The position numbers and the translations under genes were made by a program. From Parcubacteria group bacterium GW2011_GWA2_47_26 (GTDB lineage: Bacteria; Patescibacteriota; Patescibacteriia; GWA2-47-26): a stretch of 64,000 nt of DNA. Under the pieces are notes generated by a model. It saw only the letters and a program-made list of their open reading frames with translations. It was not told where the DNA came from and did no database searches. Below, one piece after another: positions 1-64,000 of this stretch. The stretch spans positions 40,714-104,713 of the forward strand of contig LCOG01000005.1 in NCBI GenBank assembly GCA_001001705.1, in the 5' to 3' direction. Numbering within the stretch: the first letter of the stretch is position 1; every line of letters starts with the position of its first letter.

Positions 1-6466: not shown

Positions 6467-8140
6467 ATGCGGGTTTATAAGGTAATTTTTGCATTGGCAG
6501 CGCTGGGGGCGTTGGCGACGATATGGCTGCCGCCGGTTTTGGTTTTGGGTTTAGTATTGCTTTTGGGGGCGGTGGTTTTTCTAAGCCGGCGGCTGGATTT
6601 TGGTTTGATAATTTTGGTGTTCTTTTTTCCGTATTTGGGCTTGACTGTAGATTTTGGGGGGATGACGGCTTTGCGCAGTATTCCCTACATTAAAAATGTA
6701 AATGCGCCGTTTGTGGATTTGTATGGGTTGGTTTTGTTTACGGCGTGGCTAGTACATTTGTTATTTCGTCATTCTGAACGCCTGCCTGCGCAGGCAGGCA
6801 GTGAAGAATCTCGCGGTGGTAAGAACGGGATCCTTCAGTCGCTTTACTCCTTCAGGATGACAAGAGGGATTCACCTCAAATCCTACCTTCTTTTCTGGCT
6901 TTCCGGTTTGGTTTCTTTATTTAAGGTTTCGGCTTTGAATTTTGCCACGAGTCTTAAATATTTTGTTCGGCCATTTACATTTTTTTATTTGGTGTTTTTT
7001 GCGGCGCCGGTTTCCATTATGACCTCGTTTCGTCATCCTGAACGCAGTGAAGAGCATGCCCTGAGCCTGCCGAAGGGATCCCGAGCTTTACAGGATGGGA
7101 TTCTTCGTCCCGCTTGCGCGGGACTCAGAATGACAGATTTTCTGGAAAAAGTGTTGTGGGTTTTCTATTGGACGGGGTTGTTATCGGCGGTGAATGGCTT
7201 TTTGGGTTTGGTTTTTGGGGCCTGGACGGAATTTCCCCGCGCTACGCCGTTTGCGTTTTTAGGCGTGAATCCTTTGGGGCCGAATCATAATTTATTGGCC
7301 GAGACTTTGATTGCAACAGCGCCAGCAGGGCTGATATTAATAAACAAAGCTAAGCTTTTAGCTTTGTCGGCACGCTGGATTCAGTACGGCATGGTTTTTC
7401 AGTGGATAATCGCGCTTTTGACTTTTGCCCGCACGGCTTGGATCGCCATATTTGCGCAAGCCGCGGTTTATTTATATTTGGAGCATCGCAGAGACGTGCG
7501 CGCAGTTTTAAAAAGGTTTGCGCCGGTTTTGATTTTAGTGGCAGTGTTGGCGGTGTTTTTGGGGGCTACGGCTTTTACTGAAACTGTGCGGGGCTCAACG
7601 TTATCCCGGCTGGATATGGCGCGCATTGTGGAATTTTATTTTTTGCGCAGTCCGTGGGTTGGACAAGGAGTGGGCACATTTTTGCCTTTGCTTTGGCAGA
7701 CTAAAGTGTTTACTTTAGAATATGGCGAGCCCTTGGAGGCGCATGGAATTTTATTTAAGCTGGCGCTGGAGCAGGGTCTGCTTGGGCTTACGGCGTTTGT
7801 GATATTTACGGGTAGTATTTTAATATCAATCAGGAAATCGTTCAGAAAGATTTGTCATTCTGAACGCAGTGAAGAATCTCGCGCGAATACGCGTAATGCT
7901 TATACGAACGAGATTCTTCGGTCGCCTCGCGGCTCCCTCAGAATAACAGATTGTGATCATACAGCTTTAGTGGCGGCTTTGCTTATTGCAGTGGGGTCGC
8001 TTACGTATCAATTGTTTAATACGACTTATTATACGTCTAAATTATGGATTCCGATGGCCATAGCGGTGGCGATTGCAAAGATATTTGGTAACGCCCCCCG
8101 GCCCCCTCTTACCTTAAGAGGGGGTGAGGGGGAGTTATGA
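6467..8140 (+). CDS. O-antigen ligase/polymerase (Wzy_C-like) family membrane protein
   Basis: 557 aa, polytopic. EAHGILFKLALEQGLLGLTAFVIF region. It carries three in-frame family-A elements, and its last ~14 codons derive from a family-G hairpin. Confidence 0.65.
   Translation: MRVYKVIFALAALGALATIWLPPVLVLGLVLLLGAVVFLSRRLDFGLIILVFFFPYLGLTVDFGGMTALRSIPYIKNVNAPFVDLYGLVLFTAWLVHLLFRHSERLPAQAGSEESRGGKNGILQSLYSFRMTRGIHLKSYLLFWLSGLVSLFKVSALNFATSLKYFVRPFTFFYLVFFAAPVSIMTSFRHPERSEEHALSLPKGSRALQDGILRPACAGLRMTDFLEKVLWVFYWTGLLSAVNGFLGLVFGAWTEFPRATPFAFLGVNPLGPNHNLLAETLIATAPAGLILINKAKLLALSARWIQYGMVFQWIIALLTFARTAWIAIFAQAAVYLYLEHRRDVRAVLKRFAPVLILVAVLAVFLGATAFTETVRGSTLSRLDMARIVEFYFLRSPWVGQGVGTFLPLLWQTKVFTLEYGEPLEAHGILFKLALEQGLLGLTAFVIFTGSILISIRKSFRKICHSERSEESRANTRNAYTNEILRSPRGSLRITDCDHTALVAALLIAVGSLTYQLFNTTYYTSKLWIPMAIAVAIAKIFGNAPRPPLTLRGGEGEL
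6768..6861. repeat. Family-A element, in frame in Wzy-like CDS
   Basis: Encodes RHSERLPAQAGSEESRGGKNGILQSLYSFRMT. Confidence 0.85.
7032..7134. repeat. Family-A element, in frame in Wzy-like CDS
   Basis: Encodes RHPERSEEHALSLPKGSRALQDGILRPACAGLRMT. Confidence 0.85.
7854..7947. repeat. Family-A element, in frame in Wzy-like CDS
   Basis: Encodes CHSERSEESRANTRNAYTNEILRSPRGSLRIT. Confidence 0.85.
8094..8134. repeat. Family-G hairpin forming the C-terminus of the Wzy-like CDS and the SD of the next gene
   Basis: CCCCCTCTTACCTTAAGAGGGGGTGAGGGGGAG, then TTATGA (overlapping stop and start). Same GGGGGAGTTATGAA tail as at 2776-2789. Confidence 0.7.
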
Positions 8141-9447
8141 ATATACTTATTATAAGTCAGCGTTGGTATCCTGATACTTTTGGAGGATCAGAGCATGTAG
8201 CGGCAGAGCAGGCGCGCCGGCTGGCGGTTTTAGGGCATAAAGTTACGATCATTACCGAGCGGGTGCGCGGAGTTTTGCCGGAGATAGATAAGGAGAAGGT
8301 GGAGGGTAAAGAGGGCGGCAGTTTGGTAATTTATCGGTACGGGTCCCCGGCGCAGTTACAACGTTTTGGCGGGGCATCGCGCACGGACTTAAAAGAAGTG
8401 CCAAGGTTGCTAAATGTTATCCTGAAAGAAGTGAAGCGTAGTGAAAGTTCCCGTGCTACTCATGGTGGACGGGATTCTTTTCCGCCAAAGGCGGATCAGA
8501 ATGACAGTACACTCTGGGATGCGGCGATTGTGCACCATCCTTTTCCGGCTTATGGATTTTTTAAGTCTGGTATAGAAATCCCCACGCTTTATTTGTTTCA
8601 TGCCTCCACGGCGGCGGAGGCCGAGGTGGAGGGAATTAGGCGGCGATTGCCCTTTTTCTTAAAGCCGGTGCGGCCGATTTTCAATCGCATTTTTATCGGG
8701 TGGGCAAGAAGGATTGAGGCGGCGGCTTTGCATAAGGCTTCACGCATTGCGGTTTTGTCGGATTTTTCACGCAAGGTGCTTCAAGAGACATATCCCTTTA
8801 TCGGGGACAAGATCATTAGTCTGCCGATTGGGATTGATCTTGAATCTTTTAAGCCGGAGACGGCGCCGGGTCAGGCGCGGGAGAAATTGGGTTTTTCAAG
8901 CGGCAAGCCATTATTGCTTACGGTGCGGCGGTTTACTCCGCGCATGGGACTCACGACTTTAATACGAGCTATGGAAATTGCCTTGAAACAGATTCCGCAG
9001 GCGCAGCTTTTGATTGTGGGCGAGGGGCCCTTGAAAACGGCGTTGCAGGCCGAAATTGAAGCACGACAATTACGAGGAAGAGTGACTTTGGTTGGCGCAG
9101 TGCCAGTTGAGGATTTGCCGTTGTATTATCAAGCCGCGGATTTGTTTGTTTTGCCAACCGAGGCGTTTGAGGGTTTGGGTATGGCGACTTTGGAGGCTTT
9201 GGCTTCGGGTTTGCCGGTAGTGGGTACTCCAGCGGGGGCAACTCCGGAAGTTTTAGGAAAATTGGACACCAAACTTATTACATCGGGCACGGGAGCGGAA
9301 GATATTGCTCGGGGAATTTTGGAGTTTTTCTCGCGATCGGAAGAAGAGCGGATGAGTTTGAAAAAGCGCAGCCGTGAGGTGGCGGAGAAGTATTATAGTT
9401 GGAGTGAAGCAGTAGGAGCACTAGAAATGGTGCTGGTTCGTCTATAA
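8137..9447 (+). CDS. Glycosyltransferase family 4 (GT-B, group 1)
   Basis: EGLGMATLEALASGLPVVGTPAGATPEVL (E-x7-E region). Carries one in-frame family-A element. Confidence 0.85.
   Translation: MNILIISQRWYPDTFGGSEHVAAEQARRLAVLGHKVTIITERVRGVLPEIDKEKVEGKEGGSLVIYRYGSPAQLQRFGGASRTDLKEVPRLLNVILKEVKRSESSRATHGGRDSFPPKADQNDSTLWDAAIVHHPFPAYGFFKSGIEIPTLYLFHASTAAEAEVEGIRRRLPFFLKPVRPIFNRIFIGWARRIEAAALHKASRIAVLSDFSRKVLQETYPFIGDKIISLPIGIDLESFKPETAPGQAREKLGFSSGKPLLLTVRRFTPRMGLTTLIRAMEIALKQIPQAQLLIVGEGPLKTALQAEIEARQLRGRVTLVGAVPVEDLPLYYQAADLFVLPTEAFEGLGMATLEALASGLPVVGTPAGATPEVLGKLDTKLITSGTGAEDIARGILEFFSRSEEERMSLKKRSREVAEKYYSWSEAVGALEMVLVRL
8416..8505. repeat. Family-A element (degenerate left arm), in frame in GT4
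   Basis: Encodes VILKEVKRSESSRATHGGRDSFPPKADQNDS. Confidence 0.7.
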
Positions 9448-9463
9448 CTAAAAAGTATATTTC

Positions 9464-9545
9464 CATACGAAAGTACGAAACCATTACGAAACATACGAAA
9501 ATAGTTTTGTATCTTTCGTAGCGTCAGCTTTCGTAATTTCGTATG
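9464..9545. repeat. Family-D hairpin built from TACGAAA heptamer arrays
   Basis: CATACGAAAGTACGAAACCATTACGAAACATACGAAAATAG...CTTTCGTAGCGTCAGCTTTCGTAATTTCGTATG. It fills the GT4/GT4 junction and ends at the ATG of the next gene. Confidence 0.75.
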
Positions 9546-10934
9546 AGAATTTTGCAGGTAAATAAATATCTTTATCGGCGGGCGGGGGCAGAGGCGTATG
9601 TTTTGGATTGGGCAGAGCTTTTGATAAAGCATGGGCAGGAGACGGGGCTTTGGGGAACAGAGGCTTTTCCTTGTCATTCTGAAGGAGCGCAGCGACTGAA
9701 GAATCCCGTCCATAAAGGTACGGGATCCTTCGCTAGCGCTCAGGATGACGTAGTGATATTTAATGATTTACTTGTAGAGGAACGTCATTTTGACCAGCGC
9801 GAGGGATTTTGGCGAGACATTAAAAAAGTCGGACACATGATTTGGTCGTGGGAGAGCGTGCGGAAATTTGAAGAGGTTTTGCAAAGGTTTAAACCGGACA
9901 TTGTGCACATACATAATATTTACCACCATATTTCTCCTTCAATCTTGCCGATGGCCAAACGGTTCGGGGTGCCGGTGGTCATGACGGTGCATGATTATCA
10001 TCTTATTAACCCGAATTACAATTTGTATGATCATGGGGAAATTTGCGAGCGCAAGGGTATTTACGCGATCGCGCATAAATGCATAAAAGATTCGTACGCC
10101 GCAAGTTTTGCGGATGTTTTGGAATGGGGCATACATAAGATGCTGCGGGTTTATGATAATAATGTGGCGCGGTATGTTGTGCCGACGGAGTTCGTGAAGG
10201 AGAAGTTGGTGGAGCAGGGGATAGGGGGAAGACACATTGAAGTAGTGCCTCTTCCGGTCATTCTGAACGGAGTGCAGTGTAGTGAAGAATTTCGTGCGAA
10301 TGCACGCGATGGTCGCACATACATGCGGGATTCTTTGCTCCCTGCGGTCGCTCAGAATGACAGTAATGGCGGTTACGTTCTCTTTGCCGGACGGATAACG
10401 AGGGAGAAAGGGGTTTATTTGTTGCTGGAGATGGCTAAAAAGTTGCCAGAGATGCAGTTTAAGATTGCGGGGACGGGGCCGGAGCTCACGAATGTAAAAT
10501 TAAAAATTAAAAATGAAAAATTGGAGAATATTGAGTTGTTGGGATTTTTGGAAAAGGCGGAGTTGCGGGAGATTATTGATGGCGCGCGTTTGGTTGCAGT
10601 GCCGTCGCTTTGGCCCGAGCCGTCGCCTTTTGCGGTATTAGAAGCGCAGGCTGCAGGCAAAGTGGTTCTGGCCTCGCGGATTGGCGGAATTCAGAATTTG
10701 ATTGAAGATGGAAAGACGGGATTTTTGGTGACCATACGAAAGTACGAAAATACTACGAAAAGTACGAAATTATTTAAAGATTGGGTAGACAAGGTGCGAG
10801 AAATATATTACGATGAAACGCGGCTTAAACAAATTGGTCAGGCCGCGCGAGAATACATTAAAAAGACGCATGATCCGGAAGAACACTATGCCGCGTTATT
10901 CAAGGTGTATAAGGAAGTAACACGGAATGACTAA
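9543..10934 (+). CDS. Glycosyltransferase family 4
   Basis: PSLWPEPSPFAVLEAQAAGKVVLASRIGGIQNLIEDGKTGFLV. Carries two in-frame family-A elements and one family-D half array. Confidence 0.85.
   Translation: MRILQVNKYLYRRAGAEAYVLDWAELLIKHGQETGLWGTEAFPCHSEGAQRLKNPVHKGTGSFASAQDDVVIFNDLLVEERHFDQREGFWRDIKKVGHMIWSWESVRKFEEVLQRFKPDIVHIHNIYHHISPSILPMAKRFGVPVVMTVHDYHLINPNYNLYDHGEICERKGIYAIAHKCIKDSYAASFADVLEWGIHKMLRVYDNNVARYVVPTEFVKEKLVEQGIGGRHIEVVPLPVILNGVQCSEEFRANARDGRTYMRDSLLPAVAQNDSNGGYVLFAGRITREKGVYLLLEMAKKLPEMQFKIAGTGPELTNVKLKIKNEKLENIELLGFLEKAELREIIDGARLVAVPSLWPEPSPFAVLEAQAAGKVVLASRIGGIQNLIEDGKTGFLVTIRKYENTTKSTKLFKDWVDKVREIYYDETRLKQIGQAAREYIKKTHDPEEHYAALFKVYKEVTRND
9673..9749. repeat. Family-A element, in frame in GT4
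   Basis: Encodes CHSEGAQRLKNPVHKGTGSFASAQDD. Confidence 0.85.
10257..10361. repeat. Family-A element, in frame in GT4 (105 nt = 35 codons)
   Basis: Encodes VILNGVQCSEEFRANARDGRTYMRDSLLPAVAQND. Confidence 0.85.
10733..10770. repeat. Family-D TACGAAA array (one arm only), in frame in GT4
   Basis: CATACGAAAGTACGAAAATACTACGAAAAGTACGAAAT encodes IRKYENTTKSTK. Confidence 0.7.
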
Positions 10935-10959
10935 TTTCTAATAACTAATTGAAATAATG

Positions 10960-11016
10960 GTAGTCGCCGCTCTTTAGGCGGCGTATATCGCGCAGGCTAA
11001 AGACCTGCGGCTACAA
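10960..11016. repeat. Family-H double hairpin
   Basis: GTAGTCGCCGCTCTTTAGGCGGCG ... CGCAGGCTAAAGACCTGCGGCTACAA, intergenic. Confidence 0.6.
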
Positions 11017-11049
11017 TTTGTTGACTATTTTGACAAACATTAGTTATTT

Positions 11050-13095
11050 ATGTCTCGCTTTAGGTTATTCTATGCGCTGGTTTTAGTTTTAATAGGAGTG
11101 ATAGTGCCGCAAGCGAGCTTTGCTTTGCCTGAAGTGAAGACGACTTTTCCGCGTTTGGCCAATTATTTTTTACATTGGACTATTTCCGAGGAAGAGGCGC
11201 GGGAGCTTAAAAAATGGGATTTGCTTATTTTGGACATGGAAGTGCAGGAACGTAGTCGGCGCGAACTCCAGCTTTTACGGGAACTCAATCCAAACATTAT
11301 TCTGCTCGCGTACATAACATCTGTTGAGATTAGGAAAGACGCATTAACGCTTCCGGAGGGCGTTGCGCCTTTGCGCAGGAAGTTAGCAACGTCATATTTA
11401 AAACCAGAATGGTTTATTACCGATGTCGGAGGTTCACGTCGCTCGTTTTGGCCCGGAACTTGGATTGTCAATATTACTGATCGGGCGCCGCTTATAGAGG
11501 GGCGGCGCTGGCAAGATGTTTTACCGCAATTTGTGAGCAATGAAATTCTGGATACGGGTCTTTGGGACGGGATTTTTTATGATAATGGCTGGGAGGATCC
11601 TTCGCATCATACTGGAGCAGGCCTTGATTTAGATCGCGATGGTCAGGCGGAGTCGCGAGAGAGTGTTAATGCAGTTTGGCAAGAAGGGATGCAGAAGCTC
11701 CTTGAAAATACTTCTCGTCTTTTTGGCGATCGCGCGCTTATCATGATGAATGGAAATCTTGCCTATGCGTCGCAAGTGAATGGTCTTATGTTTGAGTATT
11801 TTCCCCGTCAAGGTTGGGCGCAGACCATGGCAAAGTATAAGACGTCAATCTCTCAAAATCATCCTCCAGCGCTGCCGGTGGTAAATACCATAGGCCGCAC
11901 GGGTAAGCCTGATGATTATTCCCAGTTTCGGTATGGACTTACCAGCACGTTTTTGGATGATGGATTTTATAGTTTTGATTCAGGACTGACTGATCACGGT
12001 CAGACTTGGTGGTATGATGAGTATGAGGCATTTTTAGGTGAGCCTCTAGGGGAGGCGAAAAAGAGGGACGTTTCTAATTTTGCGCGGCAAAATTTAGAAA
12101 CGTCTCCTTTTTCGGCCGGACTTTGGCGTCGAGATTTTGAAAAAGGTATTGCTTTTGTCAATTCGAGTACGACTACCCAGACTGTAGAGTTGCCTATAGA
12201 AATAGAGAAATTGCGCGGCAGACAGGATTCGGTGGTAAATGATGGTTTGATTACGCGGCGTTTGCAAATTGAGGCGCAGGACGGCTTGATAGTATTGCGG
12301 CCTTTGCAAACAATTGTGGGCGCGCCGTTTGAGAATGGAGTTTTTGCGCGGGTGTTTAACGCGGCGGGAGAAGTTGCGCGCGCGGGATTTTTTGCGCTGG
12401 ACCGTCGGGAGGAGAGCGGAGTGGTTATGGCGAGTATGGATTTAGATGGAGACGAAAGGGTAGAAAAGGTAAAGAGAGAGGAGGGGGGAATAGTAAAAAT
12501 CATTTTTGGCAGTGGTCAGCAAACTAGTTTTGCGCCATTTGGCGCAGGGGCGCGGAGCGAGGAGATTAGTTTGGCTTTAGGGGATGTTACGGGCGAAGGT
12601 GTAAAAGAGATTGTGGTTTCATATCGCGGGCAAGTCAGGATTTATCGGATTGATGGGACGCTTTTGGTGACGCCATTTTTTCCTTTTGGCTCCCGTTATC
12701 GGGGCGCTGTGAATGTGGCAGTAGGGGATTTGAATAGGGATGGGTTTTCGGAAATTGTGGTTGGCGCTGGTGCGGGCGGCGGGCCATTCGTGCGGATTTT
12801 TTCCGGAGAAGGACGGTTGCTCTCGGGCGGATTTTTTGCGTATGATCCGAGGTTTCGGGGCGGGGTGCGGGTGGCCGTGGGGGATGTTGATGATGACGGG
12901 CAGGCGGAAATTGTAACAGGGCCGGGTATTGGCGGCGGGCCGCAAATTCGGATTTTTAATAATAAGGGGCAGGCGGCTGGGCCGGGTTTTTTTGCCTTTG
13001 ACCAAAGCGCGAGAGGCGGAGTAATACCAATAGTAGCGGATGCAGATGGGGATGGAAGGAATGAAATTTTGGCAGTAACTAGAGAAGCAGAGTAG
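11050..13095 (+). CDS. Secreted protein: N-terminal putative glycoside-hydrolase-like (TIM-barrel, GHL-type) domain plus C-terminal FG-GAP/VCBS repeats
   Basis: Signal peptide MSRFRLFYALVLVLIGVIVPQASFA. LANYFLHWTISEEEARELKKWDLLILDMEV region. C-terminal repeats GDLNRDGFSEIVVGAGAGGGPFVRIF / GDVDDDGQAEIVTGPGIGGGPQIRIF. One in-frame family-B element. Confidence 0.6.
   Translation: MSRFRLFYALVLVLIGVIVPQASFALPEVKTTFPRLANYFLHWTISEEEARELKKWDLLILDMEVQERSRRELQLLRELNPNIILLAYITSVEIRKDALTLPEGVAPLRRKLATSYLKPEWFITDVGGSRRSFWPGTWIVNITDRAPLIEGRRWQDVLPQFVSNEILDTGLWDGIFYDNGWEDPSHHTGAGLDLDRDGQAESRESVNAVWQEGMQKLLENTSRLFGDRALIMMNGNLAYASQVNGLMFEYFPRQGWAQTMAKYKTSISQNHPPALPVVNTIGRTGKPDDYSQFRYGLTSTFLDDGFYSFDSGLTDHGQTWWYDEYEAFLGEPLGEAKKRDVSNFARQNLETSPFSAGLWRRDFEKGIAFVNSSTTTQTVELPIEIEKLRGRQDSVVNDGLITRRLQIEAQDGLIVLRPLQTIVGAPFENGVFARVFNAAGEVARAGFFALDRREESGVVMASMDLDGDERVEKVKREEGGIVKIIFGSGQQTSFAPFGAGARSEEISLALGDVTGEGVKEIVVSYRGQVRIYRIDGTLLVTPFFPFGSRYRGAVNVAVGDLNRDGFSEIVVGAGAGGGPFVRIFSGEGRLLSGGFFAYDPRFRGGVRVAVGDVDDDGQAEIVTGPGIGGGPQIRIFNNKGQAAGPGFFAFDQSARGGVIPIVADADGDGRNEILAVTREAE
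12056..12114. repeat. Family-B palindrome, in frame in CDS
   Basis: CGAAAAAGAGGGACGTTTCTAATTTTGCGCGGCAAAATTTAGAAACGTCTCCTTTTTCG encodes KKRDVSNFARQNLETSPFS. Confidence 0.9.
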
Positions 13096-13124
13096 GCAGA
13101 GTAAGCACTAAGCAGATTAAGCAT
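13086..13124. repeat. Family-C 9-mer array (AGCAGAGTA/AGCAGATTA units), left arm flanking the four-helix-bundle gene
   Basis: AGCAGAGTAGGCAGAGTAAGCACTAAGCAGATTAAGCA. It contains the stop codon of the upstream CDS. Confidence 0.8.
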
Positions 13125-13133
13125 TCTTGATGT

Positions 13134-13508
13134 ATGGCCAATATTAGAACATTCCATGATCTTGACGTGTGGCGGAAAGCACACGAGCTTGTATTATTGG
13201 TATATAAAATTACTAAAACATTTCCCAAAGAGGAGTTATATGTGTTGGTTGCACAAATCCGTCGTGCCGCTATATCCATTACCGCGAATATAGTAGAAGG
13301 ATTCCGAAGAAAAACACTTAAAGATAGCTTAAATTTTTATCGGATGGCAGATGCCTCATTAGAAGAACTTAAATATCATATTTTTCTTTCACATGACCTT
13401 GGGTATATTTCGGATAGTGAATATAATGTTATAGTTTCTCTATGCGAAGAAGTGGGAAAGTTGCTTACGCGATGGATTCAGAGTCAAGAAACGTATCTCA
13501 ATGCTTAA
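13134..13508 (+). CDS. Four-helix-bundle protein (23S rRNA intervening-sequence protein family)
   Basis: 124 aa. FHDLDVWRKAHELVLLVYKITKTFPKEELYVLVAQIRRAAISITANIVEGFRR...ASLEELKYHIFLS is characteristic of this family. Confidence 0.85.
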   Translation: MANIRTFHDLDVWRKAHELVLLVYKITKTFPKEELYVLVAQIRRAAISITANIVEGFRRKTLKDSLNFYRMADASLEELKYHIFLSHDLGYISDSEYNVIVSLCEEVGKLLTRWIQSQETYLNA

Positions 13509-13541
13509 TTTGCTTAATCTGCCTACTCTGCTTAATCTGCC
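13502..13541. repeat. Family-C 9-mer array, right arm (inverted relative to 13086-13124)
   Basis: TGCTTAATTTGCTTAATCTGCCTACTCTGCTTAATCTGCC. It overlaps the stop codon of the four-helix-bundle gene. Confidence 0.8.
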
Positions 13542-13547
13542 AAATTT

Positions 13548-14381
13548 ATGGAATTTATCTGTAAGCACGATCCGTCTGATCCAAACCACTTGATTTGCGA
13601 ATCAAAGCGGTCGCCGGTTTTTGAATGGCTGCGTGGGCGATGGCAACAGTTTTATTGTGCGGGTCCGAGTTGTCCAACGCATAAGGCTTACACGCATTTG
13701 GTTGTGGATATTTTTTTGGTAATTGCGGTTGCGGGATTGGTGGTGGCGAACCTGGTTTTTTTGTCAAGGGGGAGGGGTGGGGATAAAGTCGGCTCAAACA
13801 GTCCTCGCGCACAAACTGCGACTCTGGCCACTATCCGTGGGGGAGAAGAAGAGGTGGAAAAATCCCAGCCGAATCTTTTTAGTGGTGAAGAGAATAAAGA
13901 GGAAAGTCTACAGTATTCTGGACAATCGGAGTTATTTTTAGAAGGAGAGGCGTTGTATTTTTCAATGGAGGGCGAGCAATTGGGACGGGGGCCGTGGCCA
14001 TTGCAAGCGGGGCAGGAAACTAAAATCAAGGTGTTTTTGCGGGCGAATACTGGTAGAGATTTTGAAGGTGTGGTCGTAAGCGGGAAATTGGGGCCAAATG
14101 CGGCCTGGACGGGTTTTGCGCCGCAAGGTCGCGGGCTAGTTTATGAACCGGCAAGCCAGATAGTGCGCTGGCGAATTACTTGGTCAGATAGGCCTGGTTC
14201 TAGCACGAGGGCGGTGTTTGAAGTGGCGATTACCCCGGATTTTAGCCAAATTCAAGAGGGCCAGGTTTTAATTATGGAGGATTTGAAAATACGAGCGAAA
14301 AGTCTGGTTAGTGGCGAGAGTAAGACGGTACTTGCCCCAGATGTGATTTTGGACATGACAACTGGAAGTGTGTTAAAATAA
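13548..14381 (+). CDS. Membrane-anchored hypothetical protein (single TM plus beta-rich ectodomain)
   Basis: 277 aa. TM HLVVDIFLVIAVAGLVVANLVFL. I recognise no diagnostic motif. It lies directly upstream of the giant surface protein gene. Confidence 0.5.
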   Translation: MEFICKHDPSDPNHLICESKRSPVFEWLRGRWQQFYCAGPSCPTHKAYTHLVVDIFLVIAVAGLVVANLVFLSRGRGGDKVGSNSPRAQTATLATIRGGEEEVEKSQPNLFSGEENKEESLQYSGQSELFLEGEALYFSMEGEQLGRGPWPLQAGQETKIKVFLRANTGRDFEGVVVSGKLGPNAAWTGFAPQGRGLVYEPASQIVRWRITWSDRPGSSTRAVFEVAITPDFSQIQEGQVLIMEDLKIRAKSLVSGESKTVLAPDVILDMTTGSVLK

Positions 14382-14404
14382 TAGGAACAATCTCAAGGGA
14401 GGAT

Positions 14405-14413
14405 TGTGGATAA
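14405..14413 (-). promoter_or_regulatory. Perfect DnaA-box 9-mer (TGTGGATAA on + strand)
   Basis: Exact reverse complement of TTATCCACA, 44 nt upstream of the 2186-aa gene. Confidence 0.3.
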
Positions 14414-14456
14414 CTTTTATTTAAATTTAACAACTCTCTAATTTTAAGGTTACAAT

Positions 14457-17400
14457 ATGCAAAACCCTTTTACAGGTTTTTATCTAAATTTTAAAAAAAC
14501 AATTTTCCGAAGTCGGGAAAAGGCGCGGTCAGGCATTACGTTTTTTGTGGTATTGACCACTATCCTTTGGGCCTTTGGCGTACCGCTGGGAGTATTTTTA
14601 CCAACGCCAGTACAGCAGGCTCAAGCCGCGGTTACGCTTACAACTGACCTTGTAGATTTTTCTGCAAGCAATGTTAAACCTGATCCAGATGGGATAGGGG
14701 CGGGGTTCCAGTGGGGGATGACGGCAAGCAGTGGAGAAACCCTGACTGCGGTTACGGTTTCGTTAACAGCGGGAGCGGGTTTTACAAATAGTGATATTGC
14801 GCAATGTTTCATTCTGGCGGATACTAATCAGGCCGTGGTAGATGGCACTGAACAGACTGACCAGTTCTGGCTTTTTGATTGTAGTATAGGATTAAATACC
14901 CTAACTTTAAGTGCGACGCCTCCGGAAAATAGAATGAATGGTGCGGGCAACACTTATGCTCTTCCTTCCTCAATGACAGGGCGAGGGACTTATGAGTTGG
15001 TGTTTAGCCTTGTATTGTCGGGAAGTGCAACACATGGCGATCAGGTAACAGTTAGTGCTGTGGCAGGTACGACTGCGCTTGCCTTGTCTTCTGGAAACGT
15101 GACAAACGCGGTATATTCGCGCGTGCTTACCGCGGATAGTCAGGGGCCAACTGTAACAGGAGCAGGCGGGCCGCCCAATAGCCAGGAATTTGTGCCGCCG
15201 GATGCTGTTGTTGATCGGGTGTTTAATGAGGCATTATTGGGGCTAATGGTTGGTCCAAGCTCGGTCAGTCTAAAACGTTGTACCGGAATGGAGGGAGCCG
15301 GAGAAGCGGCGGTGCGCGCGGCGGCGGCTTGTACAACTTTAGACAGTACGAATCAGTGTAGCGGGGTTACTCTTTCGGACAGTAATACTAGGATTAGCTG
15401 TGCGCATTCTTTACTGCAGACTAATAGCTGGTATGAATTGAGAATTGCAAACGTTACGGATGCAGGCGGTAATGCTTTGGCCGCGGCGCATGTTAATCGC
15501 TTCAAAACCTCGGGTTTTTTTGGCGGGGCAGGAGGAACAAACACCACGCCTCCCAGGGTAAATTCTACTTATCCACAAGGCGGGGACATGTTTTTCAAAA
15601 ACGCGAATCTCTCGGTGAGGTTTCCTATAGGACCGGAAGGAGATATGAGCTTCAATAGCGATGGAGGGCTCGCCGGCAGTGTAAATGCGGGAGATTTGGA
15701 TGCGTTTGTGGGCGGCAATCCGGCAGTGAGCCTAAAGCAGGTAGTCAACTTTGTGCCCACCACAGAGGTTTGCACGAGCATAAGCGCCTGTGTTCTGCAG
15801 TGGGAAGCTACACCGCGGGTTTTAATTATCAATCCGGCCAGTGATTTAGTGGAAGGCGCTGATTATGAACTTTGCGTGCGAGGTTCACCTAATTCTTTGG
15901 CTGTTAAAAATCAAGTCAATCAAAACATGGTTGGAGATTACTGCACGCGTTTTAGAGTAGATTCAGGGGCTACGGCCAGCGATAGCACGGCTCCGACTTT
16001 GCGTTCCGCAACCTTGGGCAATCCGACCTTCCCTTCCAATGGGGCCACGGGTGTTTCAATATACACAGGAGAATTGCAGGCCTTCTTTTCCGAACCTTTA
16101 AATTCCGCCACGGTAACTCTGACGAATGCCTCTCTATATATTGACACGAATAGCAATGGCGTCCCCAATGACGGAGAGACTGTACTTGACTCCAGCGCTT
16201 TAAACTTGACTTATGATTCAGCTGGCCGAGCGGCGCGTTTCAGTCCTAGAACACCACTAATCGCCAACACGCGTTACTGTTTTAGACTGACTAACGGGTT
16301 GACAGATCCGGCTGATATTGTTTTTACAGCATCCACCAATCAATGCTTTACCACCGCGGCTTCGGAAAGCGCGCTAGTGGCGCCCAAGTTGCTTTTTGCG
16401 GACGCGGATAACTACAAGATAGTGGCGCACTTTGATCAGGCTGTGAACTCCACGCAAGCTACCACAGCCGCCAATTACACGTTTGAATGTCCAGTGGGGG
16501 TTACTGTACCGCTTACGGGCAAGACCTTTGTGTATCGGCCGCCGGAGGTAGAAATTCAGGGATTAGGTTTACAAAACGGGCAAACCTGTCGGCTGACAGT
16601 CTCCACTAATGTCACGAATTTCGCTGGCACAGCCATGGACACCACTGGTGGTAATAATGTGGCGAATTTCGTGGTACAAAGCTCCACGACTACGGGAGGG
16701 TTTCTGGGCACCACTGTCGCCGACAGCACCAACTTTTTCGGCGGCATGGGTGGCGCGACCGCCGGGACTTTTTGGGCAACACCCACGCGCTGTGAGCCGC
16801 GCCAACGGTCGGCTAATAAAGCTACTTCCTTTGAATGTGAATTTCCGGCTCCGGGCGCCATGCTGGTTGGCTCCACAATTCTTTTGAGTTTCCCGTCGGG
16901 CTTTACCTTGTCCACGAGCGCTGGCAACGCGCGGATCACGCCGGCGTCCCAATCGCAATGGAATTCGGATTTAAATAGCCAAGAAAGCGGAACCGTTACG
17001 GCCACTGCCTCTACGGATACGGTGGCAAAAACTATTACACTAACCACGGCTGGCGCAGCAGTGACCAGTGGATCAATGTTGCACTTTGAGCTGGATCAGA
17101 TTACTACTCCGGTGACGGCGGCAGAAAATCAGCGCGTAACCATGGTGGTTAAAGACGCGAGCGGAGTAAAGATTGGTCAAACCATTAATCCGGCGCCGTT
17201 TAGCATTCAGCAAGGCGGATCTTTGTCCATTTCTGGAAGGGTTTGCAAAGGTAGTACGGTTGGCGGATCTTGCGGTGTTGGCGATACTGCAATTGCCAGT
17301 GTTAAGGTGTTCTGCAATCAAATGGGCGGTTTCATGGTCGGGACTGCGGGTAGCGCGTTTATGGGTTTTCAAGAAGCCACCACGGACGCCAGTGGCGACT

Positions 17401-20400
17401 GGAGCATGACTGGATTGACTCCGGGCGAATATGCTTGCAATATCCCGCCAAGCCCTACGCTATTAGCTGATCTGGGCGGTTCGCCTCCGTTCCAGCCCAT
17501 TACCTTATCCAGCGCGAATCGGACTGGGGTAGATATCAGGTATAAGAATATGGCGACCGCGACAGACTCCAAAACCTTGACCGTGAATATCTCGGGCGGT
17601 TCGGCCAGTACAGAGGTGGATGTGTTCTGTTCGGCGGGCGGATTTGACTTTGAGTTTTCTGCGCCCTCCATGAAAGCCGTAACTTTGGACGGCACTGGCG
17701 CCGGATCAACCACATTGAGGCTTCAGCAGAATAAGAACTATGATTGCGGCATGGGTCCGCACATGGCTTTTGAACAGTTTGGCACTGGCGGTCCGCCACC
17801 CCTGCCCACCTTTACCTTTATGCCGCCCAAGCCGCAAATAGTAAACATGGATACGGACAAGACCATTATTTTTGCGGTGCAAGCCTCCAATCGCAGTATT
17901 ACTGGAACTGTGGTAGACGGTTCCGCGACCGGAATTGCTAATGTGTTTGTGCATGCTGAACCGGTGGGGTGTTTTGACGCCACTTCGGGCGAGTTCAAAG
18001 ATTGCCATGGCGCGTTTGCCCAGACTAATTCTAACGGAACATTTAGCTTGGCGGTGGTAGACGGCACTTATGAAGTTGGCGCGGACGGTCCCGGACTTCC
18101 GCCTTCCACGCGCGAGATTGCCAATGTGAAAGGTGCGAACGTCACTGGCGTTACCTTAAAGATGGTGAAGTCCTCAACCACTATTTCCGGCGCGATTCAA
18201 GACGAATCCGGCAATGGCATTCAATACGCGCAGGTGAGCGCGGAAAAGCGCACCATTACCACTGGCTCGGATGCTTGCGACTTTGCCAACTCCCGACCCT
18301 CTGGCGGATTTGCTGATAGTCCAACTGATAGTAGCGGAAACTTCACTCTCTATGTCTCCAACGGCACTTGGTGCCTTCGCGCGTTCTCTCCGTCTTACGG
18401 CGAAGTTGGCACTAAAACTGTCACCATGTCCGGTACATCGCTTACCGGTCAGAACATCGCGGCTACCGCAGCAAACTTTGGAACTGTAACCGGCACCGTA
18501 ACTAAAGCCGGATCCAATGTTTCCGGCGCGTTTGTCAACTGCTATGGTTCTGCTGGCGGCAATGGCGGGCAAACCGGTGGGAACGGCGTTTATTCCATAA
18601 GAGTCAAACTGGCCTCCAGCGGTTCAACCACCATGACTTGCGACGGATTCGCGCCCGGAATAGGTCCGCTTGGCCGCGCTACTGTAACCTTTGCGCAAGG
18701 TGATACTTCTAAGACCCAGAACTTCACCATCGCGGGAAATGCCGCGACCATTACGGTTACCGCTACGGGCTTGACAGAAGGATTCTGTGACGCGCGCGAT
18801 TCCACTGGTTTGGGTTCTGGCGCTCCGATTCAAAGCGGCACCGCTACGATTAGCGCGCCGGCTGGTACCTATACGGTGCGTTGTGGTTCTCCTCGAACCG
18901 GTCCTCTTACTCTGACTTCATCTTCTGCTACGCTTACTGCCGGCGGCACCGCGGCCATTACCGCAACAGTGCCAACTCTGCGCACTGTTACCGGCCGCAT
19001 TACGGATGGCACGAGCAACCTGGAAGGAGCGACCGCGACCTTTACCGACACAACAACTAAAGCATCATTCAAGGTAGTCAGCGGCAACCAGTCCGGGTCA
19101 AACAACAACCTGTCCGGTTCCAATGTTCCGGAAGGTTCATATAATGTCAAAGTATCCAAGAAAGGATTTGAACCGGCCATTACCACTGCTTCTGTTTCCG
19201 GCGGGAACTTAACGCTTTCCTCCGCGATCGCGATGACCCAAGCAACCGGCACCGCCGGAGATACCGTAACCTTCCCGGTGCAAACCGACAGCGCGGCCTA
19301 TACCGGGACCGCGAAAGTCATCTGTTCCAAAGACAGCAAAACCGTAGCGGTGGAAATTGATTCCTCAACCGGCAATGCTTCCGCTGATCTTGCCAATGGT
19401 ATCTGGAGCTGTAAAGCGATTGGCGACAACGGCAAACAGTCCACCGCGACAAATGTAACGGTTTCGGGCGGCACGCTTTCTGGAGCGGCCCCGACGTTCG
19501 CAATGGATACTTCAATCTCGGGGTACACCCAGAAGAGCGAATCCGGTACCTTTGGACTTTCTTCCGGCGGATTGATGAAGTTCAATAATCTGGCGGTCGG
19601 GAGCACTGCTCCGGAGATTAATGTGCCGACCAACGCCTTTTCCACCACGGATTCTTCAACCGGGAAAGTGGAGATGAAGACCGACCCGACAGTGGTTTCC
19701 ATTGACCCCGGAGCGGATCAAAATATGGTGGGTTCGCACGGTTATGACATTACCCCCAAAGACGCCAATGGCAACAAAGTATCCGACACCAACAGTCCGG
19801 TAACCATTACCATGCCGTATACTGACGCGGATGTTACTGCGGCCGGAGTTGACGAATCCAAGCTGACGCTGGCTTCCTATAATACCTCCAGCCAGACATG
19901 GGAGAGCGTGTCCACCACGGTGGACACCACTAACAACTTGCTGATCGCCTCGGTAAGCCACTTCTCGTCCTTTGGCATTTTGGGCGGTGTGGTTACAGCC
20001 GCGACAGTGGGTTCCAGCACTTCAGATTTGACCCCGCCGGCGGCGCCGACCAATGTGCAACTCACGAGCAATGGTTCAAGCGTAACTTTAACCTGGACTG
20101 ACCCGTCTGACGTGGATCTTTATCGCGTGGAAGTCTTGCGCAATGACGGGGGCAGTACACCCGTAACCGGCGATGTGCGAGCTATAGTAGAGAAAGGCGC
20201 CCAGCGCTATGTGGATAGTAGTGTACAGGCTGGTCAGACTTATAAGTATATTATTAAAGTGCGCGATACGGCTTTGAACCAGCGTTTGACTGATGAGTAT
20301 ACAGTGGCTGTTCAGGCGCCAGTTGCGGCTGCACCGGGCGGCGCCGCTCCGGCTGCGGCACCGGCAGCCGCTCCGGCGGCACCAGCGCCAGTAGCCCCAG

Positions 20401-21017
20401 CTCCTGCGGCGGCGCCAGCTCCGGCTCCCGCTCCAGCCGCCGCACCAGTAGCTATACTTATCCACGATCCTTCACGAGTTGAGGAACTAATCTCTAGGAT
20501 CGGAGTATCCCGCAATCAATCTGAAGAAGCGCGGTATAATGCTCTGGTTCGCTCGGACGCTCTAGCCTTTAGAGTGGGTCTCACCGAAGAACAGCGCACA
20601 ACGCTCACCAACTTCGTAGCTTATGGCGTCTCGGCCAAGACCAAGAATTTAGGGTCTGGGGAGCGGCGAGCCGTACTGCGGGATTATCTGGAAACTGTGG
20701 GACGGGCTAACGTAAGTTGGGAAGATGTGGAGCGCATGACGCAAGGGATAAAGCCCGTAAGCCGCAACCTTGAAAAGGAACGCGCCCAAGTTGCTGCGGC
20801 TCTGCGTATATTTACGAGACTTTATGTCCATCGCCCGAACTTCCAGGATGCGGAAGAAGATCTAGCTTGGAATACCTTAATGTACCGCATTCGCTTTACC
20901 CGCGATTTAGCTAAAGAGCGCGAGGGTATTCAAGAGTTTAGAGCAGTATTTGGACGCATTCCGCGGTCAACCATGGATTGGGCAGTGGTAAGATTGCTCG
21001 GATACGTGAAGTCGTAG
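14457..21017 (+). CDS. Giant cell-surface protein (2186 aa): Ig-like/SbsA-like and CarboxypepD_reg-like beta domains, FN3, Pro-Ala linker, conserved C-terminal helical domain (candidate S-layer/adhesin)
   Basis: N-terminal anchor ITFFVVLTTILWAFGVPLGVFL. Repeated ITGTVVDGSATGIANVFVHAEP / ISGAIQDESGNGIQYAQVSA / VTGRITDGTSNLEGATATF modules. FN3-like PPAAPTNVQLTSNGSSVTLTWTDPSDVDLYRVEVLRNDGG. PA-rich tract. Confidence 0.8.
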   Translation: MQNPFTGFYLNFKKTIFRSREKARSGITFFVVLTTILWAFGVPLGVFLPTPVQQAQAAVTLTTDLVDFSASNVKPDPDGIGAGFQWGMTASSGETLTAVTVSLTAGAGFTNSDIAQCFILADTNQAVVDGTEQTDQFWLFDCSIGLNTLTLSATPPENRMNGAGNTYALPSSMTGRGTYELVFSLVLSGSATHGDQVTVSAVAGTTALALSSGNVTNAVYSRVLTADSQGPTVTGAGGPPNSQEFVPPDAVVDRVFNEALLGLMVGPSSVSLKRCTGMEGAGEAAVRAAAACTTLDSTNQCSGVTLSDSNTRISCAHSLLQTNSWYELRIANVTDAGGNALAAAHVNRFKTSGFFGGAGGTNTTPPRVNSTYPQGGDMFFKNANLSVRFPIGPEGDMSFNSDGGLAGSVNAGDLDAFVGGNPAVSLKQVVNFVPTTEVCTSISACVLQWEATPRVLIINPASDLVEGADYELCVRGSPNSLAVKNQVNQNMVGDYCTRFRVDSGATASDSTAPTLRSATLGNPTFPSNGATGVSIYTGELQAFFSEPLNSATVTLTNASLYIDTNSNGVPNDGETVLDSSALNLTYDSAGRAARFSPRTPLIANTRYCFRLTNGLTDPADIVFTASTNQCFTTAASESALVAPKLLFADADNYKIVAHFDQAVNSTQATTAANYTFECPVGVTVPLTGKTFVYRPPEVEIQGLGLQNGQTCRLTVSTNVTNFAGTAMDTTGGNNVANFVVQSSTTTGGFLGTTVADSTNFFGGMGGATAGTFWATPTRCEPRQRSANKATSFECEFPAPGAMLVGSTILLSFPSGFTLSTSAGNARITPASQSQWNSDLNSQESGTVTATASTDTVAKTITLTTAGAAVTSGSMLHFELDQITTPVTAAENQRVTMVVKDASGVKIGQTINPAPFSIQQGGSLSISGRVCKGSTVGGSCGVGDTAIASVKVFCNQMGGFMVGTAGSAFMGFQEATTDASGDWSMTGLTPGEYACNIPPSPTLLADLGGSPPFQPITLSSANRTGVDIRYKNMATATDSKTLTVNISGGSASTEVDVFCSAGGFDFEFSAPSMKAVTLDGTGAGSTTLRLQQNKNYDCGMGPHMAFEQFGTGGPPPLPTFTFMPPKPQIVNMDTDKTIIFAVQASNRSITGTVVDGSATGIANVFVHAEPVGCFDATSGEFKDCHGAFAQTNSNGTFSLAVVDGTYEVGADGPGLPPSTREIANVKGANVTGVTLKMVKSSTTISGAIQDESGNGIQYAQVSAEKRTITTGSDACDFANSRPSGGFADSPTDSSGNFTLYVSNGTWCLRAFSPSYGEVGTKTVTMSGTSLTGQNIAATAANFGTVTGTVTKAGSNVSGAFVNCYGSAGGNGGQTGGNGVYSIRVKLASSGSTTMTCDGFAPGIGPLGRATVTFAQGDTSKTQNFTIAGNAATITVTATGLTEGFCDARDSTGLGSGAPIQSGTATISAPAGTYTVRCGSPRTGPLTLTSSSATLTAGGTAAITATVPTLRTVTGRITDGTSNLEGATATFTDTTTKASFKVVSGNQSGSNNNLSGSNVPEGSYNVKVSKKGFEPAITTASVSGGNLTLSSAIAMTQATGTAGDTVTFPVQTDSAAYTGTAKVICSKDSKTVAVEIDSSTGNASADLANGIWSCKAIGDNGKQSTATNVTVSGGTLSGAAPTFAMDTSISGYTQKSESGTFGLSSGGLMKFNNLAVGSTAPEINVPTNAFSTTDSSTGKVEMKTDPTVVSIDPGADQNMVGSHGYDITPKDANGNKVSDTNSPVTITMPYTDADVTAAGVDESKLTLASYNTSSQTWESVSTTVDTTNNLLIASVSHFSSFGILGGVVTAATVGSSTSDLTPPAAPTNVQLTSNGSSVTLTWTDPSDVDLYRVEVLRNDGGSTPVTGDVRAIVEKGAQRYVDSSVQAGQTYKYIIKVRDTALNQRLTDEYTVAVQAPVAAAPGGAAPAAAPAAAPAAPAPVAPAPAAAPAPAPAPAAAPVAILIHDPSRVEELISRIGVSRNQSEEARYNALVRSDALAFRVGLTEEQRTTLTNFVAYGVSAKTKNLGSGERRAVLRDYLETVGRANVSWEDVERMTQGIKPVSRNLEKERAQVAAALRIFTRLYVHRPNFQDAEEDLAWNTLMYRIRFTRDLAKEREGIQEFRAVFGRIPRSTMDWAVVRLLGYVKS
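20313..20450 (+). repeat. Low-complexity Pro/Ala-rich linker-coding tract
   Basis: Encodes QAPVAAAPGGAAPAAAPAAAPAAPAPVAPAPAAAPAPAPAPAAAPVA. GC-rich, and it generates spurious antisense ORFs. Confidence 0.9.
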
Positions 21018-21047
21018 GGCACACTACTGTAAAAGGCAAGAAAAAAA

Positions 21048-21075
21048 CAGTCCCGCGGTTACGGGACTGTTTTTG
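21048..21075 (+). terminator. Intrinsic terminator of the giant gene
   Basis: CAGTCCCG-CGGTTA-CGGGACTG followed by TTTTT. Confidence 0.75.
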
Positions 21076-21076
21076 A

Positions 21077-21138
21077 GTGGAAAAAGAGAGCACTTCTAAA
21101 TTTTGCAAAGCAAAATTAGAGGCGTTCTCTTTTTCCAC
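21077..21138. repeat. Family-B palindrome (intergenic variant)
   Basis: GTGGAAAAAGAGAGCACTTCTAAATTTTGCAAAGCAAAATTAGAGGCGTTCTCTTTTTCCAC, near-identical to 591-648. Confidence 0.9.
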
Positions 21139-21394
21139 TCAATGTCGCCGGATTGGGGCTGAAGAGTTTGTTGCGAATTTTCCAGCGGTCCACATATTGA
21201 CCAACACCGTGATGTTCAAGTTTGTTTTTTATTTTGGGCCGTTTTTGAGACCACTCTAAAAGGCTTTCAAAAGCAATACGATAACGACCCCGGATTACCA
21301 CATAGCGCAGATCGCCGCTTTTTAAGGCGCGGCGGATGGTTTTTTGCTCTATGCCAAAGAATTTGGCGGCTTCGGAGACGGAAAGGCGGATCAT
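21116..21394 (-). CDS. Helix-turn-helix DNA-binding protein (excisionase/MerR-like HTH_17)
   Basis: 92 aa. LSVSEAAKFFGIEQKTIRRALKSGDLRYVVIRGRYRIAFESLLEW. The 3' end reads into the family-B repeat. Confidence 0.65.
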   Translation of the reverse strand: MIRLSVSEAAKFFGIEQKTIRRALKSGDLRYVVIRGRYRIAFESLLEWSQKRPKIKNKLEHHGVGQYVDRWKIRNKLFSPNPATLSGKRERL

Positions 21395-21410
21395 ATTAAT
21401 TGAGTTATTT

Positions 21411-21474
21411 AAGCAGAGTAAGCAGATTAGGCAGATTAAGCAATTGTTTAGTACATACTCTGCTTAATCTGCTG
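21411..21474. repeat. Family-C 9-mer hairpin ('empty', no gene in loop)
   Basis: AAGCAGAGTAAGCAGATTAGGCAGATTAAGCA-ATTGTTTAGTACA-TACTCTGCTTAATCTGCTGAC. Confidence 0.8.
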
Positions 21475-21590
21475 ACTAAAGTCTACTATAGCGTAGACTT
21501 TTATAGGTGTCAAGTCCATTTTTCTTGCTTTCATATCTAGTATTGTGCTATATTTGTTGTAACTTTTCTGTATTTTTAGCGACATCTAAT

Positions 21591-22148
21591 ATGCCCAATA
21601 TCCATGATCAACAACTTGTCGCACGGGTTTCACAATTTAGCGATCAGGAAGCCTTTGTTGCGCTCCATGGCCAGTACTTTGCAAAGATCCGCGAGTTTCT
21701 CATGTTTAGGGTTTCCCAAAAAGAAGATGCGGAAGATATTGCGAACCAGGTGTTTTTGAAGGCTTGGGAATATTTGACAAACGCATCAGCAAAAAGAATA
21801 CGGAATTTTCGCGCTTTTCTTTATAGGGTAGCACGCAATGAGGTGGCAGATTTTTACCGGGCGCAGGGGAGAACTCCGGTAATTGTGGCTCTTGATGATT
21901 TTGAGGACGGCTTTGAGGTGGCCGATACTCGTGAAGATGCGCTCACGCAACAGCTTGTTGTCCAAGACGTTGACCATTTGATCGCCTGCGTGCAAAAGTT
22001 GCCCGAGCCATACCGGGAAGTAATTGCTCTACGTTTTTTTGAGGAGTTGGAAATTCGAGAGGTTGCAGAAATTATTGGAAAAACGATAGGTAATACGCGG
22101 GTACTTATCCACAGGGGAGTAAAAACATTACAAAAGATGCTGCATTAA
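21591..22148 (+). CDS. ECF-type RNA polymerase sigma factor (sigma-70 family)
   Basis: FLKAWEYL, FRAFLYRVARNEVADFYR (region 2). LPEPYREVIALRFFEELEIREVAEIIGKTIGNTRVLIHRGVKTLQKML (region 4). I prefer the ATG at 21591 over the track's GTG at 21507. Confidence 0.85.
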   Translation: MPNIHDQQLVARVSQFSDQEAFVALHGQYFAKIREFLMFRVSQKEDAEDIANQVFLKAWEYLTNASAKRIRNFRAFLYRVARNEVADFYRAQGRTPVIVALDDFEDGFEVADTREDALTQQLVVQDVDHLIACVQKLPEPYREVIALRFFEELEIREVAEIIGKTIGNTRVLIHRGVKTLQKMLH

Positions 22149-22168
22149 AAGGTAATTTATACATTGTT

Positions 22169-23014
22169 ATGACCGAGAAGGAACTCATTAAGCAATTGAA
22201 AGAGGCTAAAGAAGCATATCATAAAAAATTTGCGCCTGCTCCTGAAGAGGCTGAAAAAAGCCGGGGGTATGTGTTGGCGTACATCATGGCGCATGGGGGG
22301 CAACCGGCGAGAAAGCTGGGTTTTGCCGAAAGGTTTAATATTAATACTTATATTTTGCGATACCTGGTTCCGCCGCAATTTGTCTATGGTTTTGCTGTTT
22401 TATTATTGTTAGCGGCTGGAGGGGCGCTGGCGGCAGTTTCCCGCAATGCCTTGCCCGGGGAGCGGTTTTATCCTGCAAAATTAGCCATAGAAAAGACCCA
22501 AATGCGCTTTGTGTCCAATCCGGCTGAGAGGGCCAAGGTGCAAATGGATATGGCCGGTAATCGTTTAAGAGAAATTAGGACTATAACAGAACGTTCAGGC
22601 GAACCGGATGGCCAAGTTGAAAAGGCGTTGAACCATTTTGTTCAAGATGTTCAGGGGGCAAGGAATAACTTGAGACAAGCCGGCGATCCACAACAGGTAC
22701 GAGTAGCGGCTTCGGAGATGGCGCGGAGAGCTGTGCAATATATGCAGGAATTAGAGCAAACCAAGGCAGTTTTAGAGCAAAAAGAGCAAACCGCCGTGCC
22801 TACAAGCGCTGCAGCACCGATAAGTCCAGCTCCAGCAACGCCAGCCCTGATCACGCCGCCAGCCGGATCAAGTGTTAAGACCGAACCGCAACCGACCCAG
22901 TTTGTGGTTACGCCAGTACCGAGCCGCGCAAGAAGCGTAGGCCTTACGGCCTTGGAGAAAGCCGAGAAAGCTTTGGATGAGGTTGGTGAGGCGCAGGACA
23001 AAGCTGATGAATAA
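22169..23014 (+). CDS. Putative anti-sigma factor / DUF5667-like membrane protein
   Basis: Single TM (FVYGFAVLLLLAAGGALAAV), then ERFYPAKLAIEKTQMRFVSNPAERAKVQMDMAGNRLREI helical domain. Immediately downstream of the ECF sigma gene. Confidence 0.55.
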   Translation: MTEKELIKQLKEAKEAYHKKFAPAPEEAEKSRGYVLAYIMAHGGQPARKLGFAERFNINTYILRYLVPPQFVYGFAVLLLLAAGGALAAVSRNALPGERFYPAKLAIEKTQMRFVSNPAERAKVQMDMAGNRLREIRTITERSGEPDGQVEKALNHFVQDVQGARNNLRQAGDPQQVRVAASEMARRAVQYMQELEQTKAVLEQKEQTAVPTSAAAPISPAPATPALITPPAGSSVKTEPQPTQFVVTPVPSRARSVGLTALEKAEKALDEVGEAQDKADE

Positions 23015-23024
23015 GGTTGTGCGG

Positions 23025-23033
23025 TTATCCACA
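23025..23033 (+). promoter_or_regulatory. Perfect DnaA-box 9-mer TTATCCACA
   Basis: Exact consensus match in the spacer upstream of the 1255-aa surface protein gene. Confidence 0.3.
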
Positions 23034-23103
23034 ATACAAAAGTTCTTTGATAAGGTATTATCAATCCAATATATTGCTTGATCGTGAGCTATTAAGTTAG
23101 GGG

Positions 23104-23142
23104 ACCCAAAATTGGATGCACGCGGTACATCCAATTTTGGGT
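23104..23142. other. Perfect 15-bp stem / 9-nt loop hairpin
   Basis: ACCCAAAATTGGATG-CACGCGGTA-CATCCAATTTTGGGT. No T-run follows. Confidence 0.7.
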
Positions 23143-23279
23143 ACCTTATATCGGTACCATGCTTAAAAAACTGTGGGATATTCAAAGGTCGAGCCACAAC
23201 CCCGTCAGGGGTAAATGGAGAATATCTCTTAAAAAAGATAGTTAAAAATTAAAATAGACGAACGAAAATTAGATAAATT

Positions 23280-26200
23280 ATGTATAATACTTTGACTTTC
23301 GGGAAGAAAGCCTTTACATGGGCTGTAGTTGTAGCGACAATCGCTTGGGCCATGTCTGCTGCCTTTATTGCCGTTCCTTTGGCACAAGGGCAGACAGCGC
23401 TGGCCGCAGGGGATGTAATTCGCGGAACCGTGCGCTCGCCATTTGGCGGTTACCCGGTTTACTACTACGGATCTGACGCAAAACGGCACCTCTTCCCCAC
23501 AGCGTCAACCTACGCTGCTTGGTTTGGCACAGACTTTAGCCGAGTCCGCGTCTTAACCGAGGCCGAGGTTGGCGCAATTGCTTTGGGAGCAAACGTGACT
23601 ATTCGTCCGGGTTCACGCCTGATTAAGGAAGATGGTCCGGATCCCAAGGTATATGCAGTAGCAACCGGCGCACTACGCCGACATGTTGCTTCTGAAGCGG
23701 TAGCAGTTGCTCTTTACGGAGCCAACTGGGCCCGCGAAGTAGTAGCTGTTCCCACCGGTTTTCTTGTTAATTACACAGAAGGGACAGCAATCAGCGCAGT
23801 GGCTGATTATGACAAGACCGCGATCACAGCGGCTAATCCGGATCTCGGTACAGCCATGGGGCTTGCCGCTACTCCGGCAACCGCAGTCCCAACCGGCGCG
23901 CTTTCTGTAGCTTTGGCTTCAGATAGTCCGGCGGGAGCAGTCCTTCCAGGGGGTGTGACTTCGGTGGTGGCTCTTAAGTTCAACGTAACTGCCGGCACCG
24001 CAGCGCAAACTATTACTGGAATTACTGTGCAGAGTGTGGGAGTTGGATCAGCGAACGATTTCGGCGCGATTTATATTTATGACGGCGCGACTCGTTTGAC
24101 TTCCGGCCGCACGCTTACTTCACAGGGACGGCAAGCAGAGTTTGCCGCACTCAATATTGCAGTAGCGGCAAATACTGCCAAGGCTCTTTCGGTTGTGGTT
24201 GATGTCAATTCCTTGACCGCAGGAACCGTTGCAACCGCTGGTGATACGCACGCCTTCCGAGTGAGCGCGCTTGGCACCACGGCTGCAGTGTCGGGCTTGC
24301 CGGTCACTGGCTCAACCATGTCAATTGGTTCACAAGGGGTTTCAACCGTAATTTTGACGCGCGGTTCTGATCCATCAAATCCCACGATTGGACAAACCGG
24401 CGTGGCCATTGGCGAGTTCCGTCTTACAGCCGGAACCAATGATGTTGAGCTTCGCCGCGCGGTAGTTACCGTCGGCGGCACCGTAACAGTTTCGGACTTG
24501 AGTGCTTTTGCTTTGTATCAGGGCGCAACCAAACTGGCCGATGGAGCAGTAGTATCTGACCGCGTCACTTTTGATCTGGGCAGCACTCCTTTTGCCTTGG
24601 GTCAGGGGACTAATCGGTTGTTTACGGTAAAAGCCAATGTTTCCGGTCGCGGAGCTCGCACAATTAGCACTTACATTGATTCAACTTACCCATCAGACCT
24701 ATTAGTGGTTGATAAAGTGTACGGCTATGGCGCGACTGTCACCTTTACGAGCTTTGCTGCGGTGGCAACTGCTGTAGCTACTCCCGCAACAGGCGGTTCA
24801 TTTGTAACCAGCCAGGGCGGCCGAGTAACTGTGGCCTTCAACGGCCCGTCAGCATCGGATGTGTCTTTGGGTTCACAAGATGTTCAGATGTATAAATTCT
24901 CGCTCACGGCCGGCGATCAAGCGCTGGATATTCGCGAGATAGAATTAAGCCTAGCAGAAGCTGGCGCTCAAGTTGCGGGCGCGCTTCAAAACGGCACAAC
25001 CAACTACTTTACTGATGTCAAGATTAAAGATGCCGACACGGGCGCAACGCTTATGGGACCAGTTGAGCTTTCCGGCGCAACAGTCACCAGCGGAACATCC
25101 CTAACTGCGGCATCGTCCGCGGTCTGGGACAATGATTTGACCCAATCCTGGACGCTTAACGCGGGACAGACTCGCAATCTTTTGGTAACCATGGACGTTG
25201 CTTCAAGTGAAGTAACCGCCAACGATATTGCAACACGCGGATGGGCTGTTACTTTGCGCGTATTCCCCGCAGGATCTATTCGCGAGGTCTCCACCAATCA
25301 GAACGTTGCAACAACTGACATAGTTGGCGGCCAAGCGGCTGTGACTGGAAACACTATGACGGTTCGCGCCAGCGCTCTAACAGTGCAGTTGGCCTCAACA
25401 CCGGTTTCCGGCACAACAGTTAAGGGCGCAAGCAATGTGCAAATGGTCGGATTCTCGTTTGCGGCTGGGTCTCAATCGCCGGTCAGGGTTACACAGATTG
25501 TGATGACTGGCCAAGGCGACGACACGGGTGGCACTTACACTGCGGGAGAGTTTGATGATGTGGTAATCACGGCTCGGCTCTACGACGGCGATACCGCGGT
25601 ATCGGTCGCAAAATCTCCCACCACCGCAGGTGTTATCACCTTTGATAACATGGACTGGACAATTCCGGCCGGCGCGACCAAGAGATTAGTGGCACGCGTC
25701 AATGTGTCAACTTCGCTGATGTCCAGCGCCGCGGATACTGCTTGGCTTGGTATTAATGCCGCCGCAGATATCACGGCACAGGACAGAGACAGTAATACTG
25801 TAACAGCAACTGACGGCGATGCAGTTTGGGGCGTAACAGCCAGCGTTGGCGGAGTAACTAATAACACGCCGACTGTGGTGTTGACGGTCGGCAATTCCGG
25901 AACGCTCACGGCTGATCTGGATGGCGATTCACCGCTTTCAGCCATTATTTTGGGCGGCGCGTCCAACGTCAACATGACTAAGTTTAAGTTCTTGGCCGCC
26001 AATGAGGACTTCCTTGTAAGACGGTTGAGAATCTCCAATGATGCCGCTGCTGATGATACCGGCATTGTGCAGGTAAAGATTACTTATCCGAAACAGGATG
26101 GAACTCTGGAGACCAAGACCGGAGTGCTTGCTTCAGCCAACGCTAACTTCAGCGATCTTAACTTCTATGTGCCGCGCGACAGGACAACGGTAATGACGGT

Positions 26201-27047
26201 TGCCGCTGATTACGCAACCATTTCGGAATCTGGCGTATCAGGCGACACCCCGACCTTCCGCCTTGACTTCAACGGCACATTTGAAGCGGTTGGCGCGGCT
26301 TCAGGATCATCCTTGGATGAAGGCAGTGATGTGCATGGCACTGGCCAGACTACGCTATGTTCCGATGGCGGCGGGTTGTCAACTTGTTACGCTGATACCT
26401 CCACGCTTTCCGGTTATGCCATGACTGTGCGCAAGTCCAAGCCTACGGTAACCTTGTCCGCAGCTTCACCGGCCGGCGCTTCAGTGCCCGGATTGAATGA
26501 GGCACTGCGCTTCACGGTTGCCGCTGATGCTGCTGGTGATATCGTACTTGATGTGCTTACCTTTAAGGTAACCAGTACATGTAACGCGAGCACCTGTTCT
26601 ACAACAGTAGGTTGGAACCGACTTGGCAATGCCAGCAGTGGAGCGGTTACAACTGCAGCAGGCTGGTCGCTTTACGATGCCGCCGATCTGACCACCCAGC
26701 TTGAAGCAGGAGACGGCGATTGGGCCCTTTATGGCACAGACGCAGCTGATGGCACACTTTCGGGAACCGAGAAGGTTGGCTATGCACGACTGGCTTTGAC
26801 AACCTCGCGTACCATTGCCGCCGGCACTTCCAAAACCTATGTCTTGAAAGTAGATACCACTGGCGCGTCAACTTCAAGCGATGACACAGTTCGGTTTGAT
26901 GTGCTTGAAGAGGCCGGATCAGTCAATACCACCCTTGCCGCATTAACTGAATTCCAATGGGATGAAGTTGGTTCTGGCGCCGTGGCTGACATTGATGGCA
27001 CACGGGTTAGAAACCTGCCGGTCACTGGTGGAACAATAATCTACTAG
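23280..27047 (+). CDS. Large secreted beta-rich surface protein (1255 aa; candidate S-layer/cell-wall protein)
   Basis: Signal peptide WAVVVATIAWAMSAAFIAVPLAQG. Thr/Ala/Val/Gly-rich repetitive beta-type sequence with very few charged stretches. No catalytic motifs seen. Confidence 0.75.
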   Translation: MYNTLTFGKKAFTWAVVVATIAWAMSAAFIAVPLAQGQTALAAGDVIRGTVRSPFGGYPVYYYGSDAKRHLFPTASTYAAWFGTDFSRVRVLTEAEVGAIALGANVTIRPGSRLIKEDGPDPKVYAVATGALRRHVASEAVAVALYGANWAREVVAVPTGFLVNYTEGTAISAVADYDKTAITAANPDLGTAMGLAATPATAVPTGALSVALASDSPAGAVLPGGVTSVVALKFNVTAGTAAQTITGITVQSVGVGSANDFGAIYIYDGATRLTSGRTLTSQGRQAEFAALNIAVAANTAKALSVVVDVNSLTAGTVATAGDTHAFRVSALGTTAAVSGLPVTGSTMSIGSQGVSTVILTRGSDPSNPTIGQTGVAIGEFRLTAGTNDVELRRAVVTVGGTVTVSDLSAFALYQGATKLADGAVVSDRVTFDLGSTPFALGQGTNRLFTVKANVSGRGARTISTYIDSTYPSDLLVVDKVYGYGATVTFTSFAAVATAVATPATGGSFVTSQGGRVTVAFNGPSASDVSLGSQDVQMYKFSLTAGDQALDIREIELSLAEAGAQVAGALQNGTTNYFTDVKIKDADTGATLMGPVELSGATVTSGTSLTAASSAVWDNDLTQSWTLNAGQTRNLLVTMDVASSEVTANDIATRGWAVTLRVFPAGSIREVSTNQNVATTDIVGGQAAVTGNTMTVRASALTVQLASTPVSGTTVKGASNVQMVGFSFAAGSQSPVRVTQIVMTGQGDDTGGTYTAGEFDDVVITARLYDGDTAVSVAKSPTTAGVITFDNMDWTIPAGATKRLVARVNVSTSLMSSAADTAWLGINAAADITAQDRDSNTVTATDGDAVWGVTASVGGVTNNTPTVVLTVGNSGTLTADLDGDSPLSAIILGGASNVNMTKFKFLAANEDFLVRRLRISNDAAADDTGIVQVKITYPKQDGTLETKTGVLASANANFSDLNFYVPRDRTTVMTVAADYATISESGVSGDTPTFRLDFNGTFEAVGAASGSSLDEGSDVHGTGQTTLCSDGGGLSTCYADTSTLSGYAMTVRKSKPTVTLSAASPAGASVPGLNEALRFTVAADAAGDIVLDVLTFKVTSTCNASTCSTTVGWNRLGNASSGAVTTAAGWSLYDAADLTTQLEAGDGDWALYGTDAADGTLSGTEKVGYARLALTTSRTIAAGTSKTYVLKVDTTGASTSSDDTVRFDVLEEAGSVNTTLAALTEFQWDEVGSGAVADIDGTRVRNLPVTGGTIIY

Positions 27048-27083
27048 TCTGATCTAGGTTTTGCGGTAGCGTATAATCGCAAC

Positions 27084-27125
27084 AACAAAGACCCCCCGAT
27101 GGCCATCGGGGGGTCTGTTGTTTTT
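27084..27125 (+). terminator. Intrinsic terminator
   Basis: CAACAAAGACCCCCCGATGGCCATCGGGGGGTCTGTTG followed by TTTTT. Confidence 0.8.
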
Positions 27126-27178
27126 AGAATGGGTTTGATATTATGTGGCTAGGCCACAAAGCTTTGTGGCCTAAATAC

Positions 27179-27249
27179 GGCTGCGACTCGTTGAAAATTA
27201 CTCGAAATAGCTCTGCTATTCCTGCGTATTTTCAACTTCGTCTCGCTCG
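27179..27249. repeat. Family-K three-tier hairpin (GGCTGCGACT...CTTCGTCTCGCT)
   Basis: GGCTGCGACTCG-TTGAAAAT-TACTCGAAATAGCTCTGCTATTCCTGCGT-ATTTTCAA-CTTCGTCTCGCTCG. Conserved base with covarying upper stems versus 35680-35759. Confidence 0.65.
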
Positions 27250-27287
27250 TATTTTGAAAGAACTATCTCAAAAATGAAAGAGATTAT

Positions 27288-27887
27288 TTGCGGTTTTATA
27301 CCTCGCTTTTTGTTTTCAATGATGAGAATTATCGCGGAGTACTTGGGCTCGATGTAAATGCAGTATTACATCAGTTTTGTGACCAAGTCACAAGTATAGG
27401 TGACTTGGTCACAAAACGCAAACCACTTGTCAATATAGTAAGTTTTTGCTTAATGCCTAACCATTTTCATTTTCTACTTGAACAAATTGCTGAACAAGGG
27501 GTTCCTCGTTTTATGCACCGTATTGCGTTAGGGTATGCTGAATATTTTAATAAGAAAAATGATCGCACTGGCCGTTTATTCGAGGGGCCATTTAAAGCAG
27601 TGCTTGTTCAGCGCGACGCTCAACTAGAACATTTGCCACGCTATATTCACTTGAATGCTTTAGATCTTATTACTGATTTAAATTGGGGGGAGGGGAAGAT
27701 TGCCGATTGGGCTCGCGCGGAAAAATTTTTAGAAGAATATTCCTGGTCCAGTCATGGGATGTATCTCAATAAACCGCAGTTGTTGCCGGTTATTAAAAAA
27801 GCAATAGTAGAACAAATATTTGATACACCAGAAAAATACATCAATTTTTTAAAACAGTGGCTAGGCCACTGCGAAATTGTGGCCTAG
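27288..27887 (+). CDS. REP-associated tyrosine transposase (RAYT, IS200/IS605-like Y1 HUH family), apparently 5'-truncated
   Basis: HUH motif CLMPNHFHFLLEQ and Tyr motif LPRYIHLNALD. The only available start is TTG, with an in-frame TGA at 27255-27257. The usual N-terminal ~30 aa are missing. Confidence 0.7.
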   Translation: MRFYTSLFVFNDENYRGVLGLDVNAVLHQFCDQVTSIGDLVTKRKPLVNIVSFCLMPNHFHFLLEQIAEQGVPRFMHRIALGYAEYFNKKNDRTGRLFEGPFKAVLVQRDAQLEHLPRYIHLNALDLITDLNWGEGKIADWARAEKFLEEYSWSSHGMYLNKPQLLPVIKKAIVEQIFDTPEKYINFLKQWLGHCEIVA

Positions 27888-27915
27888 CCACATAATCGTG
27901 GTATAATATAAAACT

Positions 27916-29943
27916 ATGCGGCGATTTCTAATCACTACCCTGCTTTTAGCGTTCGCTTTCCCGGCCCATGCTTTGCCGCGCTATCCGGCGGATCCGGAGG
28001 CGTTTGGGGAGCAGTGGCATTTGCAAAGAATTGAAGCTTATGAAGCATGGTCGCGCACCACAGGTTCCTCCGAAGTAGTTGTGGCGGTGTTGGATACAGG
28101 AGTGGATATGAATCATCCGGACATCGCGGCGAATTTGTGGCGCAATCCAGGCGAGGTTCCCGACGGGCGGGATAATGACAGCAATGTTTATGTTGATGAT
28201 ATAAATGGCTGGGATTTTATTGATGGTGATAATGATCCCTCGCCAAATTCTATTGAGCCGGGAGCGCGATCGGAAGCGGTGCATCACGGGACAGTGGTGG
28301 CGGGAATGATTGGGGCGGTGGGCAACAATGGCATTGGTGGAGCGGGGGTGAACTGGAATGTGCGCATTATGCCTTTGCGGGTTTTGGATTCACAAGGCCG
28401 GGGCGACACTGATACTGTACGCGCGGCAATTAAATACGCAGTGGCTAAAGGCGCGGATATTATTAATTTGTCCTTTGTGGGGCCAGGTTTTGATCCGGGG
28501 TTTTTCTTAACTCTAAGGGAGACGTTTCAGGCCGGCGTCCTCGTAGTTGCCGCGGTCGGCAATGAAAGCAATTCCGGAACTGATTTGGACCAGAACCCGA
28601 TGTATCCGGTATGTTACTCGGGCGGCACTGGCGAAGATGTGGTTTTGGGGGTGGCGGCGCTGGATCGCAATGATCGCAAGCCAGTGTTTTCCAATTATGG
28701 CGCCAACTGCGTTGATTTATCCGCGCCCGGCGTTGATTTGTACAGCACGCAATTTCATGAGCCGAGCAGGGGGTATCCCGCGCTTTTTGGTCGGGGTTGG
28801 ACCGGCTCATCAATGGCCGCGCCTATAGTTTCCGGCGTAGCGGCTTTAATCAAGGCGCAGAATCCGGTTTATTCGGCTGTGGAAATTCGTGAAATTTTAT
28901 TGAATACAGCGGATCCGCTTGATCTTATAAATCCGGGTTTTAATAGCAAGCTTGGCAAGGGTCGAGTTAATGCCCGACGGGCCGTGGAGCTAGCGGCATC
29001 CGGGGGCATACCGATGTTTGGCCCTTCCTTGGGCATACCTTATGTTTTGAATGCGCCGTATTCCGCAGCAGTTCCTACAGTTAAAATTTCACGTCCTTCG
29101 GGCATGATGGCGCGCTCTTTCAGCGCTTACGCGCCAACTTTTAAAGGAGGAGTGCGTGTTTCCGCGGGAGACATAAATGGCGACGGACGGAGCGATATTG
29201 TTACAGGGGCGGGTTTGGGCGGCGGGCCGCAGGTGCGAATTTTTAGCGTGGATGGTCGGGTGATTGGCGGTTTTTTTGCTTATGATACGCGATTCAGGGG
29301 CGGGGTCAGCGTGGCAGTGGGAGATGTAAATGGCGATGGGGTGTCCGAGATTGTTACAGCGCCAGGCCCGGGCGGCGGGCCGCACATCCGGATTTTTGAC
29401 GGCCAAGGCCGGCCGCAGGGCGGATTTTTTGCCTATGGGCAGGAGGCGCGATCCGGATTGAGCGTGGCAGTTGCTGATATTGATGGAGACGGACGAGCGG
29501 AAATAATTACTGCTCCCGGGCCAGCGAATGGTTCAACAGTCAAGATTTTTGATAATCGCGGAAGACTTAAGGGAAATTTTAATGCGTTCCCTTCCTCTTT
29601 TGTCGGGGGTGTGAATGTCGGAGCGGGTGATGTTGATGGCGATGGCACAGTTGAGATTATTGTCGCGCCCAGATCTAAAGAGATTCCGGAGGTACGCATT
29701 TATTCGGCGAGCGGTTCGTGGCAGAGGGCATTTCTGGCTTATACCGAGACGTTTCGCGGGGGTGTGAATCTCTCTGTCGGAGACACGGATCGTGATAATA
29801 TTGCGGAGATTATCACTGGCGCGGGGCCGGGCGGCGGCCCGCATGTGGCGGTGTTTGACGGTTTTGGGCGGGTGAAAAACCAGTTCTTCCCCCTTGATAA
29901 GACTTTTAAAGGAGGGGTGAGTGTTGGTATAATAAGGTTGTGA
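27916..29943 (+). CDS. Secreted subtilisin-like serine protease (S8) with C-terminal FG-GAP repeats
   Basis: Signal peptide, then D/H/S triad motifs VAVLDTGVDMNHPD, HGTVVAGMIGA and GSSMAAPIVSGVAALI. C-terminal repeats GDINGDGRSDIVTGAGLGGGPQVRIF x ~7. Confidence 0.9.
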   Translation: MRRFLITTLLLAFAFPAHALPRYPADPEAFGEQWHLQRIEAYEAWSRTTGSSEVVVAVLDTGVDMNHPDIAANLWRNPGEVPDGRDNDSNVYVDDINGWDFIDGDNDPSPNSIEPGARSEAVHHGTVVAGMIGAVGNNGIGGAGVNWNVRIMPLRVLDSQGRGDTDTVRAAIKYAVAKGADIINLSFVGPGFDPGFFLTLRETFQAGVLVVAAVGNESNSGTDLDQNPMYPVCYSGGTGEDVVLGVAALDRNDRKPVFSNYGANCVDLSAPGVDLYSTQFHEPSRGYPALFGRGWTGSSMAAPIVSGVAALIKAQNPVYSAVEIREILLNTADPLDLINPGFNSKLGKGRVNARRAVELAASGGIPMFGPSLGIPYVLNAPYSAAVPTVKISRPSGMMARSFSAYAPTFKGGVRVSAGDINGDGRSDIVTGAGLGGGPQVRIFSVDGRVIGGFFAYDTRFRGGVSVAVGDVNGDGVSEIVTAPGPGGGPHIRIFDGQGRPQGGFFAYGQEARSGLSVAVADIDGDGRAEIITAPGPANGSTVKIFDNRGRLKGNFNAFPSSFVGGVNVGAGDVDGDGTVEIIVAPRSKEIPEVRIYSASGSWQRAFLAYTETFRGGVNLSVGDTDRDNIAEIITGAGPGGGPHVAVFDGFGRVKNQFFPLDKTFKGGVSVGIIRL

Positions 29944-30129
29944 AGGACATCTGTATCGGCAACTCGCGCAAAAACCGCACTCGGTTTTCCCAGCGTGAAA
30001 ACCGGTGCTTGTGCTCAGCCTCGCTCGCCCCGACAGCGGTCGGGGCACCATGCCCGCTCGGCTTCCGCAACATTTTTGCTGCGAGCCGCCAACACAGATA
30101 TCCTTAGAGGAGGAGAAAAGGAAAATTGT

Positions 30130-31146
30130 ATGCCTAAGATTCCAATTTTCGAAAAAAAGAATGTGCTTATAACCGGAGGCGCGGGGTTTCTGGGAAGTTT
30201 TTTGTGCGAGGCGCTTTTGAAGGAGGCCAAGGTTATTTGCCTGGATAATTTGATTTCCGGCGCGCTTGTGAACATTGAGCACCTTTTGAAATATGAGGAT
30301 TTTATTTTTATAAAACACGATATTAACGAGCCAATTGATGTTTCAAAATGGCCAGAGCTAGATCGTTTTAAAATTAAATTTCAGGGGCTGCAAGAAATAT
30401 ATCATCTTGCGTGTCCGACCTCGCCGAAAGATTTTGACAAGTATAAGATTGATACCCTGAAGGTTAATGCGGTGGGTCTTTTAAATTTACTGGAGATTGC
30501 CGCGCAGTGGAAATCCAAAGTGCTTTTTACTTCTTCCTCCGTGATTTACGGGCCTAGACCGGCGGATGGCAGTTTTGTGGCCGAGGATTATAAAGGTGTT
30601 GTTGATCATCTCTCGCCGCGCGCCTGTTATGACGAGGGCAAGCGTTTTTCTGAAACAATGCTTGCAACTTTTAGCGAGGTTTTTGGCGTAGACGCTCGGA
30701 TCGCACGCATCTTTCGCACTTATGGTCCACGGGCTAAACTGCGCATTGGCGAGATGATTCCGGATTTTGTGGTTAATGCTTTAGAAAATAAGCCATTGGA
30801 AATTTACGGCGACAAGAGTTTTCGCACCTCGCTTTGCTATGTGTCGGATTTGGTGGATGGACTTATTAAACTCATGCATGCCGAGACCAATCCCGGCCCG
30901 GTAAATTTAGGAAGCGATCAAGATGTCCTTCTTGTTGAAGTTGCGCGAAAGATTATTGAAATGACCGACTCTTCATCCAAAGTTGTTTTTAAAGCGCCTT
31001 TGCTTTTTATGTCGCAGTTGCCTTTGCCGGATATTGTGAGGGCCAAGGATGAGCTCGGTTGGTTTCCGGTCGTGCGGCTTGAGGATGGACTGAAAGCTAT
31101 GATTGAATACGCGCAGGCGCATCGGCAGTTATTAGGGGCGCGGTAG
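30130..31146 (+). CDS. NAD-dependent epimerase/dehydratase, UDP-glucuronate decarboxylase (UXS)-like
   Basis: VLITGGAGFLGSFLCEALL Rossmann motif. SSSVIYG...CYDEGKRFSETM (YxxxK). I prefer the ATG at 30130 over the track's start at 29995, which lies in a GC-rich non-coding block. Confidence 0.8.
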   Translation: MPKIPIFEKKNVLITGGAGFLGSFLCEALLKEAKVICLDNLISGALVNIEHLLKYEDFIFIKHDINEPIDVSKWPELDRFKIKFQGLQEIYHLACPTSPKDFDKYKIDTLKVNAVGLLNLLEIAAQWKSKVLFTSSSVIYGPRPADGSFVAEDYKGVVDHLSPRACYDEGKRFSETMLATFSEVFGVDARIARIFRTYGPRAKLRIGEMIPDFVVNALENKPLEIYGDKSFRTSLCYVSDLVDGLIKLMHAETNPGPVNLGSDQDVLLVEVARKIIEMTDSSSKVVFKAPLLFMSQLPLPDIVRAKDELGWFPVVRLEDGLKAMIEYAQAHRQLLGAR

Positions 31147-31171
31147 GGTTGGCGTACCACGGCGACCATAC

Positions 31172-31198
31172 AGGGCTTCCCAGCCCTATTTTTTTTGT
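31172..31198 (+). terminator. Intrinsic terminator
   Basis: AGGGCT-TCCC-AGCCCT followed by ATTTTTTTTG. Confidence 0.7.
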
Positions 31199-31213
31199 GT
31201 ACACTCCAATACT

Positions 31214-32524
31214 ATGAAGATTGCCTATTTAACCTGCGTTTATCCTCCATATCCGGGCGGGATTGGGGTGGCGGCGGCGGGGATGGCCAAGGAGATGGCC
31301 TCGCGCCGCGGATACGCCGTGGAAGTGTTTACGCCGCGGTATAGAAGGGAATTAGGAATAAGGAATCAGGAATCAGGGGTTGAGATGCATTATCTTAAGC
31401 CGTTGCTGTCATATGGCAAGGCTGCGATTTTGCCGCAGCTGCTTTGGCGCTTGCGCAGATTTGATATTGTGCATGTGTATTATCCGTTTTTTGGCGGCGC
31501 TGAAGTTGCGGTTTTGGCGCGTAAGTTGTGGAAATTCAAATTGATTTTACATCATGAGATGGATGTGGTTGGAGAGGGTGAAAAGAGGGACGTTCCCCTT
31601 TTTGCGTCAAAAAGGGGAACGTCCCTCTTTTTCACATGGCATACTCGCAAGATCTTGCCGTGGATTATAAAAAATACGGATTGTGTTTGCGTTTTGTCCG
31701 ATGACTATTTTATGAATTCTGATTTTGGGCGTTTGTATAAAAAAATGGGAGAGAGATTTCCAACTTGGCGGGTTGTGCCCAATGGGGTAGATGTAGAGTT
31801 ATTCAGGCCTACAAATTTTTGTCATCCTGAGCCCACGCACCAGAGCGAAAGCTTGGTGCGGGGTAGACTCCGCGAAGGATCTCGAGATTCTCCGTCCGCC
31901 GTGGGCGGACGAAGAATGACAGAACTGCCGACCATTTTATTAGTGGCAGGATTGGATCGAGCGCATTATTTTAAAGGCGTCCATGTATTGATTGAGGCTT
32001 TGCGCATTCTCAAAAAACGAGGAGTAAATTTTATGTGTAAGATAATTGGCGACGGAGATATGCGCAAAGTATATGAAGAGCAGGCAAAACAAGTCGGCCT
32101 GAAAAATAGGGACGTTTCTAATTTTGCCGCACAAAATTTAGAAACGTCCCCTTTTTCTATAGTATTTGTTGGACTCGTACCGCATGATGAGCTGCCGGTT
32201 CATTATCGGAATGCTACGGTACTAGTTGTTCCTTCCACTGGACGTATTGAAAGTTTCAGTATTGTTGCGGCAGAAGCCCAGGCTTGCGGCTTGCCAGCGA
32301 TTGTTTCGGATTTGCCCGGAGTGCGGGTTACAATTGAGGACGGAGTGACTGGATTGAAAGTTAAGCCGGGCGATCCGGAGGACTTGGCTAATCAACTGGA
32401 GATACTTTTAATGCAGAAAGATTTAACACGTAAAATGGGTGAGGCGGGGCGAAAAAGGGCAGAGGAGTTTTATAGTTGGACCGGGATTGGAAATAAAATG
32501 GAGGAAATTTATAAGAAGGTATGA
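31214..32524 (+). CDS. Glycosyltransferase family 4
   Basis: ESFSIVAAEAQACGLPAIVSDLPGVRVTIEDGVTGLKV. Carries four in-frame repeat elements (E, B-variant, A, B). Confidence 0.85.
   Translation: MKIAYLTCVYPPYPGGIGVAAAGMAKEMASRRGYAVEVFTPRYRRELGIRNQESGVEMHYLKPLLSYGKAAILPQLLWRLRRFDIVHVYYPFFGGAEVAVLARKLWKFKLILHHEMDVVGEGEKRDVPLFASKRGTSLFFTWHTRKILPWIIKNTDCVCVLSDDYFMNSDFGRLYKKMGERFPTWRVVPNGVDVELFRPTNFCHPEPTHQSESLVRGRLREGSRDSPSAVGGRRMTELPTILLVAGLDRAHYFKGVHVLIEALRILKKRGVNFMCKIIGDGDMRKVYEEQAKQVGLKNRDVSNFAAQNLETSPFSIVFVGLVPHDELPVHYRNATVLVVPSTGRIESFSIVAAEAQACGLPAIVSDLPGVRVTIEDGVTGLKVKPGDPEDLANQLEILLMQKDLTRKMGEAGRKRAEEFYSWTGIGNKMEEIYKKV
31347..31379. repeat. Family-E heptamer tandem (GGAATYA units), in frame in GT4
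   Basis: GGGAATTAGGAATAAGGAATCAGGAATCAGGGG encodes ELGIRNQESG. Confidence 0.7.
31578..31635. repeat. Family-B variant palindrome, in frame in GT4
   Basis: GTGAAAAGAGGGACGTTCCCCTTTTTGCGTCAAAAAGGGGAACGTCCCTCTTTTTCAC encodes GEKRDVPLFASKRGTSLFF. Confidence 0.85.
31821..31920. repeat. Family-A element, in frame in GT4
   Basis: Encodes CHPEPTHQSESLVRGRLREGSRDSPSAVGGRRMT. Confidence 0.85.
32101..32157. repeat. Family-B palindrome, in frame in GT4 (57 nt = 19 codons)
   Basis: GAAAAATAGGGACGTTTCTAATTTTGCCGCACAAAATTTAGAAACGTCCCCTTTTTC encodes KNRDVSNFAAQNLETSPFS. Confidence 0.9.
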
Positions 32525-32526
32525 AT

Positions 32527-32640
32527 CCCGTTAGAGGTAACTAAACAAGGCATTACCTTACACGAGATTTTTAAAGTGGCAAGAATAATCTTAAAACTTA
32601 ACCATGTACGGTCGTCTAAAGACGACCTACCTCTAACGGG
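32527..32640. repeat. Family-I junction element (~114 bp, terminal inverted repeats CCCGTTAGAGG / CCTCTAACGGG)
   Basis: Begins 2 nt after the stop of the upstream GT4 and ends at the nucleotide before the ATG of the next GT4. AT-rich interior. Confidence 0.65.
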
Positions 32641-33900
32641 ATGAAAGTTTGTGTTATCGCGGCAATTTTTCCTCCTTACGCGCGCGGGGGAGCAGAGACA
32701 GTGGCGGCGGCTTGCGCGCAGGCTTTAGCGGGTGAGCACGAGGTTTTTGTTATAACCTGCGCGCCATTTGCAGGGTGGCAAAGTTTTGCGGGCAAGTGGG
32801 AGCAATTGAAACTCATGCGTATTTTTAGATTTACGCCATTGAATCTATTTACTATTTTCAATATTGCGCGTTATTCCGCGATTTTGCGTTTGTTCTGGCA
32901 CTTGATTGACATGGTCAATCCGCATACATATTTTGTTGTGCGGCGGATTTTACTTAGTGAGAAACCCGATCTTATCTTGACGCATAATTTAAAAGGGTTG
33001 GGATATAGTGTGCATTTAGCAATTCACCATTCTCGGTTTATTAAACAGTTTGTCAAACAACATTCTCGGTGGTTGCACACAATACATGATATGGGCGCTT
33101 TGCATCCTACAGGTCTTAAAATTTGGGGACGCGAGAAAAGTATATTTCAAAAAAATCCCTTGGTGTCTCTTTACGCCAGGATTAATAGAAAACTCCTAGG
33201 CGATCCGGATGTGGTTATTTCGCCTTCGCAGTTTCTTTTAGATGAGTATCGCATCCGCGGGTTTTTTCCGCAGTCTTTGACTGCGGTTGTGAGAAATCCG
33301 GTACTTACAGAGGTGGCAGAGGTGACAAAGGAGCCAGAGGCGGCACGAGGTTCATCTGCCACATCTGGCTCCTCTGACTCTTCTGTAACATTTCTCTACG
33401 TTGGCCAGTTGGAGGAATATAAAGGGGTGCGATTGCTACTGGATGTTTGGAAAGATTTTAGCGCGCAACACAGCAATGTAATGTTAAGCATTGTGGGGGA
33501 TGGCAGTCTAAAAAACGAAGTGACAAGACTGTCGCAGCAGCTTGGGCGTGTTAAATATTATGGTTTTATACCGCACGAACAGTTAGGAGTTATTTTTTCC
33601 GGTGCGCATTTTGTTTTGATTCCAAGTTTGGCTTATGAGAATTCGCCCACCATTATCGGGGAGAGTTTTACTGCCGGTATTCCGGTGATTGCTTCGCGCA
33701 TCGGCGGCATTCCCGAATTAGTTGAGCATAGGCATAGTGGCTTTCTATTTAATCCGGGCGATCGGCGGGATTTGCTAAAAGTGATGGAGGAGGCGCTTAA
33801 AAGTAAATGGGCTGACTTGAGTTGCGGGGCAGAAGAAAGCAGCGCGGTATTTTCGTTGCAGCAGTATAGCACAACGTTGGATAGTCTTTTCAAGCTATGA
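32641..33900 (+). CDS. Glycosyltransferase family 4
   Basis: AYENSPTIIGESFTAGIPVIASRIGGIPELVEHRHSGFLFNPGD. Confidence 0.85.
   Translation: MKVCVIAAIFPPYARGGAETVAAACAQALAGEHEVFVITCAPFAGWQSFAGKWEQLKLMRIFRFTPLNLFTIFNIARYSAILRLFWHLIDMVNPHTYFVVRRILLSEKPDLILTHNLKGLGYSVHLAIHHSRFIKQFVKQHSRWLHTIHDMGALHPTGLKIWGREKSIFQKNPLVSLYARINRKLLGDPDVVISPSQFLLDEYRIRGFFPQSLTAVVRNPVLTEVAEVTKEPEAARGSSATSGSSDSSVTFLYVGQLEEYKGVRLLLDVWKDFSAQHSNVMLSIVGDGSLKNEVTRLSQQLGRVKYYGFIPHEQLGVIFSGAHFVLIPSLAYENSPTIIGESFTAGIPVIASRIGGIPELVEHRHSGFLFNPGDRRDLLKVMEEALKSKWADLSCGAEESSAVFSLQQYSTTLDSLFKL
33307..33386. repeat. Imperfect palindromic insertion, in frame in GT4 (single copy in window)
   Basis: ACAGAGGTGGCAGAGGTGACAAAGGAGCCAGAGG...CTGCCACATCTGGCTCCTCTGACTCTTCTGT encodes TEVAEVTKEPEAARGSSATSGSSDSSV. 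Confidence 0.4.
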
Positions 33901-35672
33901 AAGTGCGAGCATGGAACGCGTTTTTTGCCATGGTTTTGATATTAGCTTTTTTTGTACTGTTATATTTGCCATTGTCATCGCCGGTTGGCGTTTTTAATAC
34001 TCCGGATGAAAATGCGAATTATTTTTTTGCCAAAACTTTTGCGGAGCGCGGCGAGCTTTCTGTCATAGAACCTTTGGAGCCATTGGTTGATAACGTAATT
34101 CATCCGCGCGGCGTTAATGTGGTCAGGGGATTTCTAGTGCCAGAAAGTTTTTTAGGTTTGCCTATTTTTTATGGTGGGATGATTAGGTTGCTCGCTTATA
34201 CAGGCCAATGCCAAGCAGGAAGTGCGGCGTTGCTTACGCTTGATTGCGGCTTGCCAGCTATCTTGGCTTTTTTGAATATTGTTGCCCTGTTTTGCCTTTT
34301 GAAAATATTTAAATTCTTTTTTGAGAAGACAATTGCAAGGTTGGCTTTGCTTTTTGTGCTGACAAATTCGATATTTCTTTACTGGAGCGGCCGGCCATTT
34401 ATGCATAATATTCTTTTTTTAGATCTCGTTGTAATCGGTTGGGGGATTTTGCTTGTAACTGTGAGGTCAAAAATTGATACGCGCTGGGATATGGTTGCTG
34501 GTTTGATTTTGGGTGCGGCTATAGCCGTACGCCCGGCGGAGATTGTTTGGGTGTCGATTAGCACGCTAGCTATTATTTTGATGAGTGAATTCAGCTATGC
34601 TTCAGCAGACTCACCTAGCCGAAAGCGGCGGATTTTAGCGCTTGGTCAGCGCTGTTTCAAGGCAGCTTTGGGCGGATTGATTATTCTGGTCTCTTTGTTA
34701 TTTTTTAACCGTGAGCTTTACGGGAATTTTTTCGGGAGCGGCTATAGCACAACCGAGAGCAATATTGTTGTTGCAGAAAGCGCAGTGCCGCAGTTGGCGC
34801 GCGTTTCTTTGGCAGAACAAATATTTCTTCCGTTTGGATTTCATCCTCTTGAGGCATTTAGCCGTTTTAGCAAATACGCGCTAGGTGGTTTATGGTGGTA
34901 TACGGCGCCGATGCTTCTGGGGGCGGTGATTGTTATGGCGCTGTGGTGTGTTAAAGGGGCACAGGCCGCGGAACAGAAAGCGAGACGATATGCTTTGACT
35001 TGGCTCATGGTTTCCATGTATTTGATTATTTATTATGGGGCATTTAGGGTCGAGATTTTTGCTGATCCGCGACATCCCCTAGGGTCCTCAATTGGTACGC
35101 CGTATCTGCGTTACTGGCTGCCGATTTTTGTTTTTGGCGCGCCATTTGCGGCTATGTTTTTACTGTTCTTTTATAGGCTTATCATTTCGATCTTAAGGAG
35201 AGCAACCCCTTACACCCAAGTAAAGAGATTCCTCACTGCGTTCGGAATGACAGTTTTGGTGGTTTTAATGACAGTACTTTCTTTGCGTGCAGTTTTTTGG
35301 CAAGGAACAGAAAGCTGGCTCAATATTAAAAATAATCTTTTCCAGTTTGCTGAAATTCGCGAGAGGGCTGAACGCACGACAAACGAGAACACAATCTTTT
35401 TTGTGCCGCATTTTGCTGATCGCATTTATTTTCCAAAAAGGCGCGTAGTGGTTGATGTAGCGGGAAAAGACACAATACAAATTTTGGGTGCACTAGTTAA
35501 TAAAGACTACCCGGTATTTTGGCTGCGGGGGAGAGGGGAGATTTTGCTCAAAGAGACTGATTTGAAAAAGGCAGGATTACGTTTATTGCGCAGGTTTGAT
35601 GTTGATCCCAAAGGCAAGATTTATCAGGTGATAAAGGGCCTGTTGCCGAATACCATTTCTACTGCAAGGTAA
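33897..35672 (+). CDS. GT-C-fold (PMT_2/ArnT-like) polytopic membrane glycosyltransferase candidate
   Basis: 591 aa, >10 TM. First-loop motif NTPDENANYFFAKTF, matching SPDEMANAFFIRSV in the paralogue at 37870..39501. The C-terminal ~12 codons derive from repeat J. Confidence 0.55.
   Translation: MKVRAWNAFFAMVLILAFFVLLYLPLSSPVGVFNTPDENANYFFAKTFAERGELSVIEPLEPLVDNVIHPRGVNVVRGFLVPESFLGLPIFYGGMIRLLAYTGQCQAGSAALLTLDCGLPAILAFLNIVALFCLLKIFKFFFEKTIARLALLFVLTNSIFLYWSGRPFMHNILFLDLVVIGWGILLVTVRSKIDTRWDMVAGLILGAAIAVRPAEIVWVSISTLAIILMSEFSYASADSPSRKRRILALGQRCFKAALGGLIILVSLLFFNRELYGNFFGSGYSTTESNIVVAESAVPQLARVSLAEQIFLPFGFHPLEAFSRFSKYALGGLWWYTAPMLLGAVIVMALWCVKGAQAAEQKARRYALTWLMVSMYLIIYYGAFRVEIFADPRHPLGSSIGTPYLRYWLPIFVFGAPFAAMFLLFFYRLIISILRRATPYTQVKRFLTAFGMTVLVVLMTVLSLRAVFWQGTESWLNIKNNLFQFAEIRERAERTTNENTIFFVPHFADRIYFPKRRVVVDVAGKDTIQILGALVNKDYPVFWLRGRGEILLKETDLKKAGLRLLRRFDVDPKGKIYQVIKGLLPNTISTAR
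35225..35251. repeat. Family-A half element (right arm only), in frame
   Basis: GAGATTCCTCACTGCGTTCGGAATGAC encodes RFLTAFGMT. Confidence 0.55.
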
Positions 35673-35759
35673 GAATTTTGGCTGCGACTTTGCGAAACAT
35701 TCTCAACATATACGCCGTATATGCTTCAAATGTTTCACTTCGTCTCGCTGGGAGCGTGG
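35636..35759. repeat. Repeat J (about 98 bp) fused to a family-K hairpin, copy 1
   Basis: GGGCCTGTTGCCGAATACCATTTCTACTGCAAGGTAAGAATTTTGGCTGCGACTTTGCGAAACATTCTCAACATATACGCCGTATATGCTTCAAATG... About 95% identical to 58951-59053. Confidence 0.85.
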
Positions 35760-37244
35760 CTGTTTGACCGTTATTTTGTCGTGCGGGGGGTTTGGTCTGT
35801 GGCTGATGATTTTGAAAAGAGTTCACGTCTGGTTAGTGCACCAAACCCTGACGAACGAGTTTTAAGGATTACGGAAAATGGCGACGCGTATTATAAAATT
35901 CTTCAGACCCCCGTGTATTTTGACATAAAAACACCGCGCCGTTTTCAGAAGATTGGGTTAGATGCGGCTTGGCGAGGCGAGGCGCCGATTATTGAAGCGG
36001 GGTTGGTTAAAAGTGAAAATCCGTGGCAAGTTGACATGAAAACATTTTATAATAAATATTTAGAAGATTTGTCCTGGCCGCGCATAGCGGGAGAAGGATT
36101 GGTACTTTGGCAAAGAAATCCGGTTTATCAAAGCGTCCGTGATTTTCTAAATAATCCGCCGTTGCCAGTCGAGATTATCACAATTGATGCCCCCCATCTT
36201 AAAAGCAAATTCGTATTGCCATGGCAATACGAATTTGCGGCAGCAGATTTTGGGCGAGTTTCTACTTTTGCTCGTTCTTATAAAGTTTCTTTGCGCGGGT
36301 CTCAAAATATTTTTATTGCTACGGCTTCTTCAGGATTGGATTTGCATTTTTGGGTTCAGGATCTTAATCGACACGATGGTGCGGATTCTGTGACTGTCGC
36401 GCTGCGCGATTTGTCCGGTAAGACTATTTTTACCGAAGAGCTAACGGATGACGGGCAAGAATGGAATTCAACAAAGTTATCAGCATTACGCGAGCTGGAT
36501 ATGAGTAATCCTGACTTATCTCCTGGCATATATCGCATTACCTTTGAAGCGGGCGATGACATAGCGATCCGTGAGATAATAACTTCGGCAGCGAAGATGG
36601 TATTTAAGAATCAATTATATTTGGGAGATGAGGTTGGATATCGAGCGGGAGTAAGATCGCTGACGGTTTGGTCTAACGGCCAGGGATATGGTTTGCGGAC
36701 GCCGCATCCGGACAGTCTGCAGAAGGTGCAATTCAAATCACCTTTGTTGGAAAATCGGAAATTGGATTTAGGGCTTGAGCTTACGGAATATGGTAAACAG
36801 TATTCGCTAATGATGCCCCGAGAGATTGCCGGCAATCTTATTACTATCATGGTACCCAAGCGTGATCTTGTTTTGAACTCTGATGGGTTTTTTGCGTTGT
36901 CAGCCGAGGATTTTTTTCTGCCCGAACATATCCAATGGAAGGCCGATCTTGATTTGGACCGTCTTGGTATAAATTATGTTATTGCCGATTATAGTTTTTT
37001 CGCTGAAAAGAGGGATTGGAAAACGACTACTTTGACTTTTAGCGGGGGACAGCCAGAAGATGGTTCGCCGTTGCGGATTGTTTTTGGATTTCCAGTGGGC
37101 GCGCGGTCCGAATTTGAAATATCACAATTGAGAATCAACGGCTATAGAGAGGGGTTGACTCCATCAACAATTTGGAGTAAATTAAAAGGTGTGTATGCCC
37201 GGTGCTACAACTGTATAGGTAAAAGTGGCACCGGCAACAAGTAA
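35721..37244 (+). CDS. Hypothetical protein (507 aa, soluble, no recognised motif)
   Basis: Long ORF with ordinary codon usage inside the glycan cluster. The annotated ATG lies inside repeat J/K, so the true start is uncertain (alternative ATG at 35730). Confidence 0.55.
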   Translation: MLQMFHFVSLGAWLFDRYFVVRGVWSVADDFEKSSRLVSAPNPDERVLRITENGDAYYKILQTPVYFDIKTPRRFQKIGLDAAWRGEAPIIEAGLVKSENPWQVDMKTFYNKYLEDLSWPRIAGEGLVLWQRNPVYQSVRDFLNNPPLPVEIITIDAPHLKSKFVLPWQYEFAAADFGRVSTFARSYKVSLRGSQNIFIATASSGLDLHFWVQDLNRHDGADSVTVALRDLSGKTIFTEELTDDGQEWNSTKLSALRELDMSNPDLSPGIYRITFEAGDDIAIREIITSAAKMVFKNQLYLGDEVGYRAGVRSLTVWSNGQGYGLRTPHPDSLQKVQFKSPLLENRKLDLGLELTEYGKQYSLMMPREIAGNLITIMVPKRDLVLNSDGFFALSAEDFFLPEHIQWKADLDLDRLGINYVIADYSFFAEKRDWKTTTLTFSGGQPEDGSPLRIVFGFPVGARSEFEISQLRINGYREGLTPSTIWSKLKGVYARCYNCIGKSGTGNK

Positions 37245-37297
37245 GCATGTATTCATAGCTCAAGCGAATAGTTTTAATAAAGTGTTGTAGCACCGGG
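37198..37297. repeat. Junction element with 14-bp terminal inverted repeats (CCCGGTGCTACAAC / GTTGTAGCACCGGG)
   Basis: Spans the stop of the 35721..37244 gene and ends 1 nt before the ATG at 37299. Confidence 0.55.
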
Positions 37298-37298
37298 T

Positions 37299-37883
37299 AT
37301 GCAGGATTTGAACGCCAATATTAAGTTTTTCCCTCACGACCGCTTGTTAGCGAAAATTATCCTTCCTTTTATTCCGGCCTGGGTGCGGCCGAATCATGTG
37401 ACAGCGTTGCGTTTGATAACTTCGCCGATCGTGTTTTGGTTATTTTGGACTAGGCAGTATGGCTGGGGTTTGCCAGTTTTTTTATTAGTGGCTTTGACTG
37501 ACGCGATTGACGGGTCGCTCGCTCGCGTGCGGCGACAGATTACGACCTGGGGTATTTTATATGACCCCGTGGCGGACAAATTTCTTATTGGCGGCGTTGT
37601 TTTGATTTTAGTTATCAAACATATTAATCTATGGCTCGCGGGATTTATAATCGGGTTGGAGTTTTTAACTGTGCTGGGGGCGCTTTATTTTAAAAGACGG
37701 CAGAGATTTTTTCCGGCTAACTTATGGGGAAAGATTAAAATGAATTTGCAGGTAGCCGGTGTGGCGGTTTTGCTGGTTAATTTAATTTGGAGCGCGCCAG
37801 CGATGCGCGAAGTGTCATTTTGGGTTTTCTTGTCATCTGCGGTCGCTGGTATAATTAGCCTGATTGCTCATGGCGGAAAGTAA
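37299..37883 (+). CDS. CDP-alcohol phosphatidyltransferase family protein
   Basis: Perfect D-x2-DG-x2-AR-x8-G-x3-D-x3-D motif: DAIDGSLARVRRQITTWGILYDPVAD. Confidence 0.9.
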   Translation: MQDLNANIKFFPHDRLLAKIILPFIPAWVRPNHVTALRLITSPIVFWLFWTRQYGWGLPVFLLVALTDAIDGSLARVRRQITTWGILYDPVADKFLIGGVVLILVIKHINLWLAGFIIGLEFLTVLGALYFKRRQRFFPANLWGKIKMNLQVAGVAVLLVNLIWSAPAMREVSFWVFLSSAVAGIISLIAHGGK

Positions 37884-39501
37884 ATTGGCATTCGGCAACA
37901 GTCCCAGATTGCAAGAACCGCTTGTGATTGCCGCTTCTGCGCGGTTGCCCTATATTTTGCTCGGTGCGGTCGTAATTTTATACGGCGCACTGATTTTATA
38001 TTTACCGTTTCATTCGCCGCCCGACATTTATAACTCGCCTGATGAAATGGCCAACGCCTTTTTTATACGGAGCGTAGAGCAAGACGGTCGTCTGATTCGA
38101 CCAACCATCCAACAAAATTTGCCGTCCGTGGTTTTCCCGCGAGGAGTACTGCGACAGGATAATGCTTTTATACCAGTAGGGTTTGTGAGTTTTCCGCTAT
38201 TGCTTGGAATTATTGCTAAGCTGACCAGTTTTAAGGGGCTATTTTATCTCATGGCAATTTTAAGCGCCTTATCACTCTTGGCTTGGTACGGTTTTTTGCA
38301 CGCGTTTTTCGGCGCAAGATTGGCACTGCTTACGACATTTCTTACAGCAGGGCATCCGCTGGTTTTATATTGGAGCAATAGGCCGCTTTTACCCAATGCG
38401 CTTTTTTTTGCGTTTTATTTTTTTGCGTTTTATTTTTTTTCGCGAACGTTTTATAGGCCAGACGCAGGCTCTTCTCGCAATTTTTATAGTATACTGGCCG
38501 GTCTTGTGTTTGGTTTGGCAGTGGCTATTCGTCCCCAAGAGGGGGTTTGGCTTGCGGCAGTCGTTCTTTTGGTCGCAGTCCTTTTTCAATCCCGTAGCTG
38601 GTATCCATGGATGATTTTCCTGATTACTGCCGCGCTGCCAGTTGGCGGGCTGCTTGCCGCACAGAAGATTATCTATGGCTCTGCTTCGCGTACTGGCTAT
38701 CATCTTACGCCCCCCTCCCTCACGATTTTACAAACTTTGCGCCGAGTAGTATTGCCTTTTGGTTTAAATATCAAAGCGATTGGCGCTGTTTCGTACAGTT
38801 ATTGGATAGATATAATTTGGTGTTTTACGATTTTGAGTATACTTGGTCTTGCAATTGTTCTAATGTACCGCAACGGCACACTTCTTCGGCGGCTGCGTTT
38901 TTGGGCTTTGGTGTTGTTTATAGTTTCAGCTTGGCTCATGGTTTTTTACGGCAGTTTTGCGGTGCAGGATCGTTTTGATCGGACAGTTTCTTTAGGAACC
39001 TCGTTTACCCGCTATTTTTTGCCGATTTATGTGATGGCATTGCCATTTGTTGCTTATGCATTATTTTTTCTGCGGCGGCGGTTTGGTAAAATCTTGGTTT
39101 CGGCTGTAGTTGTTGTAACCGTATTTCTCTCAATGCGTGCTATCTTTTGGGGAGGCGATGAGGGTTTTATCCGTATTGTCAAGGCGCTTAATGATAATAA
39201 AGAGGTCCGGGCAAAAGCGTTGCAGATCTTACCCGCTAATGCCGTTATTTTAACCGACAGATCAGATAAAATATTTTTTCCCGAGCGTGAGATTGTTTCT
39301 CAATTTCGTAAATTTCATCATCCAGATTTTGAAAAACTGTACGGCTTGAATCTTTATTATGAGACAATCGCGGACACGGATGTGGTAGCTTTTGAAAATG
39401 ACAATTTTTGGGGTCCGCATAGACTAAAAGCTCAAGATCCAGTAGACTTGGGATACAGACATAAGCTGTATAAATTAGAGGAATTAGGAAGTAGGAAATA
39501 A
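37870..39501 (+). CDS. GT-C-fold (PMT_2/ArnT-like) membrane glycosyltransferase candidate, paralogue of 33897..35672
   Basis: Polytopic. NSPDEMANAFFIRSVEQDGRL first-loop motif. ATG at 37870 (the track uses TTG at 37864). The last codons derive from a family-E heptamer array. Confidence 0.55.
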   Translation: MAESKLAFGNSPRLQEPLVIAASARLPYILLGAVVILYGALILYLPFHSPPDIYNSPDEMANAFFIRSVEQDGRLIRPTIQQNLPSVVFPRGVLRQDNAFIPVGFVSFPLLLGIIAKLTSFKGLFYLMAILSALSLLAWYGFLHAFFGARLALLTTFLTAGHPLVLYWSNRPLLPNALFFAFYFFAFYFFSRTFYRPDAGSSRNFYSILAGLVFGLAVAIRPQEGVWLAAVVLLVAVLFQSRSWYPWMIFLITAALPVGGLLAAQKIIYGSASRTGYHLTPPSLTILQTLRRVVLPFGLNIKAIGAVSYSYWIDIIWCFTILSILGLAIVLMYRNGTLLRRLRFWALVLFIVSAWLMVFYGSFAVQDRFDRTVSLGTSFTRYFLPIYVMALPFVAYALFFLRRRFGKILVSAVVVVTVFLSMRAIFWGGDEGFIRIVKALNDNKEVRAKALQILPANAVILTDRSDKIFFPEREIVSQFRKFHHPDFEKLYGLNLYYETIADTDVVAFENDNFWGPHRLKAQDPVDLGYRHKLYKLEELGSRK

Positions 39502-39506
39502 GAATT
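39478..39506. repeat. Family-E heptamer tandem at a gene junction
   Basis: GAGGAATTAGGAAGTAGGAAATAAGAATT encodes EELGSRK*, supplies the stop codon and abuts the next ATG. Confidence 0.6.
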
Positions 39507-39881
39507 ATGTCTAAAGTATTTAGTGTACTTTTTCTGATCTCGCTTGTTGCTTATTTTGCTTTTGCTATGGCCGAGGAATTACTGCCCGGTTTTGTGTCGG
39601 ATTATTTTAATCCGCATTTGTTGCTTATTCCGGTTCTGATATTCTTGACAACTGCGTTGGTTTATGAAAAGGGTGAGGTGCGTATGGCGTCATCAGGAGG
39701 TGAAAGACTCACATCTAAAAGCCGCAAGAGCCAATCCTTGTTGATTTTTTTGGCTGGCGCCATTACACTGGGAATACTATGGATTGGCGGGCGAGAAATA
39801 GAGACAGCTTGGCGAGTGCTTATGGCGGTTTACGGTGGTCTGCTCGTTGTCGGAATACTAACAGTGTTATTTAAAGAGTAA
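39507..39881 (+). CDS. Small membrane protein (3-4 TM), unknown function
   Basis: 124 aa with hydrophobic segments VLFLISLVAYFAFAMA, LLLIPVLIFLTTALVY, LLIFLAGAITLGILWI and GGLLVVGILTVLF. Confidence 0.5.
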   Translation: MSKVFSVLFLISLVAYFAFAMAEELLPGFVSDYFNPHLLLIPVLIFLTTALVYEKGEVRMASSGGERLTSKSRKSQSLLIFLAGAITLGILWIGGREIETAWRVLMAVYGGLLVVGILTVLFKE

Positions 39882-39882
39882 T

Positions 39883-40299
39883 ATGGCAGATTGTATTTTT
39901 TGCAAAATTATTCGCGGGGAGTTGCCATGTTCCAAAGTCTATGAGGATGATAAAGTTGTGGCATTTTTGGATATCCATCCGGTGCGCGACGGGCATACGC
40001 TAGTTGTGCCGAAAATTCATTGCGATAATTTGTTGGATTGCGATCCGGAGGTATTGGCCAATATGATAAGGGCGACCCAAAAAGTGGCGCGCGCTGTAGT
40101 CTCTGCAACAGGGGCAAGTGGATTTAATTTGGGAGTTAATAGCGGACGCGCCGCGGGACAGGTTATTTTTCACTTGCATCTGCATATAATTCCGCGCATG
40201 GAAGGCGATGGTTTGCGTTTGTGGCCGTCTAGAGAGTACGGCTCGGGCGAGATGCAGACGCTTGCGGAGCGCATTAAGCAAAGATTACGATCCCGTTAG
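39883..40299 (+). CDS. HIT (histidine triad) family nucleotide hydrolase/transferase
   Basis: CIFCKIIRGELP...FLDIHPVRDGHTLVVPK...HLHLHIIPR (HxHxHxx). Confidence 0.9.
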   Translation: MADCIFCKIIRGELPCSKVYEDDKVVAFLDIHPVRDGHTLVVPKIHCDNLLDCDPEVLANMIRATQKVARAVVSATGASGFNLGVNSGRAAGQVIFHLHLHIIPRMEGDGLRLWPSREYGSGEMQTLAERIKQRLRSR

Positions 40300-40407
40300 A
40301 AGCCGCGGTCGCGATATATTGCAAAACTAAACATCTGCAAAAAGTTAAATTTATATCACTAAACATTAATCAGCAGGACGGGATGACCGCGACCTGCTTC
40401 TAACGGG
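40292..40407. repeat. Family-I junction element (~116 bp, TIRs CCCGTTAGAAG / CTTCTAACGGG)
   Basis: The left TIR contains the HIT stop codon (cccgtTAG). The right TIR ends at the nucleotide before the rfbB ATG. Subterminal GCGGTCGCG/CGCGACC pairing. Confidence 0.65.
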
Positions 40408-41451
40408 ATGAGACTCTTGGTTTGCGGCGGGGCTGGGTTTATCGGCTCCAATTTTATCAAATATATTTTAGAAAGATATCCTGATTACAGGGTTGTTAAT
40501 TATGATAAATTGACATATGCCGGGAATTTGGAGAATTTGCAGGATATTGTCTCCCTACGGGAGATCCCCCGCGGGGGGAAAAATAATTCGCGGTACACTT
40601 TTGTGCAGGGCGATATTGGCGATCTAGATAAGCTGAACCAAGTCATTGCTGACCATAAAATTACGCATGCTATTTCTTTTGCCGCGGAGACTCATGTGGA
40701 TCGGTCTATTCATGGCGGATGCAAAGATTTTGTTTTGACCAACACACTGGGCGTGCAAATGCTTTTGGACGCTGTACGGTTTAATAAATTAGAAAAATTC
40801 ATAAATGTTTCCACGGATGAGGTGTATGGAGCTCTAGGGCTTCACGAAGACAGAAAGTTTACTGAAAGTACGCCAGTCTGGCCTAATATGCCTTATGCCG
40901 CGGCCAAGGCTGGAGGGGATTTGATGTGCAATGCCTATTTTGTTACTCATAAGACGCCGGTGATTGTTACGCATTGTTCCAATAATTACGGCCCGTATCA
41001 ATTTCCAGAAAAACTCATACCTTTTTTTATCTTTCGTTTACTGAATAATCAAAAAGTTCCAGTTTATGGGGACGGCCTTTATGTGCGCGATTGGATTCAG
41101 GTGAGGGATCACGCCAGCGCGCTGGATTTACTTTTGCACAAAGGTGTCGCGGGTGAAATTTACAATATCGGCGTGGATAACGAACGGAGTAATTTGGAAG
41201 TGACTAAAATGATTTTGCAAATTATGGGCAAAGGCGAGGATATGATTGAATATGTGACGGATCGGCCGGGGCATGATCGCCGTTATGCCATTGATGCTTC
41301 GAAAATTCAACAGCTGGGCTGGCAGCCGGTTTATACGCGCGATAAATTTGAGCAAGGTCTGCGGGAGACAGTGGAATGGTATTTAAACAATCGCGCATGG
41401 GTGGAGAAATTGCAAAAAAGACAAGCGGAGTTGAATCCGCATATTAAATAG
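40408..41451 (+). CDS. rfbB: dTDP-glucose 4,6-dehydratase
   Basis: LVCGGAGFIGSNFIKYIL, VNYDKLTYAGNLENL, STDEVYG and YAAAKAGGD. Small hairpin-coded insert SLREIPRGG at ~40549-40580. Confidence 0.9.
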   Translation: MRLLVCGGAGFIGSNFIKYILERYPDYRVVNYDKLTYAGNLENLQDIVSLREIPRGGKNNSRYTFVQGDIGDLDKLNQVIADHKITHAISFAAETHVDRSIHGGCKDFVLTNTLGVQMLLDAVRFNKLEKFINVSTDEVYGALGLHEDRKFTESTPVWPNMPYAAAKAGGDLMCNAYFVTHKTPVIVTHCSNNYGPYQFPEKLIPFFIFRLLNNQKVPVYGDGLYVRDWIQVRDHASALDLLLHKGVAGEIYNIGVDNERSNLEVTKMILQIMGKGEDMIEYVTDRPGHDRRYAIDASKIQQLGWQPVYTRDKFEQGLRETVEWYLNNRAWVEKLQKRQAELNPHIK

Positions 41452-41527
41452 CAGAGTAAGCAGATTAAGCACTAGGCAGAGTAAGCAAGTGCTTAGTACT
41501 TACTCTGCCTACTCTGCATAATCTGCT
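41450..41527. repeat. Family-C 9-mer hairpin ('empty')
   Basis: AGCAGAGTAAGCAGATTAAGCACTAGGCAGAGTAAGCA-AGTGCTTAGTAC-TTACTCTGCCTACTCTGCATAATCTGCT, between rfbB and the cupin gene. Confidence 0.8.
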
Positions 41528-41535
41528 ATCATTGT

Positions 41536-41952
41536 ATGTTTAAAGAATTTCAAATTTTTACCATCAAGAAAATAGAGACGCCGAAGTTTGTTATGAGTCC
41601 GGTGGAGCTGAAAGAATATGTTGATTTTGAAGTCAAGAGAGCGTATTTCATTACTAAACCAGTTGCGCAGACCGGAGCGCATTGTCATAAGATAGAGGAA
41701 GAGTTTTTTATTTTGGTGCAGGGGAGTTGCACGGCGGTGATCGATCGCGGGCAGGGTTTGGAAGAGATTGCTATGAATGGACCGACTAGCGCTATGTATG
41801 TGCCGGCTTTCGTTTGGCATCATTTTAAAGATTTTTCGCCGGATGCAATTTTGCTGGCTTTGAGTTCCACCAATTATAGTCCGGACAGGAGCGATTATGT
41901 TGAGGATTATGAGGAGTTTAAGAAAGCGAGCCCCTATTATGCAGCAGATTAA
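41536..41952 (+). CDS. WxcM/FdtA-like cupin (dTDP-4-keto-6-deoxy-sugar 3,4-ketoisomerase family)
   Basis: 138 aa. FEVKRAYFITKPVAQTGAHCHKIEEEFFILVQGSCTAVIDRG resembles FdtA/QdtA-type cupins. The stop codon lies in a family-C repeat. Confidence 0.6.
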   Translation: MFKEFQIFTIKKIETPKFVMSPVELKEYVDFEVKRAYFITKPVAQTGAHCHKIEEEFFILVQGSCTAVIDRGQGLEEIAMNGPTSAMYVPAFVWHHFKDFSPDAILLALSSTNYSPDRSDYVEDYEEFKKASPYYAAD

Positions 41953-42012
41953 GCAGATTAGGCAGAGTAAGCAGCTGGTTTTGCTTAATCTGCTTAGTGC
42001 TTAATCTGCTTA
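41941..42012. repeat. Family-C 9-mer hairpin ('empty')
   Basis: GCAGCAGATTAAGCAGATTAGGCAGAGTAAGCAGC-TGGTTT-TGCTTAATCTGCTTAGTGCTTAATCTGCTTA. Confidence 0.8.
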
Positions 42013-42015
42013 TTT

Positions 42016-42939
42016 ATGCATATCCTAGTCATTGGTGCAAAAGGAATGTTGGGGCAAGAGTTTGTAAGACAGCTTCGCGACAAAGATGTTGTCGGTTGGG
42101 GGCGCGAGGATATTGATATTACAAATGCGGCAGAGGTTATGCAGAAGATCGGGGATATTAAGCCCGGTCTTATTATTAATTGCGCCGCGTATAACAATGT
42201 AGACAAGGCCGAGAATGAGCCGCAAGTGGCTATGGCAATTAATGGCGAGGCGATAGGCTATCTGGCGGCTGCCGCGCTAAAGTGTGGGGCGGCTTTTGTA
42301 CATTTCTCCAGTGATTATGTATTTAGCGGAGAATTATCCGCAACACAATTGGATGCGGCCGCATGTAATTTTGTTACAATAGGATACATGGAGGAAGATT
42401 TGCCTAATCCGGTCTCAGTTTATGGGCAGTCAAAAGCGTTGGGAGAGAACAAGATTGTGTCCATTCCGCGCGGCCGCGCGGAATGGACACAATGGTATAT
42501 TGTTCGCACTTCGCGGCTTTTTGGACTGTCCGGTATTGGCGTGACAAGCAAAAAGAGTTTTCCCGAGATGATGCTTAAATTTGCGCGCGAGAAAGGAAGA
42601 ATTGAAGCAATTGACGCAGAGGTTAGCTCACCAACGTACGTAAAGGATTTGGCCGAGGCGACACTGAAGATGGTTGAGGGGGATGCGCCATCGGGAATTT
42701 ACCATATATCAAATAGCGGATCATGTACTTGGTACGAGTACGCAAAAGTCACCATAGAATGTGTCGGACTTCAAAATGTGGAGGTAGTGCCAGTGGGTCA
42801 AGAACATTTTCCGCGCAAAGCCAAACGTCCGGCTTTTTCCGTGCTTTTGAATAATAAACTTCCTCTTTTGCGGCCATGGCAAGAGGCATTACGAGAATAT
42901 CTAATTTCTAAATTTGAAAACGGATTTTTAGTTGAATAG
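42016..42939 (+). CDS. rfbD: dTDP-4-dehydrorhamnose reductase
   Basis: ILVIGAKGMLGQEF, IINCAAYNNVDKAENE, SSDYVFSG and YGQSKALGE. Two palindrome-coded inserts. Confidence 0.8.
   Translation: MHILVIGAKGMLGQEFVRQLRDKDVVGWGREDIDITNAAEVMQKIGDIKPGLIINCAAYNNVDKAENEPQVAMAINGEAIGYLAAAALKCGAAFVHFSSDYVFSGELSATQLDAAACNFVTIGYMEEDLPNPVSVYGQSKALGENKIVSIPRGRAEWTQWYIVRTSRLFGLSGIGVTSKKSFPEMMLKFAREKGRIEAIDAEVSSPTYVKDLAEATLKMVEGDAPSGIYHISNSGSCTWYEYAKVTIECVGLQNVEVVPVGQEHFPRKAKRPAFSVLLNNKLPLLRPWQEALREYLISKFENGFLVE
42460..42487. repeat. Perfect 28-bp palindrome with a central NotI site, in frame in rfbD
   Basis: TCCATTCCGCGCGGCCGCGCGGAATGGA equals its own reverse complement. Encodes SIPRGRAEW. Confidence 0.85.
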
Positions 42940-42948
42940 TCAGAGAAT

Positions 42949-42987
42949 AAAAGCGCCGGCGGTTCCTTGCGGTTCCGCCGGTTTGTT
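42949..42987. terminator. Bidirectional stem-loop between convergent rfbD and the GC-rich minus-strand gene
   Basis: AAAAG-CGCCGGCGGTTCC-TTGC-GGTTCCGCCGG-TTTGTT. Confidence 0.6.
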
Positions 42988-43019
42988 ACTTGGTGCATTC
43001 CTCCTGCGTGATGTATTGG

Positions 43020-43805
43020 CTACGGTACAGTGGGAGTCAGAAGGCCGAGCGCTACAAGCCGCGCCATGCAGGTACCGAAGTAGCTGTCATCGTTTTGCAT
43101 GACGAAGCCTTGCGGTCCCCACAGCGCTTCCACTGGCACGACCACCGGTCCGGAGCGCATCTCCCACGGATCTGGGTTTGGAGCTTCTCCTTCGCCGAGC
43201 CTTGCGGCTTCGTCTCCCGAGATGACCGCGGCGAAAAGGTGCGGGTGGTTGTTGGTCATCCCACGGTCGGGGTACATGCGCCCCAGCGGGATGACTTCTT
43301 CAAGGCGGAGTTCTGGAAGGCCGAGTTCTTCGCCGATTTCCGTCCGGAAGCGGTTGAGCATGCCGGTAACTCCGACTTCGGTCGGCTCGGCAAACCCTCC
43401 GATGCCGTCGAAGGTGGAACCCCCGACCGCGAAGCTGTCGCCGCGCATGACCACGATATGCGTAATCCGCCCTCCGCGTCGCACCAGCACCACACCCTTG
43501 GAGCCGCTTTCCGGACCTTGGCGCCAGCTGAAGTACTGGTACCAGTAGACGAGTTGCAGATCTTTGAGAACCTGGACCTGGAAGACCGCGAAGATCCCAA
43601 AGATAGGACTCGTATCCGGGATGAGGAGATCTGCGAGTGCGATCACTCGCACGCCGCCAAGTTCGTCCGGGCGCGCCGCGAGGTCCGTGAGGAATCCCGC
43701 GCAAGTCTCCCACGGCAACTCGAGGAGTAGCTCCCGAAGCGACGAACTTGTTGCCTTGAACCACGGTCTTGCTTGCAGTTTCGCGATTACCTGTTCACGC
43801 CCCAT
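43020..43805 (-). CDS. GC-rich Nudix-like hydrolase-fold protein (divergent Nudix box)
   Basis: 261 aa. GGGAGGAAACG-ATG SD. GGFAEPTE...RTEIGEELGL approximates Gx5Ex7REUxEExGU with altered spacing. Several overlapping alternative-frame ORFs in the track indicate a local GC excess. Confidence 0.5.
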   Translation of the reverse strand: MGREQVIAKLQARPWFKATSSSLRELLLELPWETCAGFLTDLAARPDELGGVRVIALADLLIPDTSPIFGIFAVFQVQVLKDLQLVYWYQYFSWRQGPESGSKGVVLVRRGGRITHIVVMRGDSFAVGGSTFDGIGGFAEPTEVGVTGMLNRFRTEIGEELGLPELRLEEVIPLGRMYPDRGMTNNHPHLFAAVISGDEAARLGEGEAPNPDPWEMRSGPVVVPVEALWGPQGFVMQNDDSYFGTCMARLVALGLLTPTVP

Positions 43806-43923
43806 CGTTTCCTCCCTTTGCCTTTTGGCATTTGCACCTTATCATAAGCTCTGTGTCTTGTCAAGATAATCCAGGCCCATCAACCATTGACGCCCTGACA
43901 GATTGTTGATATTCTGCTTCAAT

Positions 43924-44511
43924 ATGCGCGATAGGAGACAGCTTTTGGATTTTACAGAAAATAAGGCGCGGAGTTTTATGGCGGATTTTACTGTACCAGC
44001 GCACGGCATTGAGCATATCTGCCGAGTTAGAGATTGGGCAGTGAAAATCGCGCGCGAGGAGGGACAGGATGAATTTCTGGCGGAGATCGTTGCGTTTTTA
44101 CATGACATTGGACGGGTGCCAGAATTTAAAAATAATCCCGAGTTGCGACATCACGAACTTTCTTACCGTCTAGCACAAGAATGGTTTGCGCAATATCGCG
44201 AATTTGATCTTTTAACTTTGCAAGAAAAGGAGGAAGTATTGTATGTGGTGCGCTATCATTGGGACGATACGGCGGAAAAATATCCGTTGGCCAATATTTT
44301 GAGAGACGCGGATAAGCTGGATATGTATGGGGAGATTGGATTAAAAAGAGCAGTGGAATTTCATAGAAAGAGCGGCAGAGAGGATATTAAAAAAAATATT
44401 GAAGCCAATCTTGCTATGGTCAGCCGCATTAAAACCGCCACAGCTAAAAAAGTTATTGCCGAGAACGATCTTTTAAGGCCTCTTTATAAATGGATAGAGG
44501 AGCATCCGTAA
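43924..44511 (+). CDS. HD-domain metal-dependent phosphohydrolase
   Basis: HGIEHICRVRDWAVKIA...AFLHDIGR...RDADKLD. I prefer the ATG at 43924 over the TTG at 43903. Confidence 0.8.
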   Translation: MRDRRQLLDFTENKARSFMADFTVPAHGIEHICRVRDWAVKIAREEGQDEFLAEIVAFLHDIGRVPEFKNNPELRHHELSYRLAQEWFAQYREFDLLTLQEKEEVLYVVRYHWDDTAEKYPLANILRDADKLDMYGEIGLKRAVEFHRKSGREDIKKNIEANLAMVSRIKTATAKKVIAENDLLRPLYKWIEEHP

Positions 44512-44515
44512 TTCT

Positions 44516-45445
44516 ATGGATCTATCAATAATTATTGTCAGTTGGAATGTTAAAGATAAACTGCGGGAGTGTTTGATGTCGGTTGAGGAGACGATGGCGA
44601 CTCCTCGTGACCATGCCACGGCGGAAAGTGGCCTGGTCACTCCCGCCGCTTTAACCTATGAGGTGTTTGTTGTGGATAATGCCTCAAAAGATGGAAGCGT
44701 GCAGATGGTGGAGAAGGAGTTTCCGGAGGCGCATCTTATTGCGAACAATTTTAATGCTGGTTTTGCCAAAGCCAATAATCAGGCGATTCGATTGTCGCAG
44801 GGGCGGTATGTTTTGCTTTTGAATCCGGATATGCGGCTGTTGGGTGGTGGGGAACAAGCCCACACTCTACAGGGCATGGTGCGATTTATGGATGAGGAGA
44901 GAAACAGGAAGGTAGGAGTGGCGGGGTGTTGGCTTGTGAATGCGGCAGGCGAGACCGTACCTCATGTCCGCCGTTTTCCCACAATCAAAGATCAACTCGC
45001 CGTTCTCCTTAAGGTGCCTCATCTTTTTCCAGTAGTTCTGAATTTGTATATGATGAAAGATTTTGATTATTCAAAAGAGGCGCGGGTGGATTCGATTCGC
45101 GGATCATTTTTTATGATACGGCGCGAAGTGCTTGATAAAATCGGCTTGCTTGATGAAGGTTTTTTTATCTGGTTTGAGGAAGTTGATTTTTGCAAGCGCG
45201 CGATTGAAGCGGGCTTTGAGGTGGCCTACACGCCGAGGGCTAGGTGTGTGGATTATGTGGGACAGAGTTTTAGACAGGTGCGCTTGTATCCGAAGCAAAA
45301 GATGATGACGCGGAGCATGTTATATTATTTTAAGAAGCACCATCCTTGGTGGCAGTACCGGATTTTGTGGATATTGCGGCCGTTGGCGCTTGCTGCAGCA
45401 TGGGTGGGGGATAGCTTGCACATGCAGGCAAAAAGAGTGACGTGA
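44516..45445 (+). CDS. Glycosyltransferase family 2
   Basis: LSIIIVSWNVKDKL...VFVVDNASKDGS...NNFNAGFAKANNQAI. One in-frame REP hairpin. Confidence 0.85.
   Translation: MDLSIIIVSWNVKDKLRECLMSVEETMATPRDHATAESGLVTPAALTYEVFVVDNASKDGSVQMVEKEFPEAHLIANNFNAGFAKANNQAIRLSQGRYVLLLNPDMRLLGGGEQAHTLQGMVRFMDEERNRKVGVAGCWLVNAAGETVPHVRRFPTIKDQLAVLLKVPHLFPVVLNLYMMKDFDYSKEARVDSIRGSFFMIRREVLDKIGLLDEGFFIWFEEVDFCKRAIEAGFEVAYTPRARCVDYVGQSFRQVRLYPKQKMMTRSMLYYFKKHHPWWQYRILWILRPLALAAAWVGDSLHMQAKRVT
44607..44640. repeat. REP-type hairpin (RAYT family F), in frame in GT2
   Basis: GTGACCATGCCAC-GGCGGAAA-GTGGCCTGGTCAC encodes RDHATAESGLVT. Confidence 0.75.
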
Positions 45446-45450
45446 ATCAT

Positions 45451-45519
45451 GTCATTCCCGCGAACGCGGGAATCCACGATGCAATTGATTGTGGATCCCC
45501 GATCCCTGTCGGGGATGAC
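45451..45519. repeat. Family-A variant palindromic element
   Basis: GTCATTCCCGCGAACGCGGGAATC...GATCCCCGATCCCTGTCGGGGATGAC, intergenic. Confidence 0.75.
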
Positions 45520-45530
45520 AAATTGTTTGT

Positions 45531-46637
45531 ATGCCGAAGTTATCAGTTCACTTAGTAACTTGGAACGGCGTAAAATATATTCCTTATCTTTTTGAGTCTT
45601 TGCGTAAGCAGAGTTTTAAAGATTGGGAGCTTTTGGTCATAGATAATGGGTCAGGGGATGGGACGAGTGAGGCGATTGAGAAAGAGCTGCAGAGTTTCCC
45701 TGCGCCTGCGCGATTTGTGCGCAATGAAAAGAATCTGGGATTTGCGCATGGACACAATCAAGCCGTGCACGCAACGCAAGGCGAGTATATTCAGCTTCTT
45801 AATCAAGATATGTATCTTGCGCAGGATTATTTTGAGAAGATTGTGGCCATGATGGAGGAGCATCCCGAGGCCGGGGCAGGGCAGGGGGTGTTGTTGAAAT
45901 GGGACTTTGGCAAAGCGTCTAGCGTCGAGCGTTTAGCGTCTAGTAATAGTTTGACTGATATTGTTGATACAATGGGGCTTAAAGTTATGCGTAATAGAAG
46001 GGTGGCAGATTGGAGGACGGGGAAATTATTAAACAATGTCATTGCGAGCGGAGCGAAGCAATCTCATAGGTGGGGTGAAGAGATCGCCACGACACCTTCG
46101 GTGTCTCGCGATGACGAGGTATACGAAGTCTTTGGTGTTTCTGGCGCCTTGCCGATTTATCGCCGCAAGGCGGTTGAGCAGGTCGCTTTTGAGGGCCAGA
46201 TGTTTGATGAGGATTTTTTTAGTTATAAGGAAGATGTGGATTTAGCCTTTAGATTGCGTGCCGCGGGATGGAAAGCGTATGTGGATCCGCAAGCGCAAGC
46301 TTGGCATGATCGCAGCGCGGCTGGGCCGCGTGAGATGTCTGATAAAGCGGCGCTTCAAAATCGGAAAACCAAGTCGGCTTTTGTAAATTATCATTCTTAC
46401 AAAAACCATGTCATGGTCTTGTTGAAAAATGAAAATCTTGCTAATTTTGCAAGAGACTGGCCGTGGATTTTATGGTACGAATTTAAAAAGTTTGTTTATC
46501 TTTTGCTATTGGATCGTGCGACATTGAAAGGATTAAAAGAGATAAAGAGGCTCCGGCCGCGTACGATGCAAAAGCGTAAGTTTATCACGAGTCATTATAA
46601 ATTAAAGCCGGAGGAGATGAGAAAGTGGTTCTGCTAA
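45531..46637 (+). CDS. Glycosyltransferase family 2
   Basis: LSVHLVTWNGVKYIPYLFESLRKQSFKDWELLVIDNGSGDGT...NLGFAHGHNQAV. One in-frame family-A element. Confidence 0.85.
   Translation: MPKLSVHLVTWNGVKYIPYLFESLRKQSFKDWELLVIDNGSGDGTSEAIEKELQSFPAPARFVRNEKNLGFAHGHNQAVHATQGEYIQLLNQDMYLAQDYFEKIVAMMEEHPEAGAGQGVLLKWDFGKASSVERLASSNSLTDIVDTMGLKVMRNRRVADWRTGKLLNNVIASGAKQSHRWGEEIATTPSVSRDDEVYEVFGVSGALPIYRRKAVEQVAFEGQMFDEDFFSYKEDVDLAFRLRAAGWKAYVDPQAQAWHDRSAAGPREMSDKAALQNRKTKSAFVNYHSYKNHVMVLLKNENLANFARDWPWILWYEFKKFVYLLLLDRATLKGLKEIKRLRPRTMQKRKFITSHYKLKPEEMRKWFC
46038..46115. repeat. Family-A variant element, in frame in GT2 (78 nt = 26 codons)
   Basis: GTCATTGCGAGCGGAGCGAAGCAATC...GTGTCTCGCGATGAC encodes VIASGAKQSHRWGEEIATTPSVSRDD. 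Confidence 0.85.
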
Positions 46638-46638
46638 T

Positions 46639-47499
46639 ATGTACGACATCGTAACAGTGACAGTCAATTACAAGATGAAAGACAAGGTCTTAGCGATGTT
46701 GCGGTCGCTTTTTCGCGATACGGAAAATAGGGACATTTCTAATTTTGCTGCGCAAAATTTAGAGACGTCCCTATTTCCTCGGGTGCAGTCGGTGGTTGTT
46801 GATAATGATTCCCGCGATAGCATTAAGGATGCACTAGTAAAAGAGTTTAGTCAGCGGATTATTTTTATTGATGCTGGTGCGAATATCGGATTTGGGCGCG
46901 GTAATAATTTGGCGCTTAAAAAATTTGAGGCAAAATATTATTTCATTGCCAACCCAGATTTAGTATTCATGGAAAATCAGCCGGACACAGTGGCGCGGTT
47001 GTATAAATTTATGGAAGACAATCCTAAAATTGGCATTGTTGCGCCGCGTTTGGTTTTGAAAAGTGGGGTTACCCAACCATCCTGCATGCGCTTCCCGCGC
47101 TTTTTTGATCAGCCGATTTACCGTCTTGGTCTTCATAAAAAATACGAGTGGGCGCGCCGGAGAGTGGAGTGGCTGCTTATGAAAGATTTTGACCACACAA
47201 AGAGCCAGCCAATTGATTGGGCGACTGGTGCGGCGTTTTTTGTGCGCGGAGATATGTTAAAGAAGGTCGGGTTTTTTGATGAGAGATACTTTATGTATTT
47301 TGAAGATTGCGATTTATGCCGGACATTCTGGTCGCGCGGCTGGCCAGTCTACTATAAAGGCGATATCGTAATCCAACACGGTCACGAGCGCGCCTCGGCA
47401 AAAGTGCCGGGGTTGAAATCAATACTTTTAAATCCATTGACGCGCATACATTTAAAGAGTTTGGTGAAGTATGCATGGAAGTGGAGAGGGAGGAATTAA
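46639..47499 (+). CDS. Glycosyltransferase family 2
   Basis: IVTVTVNYKMKDK...VVVDNDSRDS...NIGFGRGNNLAL. One in-frame family-B element. Confidence 0.85.
   Translation: MYDIVTVTVNYKMKDKVLAMLRSLFRDTENRDISNFAAQNLETSLFPRVQSVVVDNDSRDSIKDALVKEFSQRIIFIDAGANIGFGRGNNLALKKFEAKYYFIANPDLVFMENQPDTVARLYKFMEDNPKIGIVAPRLVLKSGVTQPSCMRFPRFFDQPIYRLGLHKKYEWARRRVEWLLMKDFDHTKSQPIDWATGAAFFVRGDMLKKVGFFDERYFMYFEDCDLCRTFWSRGWPVYYKGDIVIQHGHERASAKVPGLKSILLNPLTRIHLKSLVKYAWKWRGRN
46722..46778. repeat. Family-B palindrome, in frame in GT2
   Basis: GGAAAATAGGGACATTTCTAATTTTGCTGCGCAAAATTTAGAGACGTCCCTATTTCC encodes ENRDISNFAAQNLETSLFP. Confidence 0.9.
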
Positions 47500-47500
47500 T

Positions 47501-48646
47501 ATGCAACCGAAGGTTGGTATTATACTGATAAACTACAAAGATTACGCTAAACGGTTTTTGGCGGATTGCCGCGATAGTTTGCGATTGATTGATTATCCGA
47601 AAGATAAGTACGTCGTATATATTGTGGACAATGCGACGTCGCCTGAAACGCGGGCATATTTGCAGGAGATATATCCTGAAGCAGTGGTAATTCCGAATTT
47701 AGAAAATTCCGGGTGGGGAGGGGGGAATAATTTGGGTATTGAACAATCATTCAAGGACGGTTGCGAGGATGTGGTCTTGGCGAACATGGATGTGATTGTG
47801 CATAAGGATTGGCTAAAGGAGTTGGTCAGCGCGGCGTATAGTGATAGTGGCCAAGCCACAACGGAAAGTGGCTTGGCCACAAATCCGAGCGATTCTAAAA
47901 TCGGCATCGCGCAGTCAAAGCTTTTGCTTTGGCCAGTTGGCTCTGATGGAGTGCAGAGAATAAATTCACTTGGCAATGAGATTCATTTTTTGGGGTTTGG
48001 GTATTGCCGGGGGTATGGGGAAGAAAATAGGGACGTTTCTAATTTTGTTACGCAAAGTTTAGAAACGTCCCATTTTCCAGATATTCCTTACGCGTCGGGG
48101 GCGTCAATGTATGTGAAGGGCGAAGTTTTCAGAAAAATTGGACTTTGCAATCCGGCATTTTTCATGTACCACGATGATTTGGAAATATGCTTGAAGGCCA
48201 AGTGCGCTGGTTATCGAGTAGTACTGGCTCCCGCGTCAGTCATGTGGCACAAGTACGAATTTGGCAGATCAGTGCGCCAGATTTATTATATGGAACGCAA
48301 TAGATTGATCACGGTGCTGGAATTTTATAAAATTTCCACTCTGATTTTACTAGCTCCGATGTTTTCCGTAATGGAGCTGGGTTTGCTAGGTAGCTCGCTT
48401 GCGGGCAGATATGATAAAGCCAAGCTGCGCAGTTGGGCGTACTTTTGGCATTTTGATAATTGGAAAAAAATTTTTCAGGAACGGAGACGGATTCAAAGAC
48501 TGCGTACAATAAAAGACAGTGAATTAATGCGAGACTTTACTGGAAAAATTCTGTTTCAGGAAATTGCCAATCCTGTACTTCGCTATTTTGTTAATCCTGT
48601 TTTTAATGCTTACTGGCAAGTTGCGAAAAGGTTGATGTGGTGGTAG
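47501..48646 (+). CDS. Glycosyltransferase family 2
   Basis: GGAGGAATTAAT-ATG. VGIILINYKDYAKRF...VVYIVDNATSPET...NSGWGGGNNLGI. One REP hairpin and one family-B element in frame. Confidence 0.85.
   Translation: MQPKVGIILINYKDYAKRFLADCRDSLRLIDYPKDKYVVYIVDNATSPETRAYLQEIYPEAVVIPNLENSGWGGGNNLGIEQSFKDGCEDVVLANMDVIVHKDWLKELVSAAYSDSGQATTESGLATNPSDSKIGIAQSKLLLWPVGSDGVQRINSLGNEIHFLGFGYCRGYGEENRDVSNFVTQSLETSHFPDIPYASGASMYVKGEVFRKIGLCNPAFFMYHDDLEICLKAKCAGYRVVLAPASVMWHKYEFGRSVRQIYYMERNRLITVLEFYKISTLILLAPMFSVMELGLLGSSLAGRYDKAKLRSWAYFWHFDNWKKIFQERRRIQRLRTIKDSELMRDFTGKILFQEIANPVLRYFVNPVFNAYWQVAKRLMWW
47847..47880. repeat. REP-type hairpin (RAYT family F), in frame in GT2
   Basis: GTGGCCAAGCCAC-AACGGAAA-GTGGCTTGGCCAC encodes SGQATTESGLAT. 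Confidence 0.8.
48023..48078. repeat. Family-B palindrome, in frame in GT2
   Basis: GAAAATAGGGACGTTTCTAATTTTGTTACGCAAAGTTTAGAAACGTCCCATTTTCC encodes ENRDVSNFVTQSLETSHFP. Confidence 0.9.
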
Positions 48647-48650
48647 AGTT

Positions 48651-48767
48651 TAGCAAGTAAGCAGAGTAAGCAGAGTAAGCAGAGTAAGCAGAGTAAGCAG
48701 ATTAAGCAGATTAAGTACTAAGCAAATTGCCTAATCTGCCTAATCTGTCTATTGCTTAATTTGCTTA
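48651..48767. repeat. Family-C 9-mer hairpin, longest copy (AGCAGAGTA x4, AGCAGATTA x2, then the inverted arm)
   Basis: TAGCAAGTAAGCAGAGTAAGCAGAGTAAGCAGAGTAAGCAGAGTAAGCAGATTAAGCAGATTAAGTACTAAGCAAATTGCCTAATCTGCCTAATCTGTCTATTGCTTAATTTGCTTA. It fills the whole intergenic spacer up to the next ATG. Confidence 0.85.
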
Positions 48768-49846
48768 TGAAACGGGCTCTTATTGCCGCGGGCGGACGGG
48801 GAACGCGTTTGCGCCCAATCACTCATACAATAAACAAGCACCTGATTCCTTTGGCTAACAAGCCCATGATTTTTCATGCCATTGAAAAGCTTGCAGATGC
48901 CGGCATAGATGAAATCATAATCAATACCAATCCAGGCGATACTGAACTCTCAAAGTTTGTAGGCGATGGCAGTCGGTGGAAAGTAAAAATAAAATATGTG
49001 GAACAGCAAGGCGGGGCATTGGGGGTTGCTCATGTGGTAAAAAATGCGGAGTCATATTTTCATGGCGAACCTTTTATTTACTTTTTGGGAGATAATATAG
49101 TTTTAGGCAGTCTCAAGCCGCTTGTAGAAAAATTTAGACACGAACACTTAGATGCCTGTTTTATTTTTGCAAAAGTCAGAGATCCGCAGCGCTTTGGCGT
49201 GCCGGAAATTCGCGACGGCAAATTGATTAGAATTATTGAAAAGCCGGAGAACCCGCCGACAGATTTTGCCCAAACCGGGGTATATCTTTACAGTTCAAAG
49301 ATTTTTGAGGCATTAAAAGACCTTAAGCCGTCGGCCCGCGGCGAGCTGGAGATTGCCGATGCCAATACAGCCATGATTGAGAAAGGGTTTAAGGTTGGGT
49401 GGGTGGAGACGGAGGGGTGGTGGAAAGATACGGGCAAGCCCGAAGATCTTTTGGAGGGCAACCAGTTTATCTTGGCTAATTTGCGTTTTGAAGACAATAA
49501 AAACCAGGCTCAAATTGGAAATCGTGTGATCGTCCAAGGGAAAATTCAAATTGGAAAAGGGACAGTGCTTGATGAAAATGTGCTTGTGCGGGGGCCGGTC
49601 ATTATCGGTGAAAATTGCATTATTAAAAATAGTTATATTGGGCCGTATACGGCGATAGGAAATGATGTGGAGATTTATAATACTGAAATAGAGAACTCAA
49701 TTGTTTTTGAAGCGGCAGATATAAATGCTTCAACGCGAATCGTGGATAGCATTATCGGTTATAACGCGACTATTACGCCGGCGCATGCCACTTTGCCCAT
49801 GGGGCACAAGCTCATTATTGGAGATCACACGGTGGTGGAGATATAG
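48767..49846 (+). CDS. Sugar-1-phosphate nucleotidylyltransferase (glucose-1-phosphate thymidylyltransferase-like, long form with C-terminal left-handed beta-helix)
   Basis: ALIAAGGRGTRLRPITHTINKHLIPLANKPMI (GxGTRLxPxT). C-terminal hexapeptide-like repeats. ATG at 48767. Confidence 0.8.
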   Translation: MKRALIAAGGRGTRLRPITHTINKHLIPLANKPMIFHAIEKLADAGIDEIIINTNPGDTELSKFVGDGSRWKVKIKYVEQQGGALGVAHVVKNAESYFHGEPFIYFLGDNIVLGSLKPLVEKFRHEHLDACFIFAKVRDPQRFGVPEIRDGKLIRIIEKPENPPTDFAQTGVYLYSSKIFEALKDLKPSARGELEIADANTAMIEKGFKVGWVETEGWWKDTGKPEDLLEGNQFILANLRFEDNKNQAQIGNRVIVQGKIQIGKGTVLDENVLVRGPVIIGENCIIKNSYIGPYTAIGNDVEIYNTEIENSIVFEAADINASTRIVDSIIGYNATITPAHATLPMGHKLIIGDHTVVEI

Positions 49847-49853
49847 AAGGGGG

Positions 49854-51191
49854 TTATTGTAGGTCAAGTTTCCACAGGCCGGTTTTATTTTCGCGGGCGC
49901 CTAGAATCAAAAGTTGCTTGCCATCCGTTGATAAGACGGTTTTTTTGATATTTTCAAAATTGGCGAGGTCCCAGGTATTTTGTTTATCACGCAAATCCAG
50001 CTCAATTGCTTGCATTTTATTTTTTAGGGTAAGCAGGATAACAGAGCCTTGGGGCAGGGGAGTAACCTCGCGTATTTCTTCAAGGAGGCGGATAATAAGT
50101 TTGGCCTCATTTTTTTGCGGATCATATTGCCAGACTTCGTGGGGCGAAAAAGTAAAGAGGGTTGATTTTTCGCCGCGTTGCCAAACCGCGTTAGTCCCCT
50201 CCAGTTCAGCGACAATAGCTTGTTTTGCCAGATCAATAAGCAGGATTTTACCCGCTTTAAGTTCGCGGAGAACCACGAAGCTGCCGTTAATGGCCAGAAA
50301 CCTATAGTCGCCGACTGACAATTCCACGGCGATGTTTGCCGGATCGTCGGGCAGGGTCGCTAATTTATAAACCCCGCCTTGCAGAGAGATAGTTAGAATT
50401 TTATGTCCCACCAAATCAAAGTCTTCAACGGCCTCGCTGATTTTGTTGACGTTATCAGAAATAAGGTCACTGCTCCAGAGTGTTTTTTGTGATAAGAGCA
50501 GAAGGCGTCCGTCTGGTCTAAATTTAATTTTATCTACTGCAGGTTTATCGGTGTTTTTAGCGGCGGTTGGCAAAGTCACTCCCGTCACGCGAGTTTCTTC
50601 GTCTTCAATGGCAGCTAAAGAATAATCTGCGGATTTAATCAATAAGCGCCGCGGGCGATTCTGAAATTGTTCTATTGTGGGCGCGCTGTTCAAAGCCCCG
50701 CGCCATAAGAGACTCGCTGTATTCAAAGACGGGTGCAACTGTTTTAATTCATAAAGAGTATCGGATGATTCAAGAGTAAAAACAGTATCGTCGTGGTCCA
50801 TGGCGTAAAAATCCGCAAGGTTTGCTTCAGCTAGAATTTGCGGTTGGGTATTTTTAAGTAGCAATATGTCAATTGCAAAAGTTGTTTTTTCACTTTCTAC
50901 TTCAAGGGTTTTGCCCCAGGAATGATAGCCGTCGCGCTCCAAGGCAATCTCATAGCTAGATGGCGTCAGGTTCAAAATGTAGGCTGGGGTGCGTTCTTTG
51001 CGGGACCTGTCGTTTAAAAATATTTTCGCGCCTTTGGGAGTGGATTCAATGATCATGAGGCCGGTTTTTACGAATTTTTTCTGTTTAAAGCTGTAGCGGT
51101 ATCCAGCGGTATAGCCGACGATAATCGGGACGGCAATAATAAAAAGCGCGACTAGAAAATAGAAAAAAAGACGACGTACGAGCAAAGGCAT
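49854..51191 (-). CDS. PEGA-domain membrane-anchored protein
   Basis: N-terminal TM FFYFLVALFIIAVPIIVGY. PEGA module GLMIIESTPKGAKIFLNDRSRKERTPAYILNLTPSSYEIALERDGYHSW. Confidence 0.7.
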   Translation of the reverse strand: MPLLVRRLFFYFLVALFIIAVPIIVGYTAGYRYSFKQKKFVKTGLMIIESTPKGAKIFLNDRSRKERTPAYILNLTPSSYEIALERDGYHSWGKTLEVESEKTTFAIDILLLKNTQPQILAEANLADFYAMDHDDTVFTLESSDTLYELKQLHPSLNTASLLWRGALNSAPTIEQFQNRPRRLLIKSADYSLAAIEDEETRVTGVTLPTAAKNTDKPAVDKIKFRPDGRLLLLSQKTLWSSDLISDNVNKISEAVEDFDLVGHKILTISLQGGVYKLATLPDDPANIAVELSVGDYRFLAINGSFVVLRELKAGKILLIDLAKQAIVAELEGTNAVWQRGEKSTLFTFSPHEVWQYDPQKNEAKLIIRLLEEIREVTPLPQGSVILLTLKNKMQAIELDLRDKQNTWDLANFENIKKTVLSTDGKQLLILGARENKTGLWKLDLQ

Positions 51192-51240
51192 ATATTATAT
51201 TATTGCTTTGGGGGTTACTTTATTGTATAGTAATCATACT

Positions 51241-52515
51241 ATGTCAAAGTTTGTTATACAAGGTGGACAGCGGCTTGGTGGAGAAATTAGGATTTCCGGG
51301 ATGAAAAATGCCGTAACCGCGCTTTTGACGGCAACGCTTTTGACGCGGGAGGAGTGCAGATTGGATAATGTACCGCGGATTGCGGATGTTGAAACAATGC
51401 TTACGATCATACGCAGTGCAGGCGCAAAAGCGCAATGGGTTTCCGATCACGAGGTTGCGGTTGAGGCGAAGGGCATTGATTCGTTAAAATTGAACAAACA
51501 CATGGTTTGTGCCATGCGGTCATCCGTGCTTCTGGCCGGGCCGCTTTTAGCGCGTACGGGCAGTCTTAATTTGCCTGAACCGGGTGGTTGTATAATTGGC
51601 AATCGTCCTTTAGATACGCATCTCGTAGCGTTTGAAGCAATGGGAGTTAAAATAGAGCGAAGCAATGGCGTTTATGAATTGCAAGGCAAGCCAAAAGCGG
51701 CGGAAATAGTCCTGCCGGAATTTTCTGTTACTGCTACAGAGAATGTCTTGATGGCGGCGGTGCTTGCGCCGGGCAAGACTGTAATCAAACTGGCCGCGGC
51801 TGAACCGCATGTGCAAGATCTCTGCAGTATGCTTAAGAAAATGGGAGCGCGTATTGCGGGCATGGGGACGCATACATTAGTTATAGAAGGCGCGCAGGAG
51901 CTGCGGGGCGTGAAACACACGGTAATTCCGGATCAGATAGAAGTCGGAACCTTTGCGGCGTTAGCAGGAGCGACCCATAGCTCGCTGACACTTTATCCTA
52001 TTGTTGCTGAACATTTAGATAGTGTATTTACCGCACTAAAGCGGGCAGGGGTTGGGTATGAATCAAGAATCAAGAATCAAGAATCAAGAATTAGCGAGTT
52101 GAAGATTTTTCCTTCTTCTAGTCTTTCGGGATTTAAAATCCAAGCTTTACCTTATCCCGGTTTTCCAACGGATTTGCAAGCGCCATTTGCGGTGCTTGCG
52201 ACACAGTGCAAAGGCACCAGCCTTATTCACGATCCTTTATTTGAGGGGCGCATGGGTTATGTGCATGAGCTGATTAAAATGGGGGCCAATGCCATTATCG
52301 CTGATCCGCATCGCGTAATTATCGCAGGGCCGACGTCACTCTCTGGCCAAGAAATTAAGAGTCTTGATCTGCGCGCGGGCGCCACGCTTGTGATTGCGGG
52401 ATTAGTTGCGGAGGGAGAAACAATATTGCATGATGCCGAGGTTATTGATCGAGGATATGAGAATTTGGAGGTGCGCTTAAAAGCAATTGGGGCGGAGATT
52501 AAAAGGGTAAATTAA
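51241..52515 (+). CDS. murA: UDP-N-acetylglucosamine 1-carboxyvinyltransferase
   Basis: MSKFVIQGGQRLGGEIRISGMKNAVTALLTATLL...PEPGGCIIGNRPLDTHL...PYPGFPTDLQAPF. Contains a 7-nt tandem repeat. Confidence 0.95.
   Translation: MSKFVIQGGQRLGGEIRISGMKNAVTALLTATLLTREECRLDNVPRIADVETMLTIIRSAGAKAQWVSDHEVAVEAKGIDSLKLNKHMVCAMRSSVLLAGPLLARTGSLNLPEPGGCIIGNRPLDTHLVAFEAMGVKIERSNGVYELQGKPKAAEIVLPEFSVTATENVLMAAVLAPGKTVIKLAAAEPHVQDLCSMLKKMGARIAGMGTHTLVIEGAQELRGVKHTVIPDQIEVGTFAALAGATHSSLTLYPIVAEHLDSVFTALKRAGVGYESRIKNQESRISELKIFPSSSLSGFKIQALPYPGFPTDLQAPFAVLATQCKGTSLIHDPLFEGRMGYVHELIKMGANAIIADPHRVIIAGPTSLSGQEIKSLDLRAGATLVIAGLVAEGETILHDAEVIDRGYENLEVRLKAIGAEIKRVN
52060..52092. repeat. Family-E heptamer tandem (AATCAAG x4) inside murA
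   Basis: GAATCAAGAATCAAGAATCAAGAATCAAGAATT encodes ESRIKNQESRI. Confidence 0.85.
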
Positions 52516-52525
52516 GTGTGAAGAA

Positions 52526-52550
52526 CGCAGGCTGAAGACCTGCGACTACA
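52526..52550. repeat. Family-H hairpin
   Basis: CGCAGGCTGAAGACCTGCGACTACA, between murA and the S41 protease gene. Confidence 0.6.
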
Positions 52551-52560
52551 ATCCTTAATT

Positions 52561-53802
52561 ATGTTTTATACCAAACCGCGCAAGCATAATTTTATTAAAC
52601 GTTTTGTCAGCATTTATCTATTTCTGACTGTTTTCGGTGTTGTTTTTCTTTCCGGTCTTTATGTTGGTTGGCGCGAGTCGGATACGCTTGCCGGAAATCA
52701 GCAAGGCCGGGTTTTGGAAAAAGATAAATTGCCGCCCTATCTTTTGCAAAATGTTGATTTTAGTTTATTCTGGGATGTTTGGAATTTAGTAAAAGAGAAA
52801 TCGCTACAACAGCCGATCCCAGATACCCAATTATTTTATGGAGCTGTGTCAGGCATTGTGGCCTCGCTAGGCGATCCTTACTCGGTATTTTTTGATCCGG
52901 AAATGACGCGTAAATTTATGGAGGAGTTGAATGGGCGTTTTGATGGCATTGGCGCCGAGATTGGAATTAAGAAGGACCAGCTTGTCATTGTCGCGCCGCT
53001 TCCGGAAACGCCTGCGGAGGGAGCGGGACTTAAAGCCGGAGATAAGATTCTCAAGATTGATGATAAGATTACGCTGGGCATGCCTATTGATGTGGCGGTT
53101 TCCAATATACGCGGTCAAAAAGGCACTACTGTAGTTTTGAAAATTTTGCGCAATGGCTGGCAGGAGGCGCGCGATTTTTCAATTGTCCGCGATGAGATCC
53201 ATGTGCAATCGGTAACTTCAAAAGAGCTTGAAAATGGTATTGGCTATATCCGTATAATTCATTTTAATGAATCAACGCAGGCGGCATTTGAAGAAGCCCT
53301 GAACGCGACGATCGCAAAAACTCCCAAAGGTATTATTTTGGATATGCGCAACAATCCCGGCGGGCTTTTAGAAGCCGCAGTGCGAGTTGCCGCAGAATGG
53401 ATAAATCCGCCGGGCACGGTAGTTATTCAGCGATCTCAAGATGGTCAACGCCAGGAATTCGCCGCTCAAGGTCAGGCGCGGTTGCGCGGAATCCCGACAG
53501 TCGTTTTGGTAAATCAAGGCACAGCCTCGGGCGCGGAGATTGTGGCTGGCGCGCTTCAAGATTACAAGCAAGCGACGGTTCTTGGCGAGAAAACATTTGG
53601 CAAAGGGTCGGTGCAGGATTTTGAACAGTTGCGCGGCGGATCAGCCTTAAAAATTACAATTGCGGAGTGGCTAACTCCCAACGGCCGCGCGATTAATAAC
53701 GAGGGTATTGCGCCGGATGTTGAAGTGAAAATGAAGCGGGAGGATTACGAAAAGGATAAAGATCCGCAATTGGATGAGGCTATTGACTTTTTGCGGAAAT
53801 AA
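52561..53802 (+). CDS. Carboxyl-terminal processing protease (S41 family, PDZ-containing)
   Basis: N-terminal TM. FDGIGAEIG. PDZ motif AGLKAGDKILKIDD. DMRNNPGGLLEAAV. NQGTASGAEIVAGALQD. Confidence 0.9.
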   Translation: MFYTKPRKHNFIKRFVSIYLFLTVFGVVFLSGLYVGWRESDTLAGNQQGRVLEKDKLPPYLLQNVDFSLFWDVWNLVKEKSLQQPIPDTQLFYGAVSGIVASLGDPYSVFFDPEMTRKFMEELNGRFDGIGAEIGIKKDQLVIVAPLPETPAEGAGLKAGDKILKIDDKITLGMPIDVAVSNIRGQKGTTVVLKILRNGWQEARDFSIVRDEIHVQSVTSKELENGIGYIRIIHFNESTQAAFEEALNATIAKTPKGIILDMRNNPGGLLEAAVRVAAEWINPPGTVVIQRSQDGQRQEFAAQGQARLRGIPTVVLVNQGTASGAEIVAGALQDYKQATVLGEKTFGKGSVQDFEQLRGGSALKITIAEWLTPNGRAINNEGIAPDVEVKMKREDYEKDKDPQLDEAIDFLRK

Positions 53803-53820
53803 TAGTAGAGTGAAAAAACT

Positions 53821-55197
53821 ATGTCACCTGAAAGGCGATCACCAGAGGGAAGTTTGCCACTATCCGAAACTCGTGCCGCAGAATTAGTAGAGAGTCCATC
53901 CGCAATGGATGACGCGGTGCGTTTTCATGACGCGGTTACCGAATGGCTTGATCTTTCCCGCGAGCTTGAACAAGAAACGCGACAGCCCAAAACAGAAACT
54001 AGTGAAGAAAAACCTGGACGTATTTGGGGATTAGAGCGCAGGGAGCCGAAACAAGCCGTGCCAAAGGCCACTCTTCAAGATAAAATAAACGCCATTTCCG
54101 TAGGCCAGGTGGGCGATCTTTTACCGCGCGCGACCGCAGAAAAAAGCAAGGTTAGAGATGAACGAATTTTGACGCTTGAAGCGCGGCTTGCCGAACTGGA
54201 TCGCGAAATCGCACGCTATAAAGACCGTCCGGATCTGCGTCCGGAAGTGCGCGCCGAATTTAAAAAAGAACGGCGTTTTCAACAAGTTGGCCGCGAGCTG
54301 GACAATTTGGAAACTTATGAAGACGAGCTTGATCGGCGCGAGTTTGAATTGTTGAAAACCCGCAAAGGAAAATTAGGCAGTACTGACCGGACAATACTCC
54401 AAAATTCAGCCGCGCTTCATGAAACAATTCAAAATCGCGTTACGGCTCTTGAAACCGGCCCGGAAACCGCTCTTGCCGCGCGTTTGCATGAGCTTGCCCG
54501 CTACCGCGACGGCCTTGTTCGCGATCGCTTTGCCGAAACCCCTTCGCGCAAAAAATACCTGGAAATGATTCGTCGGCTTTGGGAAGAAGGCAAGAATGTA
54601 TTTCTCACCGGCGCGACCGGCACTGGCAAAACCGAGCTTTTTATCTACCTTGCCAAGAAACTCTACGGCCAGCCACCGGAAATTATCCGCGGCTCGGAAC
54701 GCACCGGCGCGCCGGAGATATTCGGCAAAACACTGTTGCGCGCCACGCCCGAAGGCGGCACCGAAACCTATTTCCAACCCGGCCGCTACACAGCCGCGAT
54801 TGACGCCGGCAGACCGCTCATCTTTGACGAATTCAATCTGCTGGAGCCCAAAACCCGTTTTGAACTCAAGGAATTGTATAACCGCAAACCCGGCGATACA
54901 GTTACGGTGCAAGAAGACACTGGCAAACCGCACACAATACAAGAAGGTTTTGGATTTGGCGCCACTGCCAATATCAAAAGCGAAAAACACAAAGAGCGGT
55001 TTGAACTGGATCCGGCCGAATCCCGCGTGTTTGAAATGCGGCGCGTGCCTTATGTGCCCAAAGAAGAACTCTATGATCTCGTGCTTTCCAAACTCGGGGA
55101 TAAGCGCGGCGGTGTGCGCCTCCATATCCGCGACGCGCATCTGACGCTCCAGCATTTGGCCGAAGCCGCGGAAATGATCCAAGGCGCGCGCATTTAG
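53821..55197 (+). CDS. AAA+ ATPase (AAA_5/MoxR-McrB-like core) with a long N-terminal coiled-coil region; possibly frameshifted from a longer gene
   Basis: Walker A LTGATGTGKTE and Walker B RPLIFDEFNLL. The stop at 55195 follows a (GC)4 tract, and frame 0 stays open from here through the Nudix gene. Confidence 0.7.
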   Translation: MSPERRSPEGSLPLSETRAAELVESPSAMDDAVRFHDAVTEWLDLSRELEQETRQPKTETSEEKPGRIWGLERREPKQAVPKATLQDKINAISVGQVGDLLPRATAEKSKVRDERILTLEARLAELDREIARYKDRPDLRPEVRAEFKKERRFQQVGRELDNLETYEDELDRREFELLKTRKGKLGSTDRTILQNSAALHETIQNRVTALETGPETALAARLHELARYRDGLVRDRFAETPSRKKYLEMIRRLWEEGKNVFLTGATGTGKTELFIYLAKKLYGQPPEIIRGSERTGAPEIFGKTLLRATPEGGTETYFQPGRYTAAIDAGRPLIFDEFNLLEPKTRFELKELYNRKPGDTVTVQEDTGKPHTIQEGFGFGATANIKSEKHKERFELDPAESRVFEMRRVPYVPKEELYDLVLSKLGDKRGGVRLHIRDAHLTLQHLAEAAEMIQGARI

Positions 55198-55454
55198 GCA
55201 CGCAAACCGCGCTGTACGAAGAAGGCGCCGGCGCCAAGAAAAAGCATGCCACACTGGAGAAGGCCGTGCTGGATCAAGGCCGGGTTTTAGGGATGCTCCA
55301 AGGCTGGCCGGTGGCCGATGCCAAGGGACAGACCTTTCAAGAATACCTGAACGATCATTTGCGGGATTTTCTAAATCAAGAGGACTTTCCGGAAAAAGAT
55401 CGCAAGCTCTTGCTTAAAATTTTTATCACCAAAGGATTTTTTGCAGGAATTAAT

Positions 55455-55931
55455 ATGAAGTCGGATAATAAAAAAAGGCTGATGCACATAGAATTTTCTG
55501 CGGGCGGCATAGTTTATCGCAAGACGCCGCACGGGATAGAGATAGCTTTTCTTTTAGACCCGTATCGAAAGTGGACATTTGCCAAGGGGCATATTGAGCG
55601 CGGGGAAAATGTGCAGGCCGCGGCGGTGCGGGAAGTAAAAGAGGAAATGGGAATTCGCAAAATTCGCGTGGTGACTAAGTTGGGACGCATTGATTGGTGG
55701 TTTAGAGAACGCCGACAAGGAGCGCATTCTCCACGTGGCTCTTTAATCCATAAGTTTGCCTATTATTTTTTAATGGAAGTTCCGGATAGGACCCAGCTTC
55801 GGCCGCAAAAGAGCGAGTTGATTCGGGCAGTAACTTGGGTTCCCTTGGAACAGGCTTTGAAATTTTCAAGTTACAAAGATGTGCGGCCGGTTTTAAAAAG
55901 AGCGATTGACATTTTGCAAAGTAGAAGGTAG
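55455..55931 (+). CDS. Nudix hydrolase
   Basis: Perfect Nudix box GHIERGENVQAAAVREVKEEMGI. AGGAATTAAT-ATG start context. The track ORF (55266..55931) extends 63 codons upstream in the same frame. Confidence 0.85.
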   Translation: MKSDNKKRLMHIEFSAGGIVYRKTPHGIEIAFLLDPYRKWTFAKGHIERGENVQAAAVREVKEEMGIRKIRVVTKLGRIDWWFRERRQGAHSPRGSLIHKFAYYFLMEVPDRTQLRPQKSELIRAVTWVPLEQALKFSSYKDVRPVLKRAIDILQSRR

Positions 55932-55950
55932 ACTAGGTTGCGAGGAGGAG

Positions 55951-56181
55951 ATGATGACGCGAGATATCCGTGATGATAAGTGCCCGAATGGGGCGCCGTA
56001 CGACCTCGAGACCATGCTCTGCCGTTGTGGTGCAGGCCATCCCAACCCTGACTTTGAGGCGCACACGGAGGACGCTCGAGACCATTACACGGTAAAATGC
56101 GGCATTTGCGGACAATCGTTCAGCACCGGCGACCACTCGTGTTGCTGGAGGAGGGCACTGGACGGCACCAAGCCAACTTAG
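55951..56181 (+). CDS. Small Cys-rich (zinc-ribbon-like) protein
   Basis: 76 aa. KCPNG...CRCG...KCGICG...SCCW cysteine pattern. GAGGAGG SD. GC-rich. Confidence 0.5.
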   Translation: MMTRDIRDDKCPNGAPYDLETMLCRCGAGHPNPDFEAHTEDARDHYTVKCGICGQSFSTGDHSCCWRRALDGTKPT

Positions 56182-56268
56182 CACATTTATTTTATAGTAC
56201 TGTTGATGCACGTTGCCCTTTTTTCATGCAAGAGTAGGGCATCTTTTTTATTTCGTGATCCGTGGCAT

Positions 56269-56296
56269 TTGACAAACCTGCATTTTCGTGTAGTAT
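56269..56296 (+). promoter_or_regulatory. Sigma-70-like promoter upstream of the metallophosphoesterase gene
   Basis: TTGACA (56269-56274), a 16-nt spacer, then TAGTAT (56291-56296). Confidence 0.4.
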
Positions 56297-56332
56297 AGAG
56301 AGCTATCCTCTCATGAGGAGAAAGGAGTGGTG

Positions 56333-57169
56333 ATGATGATTTACTTTACCAGTGATCCCCACTACGGCTTTTCTTCGCAAGGGGATAGGGCTGTAGAAGC
56401 GCTTGCCGAATACGTGGCGAATCATGGGTCCGATGGGGATGTGCTTCTTCTCGGCGGTGATCTCGGAGGTGATGACAAGACATTGCAAGAATGTCTTGCG
56501 CTCTTTGAGCGATTCCCAGGCCACAAGTTTGCAGTGCCTGGCAATCACGATGTGTGGGTTGAGTCCGTGGAGACCTCGTTTGACCGCTACAGGCGCCTTT
56601 CCGAGATCTTTCGCGCCGCGGGGTTTCATCCGCTTCAGGAAGAACCCGCGGTCGTGGGTGGCGTGGGGTTCGCGGGCTGCATGGGCTGGTACGATTACTC
56701 GTTTCGCGACGAGGAGCTCAACATCCCGCTCCACTTCTACGAGACGAAGACCTATCCGGGAGAGATGGAGCCGCTCTGGAACGATGCCGGGTACGCGCGG
56801 TGGGGCCGAGATGACTGTATGGTCACCGAGTGGCAGGCCAAAAACCTTGCGCAACATCTCCGGAGTCTGCGAGATGTTCGCGAGGTGATCGTGCTGACCC
56901 ATCACGTTCCGACGAAAAACCTCCTTGTCTATCCGCGGGAGCTTGTGCCGCGGCGCTCGCGCTTCGCAAACGCGTTTTTGGGGAGCGAGCGATTCGCCGA
57001 GGTGATCATGGGTTATCCGTCGGTTCGTCTCGCGGTCTGTGGTCACATTCACATGGGAAGTACTGCCGATATCGATAAGACGCGATTTCTTTCTATCGGC
57101 AGTAGCTACGACCAAAAGGAACTGGTCGCCTACAATGGCAAGAACATCACACGGCAGACGTTTGGCTAA
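56333..57169 (+). CDS. Calcineurin-like metallophosphoesterase
   Basis: IYFTSDPHYG, LLLGGDLGGD, VPGNHD, LTHHVP and CGHIHMG motifs. AAGGAG SD. GC-rich (a long antisense ORF appears in the track). Confidence 0.85.
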   Translation: MMIYFTSDPHYGFSSQGDRAVEALAEYVANHGSDGDVLLLGGDLGGDDKTLQECLALFERFPGHKFAVPGNHDVWVESVETSFDRYRRLSEIFRAAGFHPLQEEPAVVGGVGFAGCMGWYDYSFRDEELNIPLHFYETKTYPGEMEPLWNDAGYARWGRDDCMVTEWQAKNLAQHLRSLRDVREVIVLTHHVPTKNLLVYPRELVPRRSRFANAFLGSERFAEVIMGYPSVRLAVCGHIHMGSTADIDKTRFLSIGSSYDQKELVAYNGKNITRQTFG

Positions 57170-57259
57170 GGGGAACGAGTATCTGGGCGCCAGCAATGGT
57201 GCCTTTACTTTTTTTAAAACCAATGATAGGCTATCTTAACAAATCATTTTTTTAGCATT

Positions 57260-57481
57260 ATGAAAACCGGAGAATTTCATGAATCACTTCTCGAAAATCT
57301 CAAACAACAACTAGAGGATGAAACCACCTCACTTCTTCGTATTAAAGATGCTGCGCAGGAAGCGCTCGCGCTTACCGAGGCATATGGGGAAGCAGTTTCA
57401 GATGAAGCGCTTCAAGCGTTTGCGCGAAAGCATCCTGAATGTGCTACGGCTCTTCAGGGGCAAAGTAGAGAGACTAAATAG
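57260..57481 (+). CDS. Small acidic helical protein, unknown function
   Basis: 73 aa, directly upstream of (10 nt from) the Fic gene. No canonical (S/T)xxxE(G/N) anti-Fic motif found. Confidence 0.4.
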   Translation: MKTGEFHESLLENLKQQLEDETTSLLRIKDAAQEALALTEAYGEAVSDEALQAFARKHPECATALQGQSRETK

Positions 57482-57490
57482 TTTATTGCC

Positions 57491-64000: not shown

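Follow-up and report, generated by a model that had tools for sequence, protein, structure and literature searches.

A four-helix-bundle protein gene enclosed by inverted arrays of 9-nt units, a probable member of a widespread family of IVS-like genetic cassettes

We analysed a stretch of 64,000 nt from Parcubacteria group bacterium GW2011_GWA2_47_26 (contig LCOG01000005.1; hereafter the window) in which a small gene for a four-helix-bundle protein is bracketed by inverted arrays of short units. The reading that we favor, and that we hold to be probable though well short of settled, is that positions 13086-13541 are one copy of a widespread type of selfish cassette of ~450 nt that resembles the intervening sequences (IVS) of rRNA genes and that consists of a PF05635 gene together with its own inverted arrays of 7-9-nt units. 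Elsewhere in the window, the units of this cassette also form hairpins without a gene (solo hairpins). The features concerned, in window coordinates, are the following:

13134-13508, plus strand: four-helix-bundle protein gene, 124 aa (PF05635 / TIGR02436, Avd-like)
13085-13125, plus strand: left arm of ~5 units, AGCAGAGTA, GGCAGAGTA, AGCAC[TA], AGCAGATTA, AGCA
13500-13541, plus strand: right arm, the inverted array AATGCTTAA TTTGCTTAA TCTGCCTAC TCTGCTTAA TCTGCC
21116-21394, minus strand: HTH_17 gene beside the solo hairpin at 21411
21411-21474, no strand: solo hairpin, -27.3 kcal/mol, z = -5.4, between the divergently oriented HTH_17 (minus) and sigma-70 (plus) genes
41450-41527, no strand: solo hairpin, -36.6 kcal/mol, z = -5.0, filling the junction from the RmlB stop to the FdtA start
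41941-42012, no strand: solo hairpin, -38.1 kcal/mol, z = -5.6, filling the FdtA/RmlD junction, with the FdtA TAA in its first unit
48651-48767, no strand: largest solo hairpin, left arm of 7 units, -40.7 kcal/mol, z = -4.5, between GT2 and NTP-transferase genes

The cassette is an insertion between a GHL15/FG-GAP gene and a gene for a 277-aa protein, and its arm has replaced the end of the upstream coding sequence. Specifically, the final two codons there and the TAG that follows them (13093-13095) consist of left arm sequence, and the upstream protein ends in ..TREAE* in the window compared to ..TREIL* or ..TREVL* in its orthologues. At the other end, the TAA stop of the four-helix-bundle gene (13506-13508) lies inside the right arm, and the ATG of the 277-aa gene follows 6 nt past the end of that arm. 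The element is 456 nt long with TAAGCAGAK as its 9-nt arm unit, its arms are 96% complementary to each other over 23 nt with further registers beyond this, and a 481-nt RNA fold of the cassette region is closed by the arms (z = -4.6). The units are also strongly over-represented, with 20 copies of AGCAGAKTA in the window where 0.76 are expected, a count that was reached in 0 of 100 shuffles. Base composition sets the element apart as well, with a GC content of 37% for the cassette (0.2 percentile) and 36% for the gene relative to 48.7% for the window. The genes on either side are ordinary protein-coding genes of glycan biosynthesis; no Rfam family reached threshold in the window, and no rRNA is present there. 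A search for sigma-70-like promoters upstream of the four-helix-bundle gene found none, which fits its expression by read-through from the host operon.

A preliminary description of this DNA had placed a 124-aa gene between inverted unit arrays, with its own stop and that of the upstream gene inside the arms, and had listed four further copies of the arms without a gene. All of this is borne out: the four solo hairpins are real and built of the units of the cassette, and when folded the arms pair in the solos (z = -4.5 to -5.6) as they do in the cassette. Its statement that all solos occupy tight gene junctions stands for three of them, which sit between closely spaced co-directional genes (RmlB/FdtA, FdtA/RmlD and GT2/NTP-transferase), but not for the one at 21411, where the spacer is divergent. 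A further proposal, that the hairpins serve as terminators, is not supported. No T-run follows any of the four solos or the cassette, so that the definition of an intrinsic terminator (a GC-rich stem and then a T-run) is not met, and a promoter/terminator scan came up empty at the arms.

The encoded protein is an unambiguous family member. Its match to PF05635 (23S_rRNA_IVP) has an E of 2.7e-37 and a score of 127.7 bits (cut-off 33.8), and it scores 117 bits with TIGR02436 ('four helix bundle protein'; cut-off 24). Its relatives in the PDB are 2GSC (E 5e-18), which has 5 chains per entry (a pentamer), and 2RLD. Across 30 homologues 22 residues are invariant, among them Q41, R44, N52, E55 and G56 with S48 nearly so, and thus the GxxRxxxSxxxNxxE-type core motif that is conserved in this family (Zhang et al. 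2013, PMC3936711) is present. Related pairs of the gene give dN/dS values of 0.05-0.13. A PF05635/bAvd domain is the only domain found in the window protein, which has no transposase of known fold. We know of no catalytic domain, transposase or recombinase, in the PF05635 family.

We then compared the junction between the GHL15/FG-GAP and 277-aa genes with orthologous sites in relatives. The site that is full in the window is empty in two of them (L187, with a 2-nt gap, and L188, with a 12-nt gap) and is occupied by a solo hairpin in two others. In one of the latter (L189, Uhrbacteria) the units of the hairpin match those of a cassette on the same contig (L038), and in the other (L192) they are of another type. 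Presence and absence at orthologous sites, as is expected of insertion sequences (IS) and MITEs, is therefore met between species. Among near-identical strains there was no such variation: contigs with exact copies of the four-helix-bundle, 277-aa or FdtA proteins all share the arms or hairpins, an identity that is uninformative about recent mobility. Set against the empty sites, the window shows no visible target-site duplication, in a comparison of orthologues that are merely 43-50% identical. A metagenome scan with RmlD for orthologous solo sites gave only relatives of <=48% identity and was not useful.

The same design recurs throughout the family. We collected 77 homologues with 50-66% identity from CPR bacteria, Omnitrophota, Planctomycetota, Elusimicrobia, Margulisbacteria and others, and scored inverted repeats in their flanks by Smith-Waterman alignment with 507 ORFs as controls. 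The score exceeds the 95th percentile of the controls for 71 of these genes (92%), with a median of 38 compared to 16, and duplex-fold energies follow the same trend with inflated values. The period of the arms is 7, 8 or 9 nt, TAAG makes up 8.5% of arm 4-mers, and arms most often have 4-5 units in cassettes versus 2-3 in control windows. Arms also sit tightly against the neighboring genes, the median spacing being -2.5 nt between upstream stop and arm and 6 nt between arm and downstream start. Both neighbors are co-directional at 52 of 66 loci, compared to the ~59% expected from background, and in all 74 cases the GC content of the gene is below that of its own locus. There are 28 solo hairpins matching the cassette of their own locus, spread over 22 of 67 loci, while searches with the arms of another locus yield 1.4, a difference of ~20-fold. 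This family-wide recurrence, together with the gene-less copies, points to a widespread and apparently undescribed class of self-contained genetic cassettes, although it does so on the strength of sequence alone. A survey of the literature found no account of non-rRNA four-helix-bundle genes in repeat-array hairpins; most subscription journals lay outside that search, so a prior description is not excluded.

Arm sequence goes with the protein. Similarity of arm 7-mers rises with protein identity (Spearman 0.22, matched by 0 of 300 permutations), and paralogues that share a locus carry unrelated arms, as seen at L031 (which has three paralogues), L028, L079 and L026. Between cassettes whose genes are saturated at synonymous sites, with a pS of 0.84-0.96, the arms are nevertheless 85-97% identical over 20-35 nt. 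The arms descend with the gene and not with the host, and they are conserved far past neutral expectation. The inference in the preliminary description that a gene in a stem-loop exists here outside of rRNA extends to the family, and neither of the outcomes that it had named as grounds for rejecting this inference was obtained, be it paralogues without arms together with hairpins distributed independently of them, or arms that do not pair when folded. Its suggestion of a small mobile cassette also gains support from the insertion polymorphism, the low GC content, the arms that travel with the gene and the locally matching solos.

If the selfish-cassette reading is correct, then the protein, probably a pentamer, would recognize the units of its own arms with one unit for each subunit, much like a toroidal repeat reader. 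TRAP-type toroidal proteins read tandem short RNA motifs and offer a functional analogy, as a homo-oligomeric ring could face evenly spaced motifs, with 4-5 units per arm and a pentamer in 2GSC. Their fold is unrelated, however, and there are no binding data for the PF05635 family. A cognate pair of protein and arms of this kind would maintain the element and at some point would have spread it, and the solo hairpins would be either non-autonomous (MITE-like) or decayed derivatives of the cassette, with the choice between a footprint and a MITE-like origin not resolved. In the operon transcript the arms are predicted to zip into a stem, so that the gene is looped out and the stop and start of its neighbors are brought together.

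A separate clade gives independent support to the selfish-cassette reading. In Xanthomonas, Stenotrophomonas and Dyella, the accB and accC genes are separated by an orthologue of XCC0516 (PDB 2GSC), which has 4+4 inverted heptamers of the GGGAATC type at its flanks. Over-represented heptamer arrays have been reported before, GGGAATC in Xanthomonas and GGGGAYT in Nostoc (Rehm et al. 2015, PMC4692102), as have TAACTGA arrays in Beggiatoaceae, Cyanobacteria and Bacteroidetes (MacGregor 2015, PMC4679880), and ~186 GGGAATC arrays with 70 convergent inverted pairs are published for X. campestris. In the XCC0516 cassette, the arms are themselves such published GGGAATC arrays. Like the window element, which satisfies the description of such arrays by Rehm et al. 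(intergenic 7-9-nt units, often in inverted pairs), they are intergenic tandems of short units, often in convergent inverted pairs and abutting start codons, and their function is unexplained. Neither paper (PMC4692102, PMC4679880) links the arrays to a four-helix-bundle gene, and the terms 'xcc0516', 'four helix' and 'S23' are absent from both texts.

The accB-accC copy is kept across families of Xanthomonadales with its arms conserved, and this retention suggests a settled and perhaps beneficial resident more than a parasite that is still active. One could thus suppose that the four-helix-bundle protein binds RNA and regulates host genes in trans, with junction arrays as its operators, its own arrays as autoregulatory sites and nothing mobile today. 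The strong constraint on the arms would suit such a regulon, as would the report that X. campestris and X. axonopodis have 83-90% of their GGGAATC arrays in corresponding positions (PMC4692102) and the way that arrays abut start codons, with those of TAACTGA in Beggiatoaceae ending 1 nt upstream (PMC4679880). It does not account for a gene GC content that is always below that of the host locus, for an orthologous junction that is empty, solo or full depending on the relative and with differing unit types, for divergent paralogues that lie side by side with private arms, or for the occurrence of relatives in rRNA genes and in cas operons (PMC11270868; PMC3936711). We consider this explanation unlikely, but it retains a real claim. 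A protein that reads repeats is common to the regulon and to the selfish cassette.

The cassette also invites comparison with known mobile repeats. It resembles REPtrons (RAYT plus REP) in that one small gene lies between inverted cognate repeats of a lineage-specific type, and in that many gene-less copies occupy short intergenic spacers, as REPs and BIMEs do. It differs in that the protein is a four-helix bundle without the HUH/Tyr transposase fold, leaving the requirement of an enclosed Y1 (HUH) transposase gene unfulfilled, and in that its arms pair across the gene whereas REPs each form their own small hairpin. Like IS elements and their MITEs it is bounded by terminal inverted repeats, has gene-less derivatives that keep its ends, is polymorphic for insertion between genomes and is low in GC, but it has no recognizable transposase or visible target-site duplication and its ends are tandem unit arrays. 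Alternatively, it could be the hairpins that are mobile in the first place, as REP/MITE-like elements that depend on a different enzyme (a Y1 transposase, for instance), with the gene as a passenger or a loop-homing guest. Solos do outnumber cassettes 4:1 in the window, which also holds a Y1_Tnp gene (27288-27887), and another such gene adjoins the L192 syntenic junction. However, palindromes of a different, unrelated kind, TGTGGCCTAGCCACA, flank the window Y1_Tnp, which makes this gene an unlikely mobilizer of the hairpins. Moreover, no cargo besides the four-helix-bundle gene was seen between pairs of half-arms, and nearly all of these genes are armed, with a separate arm type for each paralogue. 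We therefore give little weight to hairpins as the primary movers.

A close parallel to the proposed cassette is the ORF-containing IVS of 23S and 16S rRNA, known from Leptospira, Coxiella and CPR bacteria. Both carry a gene of the same family (PF05635, 'S23p') between terminal inverted repeats whose pairing gives a long stem, both have a GC content below that of the host and a sporadic distribution (PMC4990558; PMC11270868), and at 428-444 nt the Coxiella IVS (PMC4990558) is close in length to the 456 nt found here. The site in the window is a junction of protein-coding genes and not an rRNA helix, and the window element has arms of 7-9-nt unit arrays with accompanying gene-less copies. No rRNA-embedded member turned up among the retrieved loci, either by conserved rRNA motifs or by Rfam on four loci. 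ORF-bearing rRNA IVS would, by inference, be the same element after landing in rRNA. RNase III excision has been shown for IVS, with the 28-bp stem of the Coxiella IVS cut in vitro (PMC4990558), and by this untested analogy the stem of the window element is probably a substrate as well.

That analogy and the strength of the stems are what could be said for purely RNA-level junction modules, that is RNase III sites, insulators or terminators that are selected for pairing and in which the gene is incidental. Such modules appear improbable given that no hairpin is followed by a T-run and that what is conserved is the sequence of the units and not merely their pairing. Arm mismatches (95 sense, 98 antisense, 214 transversions) are mostly transversions with no G-U wobble bias on the sense strand, so that selection for RNA pairing as such is not demonstrated, and Xanthomonas arms are mismatched at every 7th position. 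The protein also shares a homologous pentameric four-helix-bundle fold with Avd (bAvd, PDB 4DWL), the accessory protein of diversity-generating retroelements (DGRs), which works on structured RNA with reverse transcriptase (PMC6182149; PMC10053308). That the window gene is itself a DGR Avd, as weak matches to PF22296 bAvd (49 bits) and NF033474 (55.6 bits) might suggest, was rejected, with virtually no doubt remaining, because the latter score falls under the Avd equivalog cut-off of 80 and no reverse transcriptase is found among the window ORFs, nor are there template or variable repeats, and the flanks are those ordinary glycan-biosynthesis genes.

A broader claim, which is possible but which we would not at present expect to hold, is that PF05635 pentamers read tandem 7-9-nt units in a sequence-specific manner and that with their private inverted arrays they constitute unrecognized, phylum-spanning, self-propagating modules that spread without a canonical transposase. 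Were this the case, one class of element would explain the ORF-bearing rRNA IVS, the excess of heptamer arrays (GGGAATC in Xanthomonas and possibly TAACTGA/GGGGAYT elsewhere) and the origin of Avd. If protein and arrays are a cognate pair, then the role of the IVS ORF, the abundance of heptamer and nonamer arrays and inverted pairs in Xanthomonas, cyanobacteria and CPR genomes, and the origin of Avd would turn from three puzzles into one testable system. A ready model is XCC0516 of X. campestris, which has a crystal structure and lies between accB and accC. For annotation, the consequence is that cassettes and solo hairpins break assemblies and change gene ends. A scan of IMG/VR with the family alignment gave one weak match, indicating that the clade is not phage-borne. 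Finally, 'Four helix bundle protein' is among the commonest unexplained small-gene annotations of bacterial genomes, and 7,765 relatives at E <= 1e-10 were retrieved for one clade.

We find that the four-helix-bundle gene and its flanking arms (together the cassette) form an inserted low-GC module with matching gene-less hairpins, placed exactly from stop codon to start codon and with an arm that is able to donate the stop. Its parts are as follows.

~13085-13125: left arm, 9-nt unit array, inverted relative to the right arm
13134-13508, + strand: four-helix-bundle ORF, 124 aa (PF05635 23S_rRNA_IVP, E 2.7e-37; TIGR02436 match)
13500-13541: right arm, 9-nt unit array, inverted relative to the left arm

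The arms consist of AGCAGAGTA / AGCAGATTA units of 9 nt plus one 7-nt unit, are complementary at 96% over 23 nt with pairing possible in other registers too, and close the predicted RNA fold of 13075-13555 (z = -4.6). Inside the left arm lies the stop (TAG, 13093-13095) of the GHL15/FG-GAP gene upstream, and inside the right arm the ORF's own TAA (13506-13508). Overall the cassette has a GC content of 37% relative to 48.7% for the window, which is the 0.2 percentile among 456-nt windows. A six-frame profile search of the window found no further gene of the four-helix-bundle type, and a promoter scan found no sigma-70-like promoter ahead of this one, which fits read-through expression. Among solved structures, the protein is closest to XCC0516 of Xanthomonas campestris (PDB 2GSC, an entry with five chains).

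Gene-less hairpins built of the same units (solos) occur at four sites.

21411-21474: solo hairpin with a minus-strand HTH_17 gene on one side and a sigma-70 gene on the other
41450-41527: solo hairpin filling a co-directional junction in the sugar-nucleotide/glycosyltransferase cluster
41941-42012: solo hairpin filling a co-directional junction in the same cluster
48651-48767: solo hairpin filling a co-directional junction in the same cluster

The unit AGCAGAKTA is present 20 times in the window versus 0.76 expected, every copy outside of the cassette falls within these four hairpins, and the hairpins fold with z values of -4.5 to -5.6. The preliminary description had proposed a gene within a hairpin and four empty copies of it, and the arms, fold and unit counts bear this out at the coordinates that it marked. 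Its placing of the empty copies in tight gene junctions holds for the three co-directional sites but not for the 21411 site with its minus-strand neighbor. Note that FdtA in the window has a complete hairpin on either side rather than half-arms. Between separated half-arms we found only four-helix-bundle genes, including a truncated one in another locus, L025, and no other gene as cargo. Compact hairpins made of the local cassette's arm 9-mers were also observed in 22 of 67 other loci (~12 kb fetched per locus), with 28 solos in 664 kb when a locus was searched with its own arms versus 1.4 when the arms came from another locus picked at random.

The hairpin-enclosed design is family-wide. We sampled 80 loci with homologues at 50-66% identity, on contigs from one genome per species, from Magasanik-, Uhr-, Buchanan-, Falkow-, Doudna- and Nomurabacteria, Omnitrophota, Planctomycetota, Elusimicrobia, Margulisbacteria, WOR-1 and others; the sample covers one clade's nearest relatives and the Xanthomonas clade but not the family as a whole. 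Genes in these loci were simple ORF calls. Flanks of 120 nt were aligned, the 5' flank of each gene against the reverse-complemented 3' flank, and 92% of 77 genes exceeded the 95th percentile of control ORFs and 57% the 99th (median score 38 versus 16 for 507 control ORFs of the same loci). Repeat-rich arms align easily, a caveat that the ORF and shuffled-assignment controls address. The arm edges nearly always lie <20 nt from the start codon and <10 nt from the stop, the upstream stop falls a median of 2.5 nt within the arm, and the other arm ends a median of 6 nt from the downstream start. Arms have a period of 7 (60 arms), 8 (22) or 9 (45), with a mode of 4-5 units per arm versus 2-3 in control windows. 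The usual shared core is TAAG (8.5% of all arm 4-mers), as in TAAGTTG, TAAGGAT, TAAGGGG, TAAGTGAG and TAAGCAGAG, and is replaced by CAG-type units in some clades. Both neighbors are co-directional in 52 of 66 loci versus ~59% expected from a background of 77% per adjacent pair (z ~3.3). In each of the 74 loci tested the gene has a lower GC content than the remainder of the locus, although gene and locus GC are correlated (r = 0.8). Many assemblies of this population break at or near the cassette, as seen in short metagenome contigs of the window's locus (L004, L007, L010, L094-L096); seven of 16 gene-carrying contigs are <2 kb and several begin inside or just ahead of it, which fits short-read assemblies fragmented by the repeat arms.

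Comparison of orthologous junctions indicates that the cassette is an insertion between the GHL15/FG-GAP gene and the 277-aa gene. The window's DNA is that of a CPR bacterium from groundwater, and the product of its 277-aa gene matches a protein of Parcubacteria group bacterium GW2011_GWA2_47_26 at 100% identity. The order GT4, GT4, GHL15/FG-GAP, 277-aa homologue, giant surface protein is retained in four other lineages, with these junctions.

L187 (277-aa homologue at 50% identity): 2 nt, empty (..AITK* at ATG)
L188 (43%): 12 nt, empty
L189, Uhrbacteria (38%): 86 nt, a solo hairpin
L192 (36%): 87 nt, a hairpin with units of another type (TACAAAT)

In L189 the hairpin sequence is AGTAAATCA AGCGAGGCA AGCAAGACA AGTAAATCA ... 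TGATTTACT TGCTTTACC TGATTTACT, and these are the units of a four-helix-bundle cassette (L038) on the same contig. Among the four relatives, the upstream protein ends in ..AITK* in L187 and in ..TREIL* or ..TREVL* in the other three; in the window it ends in ..TREAE*, and here the arm supplies GCA GAG TAG, the two final codons plus the stop. This arm-derived C-terminus puts the element at ~13086-13541, in agreement with the limits of the preliminary description. No target duplication is visible at the cassette. L192 (Uhrbacteria RIFCSPLOWO2_01_FULL_47_24), which is syntenic with the window, has a Y1_Tnp gene of 244 aa (4782-5516) inserted in the next junction downstream, between a 233-aa gene and the giant surface protein, showing that several kinds of small element colonise the junctions of this operon.

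Sequence comparisons show that arm type goes with the gene lineage and that the arms are more conserved than neutrality would predict. The mean Jaccard index of arm 7-mers is 0.02 at 40-60% protein identity, 0.075 at 60-70% and 0.16 at >70%, and the correlation of arm similarity with protein identity (Spearman 0.22) was reached by 0 of 300 label permutations. Non-coding arms are 85-97% identical over 20-35 nt (31/35 for the window versus L011; 32/33 for L040 versus L057) where synonymous sites are saturated (pS 0.84-0.96), and dN/dS is 0.05-0.13 for cassette pairs with dS still measurable. Arm mismatches are in the majority transversions (214), and G-U-wobble-compatible transitions have no bias to the sense strand (95 sense versus 98 antisense). 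The conserved property of the arms is unit sequence, not pairing. Paralogues a few kb apart in a single genome carry unrelated arms (L028, L079, L026 and L031, whose three genes have GTCAC-, TAAGTCG- and CGTATCT-type arms), indicating that the host does not determine arm type.

A search with the XCC0516 sequence from the PDB alignment located this gene type between accB and accC in X. campestris, X. arboricola, Stenotrophomonas and Dyella. Its left flank is GGGAATC GGGAGTG GAGAATC GGGAATC and its right flank the inverted array, with 28/30 matches between arms, the last unit abutting the accC ATG, and a gene GC 7-10 points under its locus. By sequence identity, these arms are the GGGAATC heptamer repeats described as 'quadruplex-forming' by Rehm et al., 2015 (PMC4692102), who counted ~186 sites in the X. 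campestris genome, including 70 convergent inverted pairs, with a function 'still to be elucidated' and do not mention xcc0516. TAACTGA heptamer arrays of Beggiatoaceae, Cyanobacteria and Bacteroidetes were likewise described without any tie to a four-helix-bundle protein (MacGregor, 2015; PMC4679880), and the full-text literature searched holds nothing linking heptamer arrays to such genes, although an earlier mention is not excluded. In the Xanthomonadales arms (L196 2430-2457 / 2845-2872; L202; L204) a mismatch occurs exactly at each seventh position, giving 6-bp helices with 1x1 loops between, and the array itself encodes the N-terminal residues of XCC0516 (GTG start at L196 2441).

Site and arms are conserved across families of Xanthomonadales, which shows that cassettes can be long-term stable residents. 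The same conservation, together with arrays that abut start codons, would also suit a regulon of the host in which the protein is the regulator and the arrays are its operators. Such a regulon is hard to square with a GC that is low throughout, with neighboring paralogues that each have private arms, with a junction whose occupancy varies and with relatives that lie in rRNA and cas operons (PMC11270868, PMC3936711). The reading of the hairpins as REP/MITE elements in their own right, mobilised by a Y1 transposase, is weakened by the window's Y1_Tnp gene (27288-27887), which is bracketed by its own, different palindromes. The junction terminators or insulators of the preliminary description are not supported, as there are no T-runs and no wobble signature.

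Regarding how an inserted module would work, we put at about even the chance that the protein recognises the units repeated in its own arms, an inference made without binding data. The four-helix-bundle protein forms a pentameric ring in 2GSC, is a homologue of the RNA-binding protein Avd of diversity-generating retroelements (DGRs), and has no transposase fold. Recognition of cognate arms would maintain the module and would once have spread it, with solos as non-autonomous or decayed copies. More tentatively, and by analogy, the arms might pair in the operon transcript and so loop out the gene, and RNase III might cut the resulting stem as it does in the Coxiella rRNA intervening sequence (IVS), where a 28-bp stem is cleaved in mid-stem (PMC4990558); there are no RNA-processing data for the cassette. 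A DGR Avd role is excluded for practical purposes (score below the equivalog cut-off, no reverse transcriptase among the window's ORFs).

The closest known system is the ORF-bearing rRNA IVS, which shares protein family, size and a stem-enclosed ORF. However, the cassette fails its defining criterion, as it is not in rRNA, and adds unit-array arms and solo copies. REPtrons and IS/MITE pairs follow a similar logic, but the cassette protein is no transposase. Hairpin-enclosed non-rRNA cassettes of this kind are undescribed in the full-text literature searched, which mostly leaves out subscription journals, so that an earlier mention is possible. Two CRISPR surveys (PMC3936711, PMC10910872) class 23S_rRNA_IVP as 'CRISPR-associated', with genes beside cas4/cas6 and between cmr3 and cmr2; PMC3936711 noted the latter position, wedged into cas operons. 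Since cassettes tend to fill junctions, such genes may, by analogy, be insertions into cas operons rather than functional partners.

Other elements in the window include the following.

591-648, 12054-12117, 21073-21142, 31581-31631, 32103-32156, 46725-46776, 48022-48076: second palindrome family, ~55-65 nt (e.g. AAAATAGGGACGTTTCTAATTTT..AAATTTAGAAACGTCCCCTTTTT)
27140-27896: element containing the Y1_Tnp gene (IS200/RAYT-like, PF01797)
6260-6281/7031-7052 and 9672-9708/10326-10362: inverted pairs of a third repeat family (CTTCACTGCGTTCAGGATGACG / TGTCATTCTGAAGGAGCGCAGCGACTGAAGAATCCCG)
2215-2613, minus strand: HEPN-domain protein, then an overlapping 108-aa ORF (1919-2245, minus)

Several second-family palindromes lie within long ORFs and are translated through in frame, as at 12054-12117 inside the 681-aa GHL15/FG-GAP gene (peptide ..AKKRDVSNFARQNLETSPFS..), which recalls the in-frame insertions of Rickettsia palindromic elements. 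The Y1_Tnp layout is REPtron-like, with perfect 20-nt inverted repeats (27140-27159 and 27877-27896) that each contain the palindrome TGTGGCCTAGCCACA; a related pair lies inside a GT2 ORF (47846-47881). Third-family pairs are 617-749 nt apart, in or around Wzy_C and GT4 genes. An ARAGORN call of tRNA-Thr(GGT) at 20337-20413 (-), inside an Ala/Pro-rich low-complexity repeat of a 2186-aa ORF, is probably a false positive, as Rfam has no tRNA there. Finally, the HEPN-domain protein and the 108-aa ORF may constitute a HEPN/MNT toxin-antitoxin pair.

Follow-up and report, generated by a model that had tools for sequence, protein, structure and literature searches.

A probable REPtron-like unit in a CPR bacterium: a truncated RAYT-type transposase gene, its cognate palindromes and two related hairpins translated within glycosyltransferase genes

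The window analysed here is a stretch of 64,000 nucleotides from Parcubacteria group bacterium GW2011_GWA2_47_26 (contig LCOG01000005.1), and all positions refer to it. It contains the remains of a RAYT-like Y1 HUH transposase gene, hairpins at both ends of this gene and inside it, and two hairpins of the same design in distant GT2 glycosyltransferase genes. Contigs and loci used for comparison carry numbers beginning with L, and proteins numbers beginning with P. The features are as follows.

27140-27173, no strand: left terminal repeat and truncated REP doublet, ATTAT-GTGGCTAGGCCAC-AAAGCTTT-GTGGCCTA
27174-27267, plus strand: 5' leader, from the left repeat to the former start codon, identical in L001 and there upstream of the ATG
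27258-27887, plus strand: remaining frame of the RAYT-like Y1 HUH transposase (Pfam Y1_Tnp, tblastn)
27268-27274, plus strand: deletion junction (DNA alignment with L001; protein alignment with P0002-P0073)
27374-27417, plus strand: internal in-frame hairpin, GTTTTGTGACCAAGTCAC-AAGTATAG-GTGACTTGGTCACAAAAC, 18-bp stem
27857-27896, no strand: right REP doublet and terminal repeat, GTGGCTAGGCCAC-TGCGAAATT-GTGGCCTAGCCAC-ATAAT
44607-44640, plus strand: sister hairpin in GT2 gene 44516-45445, GTGACCATGCCAC-GGCGGAAA-GTGGCCTGGTCAC, one stem mismatch
47847-47880, plus strand: sister hairpin in GT2 gene 47471-48646, GTGGCCAAGCCAC-AACGGAAA-GTGGCTTGGCCAC, perfect 13-bp stem

A mechanical search for open reading frames gives an ORF of 199 aa at 27288-27887 with a TTG start, containing both PNHFHFLLEQ and RYIHLNALD. 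A preliminary description of this DNA had reported the HUH motif (NHFHFLLEQ) and the catalytic tyrosine motif (RYIHLNALD) in this ORF. Both are present, and the ORF is also matched by Pfam PF01797 Y1_Tnp (E 7.7e-8, 32.9 bits against a cutoff of 23). The HUH codons lie at 27462-27470 and the catalytic Tyr codon at 27642-27644; residues H59, H61 and Y119 are invariant in the protein alignment. Profile, HUH motif and catalytic tyrosine thus place the window copy in the Y1 HUH superfamily. However, the match covers profile positions 40-119, with positions 1-39 unmatched in the window copy, and the complete Y1 core with its first beta strand is absent from this copy and complete in a sister copy. 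A TGA at 27255-27257 is in frame with the ORF; this stop and the TTG as the only start were located correctly in the preliminary description. Residues 22-230 of the intact sister protein align to 27258-27884 in a tblastn search, which found no second copy of the transposase in the 64-kb window. Among the named top hits, none is from the same assembly. The stop codon (TAG, 27885-27887) falls within the arm of the right hairpin, and the G+C content of the unit is 39%, compared to about 50-52% in the flanks.

The AlphaFold model of the orthologue P0003 has a pLDDT of 91.6. Its nearest fold is 4ER8, the complex of E. coli TnpA_REP with a REP hairpin (E 8e-5, TM 0.66 on target); the TnpA proteins of IS200, IS608 and ISDra2 rank behind 4ER8, and 2XM3 and 2A6M also match. 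A search of the PDB with the single transposase sequence returned nothing, and a profile search gave only marginal matches, to ISDra2 TnpA and 4ER8.

The 5' truncation of the gene, which the preliminary description had proposed, is real. Sister contig L001 is syntenic and 100% identical over the shared bases, and the pairwise DNA alignment has a single gap of 107 columns. The 107 nt absent from the window lie between two TCAAAA direct repeats and, in L001, contain the ATG and codons 1-26 (MRRVEFFPQHFYHVYNRGVDKRTIFQ), including strand beta1 (residues 11-18 of the P0003 model); the frame is also shifted. The same description had a hairpin of a family that it called K taking the place of the N-terminus, which was mistaken, the change being a simple deletion. 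The hairpin in question, an imperfect one at 27190-27236 (fold z -3.6), belongs to the leader and lies upstream of the ATG in intact L001 as well, and therefore does not replace the missing N-terminus. A further copy of it was not found in the window, and the orthologous loci L002 and L006 are without the roughly 125-nt leader. Since the source genome is a metagenome bin and the remainder of the unit does not differ from the intact sister in a single base, the gap may be suspected to be an assembly or consensus artefact of a 2015 metagenome-assembled genome, with the gene intact in the cells. We regard this as quite improbable. The junction lies between 6-nt direct repeats, as replication slippage predicts, a repeat of 6 bases is too short to mislead an assembler, and the sister is a different strain, in which the neighbouring surface protein has 1231 aa compared to 1255 aa in the window.

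The transposase is found at one chromosomal site in at least four Uhrbacteria species. In the window, L001, L002 and L202 this site has a large surface protein on one side and an S8 peptidase on the other, and short contig L006 has only the upstream terminator-like hairpin in common. Between species, the RAYT is 64-75% identical, the neighbouring peptidase 59-62% and the surface protein 40-49%, and the dN/dS of the transposase is 0.06-0.07. G+C is low in all orthologues (39-44%), and is therefore a property of the gene and no mark of recent arrival. The presence at the same site in four species, together with a dN/dS of about 0.06, corresponds to the behaviour of a domesticated RAYT and not to that of an insertion sequence. 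The single-copy domesticated transposase of the preliminary description is thus supported by vertical inheritance, housekeeping-like conservation, four-species synteny, low dN/dS and the presence of one copy within the 64 kb.

These values also bear on a different interpretation, in which the 750-bp unit is a recent autonomous insertion sequence of the IS200/IS605 type, foreign by its low G+C and now decaying. The difference in G+C between unit and flanks, the perfect 18-nt terminal inverted repeats and the membership of the protein in Y1_Tnp would all fit such an element. Nevertheless, it is hardly credible for a single copy in the window that sits at the same site in four species, is more conserved than neighbours that are 40-62% identical, has a dN/dS this low and shares its low G+C with every orthologue. 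Moreover, the Tyr motif is YIHLN(A/P), YIHLNA in the window, and not the Y---Q of IS200 TnpA (PMC6006769, Table 1), the protein has about 230 aa compared to about 150 aa in IS200/IS605 TnpA (subclass 1.1), and the ends are identical palindromes, whereas in IS200/IS605 the subterminal hairpins of the left and the right end are distinct. Where several near-identical copies would be expected of such an element, there is one, at a conserved site.

The inverted repeats that the preliminary description saw bracketing the gene, ATGTGGCTAGGCCAC / GTGGCCTAGCCACAT, are indeed found at both ends of the unit. The perfect repeat is actually 18 nt long (ATTATGTGGCTAGGCCAC, at 27140-27157 and 27879-27896; 2 matches compared to 0.03 expected) and forms part of GTGGC-NNN-GCCAC hairpins. 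In the left doublet the second arm ends after 8 nt, and there is an alternative perfect 10-bp stem, TAGGCCACAA/TTGTGGCCTA; orthologues L002 and L006 have a complete 21-22 bp palindrome at this position. The right doublet encodes the last residues of the gene (WLGHCEIVA) and its stop codon. Folded as single-stranded DNA, 27850-27898 gives -16.4 kcal/mol (z -7.1).

Within the RAYT ORF lies a third hairpin of the same design (27374-27417), which the preliminary description had not listed. It is translated as CDQVTSIGDLVT / FCDQVTSIGDLVTK, starts 71 nt 5' of the C-L-M-P-N-H-F-H codons and maps to a lower-confidence loop of the P0003 model; the single-stranded fold of 27370-27421 has -20.4 kcal/mol (z -9.9). 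L002 and L006 have a hairpin at the same position, with compensated changes relative to the window, L202 and L209 have a single cognate arm there, and in L208 the internal hairpin is unlike the flanking ones. As for the foot tetranucleotide, the flanking hairpins and the one at 47847 have GTGG...CCAC (a 'double foot'), and the internal copy and the one at 44607 have GTGA; in L002 and L006 the stem runs past GTGG to ATTAT. A tag of the GT[AG]G type is absent from the palindromes of other loci of the clade. The internal and GT2 hairpins differ from the flanking ones in the central triplet and at positions 4 and 10, and have no ATTAT tail. Rfam gave no match in the whole window at gathering thresholds.

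For the family, 80 related loci were compared. Upstream and downstream hairpins have an 8-mer in common in 43 of the 80, compared to 2.9% between different loci and 5 of 130 control ORFs. This test was restricted to hairpins, raw flank windows having been dropped because conserved coding sequence inflated the sharing across loci. The flanking palindromes of the 43 loci are lineage-specific, and cognate palindromes on both flanks, as expected of RAYTs, are thus found in the window and in these 43 loci. In 27 of the 80 loci a hairpin precedes the HUH codons by 40-110 nt, and 24 of these internal hairpins (about 50-90 nt before the HUH codons) match their own flanks, compared to 1.4% across loci. 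The median distance from YHxxNRG to CLMPNH in the family is 66 aa with a detectable hairpin and 65 aa without. This equal length is more readily explained by a conserved site than by repeated new insertions, and the internal hairpin as a simple 'fresh insertion' was dropped for the lack of added length. No orientation rule was found for the left, internal and right hairpins, direct and inverted arrangements being about equally frequent when loops are compared.

The nearly fixed internal position could suggest that the three hairpins of the unit are selected cis elements, possibly bound in auto-regulation or for a recombination switch of the gene, rather than purely selfish insertions, and that the internal one is an ancestral conserved site. 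The occurrence at this position in 27 of 80 diverged loci (24 with own-flank match), the region length that is equal with or without a detectable hairpin, the compensated changes among the window, L002 and L006, and the single cognate arm retained in L202 and L209 are all in its favour. We consider it rather unlikely as the main explanation: two thirds of the loci have no internal hairpin at the thresholds used, the one in L208 differs from its flanks, orientation is inconsistent, and REPs inside tnpA_REP have been explained as tolerated insertions in peripheral loops (PMC6006769). It would, however, be compatible with a REPtron-like unit rather than exclusive of it.

The preliminary description had also claimed that the same hairpin design occurs in frame in two glycosyltransferases, and this was confirmed at 44607 and 47847. 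ORFs 44516-45445 and 47471-48646 both match Pfam Glycos_transf_2. The hairpin at 44607 is read in frame as RDHATAESGLVT and lies within about 16 extra codons, in the loop preceding the EVFVVDN strand. Most homologues of this gene (modal length 286 aa) are without it, with an empty site in L207, although this site is too diverged for its borders to be defined. The hairpin at 47847, read in frame as SGQATTESGLAT, is inside a 48-nt segment missing from the closest homologue (empty site L206, DNA alignment); when a target-site duplication was looked for, the segment was found to be bordered by AGTGAT and AGCGAT. In both genes the hairpin sequence is extra compared to most homologues and is located in variable loops. 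The single-stranded folds have -17.6 kcal/mol (z -6.5) for 47840-47887 and, with the one stem mismatch, -11.8 kcal/mol (z -3.4) for 44600-44647.

The similarity of these hairpins to those flanking the RAYT is beyond chance when scored against background. Within the window, GTGRCCWWGNCAC has 8 matches compared to 0.01 expected, located only in the RAYT unit, at 44607 and at 47847/47868, and the full hairpin pattern with an 8-nt loop has 3 matches compared to 0.00 expected. The flank arm GTGGCCTAGCCAC, allowing at most 2 mismatches, has 8 matches compared to 0.82 expected, and those outside the flanks are all in the two GT2 hairpins. The latter match the flanking arms at 12 of 13 and 11 of 13 positions, and nothing else in the 64 kb is as close; the arms at 47847 are one compensated base pair apart from the flank arm. 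The two GT2 loops share CGGAAA and are more alike mutually than to the loops of the flanks.

Copies elsewhere were sought by scanning the contig collection with GTGRCNNNGYCAC-N8-GTGRCNNNGYCAC. Among the matches listed, 21 of 150 (including loci already known) have at most one arm mismatch, and most are chance matches in G+C-rich genomes. The scan gave L020, an orthologue with the same hairpin and loop as at 44607 and a perfect stem, as well as L059 (a ribonucleotide reductase-like ORF) and L088 (a 592-aa ORF), unrelated genes of other Uhrbacteria in which hairpins of this design are read in the same frame. Dispersed copies of cognate palindromes, intergenic and in frame in large ORFs, were also found for L133, L134, L136, L166, L181 and L204, and none in the 20 kb around orthologue L202.

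Some of these observations could also be explained if the GT2 hairpins, and perhaps the internal one, were independent of this transposase: general small palindromes that colonise permissive loops of Uhrbacterial proteins by another route (an enzyme encoded elsewhere, template switching or gene conversion), with the likeness to the flanks due to shared ancestry of the design or to convergence. At least four other hairpin families are found in frame in genes of the window with no RAYT nearby, and an adjacent RAYT is therefore not required for in-frame hairpins. Furthermore, the same GT2 loops hold quite different palindromes in other species, CGGAAA is common to the GT2 loops and not to the flanks, the hairpin at 44607 is older than a species split because L020 has it as well, and the surroundings of L202 have no dispersed copies. 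Still, we find this reading on the whole unlikely, given how close the 47847 arms are to the flank arm compared to anything else in the 64 kb, the locus-specific hairpins that track the gene across the family, and the dispersed cognate copies in other loci.

The explanation that we prefer, and consider probable, is that 27140-27896 is a REPtron-like unit with cognate palindromes that has seeded the hairpins in the two GT2 genes, and whose transposase was recently killed by deletion. The transposase would be a chromosomal, vertically inherited Y1 HUH gene of the RAYT type, from a clade that appears common in Uhrbacteria and other CPR bacteria. The repeat unit is the 13-mer mini-palindrome GTGGC-NNN-GCCAC, and two such units in inverted order give a REPIN-like hairpin of 34-35 nt. 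Each gene end has one doublet, and a further one is in frame in a surface loop that immediately precedes the HUH strand. If the intact enzyme works like E. coli TnpA_REP and IS608 TnpA, it would bind these hairpins in single-stranded form, and cleave and rejoin them through its tyrosine, which would occasionally copy them to other places. The hairpins at 44607 and 47847 may be such dispersed copies, whose persistence would be due to the tolerance of the glycosyltransferase loops in which they inserted. In both, a compensated change of the central pair from CTA/TAG to CAA/TTG or CAG/CTG would remove the TAG stop, and the resulting frame would give small polar residues (G-Q/H-A-T ... G-L-A/V-T). 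A slippage-type deletion of 107 nt between the TCAAAA repeats would then have just killed the transposase, and since start codon and beta1 are lost, the hairpins in the window strain would now be fossils. That this RAYT is the likely driver of the hairpins, named family F in the preliminary description, is what we infer by association, with two dispersed copies in 64 kb.

A REPtron consists of a RAYT/TnpA_REP gene flanked by REPs or REPINs (Nunvar 2010, PMC2817692; Bertels & Rainey 2011, PMC3116915; Quentin 2018, PMC6006769), the REPs being cognate, with one REP family per RAYT (PMC6006769, PMC3733652, PMC5581495). The locus resembles such a system in its Y1 HUH transposase, which is vertically inherited, evolves under purifying selection and has one copy within the 64 kb, in its own palindromes on both sides, which co-vary with the gene between lineages and have copies elsewhere, and in its closest solved structure, TnpA_REP with a REP hairpin (4ER8). 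As in a REPIN, two short palindromes in inverted order combine into a longer hairpin. Classical REPs occur in hundreds of copies and are extragenic. Here, in contrast, the dispersed copies are few (2 per 64 kb) and both intragenic; abundant repeats, in tens to hundreds and mainly extragenic, were not found within the 64-kb window. Further differences from a REPtron are an F in place of the W motif (LFEG), YIHLNA as the Tyr motif, a protein of about 230 aa whose C-terminus is extended by a helical part, a very short doublet (34 nt) and a CPR bacterium as host. The reconstructed full-length protein scores 32 bits with NCBIfam NF047646 REP_Tyr_transpos, below the cutoff of 80. This score, far under the cutoff, and the few, intragenic dispersed copies count against the preferred explanation. 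So do the differences of the internal and GT2 hairpins from the flanking ones, the closer likeness of the two GT2 loops to each other than to the flank loops, the other in-frame hairpin families of the window and the equal region length with and without an internal hairpin.

On its motifs, the protein fits the TIRYT or subclass 2.1 branch rather than the classical RAYTs of E. coli and Pseudomonas, an assignment made by inspection of alignments against Table 1 of PMC6006769. Subclass 2.1 corresponds to TIRYT/TIRtron and to Bertels group 1 (Di Nocera 2013, PMC3733652; Quentin 2018, PMC6006769, Table 1). Its second listed form has NH[YF]H, here NHFH, FQ, here LFEG and in homologues LFQG, and Y[IV]HLNP, here YIHLNA/P; the 'SS' in the proximal tail (WSSH) and the median length of about 238 aa, compared to 220-240 aa here, also agree, as do long terminal inverted repeats that can be self-complementary and the few dispersed copies. 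However, Quentin et al. report no REP-like structures near subclass 2.1 genes (PMC6006769), whereas palindromic doublets are found on both sides in more than half of the loci of the present clade, and a matching internal one in a third. The GGGGWSAS of TIRYT repeats is absent here, the terminal repeats being ATTATGTGGCTAGGCCAC, and a C-terminal HTH-like domain (Bac_DnaA_C, HTH_23, HTH_28) was not found, Pfam giving Y1_Tnp only.

Subclass 2.4 (Bertels group 4) has in-frame REPs inside tnpA_REP and 'double-foot' REPs (PMC6006769). The present locus is similar in having REPs inside the transposase gene, in a peripheral loop and with the frame kept, and in ends of the form GT[AG]G...C[TC]AC (GTGG...CCAC in the flanking and 47847 copies). 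However, the insertions of subclass 2.4 lie between the HUH and Tyr motifs and here they lie before HUH at a nearly fixed position, and the subclass signature (WQ, YIxNNP, about 194 aa) does not fit.

REPs within tnpA_REP and within other genes are documented (PMC6006769, PMC3733652, PMC5581495), and other in-frame palindromes inside genes include the RPEs of Rickettsia and the GTAG/CGTC REPs in genes of Opitutus terrae and others (PMC3733652). The remark in the preliminary description that in-frame REPs are unusual therefore holds in relative terms, but they have been published (PMC3733652, PMC6006769) and are common in the window for other hairpin families. As with the Rickettsia RPEs and Opitutus REPs, the in-frame repeats here are in functional genes, whose products they lengthen by 12-30 residues in loops; genes that an insertion has inactivated are presumably eliminated. 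Unlike those repeats, the copies described here have a cognate transposase gene in the neighbourhood to which they can be linked, their master copy carries a stop codon that a compensated base-pair change has removed from them, and all five independent intragenic copies seen are in one reading frame.

A more far-reaching proposal, which we put forward as a doubtful one, is a large RAYT/TIRYT-like clade of CPR bacteria with obligatory left, internal and right hairpins that co-evolve with the specificity of the enzyme. The internal hairpin would be a functional third site, for auto-regulation or as a self-directed recombination switch, and not a tolerated insertion, and the enzymes of this clade would also be the source of small REPIN-like doublets in surface loops of envelope glycosyltransferases across Uhrbacteria. 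If this were true, protein variation would be particularly frequent in these loops.

Of mobile elements that have turned into long-term, vertically inherited residents of bacterial genomes, RAYT/REPIN systems offer the best example. To our knowledge, almost all work on them concerns Proteobacteria and Cyanobacteria, and we found no published RAYT/REP analysis for CPR bacteria in the literature. The host in the present case is a tiny groundwater bacterium. Intragenic in-frame REPs and REPs within RAYT genes are already published, and the present system is of a known type, found in a bacterial group new to it and with one further peculiarity. The locus extends RAYT/REPIN systems to the reduced genomes of CPR bacteria, in a protein branch reported to be without REPs. 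For annotation, the lesson is that palindromic repeats, in translated form, account for many of the odd insertions in loops of CPR glycosyltransferases. The window and L001 form a natural matched pair, with an intact gene in one strain, a fresh deletion in the other and an aligned locus that is otherwise identical, and are suited for testing how far the turnover of the hairpins depends on the enzyme. Finally, the fixed internal hairpin and the compensated change that removes the stop codon are clues to how targets are recognised and how repeats survive inside genes.

The locus at 27140-27896 reads as a REPtron of the RAYT type, carried by a CPR genome and apparently freshly inactivated in the window strain; one hairpin lies in frame inside the gene, and two translated sister hairpins are dispersed elsewhere. 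The sequence features of the RAYT unit and of the two GT2 hairpins listed in the preliminary description are all present.

27087-27118, G+C-rich hairpin upstream of the unit
27140-27896, RAYT unit: broken Y1 HUH transposase gene with flanking palindromes
27190-27236, imperfect hairpin (family K of the preliminary description)
27288-27887, transposase ORF
27374-27417, hairpin in frame within the transposase ORF
44607-44640, hairpin in GT2 ORF 44516-45445
47847-47880, hairpin in GT2 ORF 47471-48646

The transposase ORF matches Pfam Y1_Tnp, and the G+C content of the 750-bp unit is 39% against a background of about 50-52%. Its product shows 100% identity to a hypothetical protein from Parcubacteria group bacterium GW2011_GWA2_47_26, and its closest named relatives are from Candidatus Uhrbacteria, which places the window in a groundwater bacterium of the candidate phyla (CPR). 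Homologues are 220-240 aa long and start with MRxVxF..YHVYNRG. In order to describe the truncation we used the sister contig L001, whose gene order agrees with that of the window (HTH gene, sigma factor, DUF5667, large surface protein, RAYT, S8 peptidase, epimerase, GT4 genes) and encodes an intact protein (P0002) 99% identical to that of the window. Every base shared in the DNA alignment is identical; the gap in the window measures 107 nt and lies between two TCAAAA repeats. The start ATG and residues 1-26 are thereby lost and the reading frame shifts, hence the in-frame TGA at 27255 and the TTG start. The N-terminal truncation proposed earlier is real. In the AlphaFold model of the orthologue P0003 (pLDDT 91.6), the core sheet begins with a strand made of residues 11-18; since the deletion removes this strand, the window copy is very probably dead. 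The earlier observation is real and its interpretation mostly sound. The proposal that the family-K hairpin replaces the N-terminus is refuted: 27190-27236 belongs to a leader that also lies upstream of the ATG in L001. No second copy of this hairpin was found in the window.

The two ends of the unit, and no other place in the window, carry a perfect 18-mer as terminal inverted repeat, ATTATGTGGCTAGGCCAC. There are 8 occurrences of the 13-mer design GTGRCCWWGNCAC in the window (0.01 expected) and 3 of the complete hairpin with its 8-nt loop (0.00 expected), and the RAYT and GT2 hairpins fold far better than shuffled controls. The hairpin at 27374-27417, absent from the preliminary description, is the strongest of the set; the residues encoded by the hairpin in P0003 (62-73) are modelled with lower confidence, as a loop that joins a helix to the HUH strand. 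Orthologous loci of other Uhrbacteria species (L002 and L006) carry complete palindromes of 21-22 bp, ATTATGTGGCTA[A/G]GCCACCAA-NNN-TTGGTGGC[T/C]TAGCCACATAAT, placed 20-26 nt before the ATG and directly after the stop. In the window and L001 the left palindrome ends after GTGGCCTA and is followed by a leader of about 125 nt, and the right one is joined to the reading frame at a conserved Trp codon, so that the hairpin encodes both the C-terminal residues (WLGHCEIVA) and the TAG stop. The arms are mini-palindromes in their own right (GTGGC-tag-GCCAC, AGGGC-tta-GCCCT, TACATC-tccgggt-GATGTA), which makes each flanking hairpin a doublet of inverted units, a miniature REPIN. Upstream of the unit, the perfect hairpin AGACCCCCCGAT-GGCC-ATCGGGGGGTCT at 27087-27118, followed by a T-rich stretch and also conserved ahead of the RAYT of L001 and L006, is likely the terminator of the surface-protein gene.

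We then scanned metagenome contigs, which gave 80 loci with RAYT homologues (34-53% identity), and counted hairpins whose stem reaches 9 bp or more with no more than one mismatch. At 43 of the 80 loci a hairpin upstream of the gene and one downstream had a common 8-mer, compared to 2.9% between different loci and 5 of 130 control ORFs taken from these contigs; each lineage in this set has its own palindrome. A hairpin lies 40-110 nt upstream of the C-L-M-P-N-H-x-H codons at 27 of the 80 loci, and 24 of these 27 match their own flanks (1.4% across loci). A single cognate arm is kept at this position in L202 and L209, and L208 has a different hairpin there. The pre-HUH region was not longer in loci with a detectable hairpin, and no orientation rule emerged among the clade hairpins. 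Cognate hairpins near other homologues are rare (roughly one per 30-50 kb) and lie in intergenic sequence and also in frame within large ORFs.

An IS200-like insertion sequence was considered as an alternative source of the gene. The RAYT lies between the surface-protein and S8 peptidase genes in the window, L001, L002 and L202, and the short contig L006 has the upstream terminator in common with the window locus. Between species the RAYT is 64-75% identical, above the peptidase (59-62%) and the surface protein (40-49%), its dN/dS is 0.06-0.07 with dS saturated, low G+C (39-44%) is common to all orthologues, and tblastn found a single copy in the window. These results argue against an insertion sequence; the gene behaves as a domesticated RAYT, for which such resident-gene behaviour is described (PMC5581495). 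Immediately upstream of the orthologous RAYT in L202 (9640-9900, + strand) lies part of the C-terminus of a classical IS200-type TnpA (...LWGGEFWSDGFYLSTVSERGNWKVVEQYV...), a second, decayed Y1 transposase at this site. In L205 (11910-13251) a more distant homologue, P0009, adjoins genes of the reverse transcriptase (RVT_1) and bAvd-like types, which typically occur together in diversity-generating retroelements.

In the fold comparison, E. coli TnpA_REP with its REP hairpin (4ER8) was the best match, ahead of the ISDra2, IS608 and IS200 transposases. PDB sequence and profile searches were marginal, and the NCBI REP_Tyr_transpos model scored 32 bits, widely short of the 80 needed. By inspection only, the protein's length and its motifs NHFH, LF[EQ]G, YIHLN[AP] and WSSH agree with the second of the signatures given for subclass 2.1 in Table 1 of PMC6006769, which would place the protein in that subclass (Bertels group 1, or Di Nocera's TIRYTs; PMC6006769). 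The motifs do not fit subclasses 2.2 (E. coli), 2.5 (Pseudomonas) or 2.4.

Both GT2 hairpins are translated in frame in genes matching Glycos_transf_2. Allowing up to two mismatches, the flank arm GTGGCCTAGCCAC occurs in the 64 kb only in the flanks and these two hairpins (8 matches, 0.82 expected), which bears out their proposed kinship. The 47847 hairpin is one compensated base pair away from the flank hairpin (CTA/TAG to CAA/TTG); as GT-GGC-TAG gives a stop in the frame used, this is exactly the change that an in-frame survivor needs. Its segment SGQATTESGLATNPSD is missing in most of 26 aligned homologues, and the site is empty in the closest orthologue without the hairpin; the window has 48 additional nt there, between AGTGAT and AGCGAT. 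The 44516-45445 protein has 309 aa compared to a modal homologue of 286 aa without the hairpin segment, and L207 has an empty site at this position. The L020 orthologue, 79% identical, shares this hairpin and its loop, there with a perfect stem; the insertion is therefore older, and its window copy is starting to decay. L020 (CAZBUQ010000007.1) is labelled 'uncultured Gammaproteobacteria', but its GT2 is identical to P0242, named Candidatus Uhrbacteria; the label is probably wrong or the contig mis-binned. Among the matches listed, at least two more Uhrbacteria contigs have the design in unrelated ORFs (GQATVNSGQAT, GQATSVSGLAT), and all five independent intragenic copies, with orthologous sites counted once, use the frame GT-GRC-CWN-GYC-AC. 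By chance, one shared frame has a probability of about 1 in 81, although the other two frames are open too; selection may thus favour small polar residues over Trp-containing alternatives.

Several other hairpin families are translated within glycosyltransferase and other genes of the window, with no RAYT nearby; 16 of the 26 window hairpins with stems of at least 11 bp lie inside ORFs of at least 200 aa.

Other palindrome and repeat families in the window
592-647, 12058-12113, 21081-21136, 31581-31631, 32102-32157, 46723-46778, 48023-48078, 62352-62407: (A)nGGGACGTTTCTAATTTTG-N8-CAAAATTTAGAAACGTCCC(T)n hairpins, 8 copies
2752-2774, 2829-2851, 5944-5982, 6092-6169, 8089-8137: CCCTCCCTTA-N3-TAAGGGAGGG hairpins
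46040-46120 (GT2 45531-46637) and 31887-31917 (GT4 31214-32524): repeat-encoded peptides VIASGAKQSHRWGEEIATTPSVSRDDE and SRDSPSAVGGRRMTE
135-163, 1161-1212, 2948-2987, 6230-6281, 6803-6842, 7073-7112, 9698-9737, 35224-35252: GAAGAATCCCGT...ACGGGATCCTTCACTGCG..TCAGGATGACG repeats
13077-13549, 21403-21488, 41441-41993, 48660-48757: intergenic arrays of 9-mer units AGCAGAGTA / AGCAGATTA and complements

The first family is more abundant in the window than the RAYT-type hairpins. At least five copies encode ...RDVSNF..QNLETS... in frame; they lie in a 683-aa ORF, GT4 31214-32524 (twice), and GT2 46639-47499 and 47471-48646; no cognate transposase was found in the window. At the second insertion site of the latter GT2 gene (window 48014-48078), L206 (1700-1760), from a related species, has a different palindrome, CAAGGTCTGACCTC-TTTTCAG-GTGAGGTCAGACCTTG, at the exact position of the window's GGGACGTTTCTAA hairpin. 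A near-identical repeat-encoded peptide (compare VIASGAKQSHRWGEEIATTPSVSRDDE and SRDSPSAVGGRRMTE) lies in another loop of the GT2 homologue P0259. The fourth family (D7, D12, D13) is clustered in the first 10 kb, and the 9-mer arrays (D3/D6; I2, I17, I25) often form inverted blocks. In other species, GT2 loops of the 44607 and 47847 type hold quite different palindrome-encoded segments; in homologue alignments the CCCTCCCTTA-N3-TAAGGGAGGG family reads there as PPQPSLTLRGG or PPLRVRGGRGS in other Uhrbacteria. The loops are therefore hot spots at which several unrelated palindrome families insert.

Cognate REPs are known to flank RAYTs (PMC2817692, PMC3116915), and intragenic REPs have been described, including Rickettsia RPEs and those of Opitutus terrae (PMC3733652). 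'Double-foot' REPs have the form GT[AG]G...C[TC]AC, and subclass 2.4 tnpA_REP genes have in-frame REP insertions between the HUH and Tyr motifs (PMC6006769), whereas the internal hairpin of the window clade lies before the HUH motif. No REP-like structures were reported near subclass 2.1 genes (PMC6006769), and full-text literature searches for RAYT/REP systems in CPR or Patescibacteria returned no paper. What is new here is the host group, a protein branch said to be without REPs, the fixed internal hairpin before the HUH motif, and the very low copy number. The association, together with the homologous E. coli system, suggests that the enzyme and the hairpins may be mechanistically linked.

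Follow-up and report, generated by a model that had tools for sequence, protein, structure and literature searches.

A frameshifted and truncated AAA+ ATPase gene beside a stand-alone Nudix gene: a probable remnant of a DGR target in a CPR genome

Related systems and composition of the locus

In a passage of PMC10907252 that cites Paul et al. (2017), AAA ATPase–C-type-lectin (CLec) proteins are given as the commonest target architecture of diversity-generating retroelements (DGRs) in CPR bacteria, and the DGR targets termed "UVR4" match the AAA domain of midasin (PMC5758913). The ATPase fragment studied here lies in a 64-kb stretch of DNA (the window) and, from about residue 30 to 542, is 58-75% identical to the closest full-length members of the DGR-target family. 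Both the AAA_5 core and LEKAVLDPG…EDFPEKDR…KGFF, a segment specific to the family, are present. The fragment differs from the described targets in that it is frameshifted, lacks the variable C-terminus, TR, bAvd, reverse transcriptase and VWA genes, and occupies a site foreign to such genes, with an S41 peptidase gene on one side and a Nudix gene on the other. Its best structural matches are NorQ (9qh4, 9qh7, 9qhd) and CbbQ (6l1q), and by sequence it matches midasin (3e-19) and NorQ (1.6e-9). NorQ–NorD and CbbQ–CbbO pair a MoxR-class AAA+ protein with a VWA partner, and the loci of the homologues likewise encode a VWA protein, but sequence identity to NorQ and CbbQ is only 13-18%, the ATPase family adds a helical N-terminus of ~230 residues and, in its long forms, a DGR-diversified C-terminus, and a VWA partner is missing from the vicinity of the window copy.

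The neighboring Nudix gene resembles the stand-alone Nudix genes of Uhrbacteria and other Patescibacteria (e.g., A3B21_03130, 162 aa), with 58-75% identity over the full length and the same start position, upstream S41 gene and AGGAATT site; the window differs from these loci by the 1.65 kb of ATPase sequence after S41 and by other downstream genes. The lesion in the ATPase is like that of ordinary slipped-strand pseudogenisation, in which one unit gained in a short coding GC run creates a premature stop, and stands out just for having no detectable secondary decay, the lesion apparently being so recent.

We consider it likely, with a probability of roughly 0.8, that positions 53821-55448 are a young, non-functional remnant of a DGR-target AAA+ ATPase beside an independent Nudix gene. 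The parent gene would have encoded a MoxR-class (NorQ/CbbQ/midasin-like) AAA+ ATPase of Patescibacteria, with a C-terminal domain diversified by a DGR. One lesion is a +2 change in a GC run, from (GC)3 to (GC)4 and probably by slippage, that ends translation at TAG 55195 in the AAA+ lid region. The other is a 3' truncation at about codon 544; the last ~320 codons with the variable region are missing, and so are the genes that follow this ATPase elsewhere, namely those for TR, bAvd, reverse transcriptase and the VWA partner. The right-hand junction falls on the Nudix ribosome-binding site, where AGGA is common to both sides, and the Nudix gene is a conserved, independent one, translated from ATG 55455 by way of its own AGGAATT.

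Features of the ATPase–Nudix locus, in coordinates of the window
Feature	Position	Strand	Description and basis
S41 (C-terminal processing) peptidase gene	52561-53802	+	Pfam; upstream neighbor of the putative remnant
Putative ATPase remnant, pre-frameshift part (UX98_C0005G0081, "hypothetical protein")	53821-55197	+	458 aa; annotation and Pfam
(GC)4 tract with +2 frameshift	55184-55191	+	codon-level comparison, tblastn
Out-of-frame ATPase continuation	55191-55448	+	the latter, conserved half of the AAA+ lid region (residues 457-542 after repair of the frame)
Publicly annotated ORF UX98_C0005G0082 ("hypothetical protein")	55266-55931	+	221 aa, GTG start; frame 0
Nudix ribosome-binding site AGGAATT, also the junction	55446-55452	+	conserved in the S41–Nudix spacer of relatives
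Nudix hydrolase gene (predicted), stand-alone	55455-55931	+	158 aa; Pfam, starts of orthologues

A two-base insertion relative to the ATPase family

When the window sequence was re-read, all coordinates of the earlier note on this DNA were borne out. The (GC)4 tract lies within GGCGCGCGC, and the reading frame that begins at 53821 encodes an N-terminal helical region, an AAA_5 core at residues 259-408 (Pfam E=1.6e-11, match over 259-399) and two helices of the lid, followed by two wrong residues, R and I, and then the TAG at 55195-55197. Walker A and B, the sensor and arginine residues and other family-invariant positions are kept (G264, T266, K270, E272, D336, E337, N384, R402). Comparison with homologous loci, a check that the earlier note had proposed, showed that about 50 homologues from Patescibacteria, mostly of 820-920 aa, read the site in one frame (…EMIQGA[F/Y]LG…), unlike the window. 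In tblastn of homologues against the window, identity of 58-75% extends as far as 55188, and the frame switches between 55188 and 55182/55191. Alignments of two homologues (P0001, P0008) are gap-free once 2 nt are removed. Codon-level comparison with four loci (L001, L006, L014, L015), which have Q-x-A-[F/Y]-L-G in frame and no GC repeat at the site, identified 55189-55190 as the extra two bases. Because the homologues read straight through the site, the window bears a +2 insertion relative to the family, from (GC)3 to (GC)4; the ancestral sequence was probably GGC GCG CAT TTA, with (GC)3, and slippage is the probable cause of the change.

The earlier note had described a protein-like open frame after the TAG, and this part of its description stands. 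From 55104 onward, frame 0 contains no stop codon before the one at 55929-55931; its translation includes HLGTQTALYEEGAGAKKKHATLEKAVLDQGRVLG, as given in the earlier note, and deletion of one GC unit yields a single ORF of 702 aa, in agreement with the ~700 aa first given. The segment is not a linker, however, for the 86 residues encoded after the shift, in the open frame of 55198-55454, complete the AAA+ lid region of the ATPase itself. Their identity to the corresponding stretch of homologous ATPases is 74-80%; for P0007 it is 75% after the shift and 74% before it, and for P0001, over post-shift query residues 1-86, it is 80%. Because of this match, the open frame over 55198-55454 is evidently not due to chance. 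The conserved parts of the post-shift segment are LEKAVLD, EDFPEKDRKLLLKIF and KGFFAG, so that the family-specific segment (LEKAVLDPG…EDFPEKDR…KGFFxG) is present but +2 out of frame with the core. That this frame continues past the ATPase tail and into Nudix is best read as incidental, an accident of reading frame.

In an AF2 model (pLDDT 81.9), the shift falls where the second lid helix ends, with helices 485-536 beyond it, and the frameshift is thus predicted to remove four lid-region helices with the invariant residues L478, G486, G494, G502, D526, R527 and F539. The NorQ and CbbQ structures align with this model over about 291 columns, with a TM of about 0.8 on the target. The aligned range, as estimated from alignment length and target size, is roughly residues 240-535, and the lost segment would then be part of the AAA+ module. 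At columns at least 90% conserved in the family, the window copy deviates at 1 of 69 before the shift and 1 of 17 after it, and intact homologues deviate at a mean of 6.8%. Because the remnant otherwise looks healthy, a loss of ATPase function is suggested by the two lesions and not by decay. A recent pseudogenising slip, one of the options listed in the earlier note, is supported by the single frame of the homologues at the site and by the lack of further decay after the shift, and the lesions are probably of recent date. The GC content of the ATPase fragment is 0.526, compared with 0.465-0.487 for its neighbors, a level that 19% of segments of the same size also reach.

The 3' end of the ATPase, its missing partners and the Nudix gene

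Homology to the ATPase family stops at GFFAG (55448). Nothing in the 64-kb window matches the last ~320 residues of the homologues, including the C-terminal variable region (VR), and tblastn with four of them (P0001, P0007, P0034, P0029) gave no match in the window beyond 55448-55523. DGR parts are present at each of the four homologue loci examined (L001, L006, L007, L019). Three of them have the order ATPase–bAvd–RVT_1, followed after zero to two intervening genes by a gene for a VWA protein of 644-674 aa, and in the other, L006, bAvd is at the contig end. Mismatches between the template repeat (TR) and the VR fall on TR adenines in 12/12, 13/14, 12/13, 14/16 and 13/14 cases, and because these differences are adenine-specific, the family members inspected appear to be true DGR targets. 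No reverse transcriptase was found in the 64-kb window, no TR/bAvd/RT cassette adjoins the remnant, the sole bAvd-like ORF of the window (13134-13508) is 40 kb off, and no VWA homologue was detected in the 64 kb at E<=1.

The S41 gene is 65-66% identical to its orthologues in Uhrbacteria, and when S41 was used to look for a closer relative, no match exceeded 66% identity. In four distinct related genomes (loci L008-L012, L017 and L018), S41 is directly followed by Nudix, with TGA ATT AGGAATT ATG as the spacer from the S41 stop, and the window is collinear with L008 over 45531-55925 apart from the ATPase piece. Because S41 and Nudix are adjacent in the relatives and the window keeps AGGAATT, the ATPase piece is most simply a lineage-specific insert between these two genes. 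The ATPase adjoins Nudix, as the earlier note had described, only because it lies between two genes that are neighbors in relatives. A gene for ribosomal protein L25 occurs 3.2 kb past Nudix on the downstream side, and in L001 and L019, too, L25 is downstream of the cassette, which is intact there; a simple insert-then-delete history leaves this position unaccounted for.

At the junction, AGGA (55446-55449) belongs both to the codons that end the ATPase piece (GCA GGA) and to the spacer that ancestrally separated S41 from Nudix, the ATPase homologues have G at the corresponding position (GFF[AQSN]G), and only six bases, ATTAAT, separate the ATPase tail from the Nudix ATG. Microhomology-mediated joining at AGGA may have produced this arrangement. 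No terminator was found between the remnant and Nudix, the promoter scan gave just weak consensus matches, and an Rfam search of the window returned no match.

The Nudix domain is full-length (Pfam NUDIX E about 1e-19; 2e-19 for the product of 55455-55931), and its Nudix box, GX5EX7REUXEEXGU, is intact (GHIERGENVQAAAVREVKEEMGI). Ten orthologues of 157-166 aa, with 58-75% identity, have their starts no more than three residues from ATG 55455, which is preceded by AGGAATTAAT; this common start position bears out the suggestion in the earlier note that the Nudix domain is made alone from that ATG. None of these orthologues has the 63-codon N-terminal extension of the ORF that begins at 55266, and the UX98_C0005G0082 call is, by this comparison, too long, its first 63 codons being the tail of the ATPase remnant.

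Natural fusions of AAA_5 and Nudix domains, for which the earlier note had suggested a search, were not found: PF00293 was present in 0 of the 50 ATPase homologues found, PF07728 in 0 of the 120 listed Nudix homologues, and none of the 150 top-ranking matches from 1.84 billion representative proteins was such a fusion. Two candidates that seemed to span the junction (P0417, P0432) proved to be plain ATPases with a chance extension of the alignment, and another (P0314) is a Nudix domain fused to an unrelated region, not to an ATPase.

Alternative readings and implications

The truncated ATPase might be a working short form without the DGR domain, now or until very recently, either because the 458-aa product is active or because the frameshift is a strain-level change in a live gene of ~549 aa. 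Natural short family members do exist (P0030, 575 aa; P0033, 561 aa; P0048, 620 aa) and end ~30 residues past the GFF motif, so the truncation alone need not kill the protein. The window copy, moreover, keeps all invariant catalytic residues and has no excess of substitutions, and in L005 the repaired frame would stop 4 codons past the junction, giving a 549-aa ORF separate from Nudix. We nevertheless regard this reading as unlikely, since the natural short forms are just about 40% identical to the window copy, whereas the closest relatives seen whole (58-75% identity) are long forms of 834-869 aa; among the partial relatives, P0007 and P0034 begin part-way into the protein and P0004 is apparently cut by a contig end. 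The absence from the 64 kb of the VWA partner found at L001, L007 and L019, the predicted loss of four lid-region helices with invariant residues, and the presence of the frameshift in every sampled contig also argue against it.

Were (GC)4 a sequencing or assembly error, as the earlier note had allowed, the true tract would be (GC)3, a single ORF starting at 53821 would continue into Nudix or end at a stop close by, and the perfect preservation of the downstream frame would be explained. This is very unlikely, given that (GC)4 is also found in four further assemblies (L002-L005) made with different assemblers, although these are possibly samples from one aquifer whose independence is not fully established. 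Three of them are identical to the window in the tract and at both junctions, and L005, a different sequence variant with SNPs and a replaced segment, is identical in the tract and in the ATPase–Nudix junction up to the ATG. All contigs are apparently from Rifle groundwater, which makes a shared bias conceivable, but a 4-unit GC dinucleotide is not known as an error hotspot in short-read consensus sequence. An ATPase from another bin of the same study (P0292) is identical to the window copy, its contig ending before the frameshift, and an exact-flank scan of JGI metagenome contigs, with 4-14 nt allowed between the flanks, gave zero matches and did not recover the known JGI contig itself. Still less probable is a contingency (phase-variation) role for the tract, or recoding there, by which the locus would alternate between separate products and an AAA+–Nudix fusion, even though a slip of ±2 restores the frame, which in the window variant then runs without a stop into Nudix. 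Known dinucleotide contingency tracts are far longer than four units, with a threshold of about 6 or more. No length variant occurs among the five contigs, (GC)4 is at chance level in the window (4 copies observed, 3.76 expected), the homologues have no repeat at the site, and in L005 the frame meets a TGA before Nudix, so that, with no natural fusion found, the switch between fused and split forms offered in the earlier note is unsupported. Programmed ribosomal frameshifting was likewise rejected, since inspection of 55180-55197 revealed no X XXY YYZ slippery heptamer and the two-frame arrangement is not conserved. Equally improbable, in our judgment, is a remnant still alive in that rare ±2 slippage, or a start at GTG 55266, which has GGAG 6 nt upstream, attaches the lid segment to Nudix as a 702-aa chimera or a 221-aa extended Nudix; if true, either product would mark the very origin of a novel gene architecture, in a CPR genome that is streamlined.

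If the locus holds, as we think probable, a young remnant beside an independent gene, it reveals neither a new protein architecture nor a switch. Of the public proteins of Parcubacteria bacterium GW2011_GWA2_47_26, UX98_C0005G0081 would be better annotated as one part of a frameshifted, truncated pseudogene, and UX98_C0005G0082 as a Nudix gene of 158 aa whose annotated start lies 63 codons too far upstream. The locus would then illustrate, cleanly and on a small scale, the loss of a DGR target cassette from a reduced CPR genome, by deletion to a fragment and then by a slip in a short repeat, while the rest of the remnant has not yet decayed.

Reading frames at the (GC)4 tract

The coordinates given in the earlier note proved correct. 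The ATPase ORF ends …ATG ATC CAA GGC GCG CGC ATT TAG, frame 0 (each codon beginning at a multiple of 3) stays open from 55104 until its stop codon at 55929-55931, which includes the GTG-started ORF and the ATG at 55455, and removal of one GC unit yields a single ORF of 702 aa, close to the predicted ~700 aa. Pfam placed AAA_5 at residues 259-399 of the 458-aa ORF (E=1.6e-11) and NUDIX in the second ORF (E about 1e-19). With (GC)4 occurring 4 times in the window vs 3.76 expected, the tract itself is unremarkable.

Features of the window and gene order at the inspected loci carrying intact ATPase homologues (lengths in aa in brackets)
Feature	Coordinates	Length or content	Annotation
ATPase ORF, pre-frameshift	53821-55197	458 aa	UX98_C0005G0081, hypothetical (exact match)
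(GC)4 tract	55184-55191
Stop codon TAG	55195-55197
GTG-started ORF	55266-55931	221 aa	UX98_C0005G0082, hypothetical (exact match)
Replacement block	55932-58936	Cys-rich 75-aa ORF, metallophosphoesterase (56327-57169), 73-aa ORF, 481-aa Fic-domain protein
Ribosomal L25	59104-59715
bAvd-like ORF	13134-13508 (+)	124 aa
Locus L001		ATPase(856)–TR–bAvd–RVT_1–…–VWA
Locus L007		ATPase(849)–bAvd–RVT_1–329 aa–VWA–Fic
Locus L019		ATPase(868)–bAvd–RVT_1–VWA–124 aa–L25
Locus L006		ATPase(881), two more target genes, then TR and bAvd at contig end

The exact 458-aa product is also found on the contigs L002 (JGI assembly), L003 and L004 (ENA, MEGAHIT-style; L004 from groundwater, SRR1658344) and L005 (ANAN16 scaffold set). 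The window is matched at 100% identity by L002 and L004 across 15 kb and by L003 across the aligning 10 kb. L005 departs from it at about 13 substitutions and in one replaced segment, but shares its (GC)4 and, as far as the ATG, its ATPase–Nudix junction. Because these four further assemblies, including the divergent L005, carry the same (GC)4, the sequencing or assembly indel that had been considered appears unlikely. In L005, a separate assembly of the same organism, 126 unrelated nt (L005:11639-11764) stand in place of window 55459-55620, the first ~55 Nudix codons; they encode a Nudix-like N-terminus and box (…GEILVVKPNYKEGWILPGGTVDENESPLTAAVREVKEE) with no ATG and a TGA ahead of the segment, and their source is not in the window. 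The repaired ATPase frame of this variant, which may be a strain-level recombinant or a scaffold chimera, would stop 4 codons past the junction.

A homologue search with the repaired 702-aa sequence returned 50 proteins, mostly of 820-920 aa, the named ones all being 'AAA family ATPase [Patescibacteria group bacterium]'; AAA_5 is annotated in all but P0034, and P0050 has extra repeat domains. These proteins align unbroken over the frameshift site, reading …ESAEMIQKAFLGTQTAMYEEGGGTKKKYASLEKAVLDPG…EDFPEKDRKLLLKILITKGFFQGR in P0001 and …MIQGAYLGV… in P0008. By tblastn, the match follows the ATPase frame up to 55188 and the other frame over 55182-55448, with equal identity to P0007 on either side (74% and 75%). 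The window codons at the site are CAA GGC GCG [CG] CAT TTA GGC, and those of two homologue loci are CAA GGA GCG TAC CTC GGC (L006) and CAG CAA GCG TTT TTG GGA (L014); without the extra CG the window would have (GC)3 and encode Q-G-A-H-L-G, fitting the family's Q-x-A-[F/Y]-L-G. Judged from these alignments, the frameshift is real relative to the ATPase family, and slippage gaining one repeat unit would be the simplest cause. The homologues' single frame across the site, set beside the window's additional GC unit, supports the pseudogenising slip proposed in the earlier note. Programmed recoding is unsupported, since there is no slippery heptamer at the site and no homologue has the two-frame arrangement.

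What had been called a linker, the 86 residues encoded in frame 0 by 55197-55454, belongs to the ATPase; it is among the family's best-conserved stretches, with L478, G486, G494, G502, D526, R527 and F539 invariant. An AlphaFold model computed from a 31-sequence alignment (pLDDT 81.9, pTM 0.78) has a helical N-terminal region, an α/β core (259-408) and lid helices at 414-425, 436-458 and 485-536, the second of which ends at the frameshift. Foldseek matched the model to whole NorQ and CbbQ chains over about 291 columns (TM about 0.8, target-normalised), and a sequence profile search of the PDB returned midasin (3e-19), NorQ and CbbQ. Given this position and these matches, about half of a MoxR-class AAA+ module's lid region is predicted to be missing from the 458-aa product.

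The Nudix gene and its neighbourhood

Nudix orthologues have 157-166 aa and 58-75% identity. In each of the ten aligned, the first residue lies no more than three positions from the M at 55455, and the 63-residue N-terminal extension of the annotated 221-aa ORF is missing. The Nudix gene is evidently independent, and the orthologues bear out the alternative, also raised earlier, that it is made alone from the ATG at 55455. The call at GTG 55266 is probably due to the conserved LEKAV codons (CTG GAG AAG GCC GTG), which by inspection mimic a Shine-Dalgarno sequence plus start. A database search for the suggested AAA+-Nudix fusion returned none: PF00293 (Nudix) is in 0 of 50 ATPase homologues, PF07728 (AAA_5) is in 0 of 120 listed Nudix homologues, and the best 150 phmmer matches to a 244-aa 'linker plus Nudix' query, among 1.84 billion representatives, covered one half or the other. 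P0417 and P0432, candidate junction-spanning proteins, turned out to be plain AAA_5 proteins, and among longer Nudix proteins, the two inspected (P0314, P0311) have unrelated N-termini. P0311 (359 aa) has the C-terminal part of MurA (EPSP_synthase) and a Nudix domain in one called protein, which suggests another relative whose MurA–S41–Nudix neighbourhood is rearranged or mis-called.

The order NTP-transferase–PEGA–MurA–S41 peptidase–Nudix is common to four distinct relatives (L008-L010, Ca. Uhrbacteria RIFCSPLOWO2_01_FULL_47_24; L011/L012, GCA_016187515.1; L017; and L018, with one additional small gene between MurA and S41), and their S41-to-Nudix spacing is −4 to +57 nt. Flanking genes in the window have their closest relatives in Candidatus Uhrbacteria (protein identity about 63-73%), and 45531-55925 is collinear with L008, the ATPase piece excepted. 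By this comparison, the remnant lies between two normally adjacent genes, S41 and Nudix. Directly after Nudix the Uhrbacteria synteny stops, flavokinase, RibE and RibH being replaced by a block that may be a foreign island; its metallophosphoesterase has a GC3 of 0.66 vs about 0.45 in neighbours and is overlapped by a 306-aa antisense ORF.

The S41–Nudix spacer in L008-L012 reads TGA ATT AGGAATT ATG and the window junction …GGA TTT TTT GCA GGA ATT AAT ATG, so the Nudix ribosome-binding site AGGAATT survives at 55446-55452, its first four bases doubling as the last ATPase codons. This right junction has a 4-nt microhomology and may have arisen by deletion or by illegitimate recombination. At the left junction, 18 nt separate the S41 stop from the ATPase ATG, and the 5' end is native, since the N-terminus (MSPERRSPEGS…) resembles that of P0004 (MPEQRSPAPEE…). 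Either a whole cassette may have been inserted between S41 and Nudix and its 3' part then deleted, or a duplication junction may have joined ATPase codon 544 to the Nudix Shine-Dalgarno sequence, followed by losses. Ribosomal L25 lies 3.2 kb past Nudix, and the intact cassettes of L001 and L019, from two other Patescibacteria, are likewise just upstream of L25 (L001:17022-17714; L019:13677-14450), where it is preceded by a homologous ORF of 102/124 aa that is absent there in the window. The proximity of L25 may be accidental or may be left over from the original locus.

The truncated ATPase and its retroelement-target family

Homology to the ATPase family ends at …KGFFAG (55448); the homologues run about 320 residues beyond, and these have no match anywhere in the 64-kb window. 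In every homologue locus inspected (L001, L006, L007, L019), parts of a diversity-generating retroelement (DGR) lie 3' of the ATPase gene. The 3' ends of target genes are copies of a nearby template repeat (TR), and where TR and VR differ, the template base is an adenine in 12/12, 13/14, 12/13, 14/16 and 13/14 cases, an adenine specificity that is the DGR signature. The ATPase family as a DGR target agrees with the literature: PMC10907252, citing Paul et al. 2017, ranks AAA ATPase–C-type-lectin proteins first among DGR target architectures in CPR, and a match to the midasin AAA domain is described for some CPR DGR targets (PMC5758913). Identity among the VWA proteins of L001, L007 and L019 is 42-53%, which fits an ATPase–VWA pair of the NorQ/NorD kind. 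L006:8001-14823 is a multi-target DGR array, in which one template repeat (14267-14375, beside bAvd) serves three variable regions that match it, one at the 3' end of the 881-aa ATPase gene and one at that of each of two ~290-aa paralogues, with nucleotidyltransferase/HEPN toxin-antitoxin-like pairs between the three target genes.

No reverse transcriptase, VWA or target C-terminus was found in the 64-kb window. Its only bAvd-like ORF is 40 kb from the remnant with no reverse transcriptase adjoining; this bAvd / 23S-rRNA-IVP-like four-helix bundle, 27% identical to L001 bAvd, may be another DGR leftover or an unrelated family member. Elsewhere, ARAGORN calls a tRNA-Thr(GGT) at 20337-20413 (-), inside a 2186-aa plus-strand ORF (14457-21017), and Rfam finds no tRNA there at gathering score; a false tRNA call or a partly spurious ORF would account for this. 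GC is 0.59-0.61 at 2001-6000 vs a window mean of 0.487.

Age and present function of the remnant

Where at least 90% of the other 30 sequences agree, the remnant deviates in 1/69 columns before the shift and 1/17 after it, and intact family members in 6.8% on average. Two lesions apart, the remnant is undegraded, so that either the lesions would be recent or the fragment recently acquired. The main rival reading is that the truncated ATPase is a working short form, or was viable as such until a very recent slip. Natural short forms of 561-620 aa, about 40% identical, do end some 30 residues past the GFF motif, so one cut short here might have been viable prior to the slip; however, half of the lid region, the diversified domain and the VWA partner are all lost, which makes present function unlikely and leaves this reading improbable. 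Of the earlier note's overall account, the pseudogenising slip stands, and the repeat switch and a meaningful fusion do not. At this locus a pseudogene remnant from a known CPR DGR-target ATPase family, ordinary of its kind, lies next to an equally ordinary stand-alone Nudix gene, and the main use of this result is the correction of two public annotations of Parcubacteria group bacterium GW2011_GWA2_47_26, UX98_C0005G0081 and UX98_C0005G0082.
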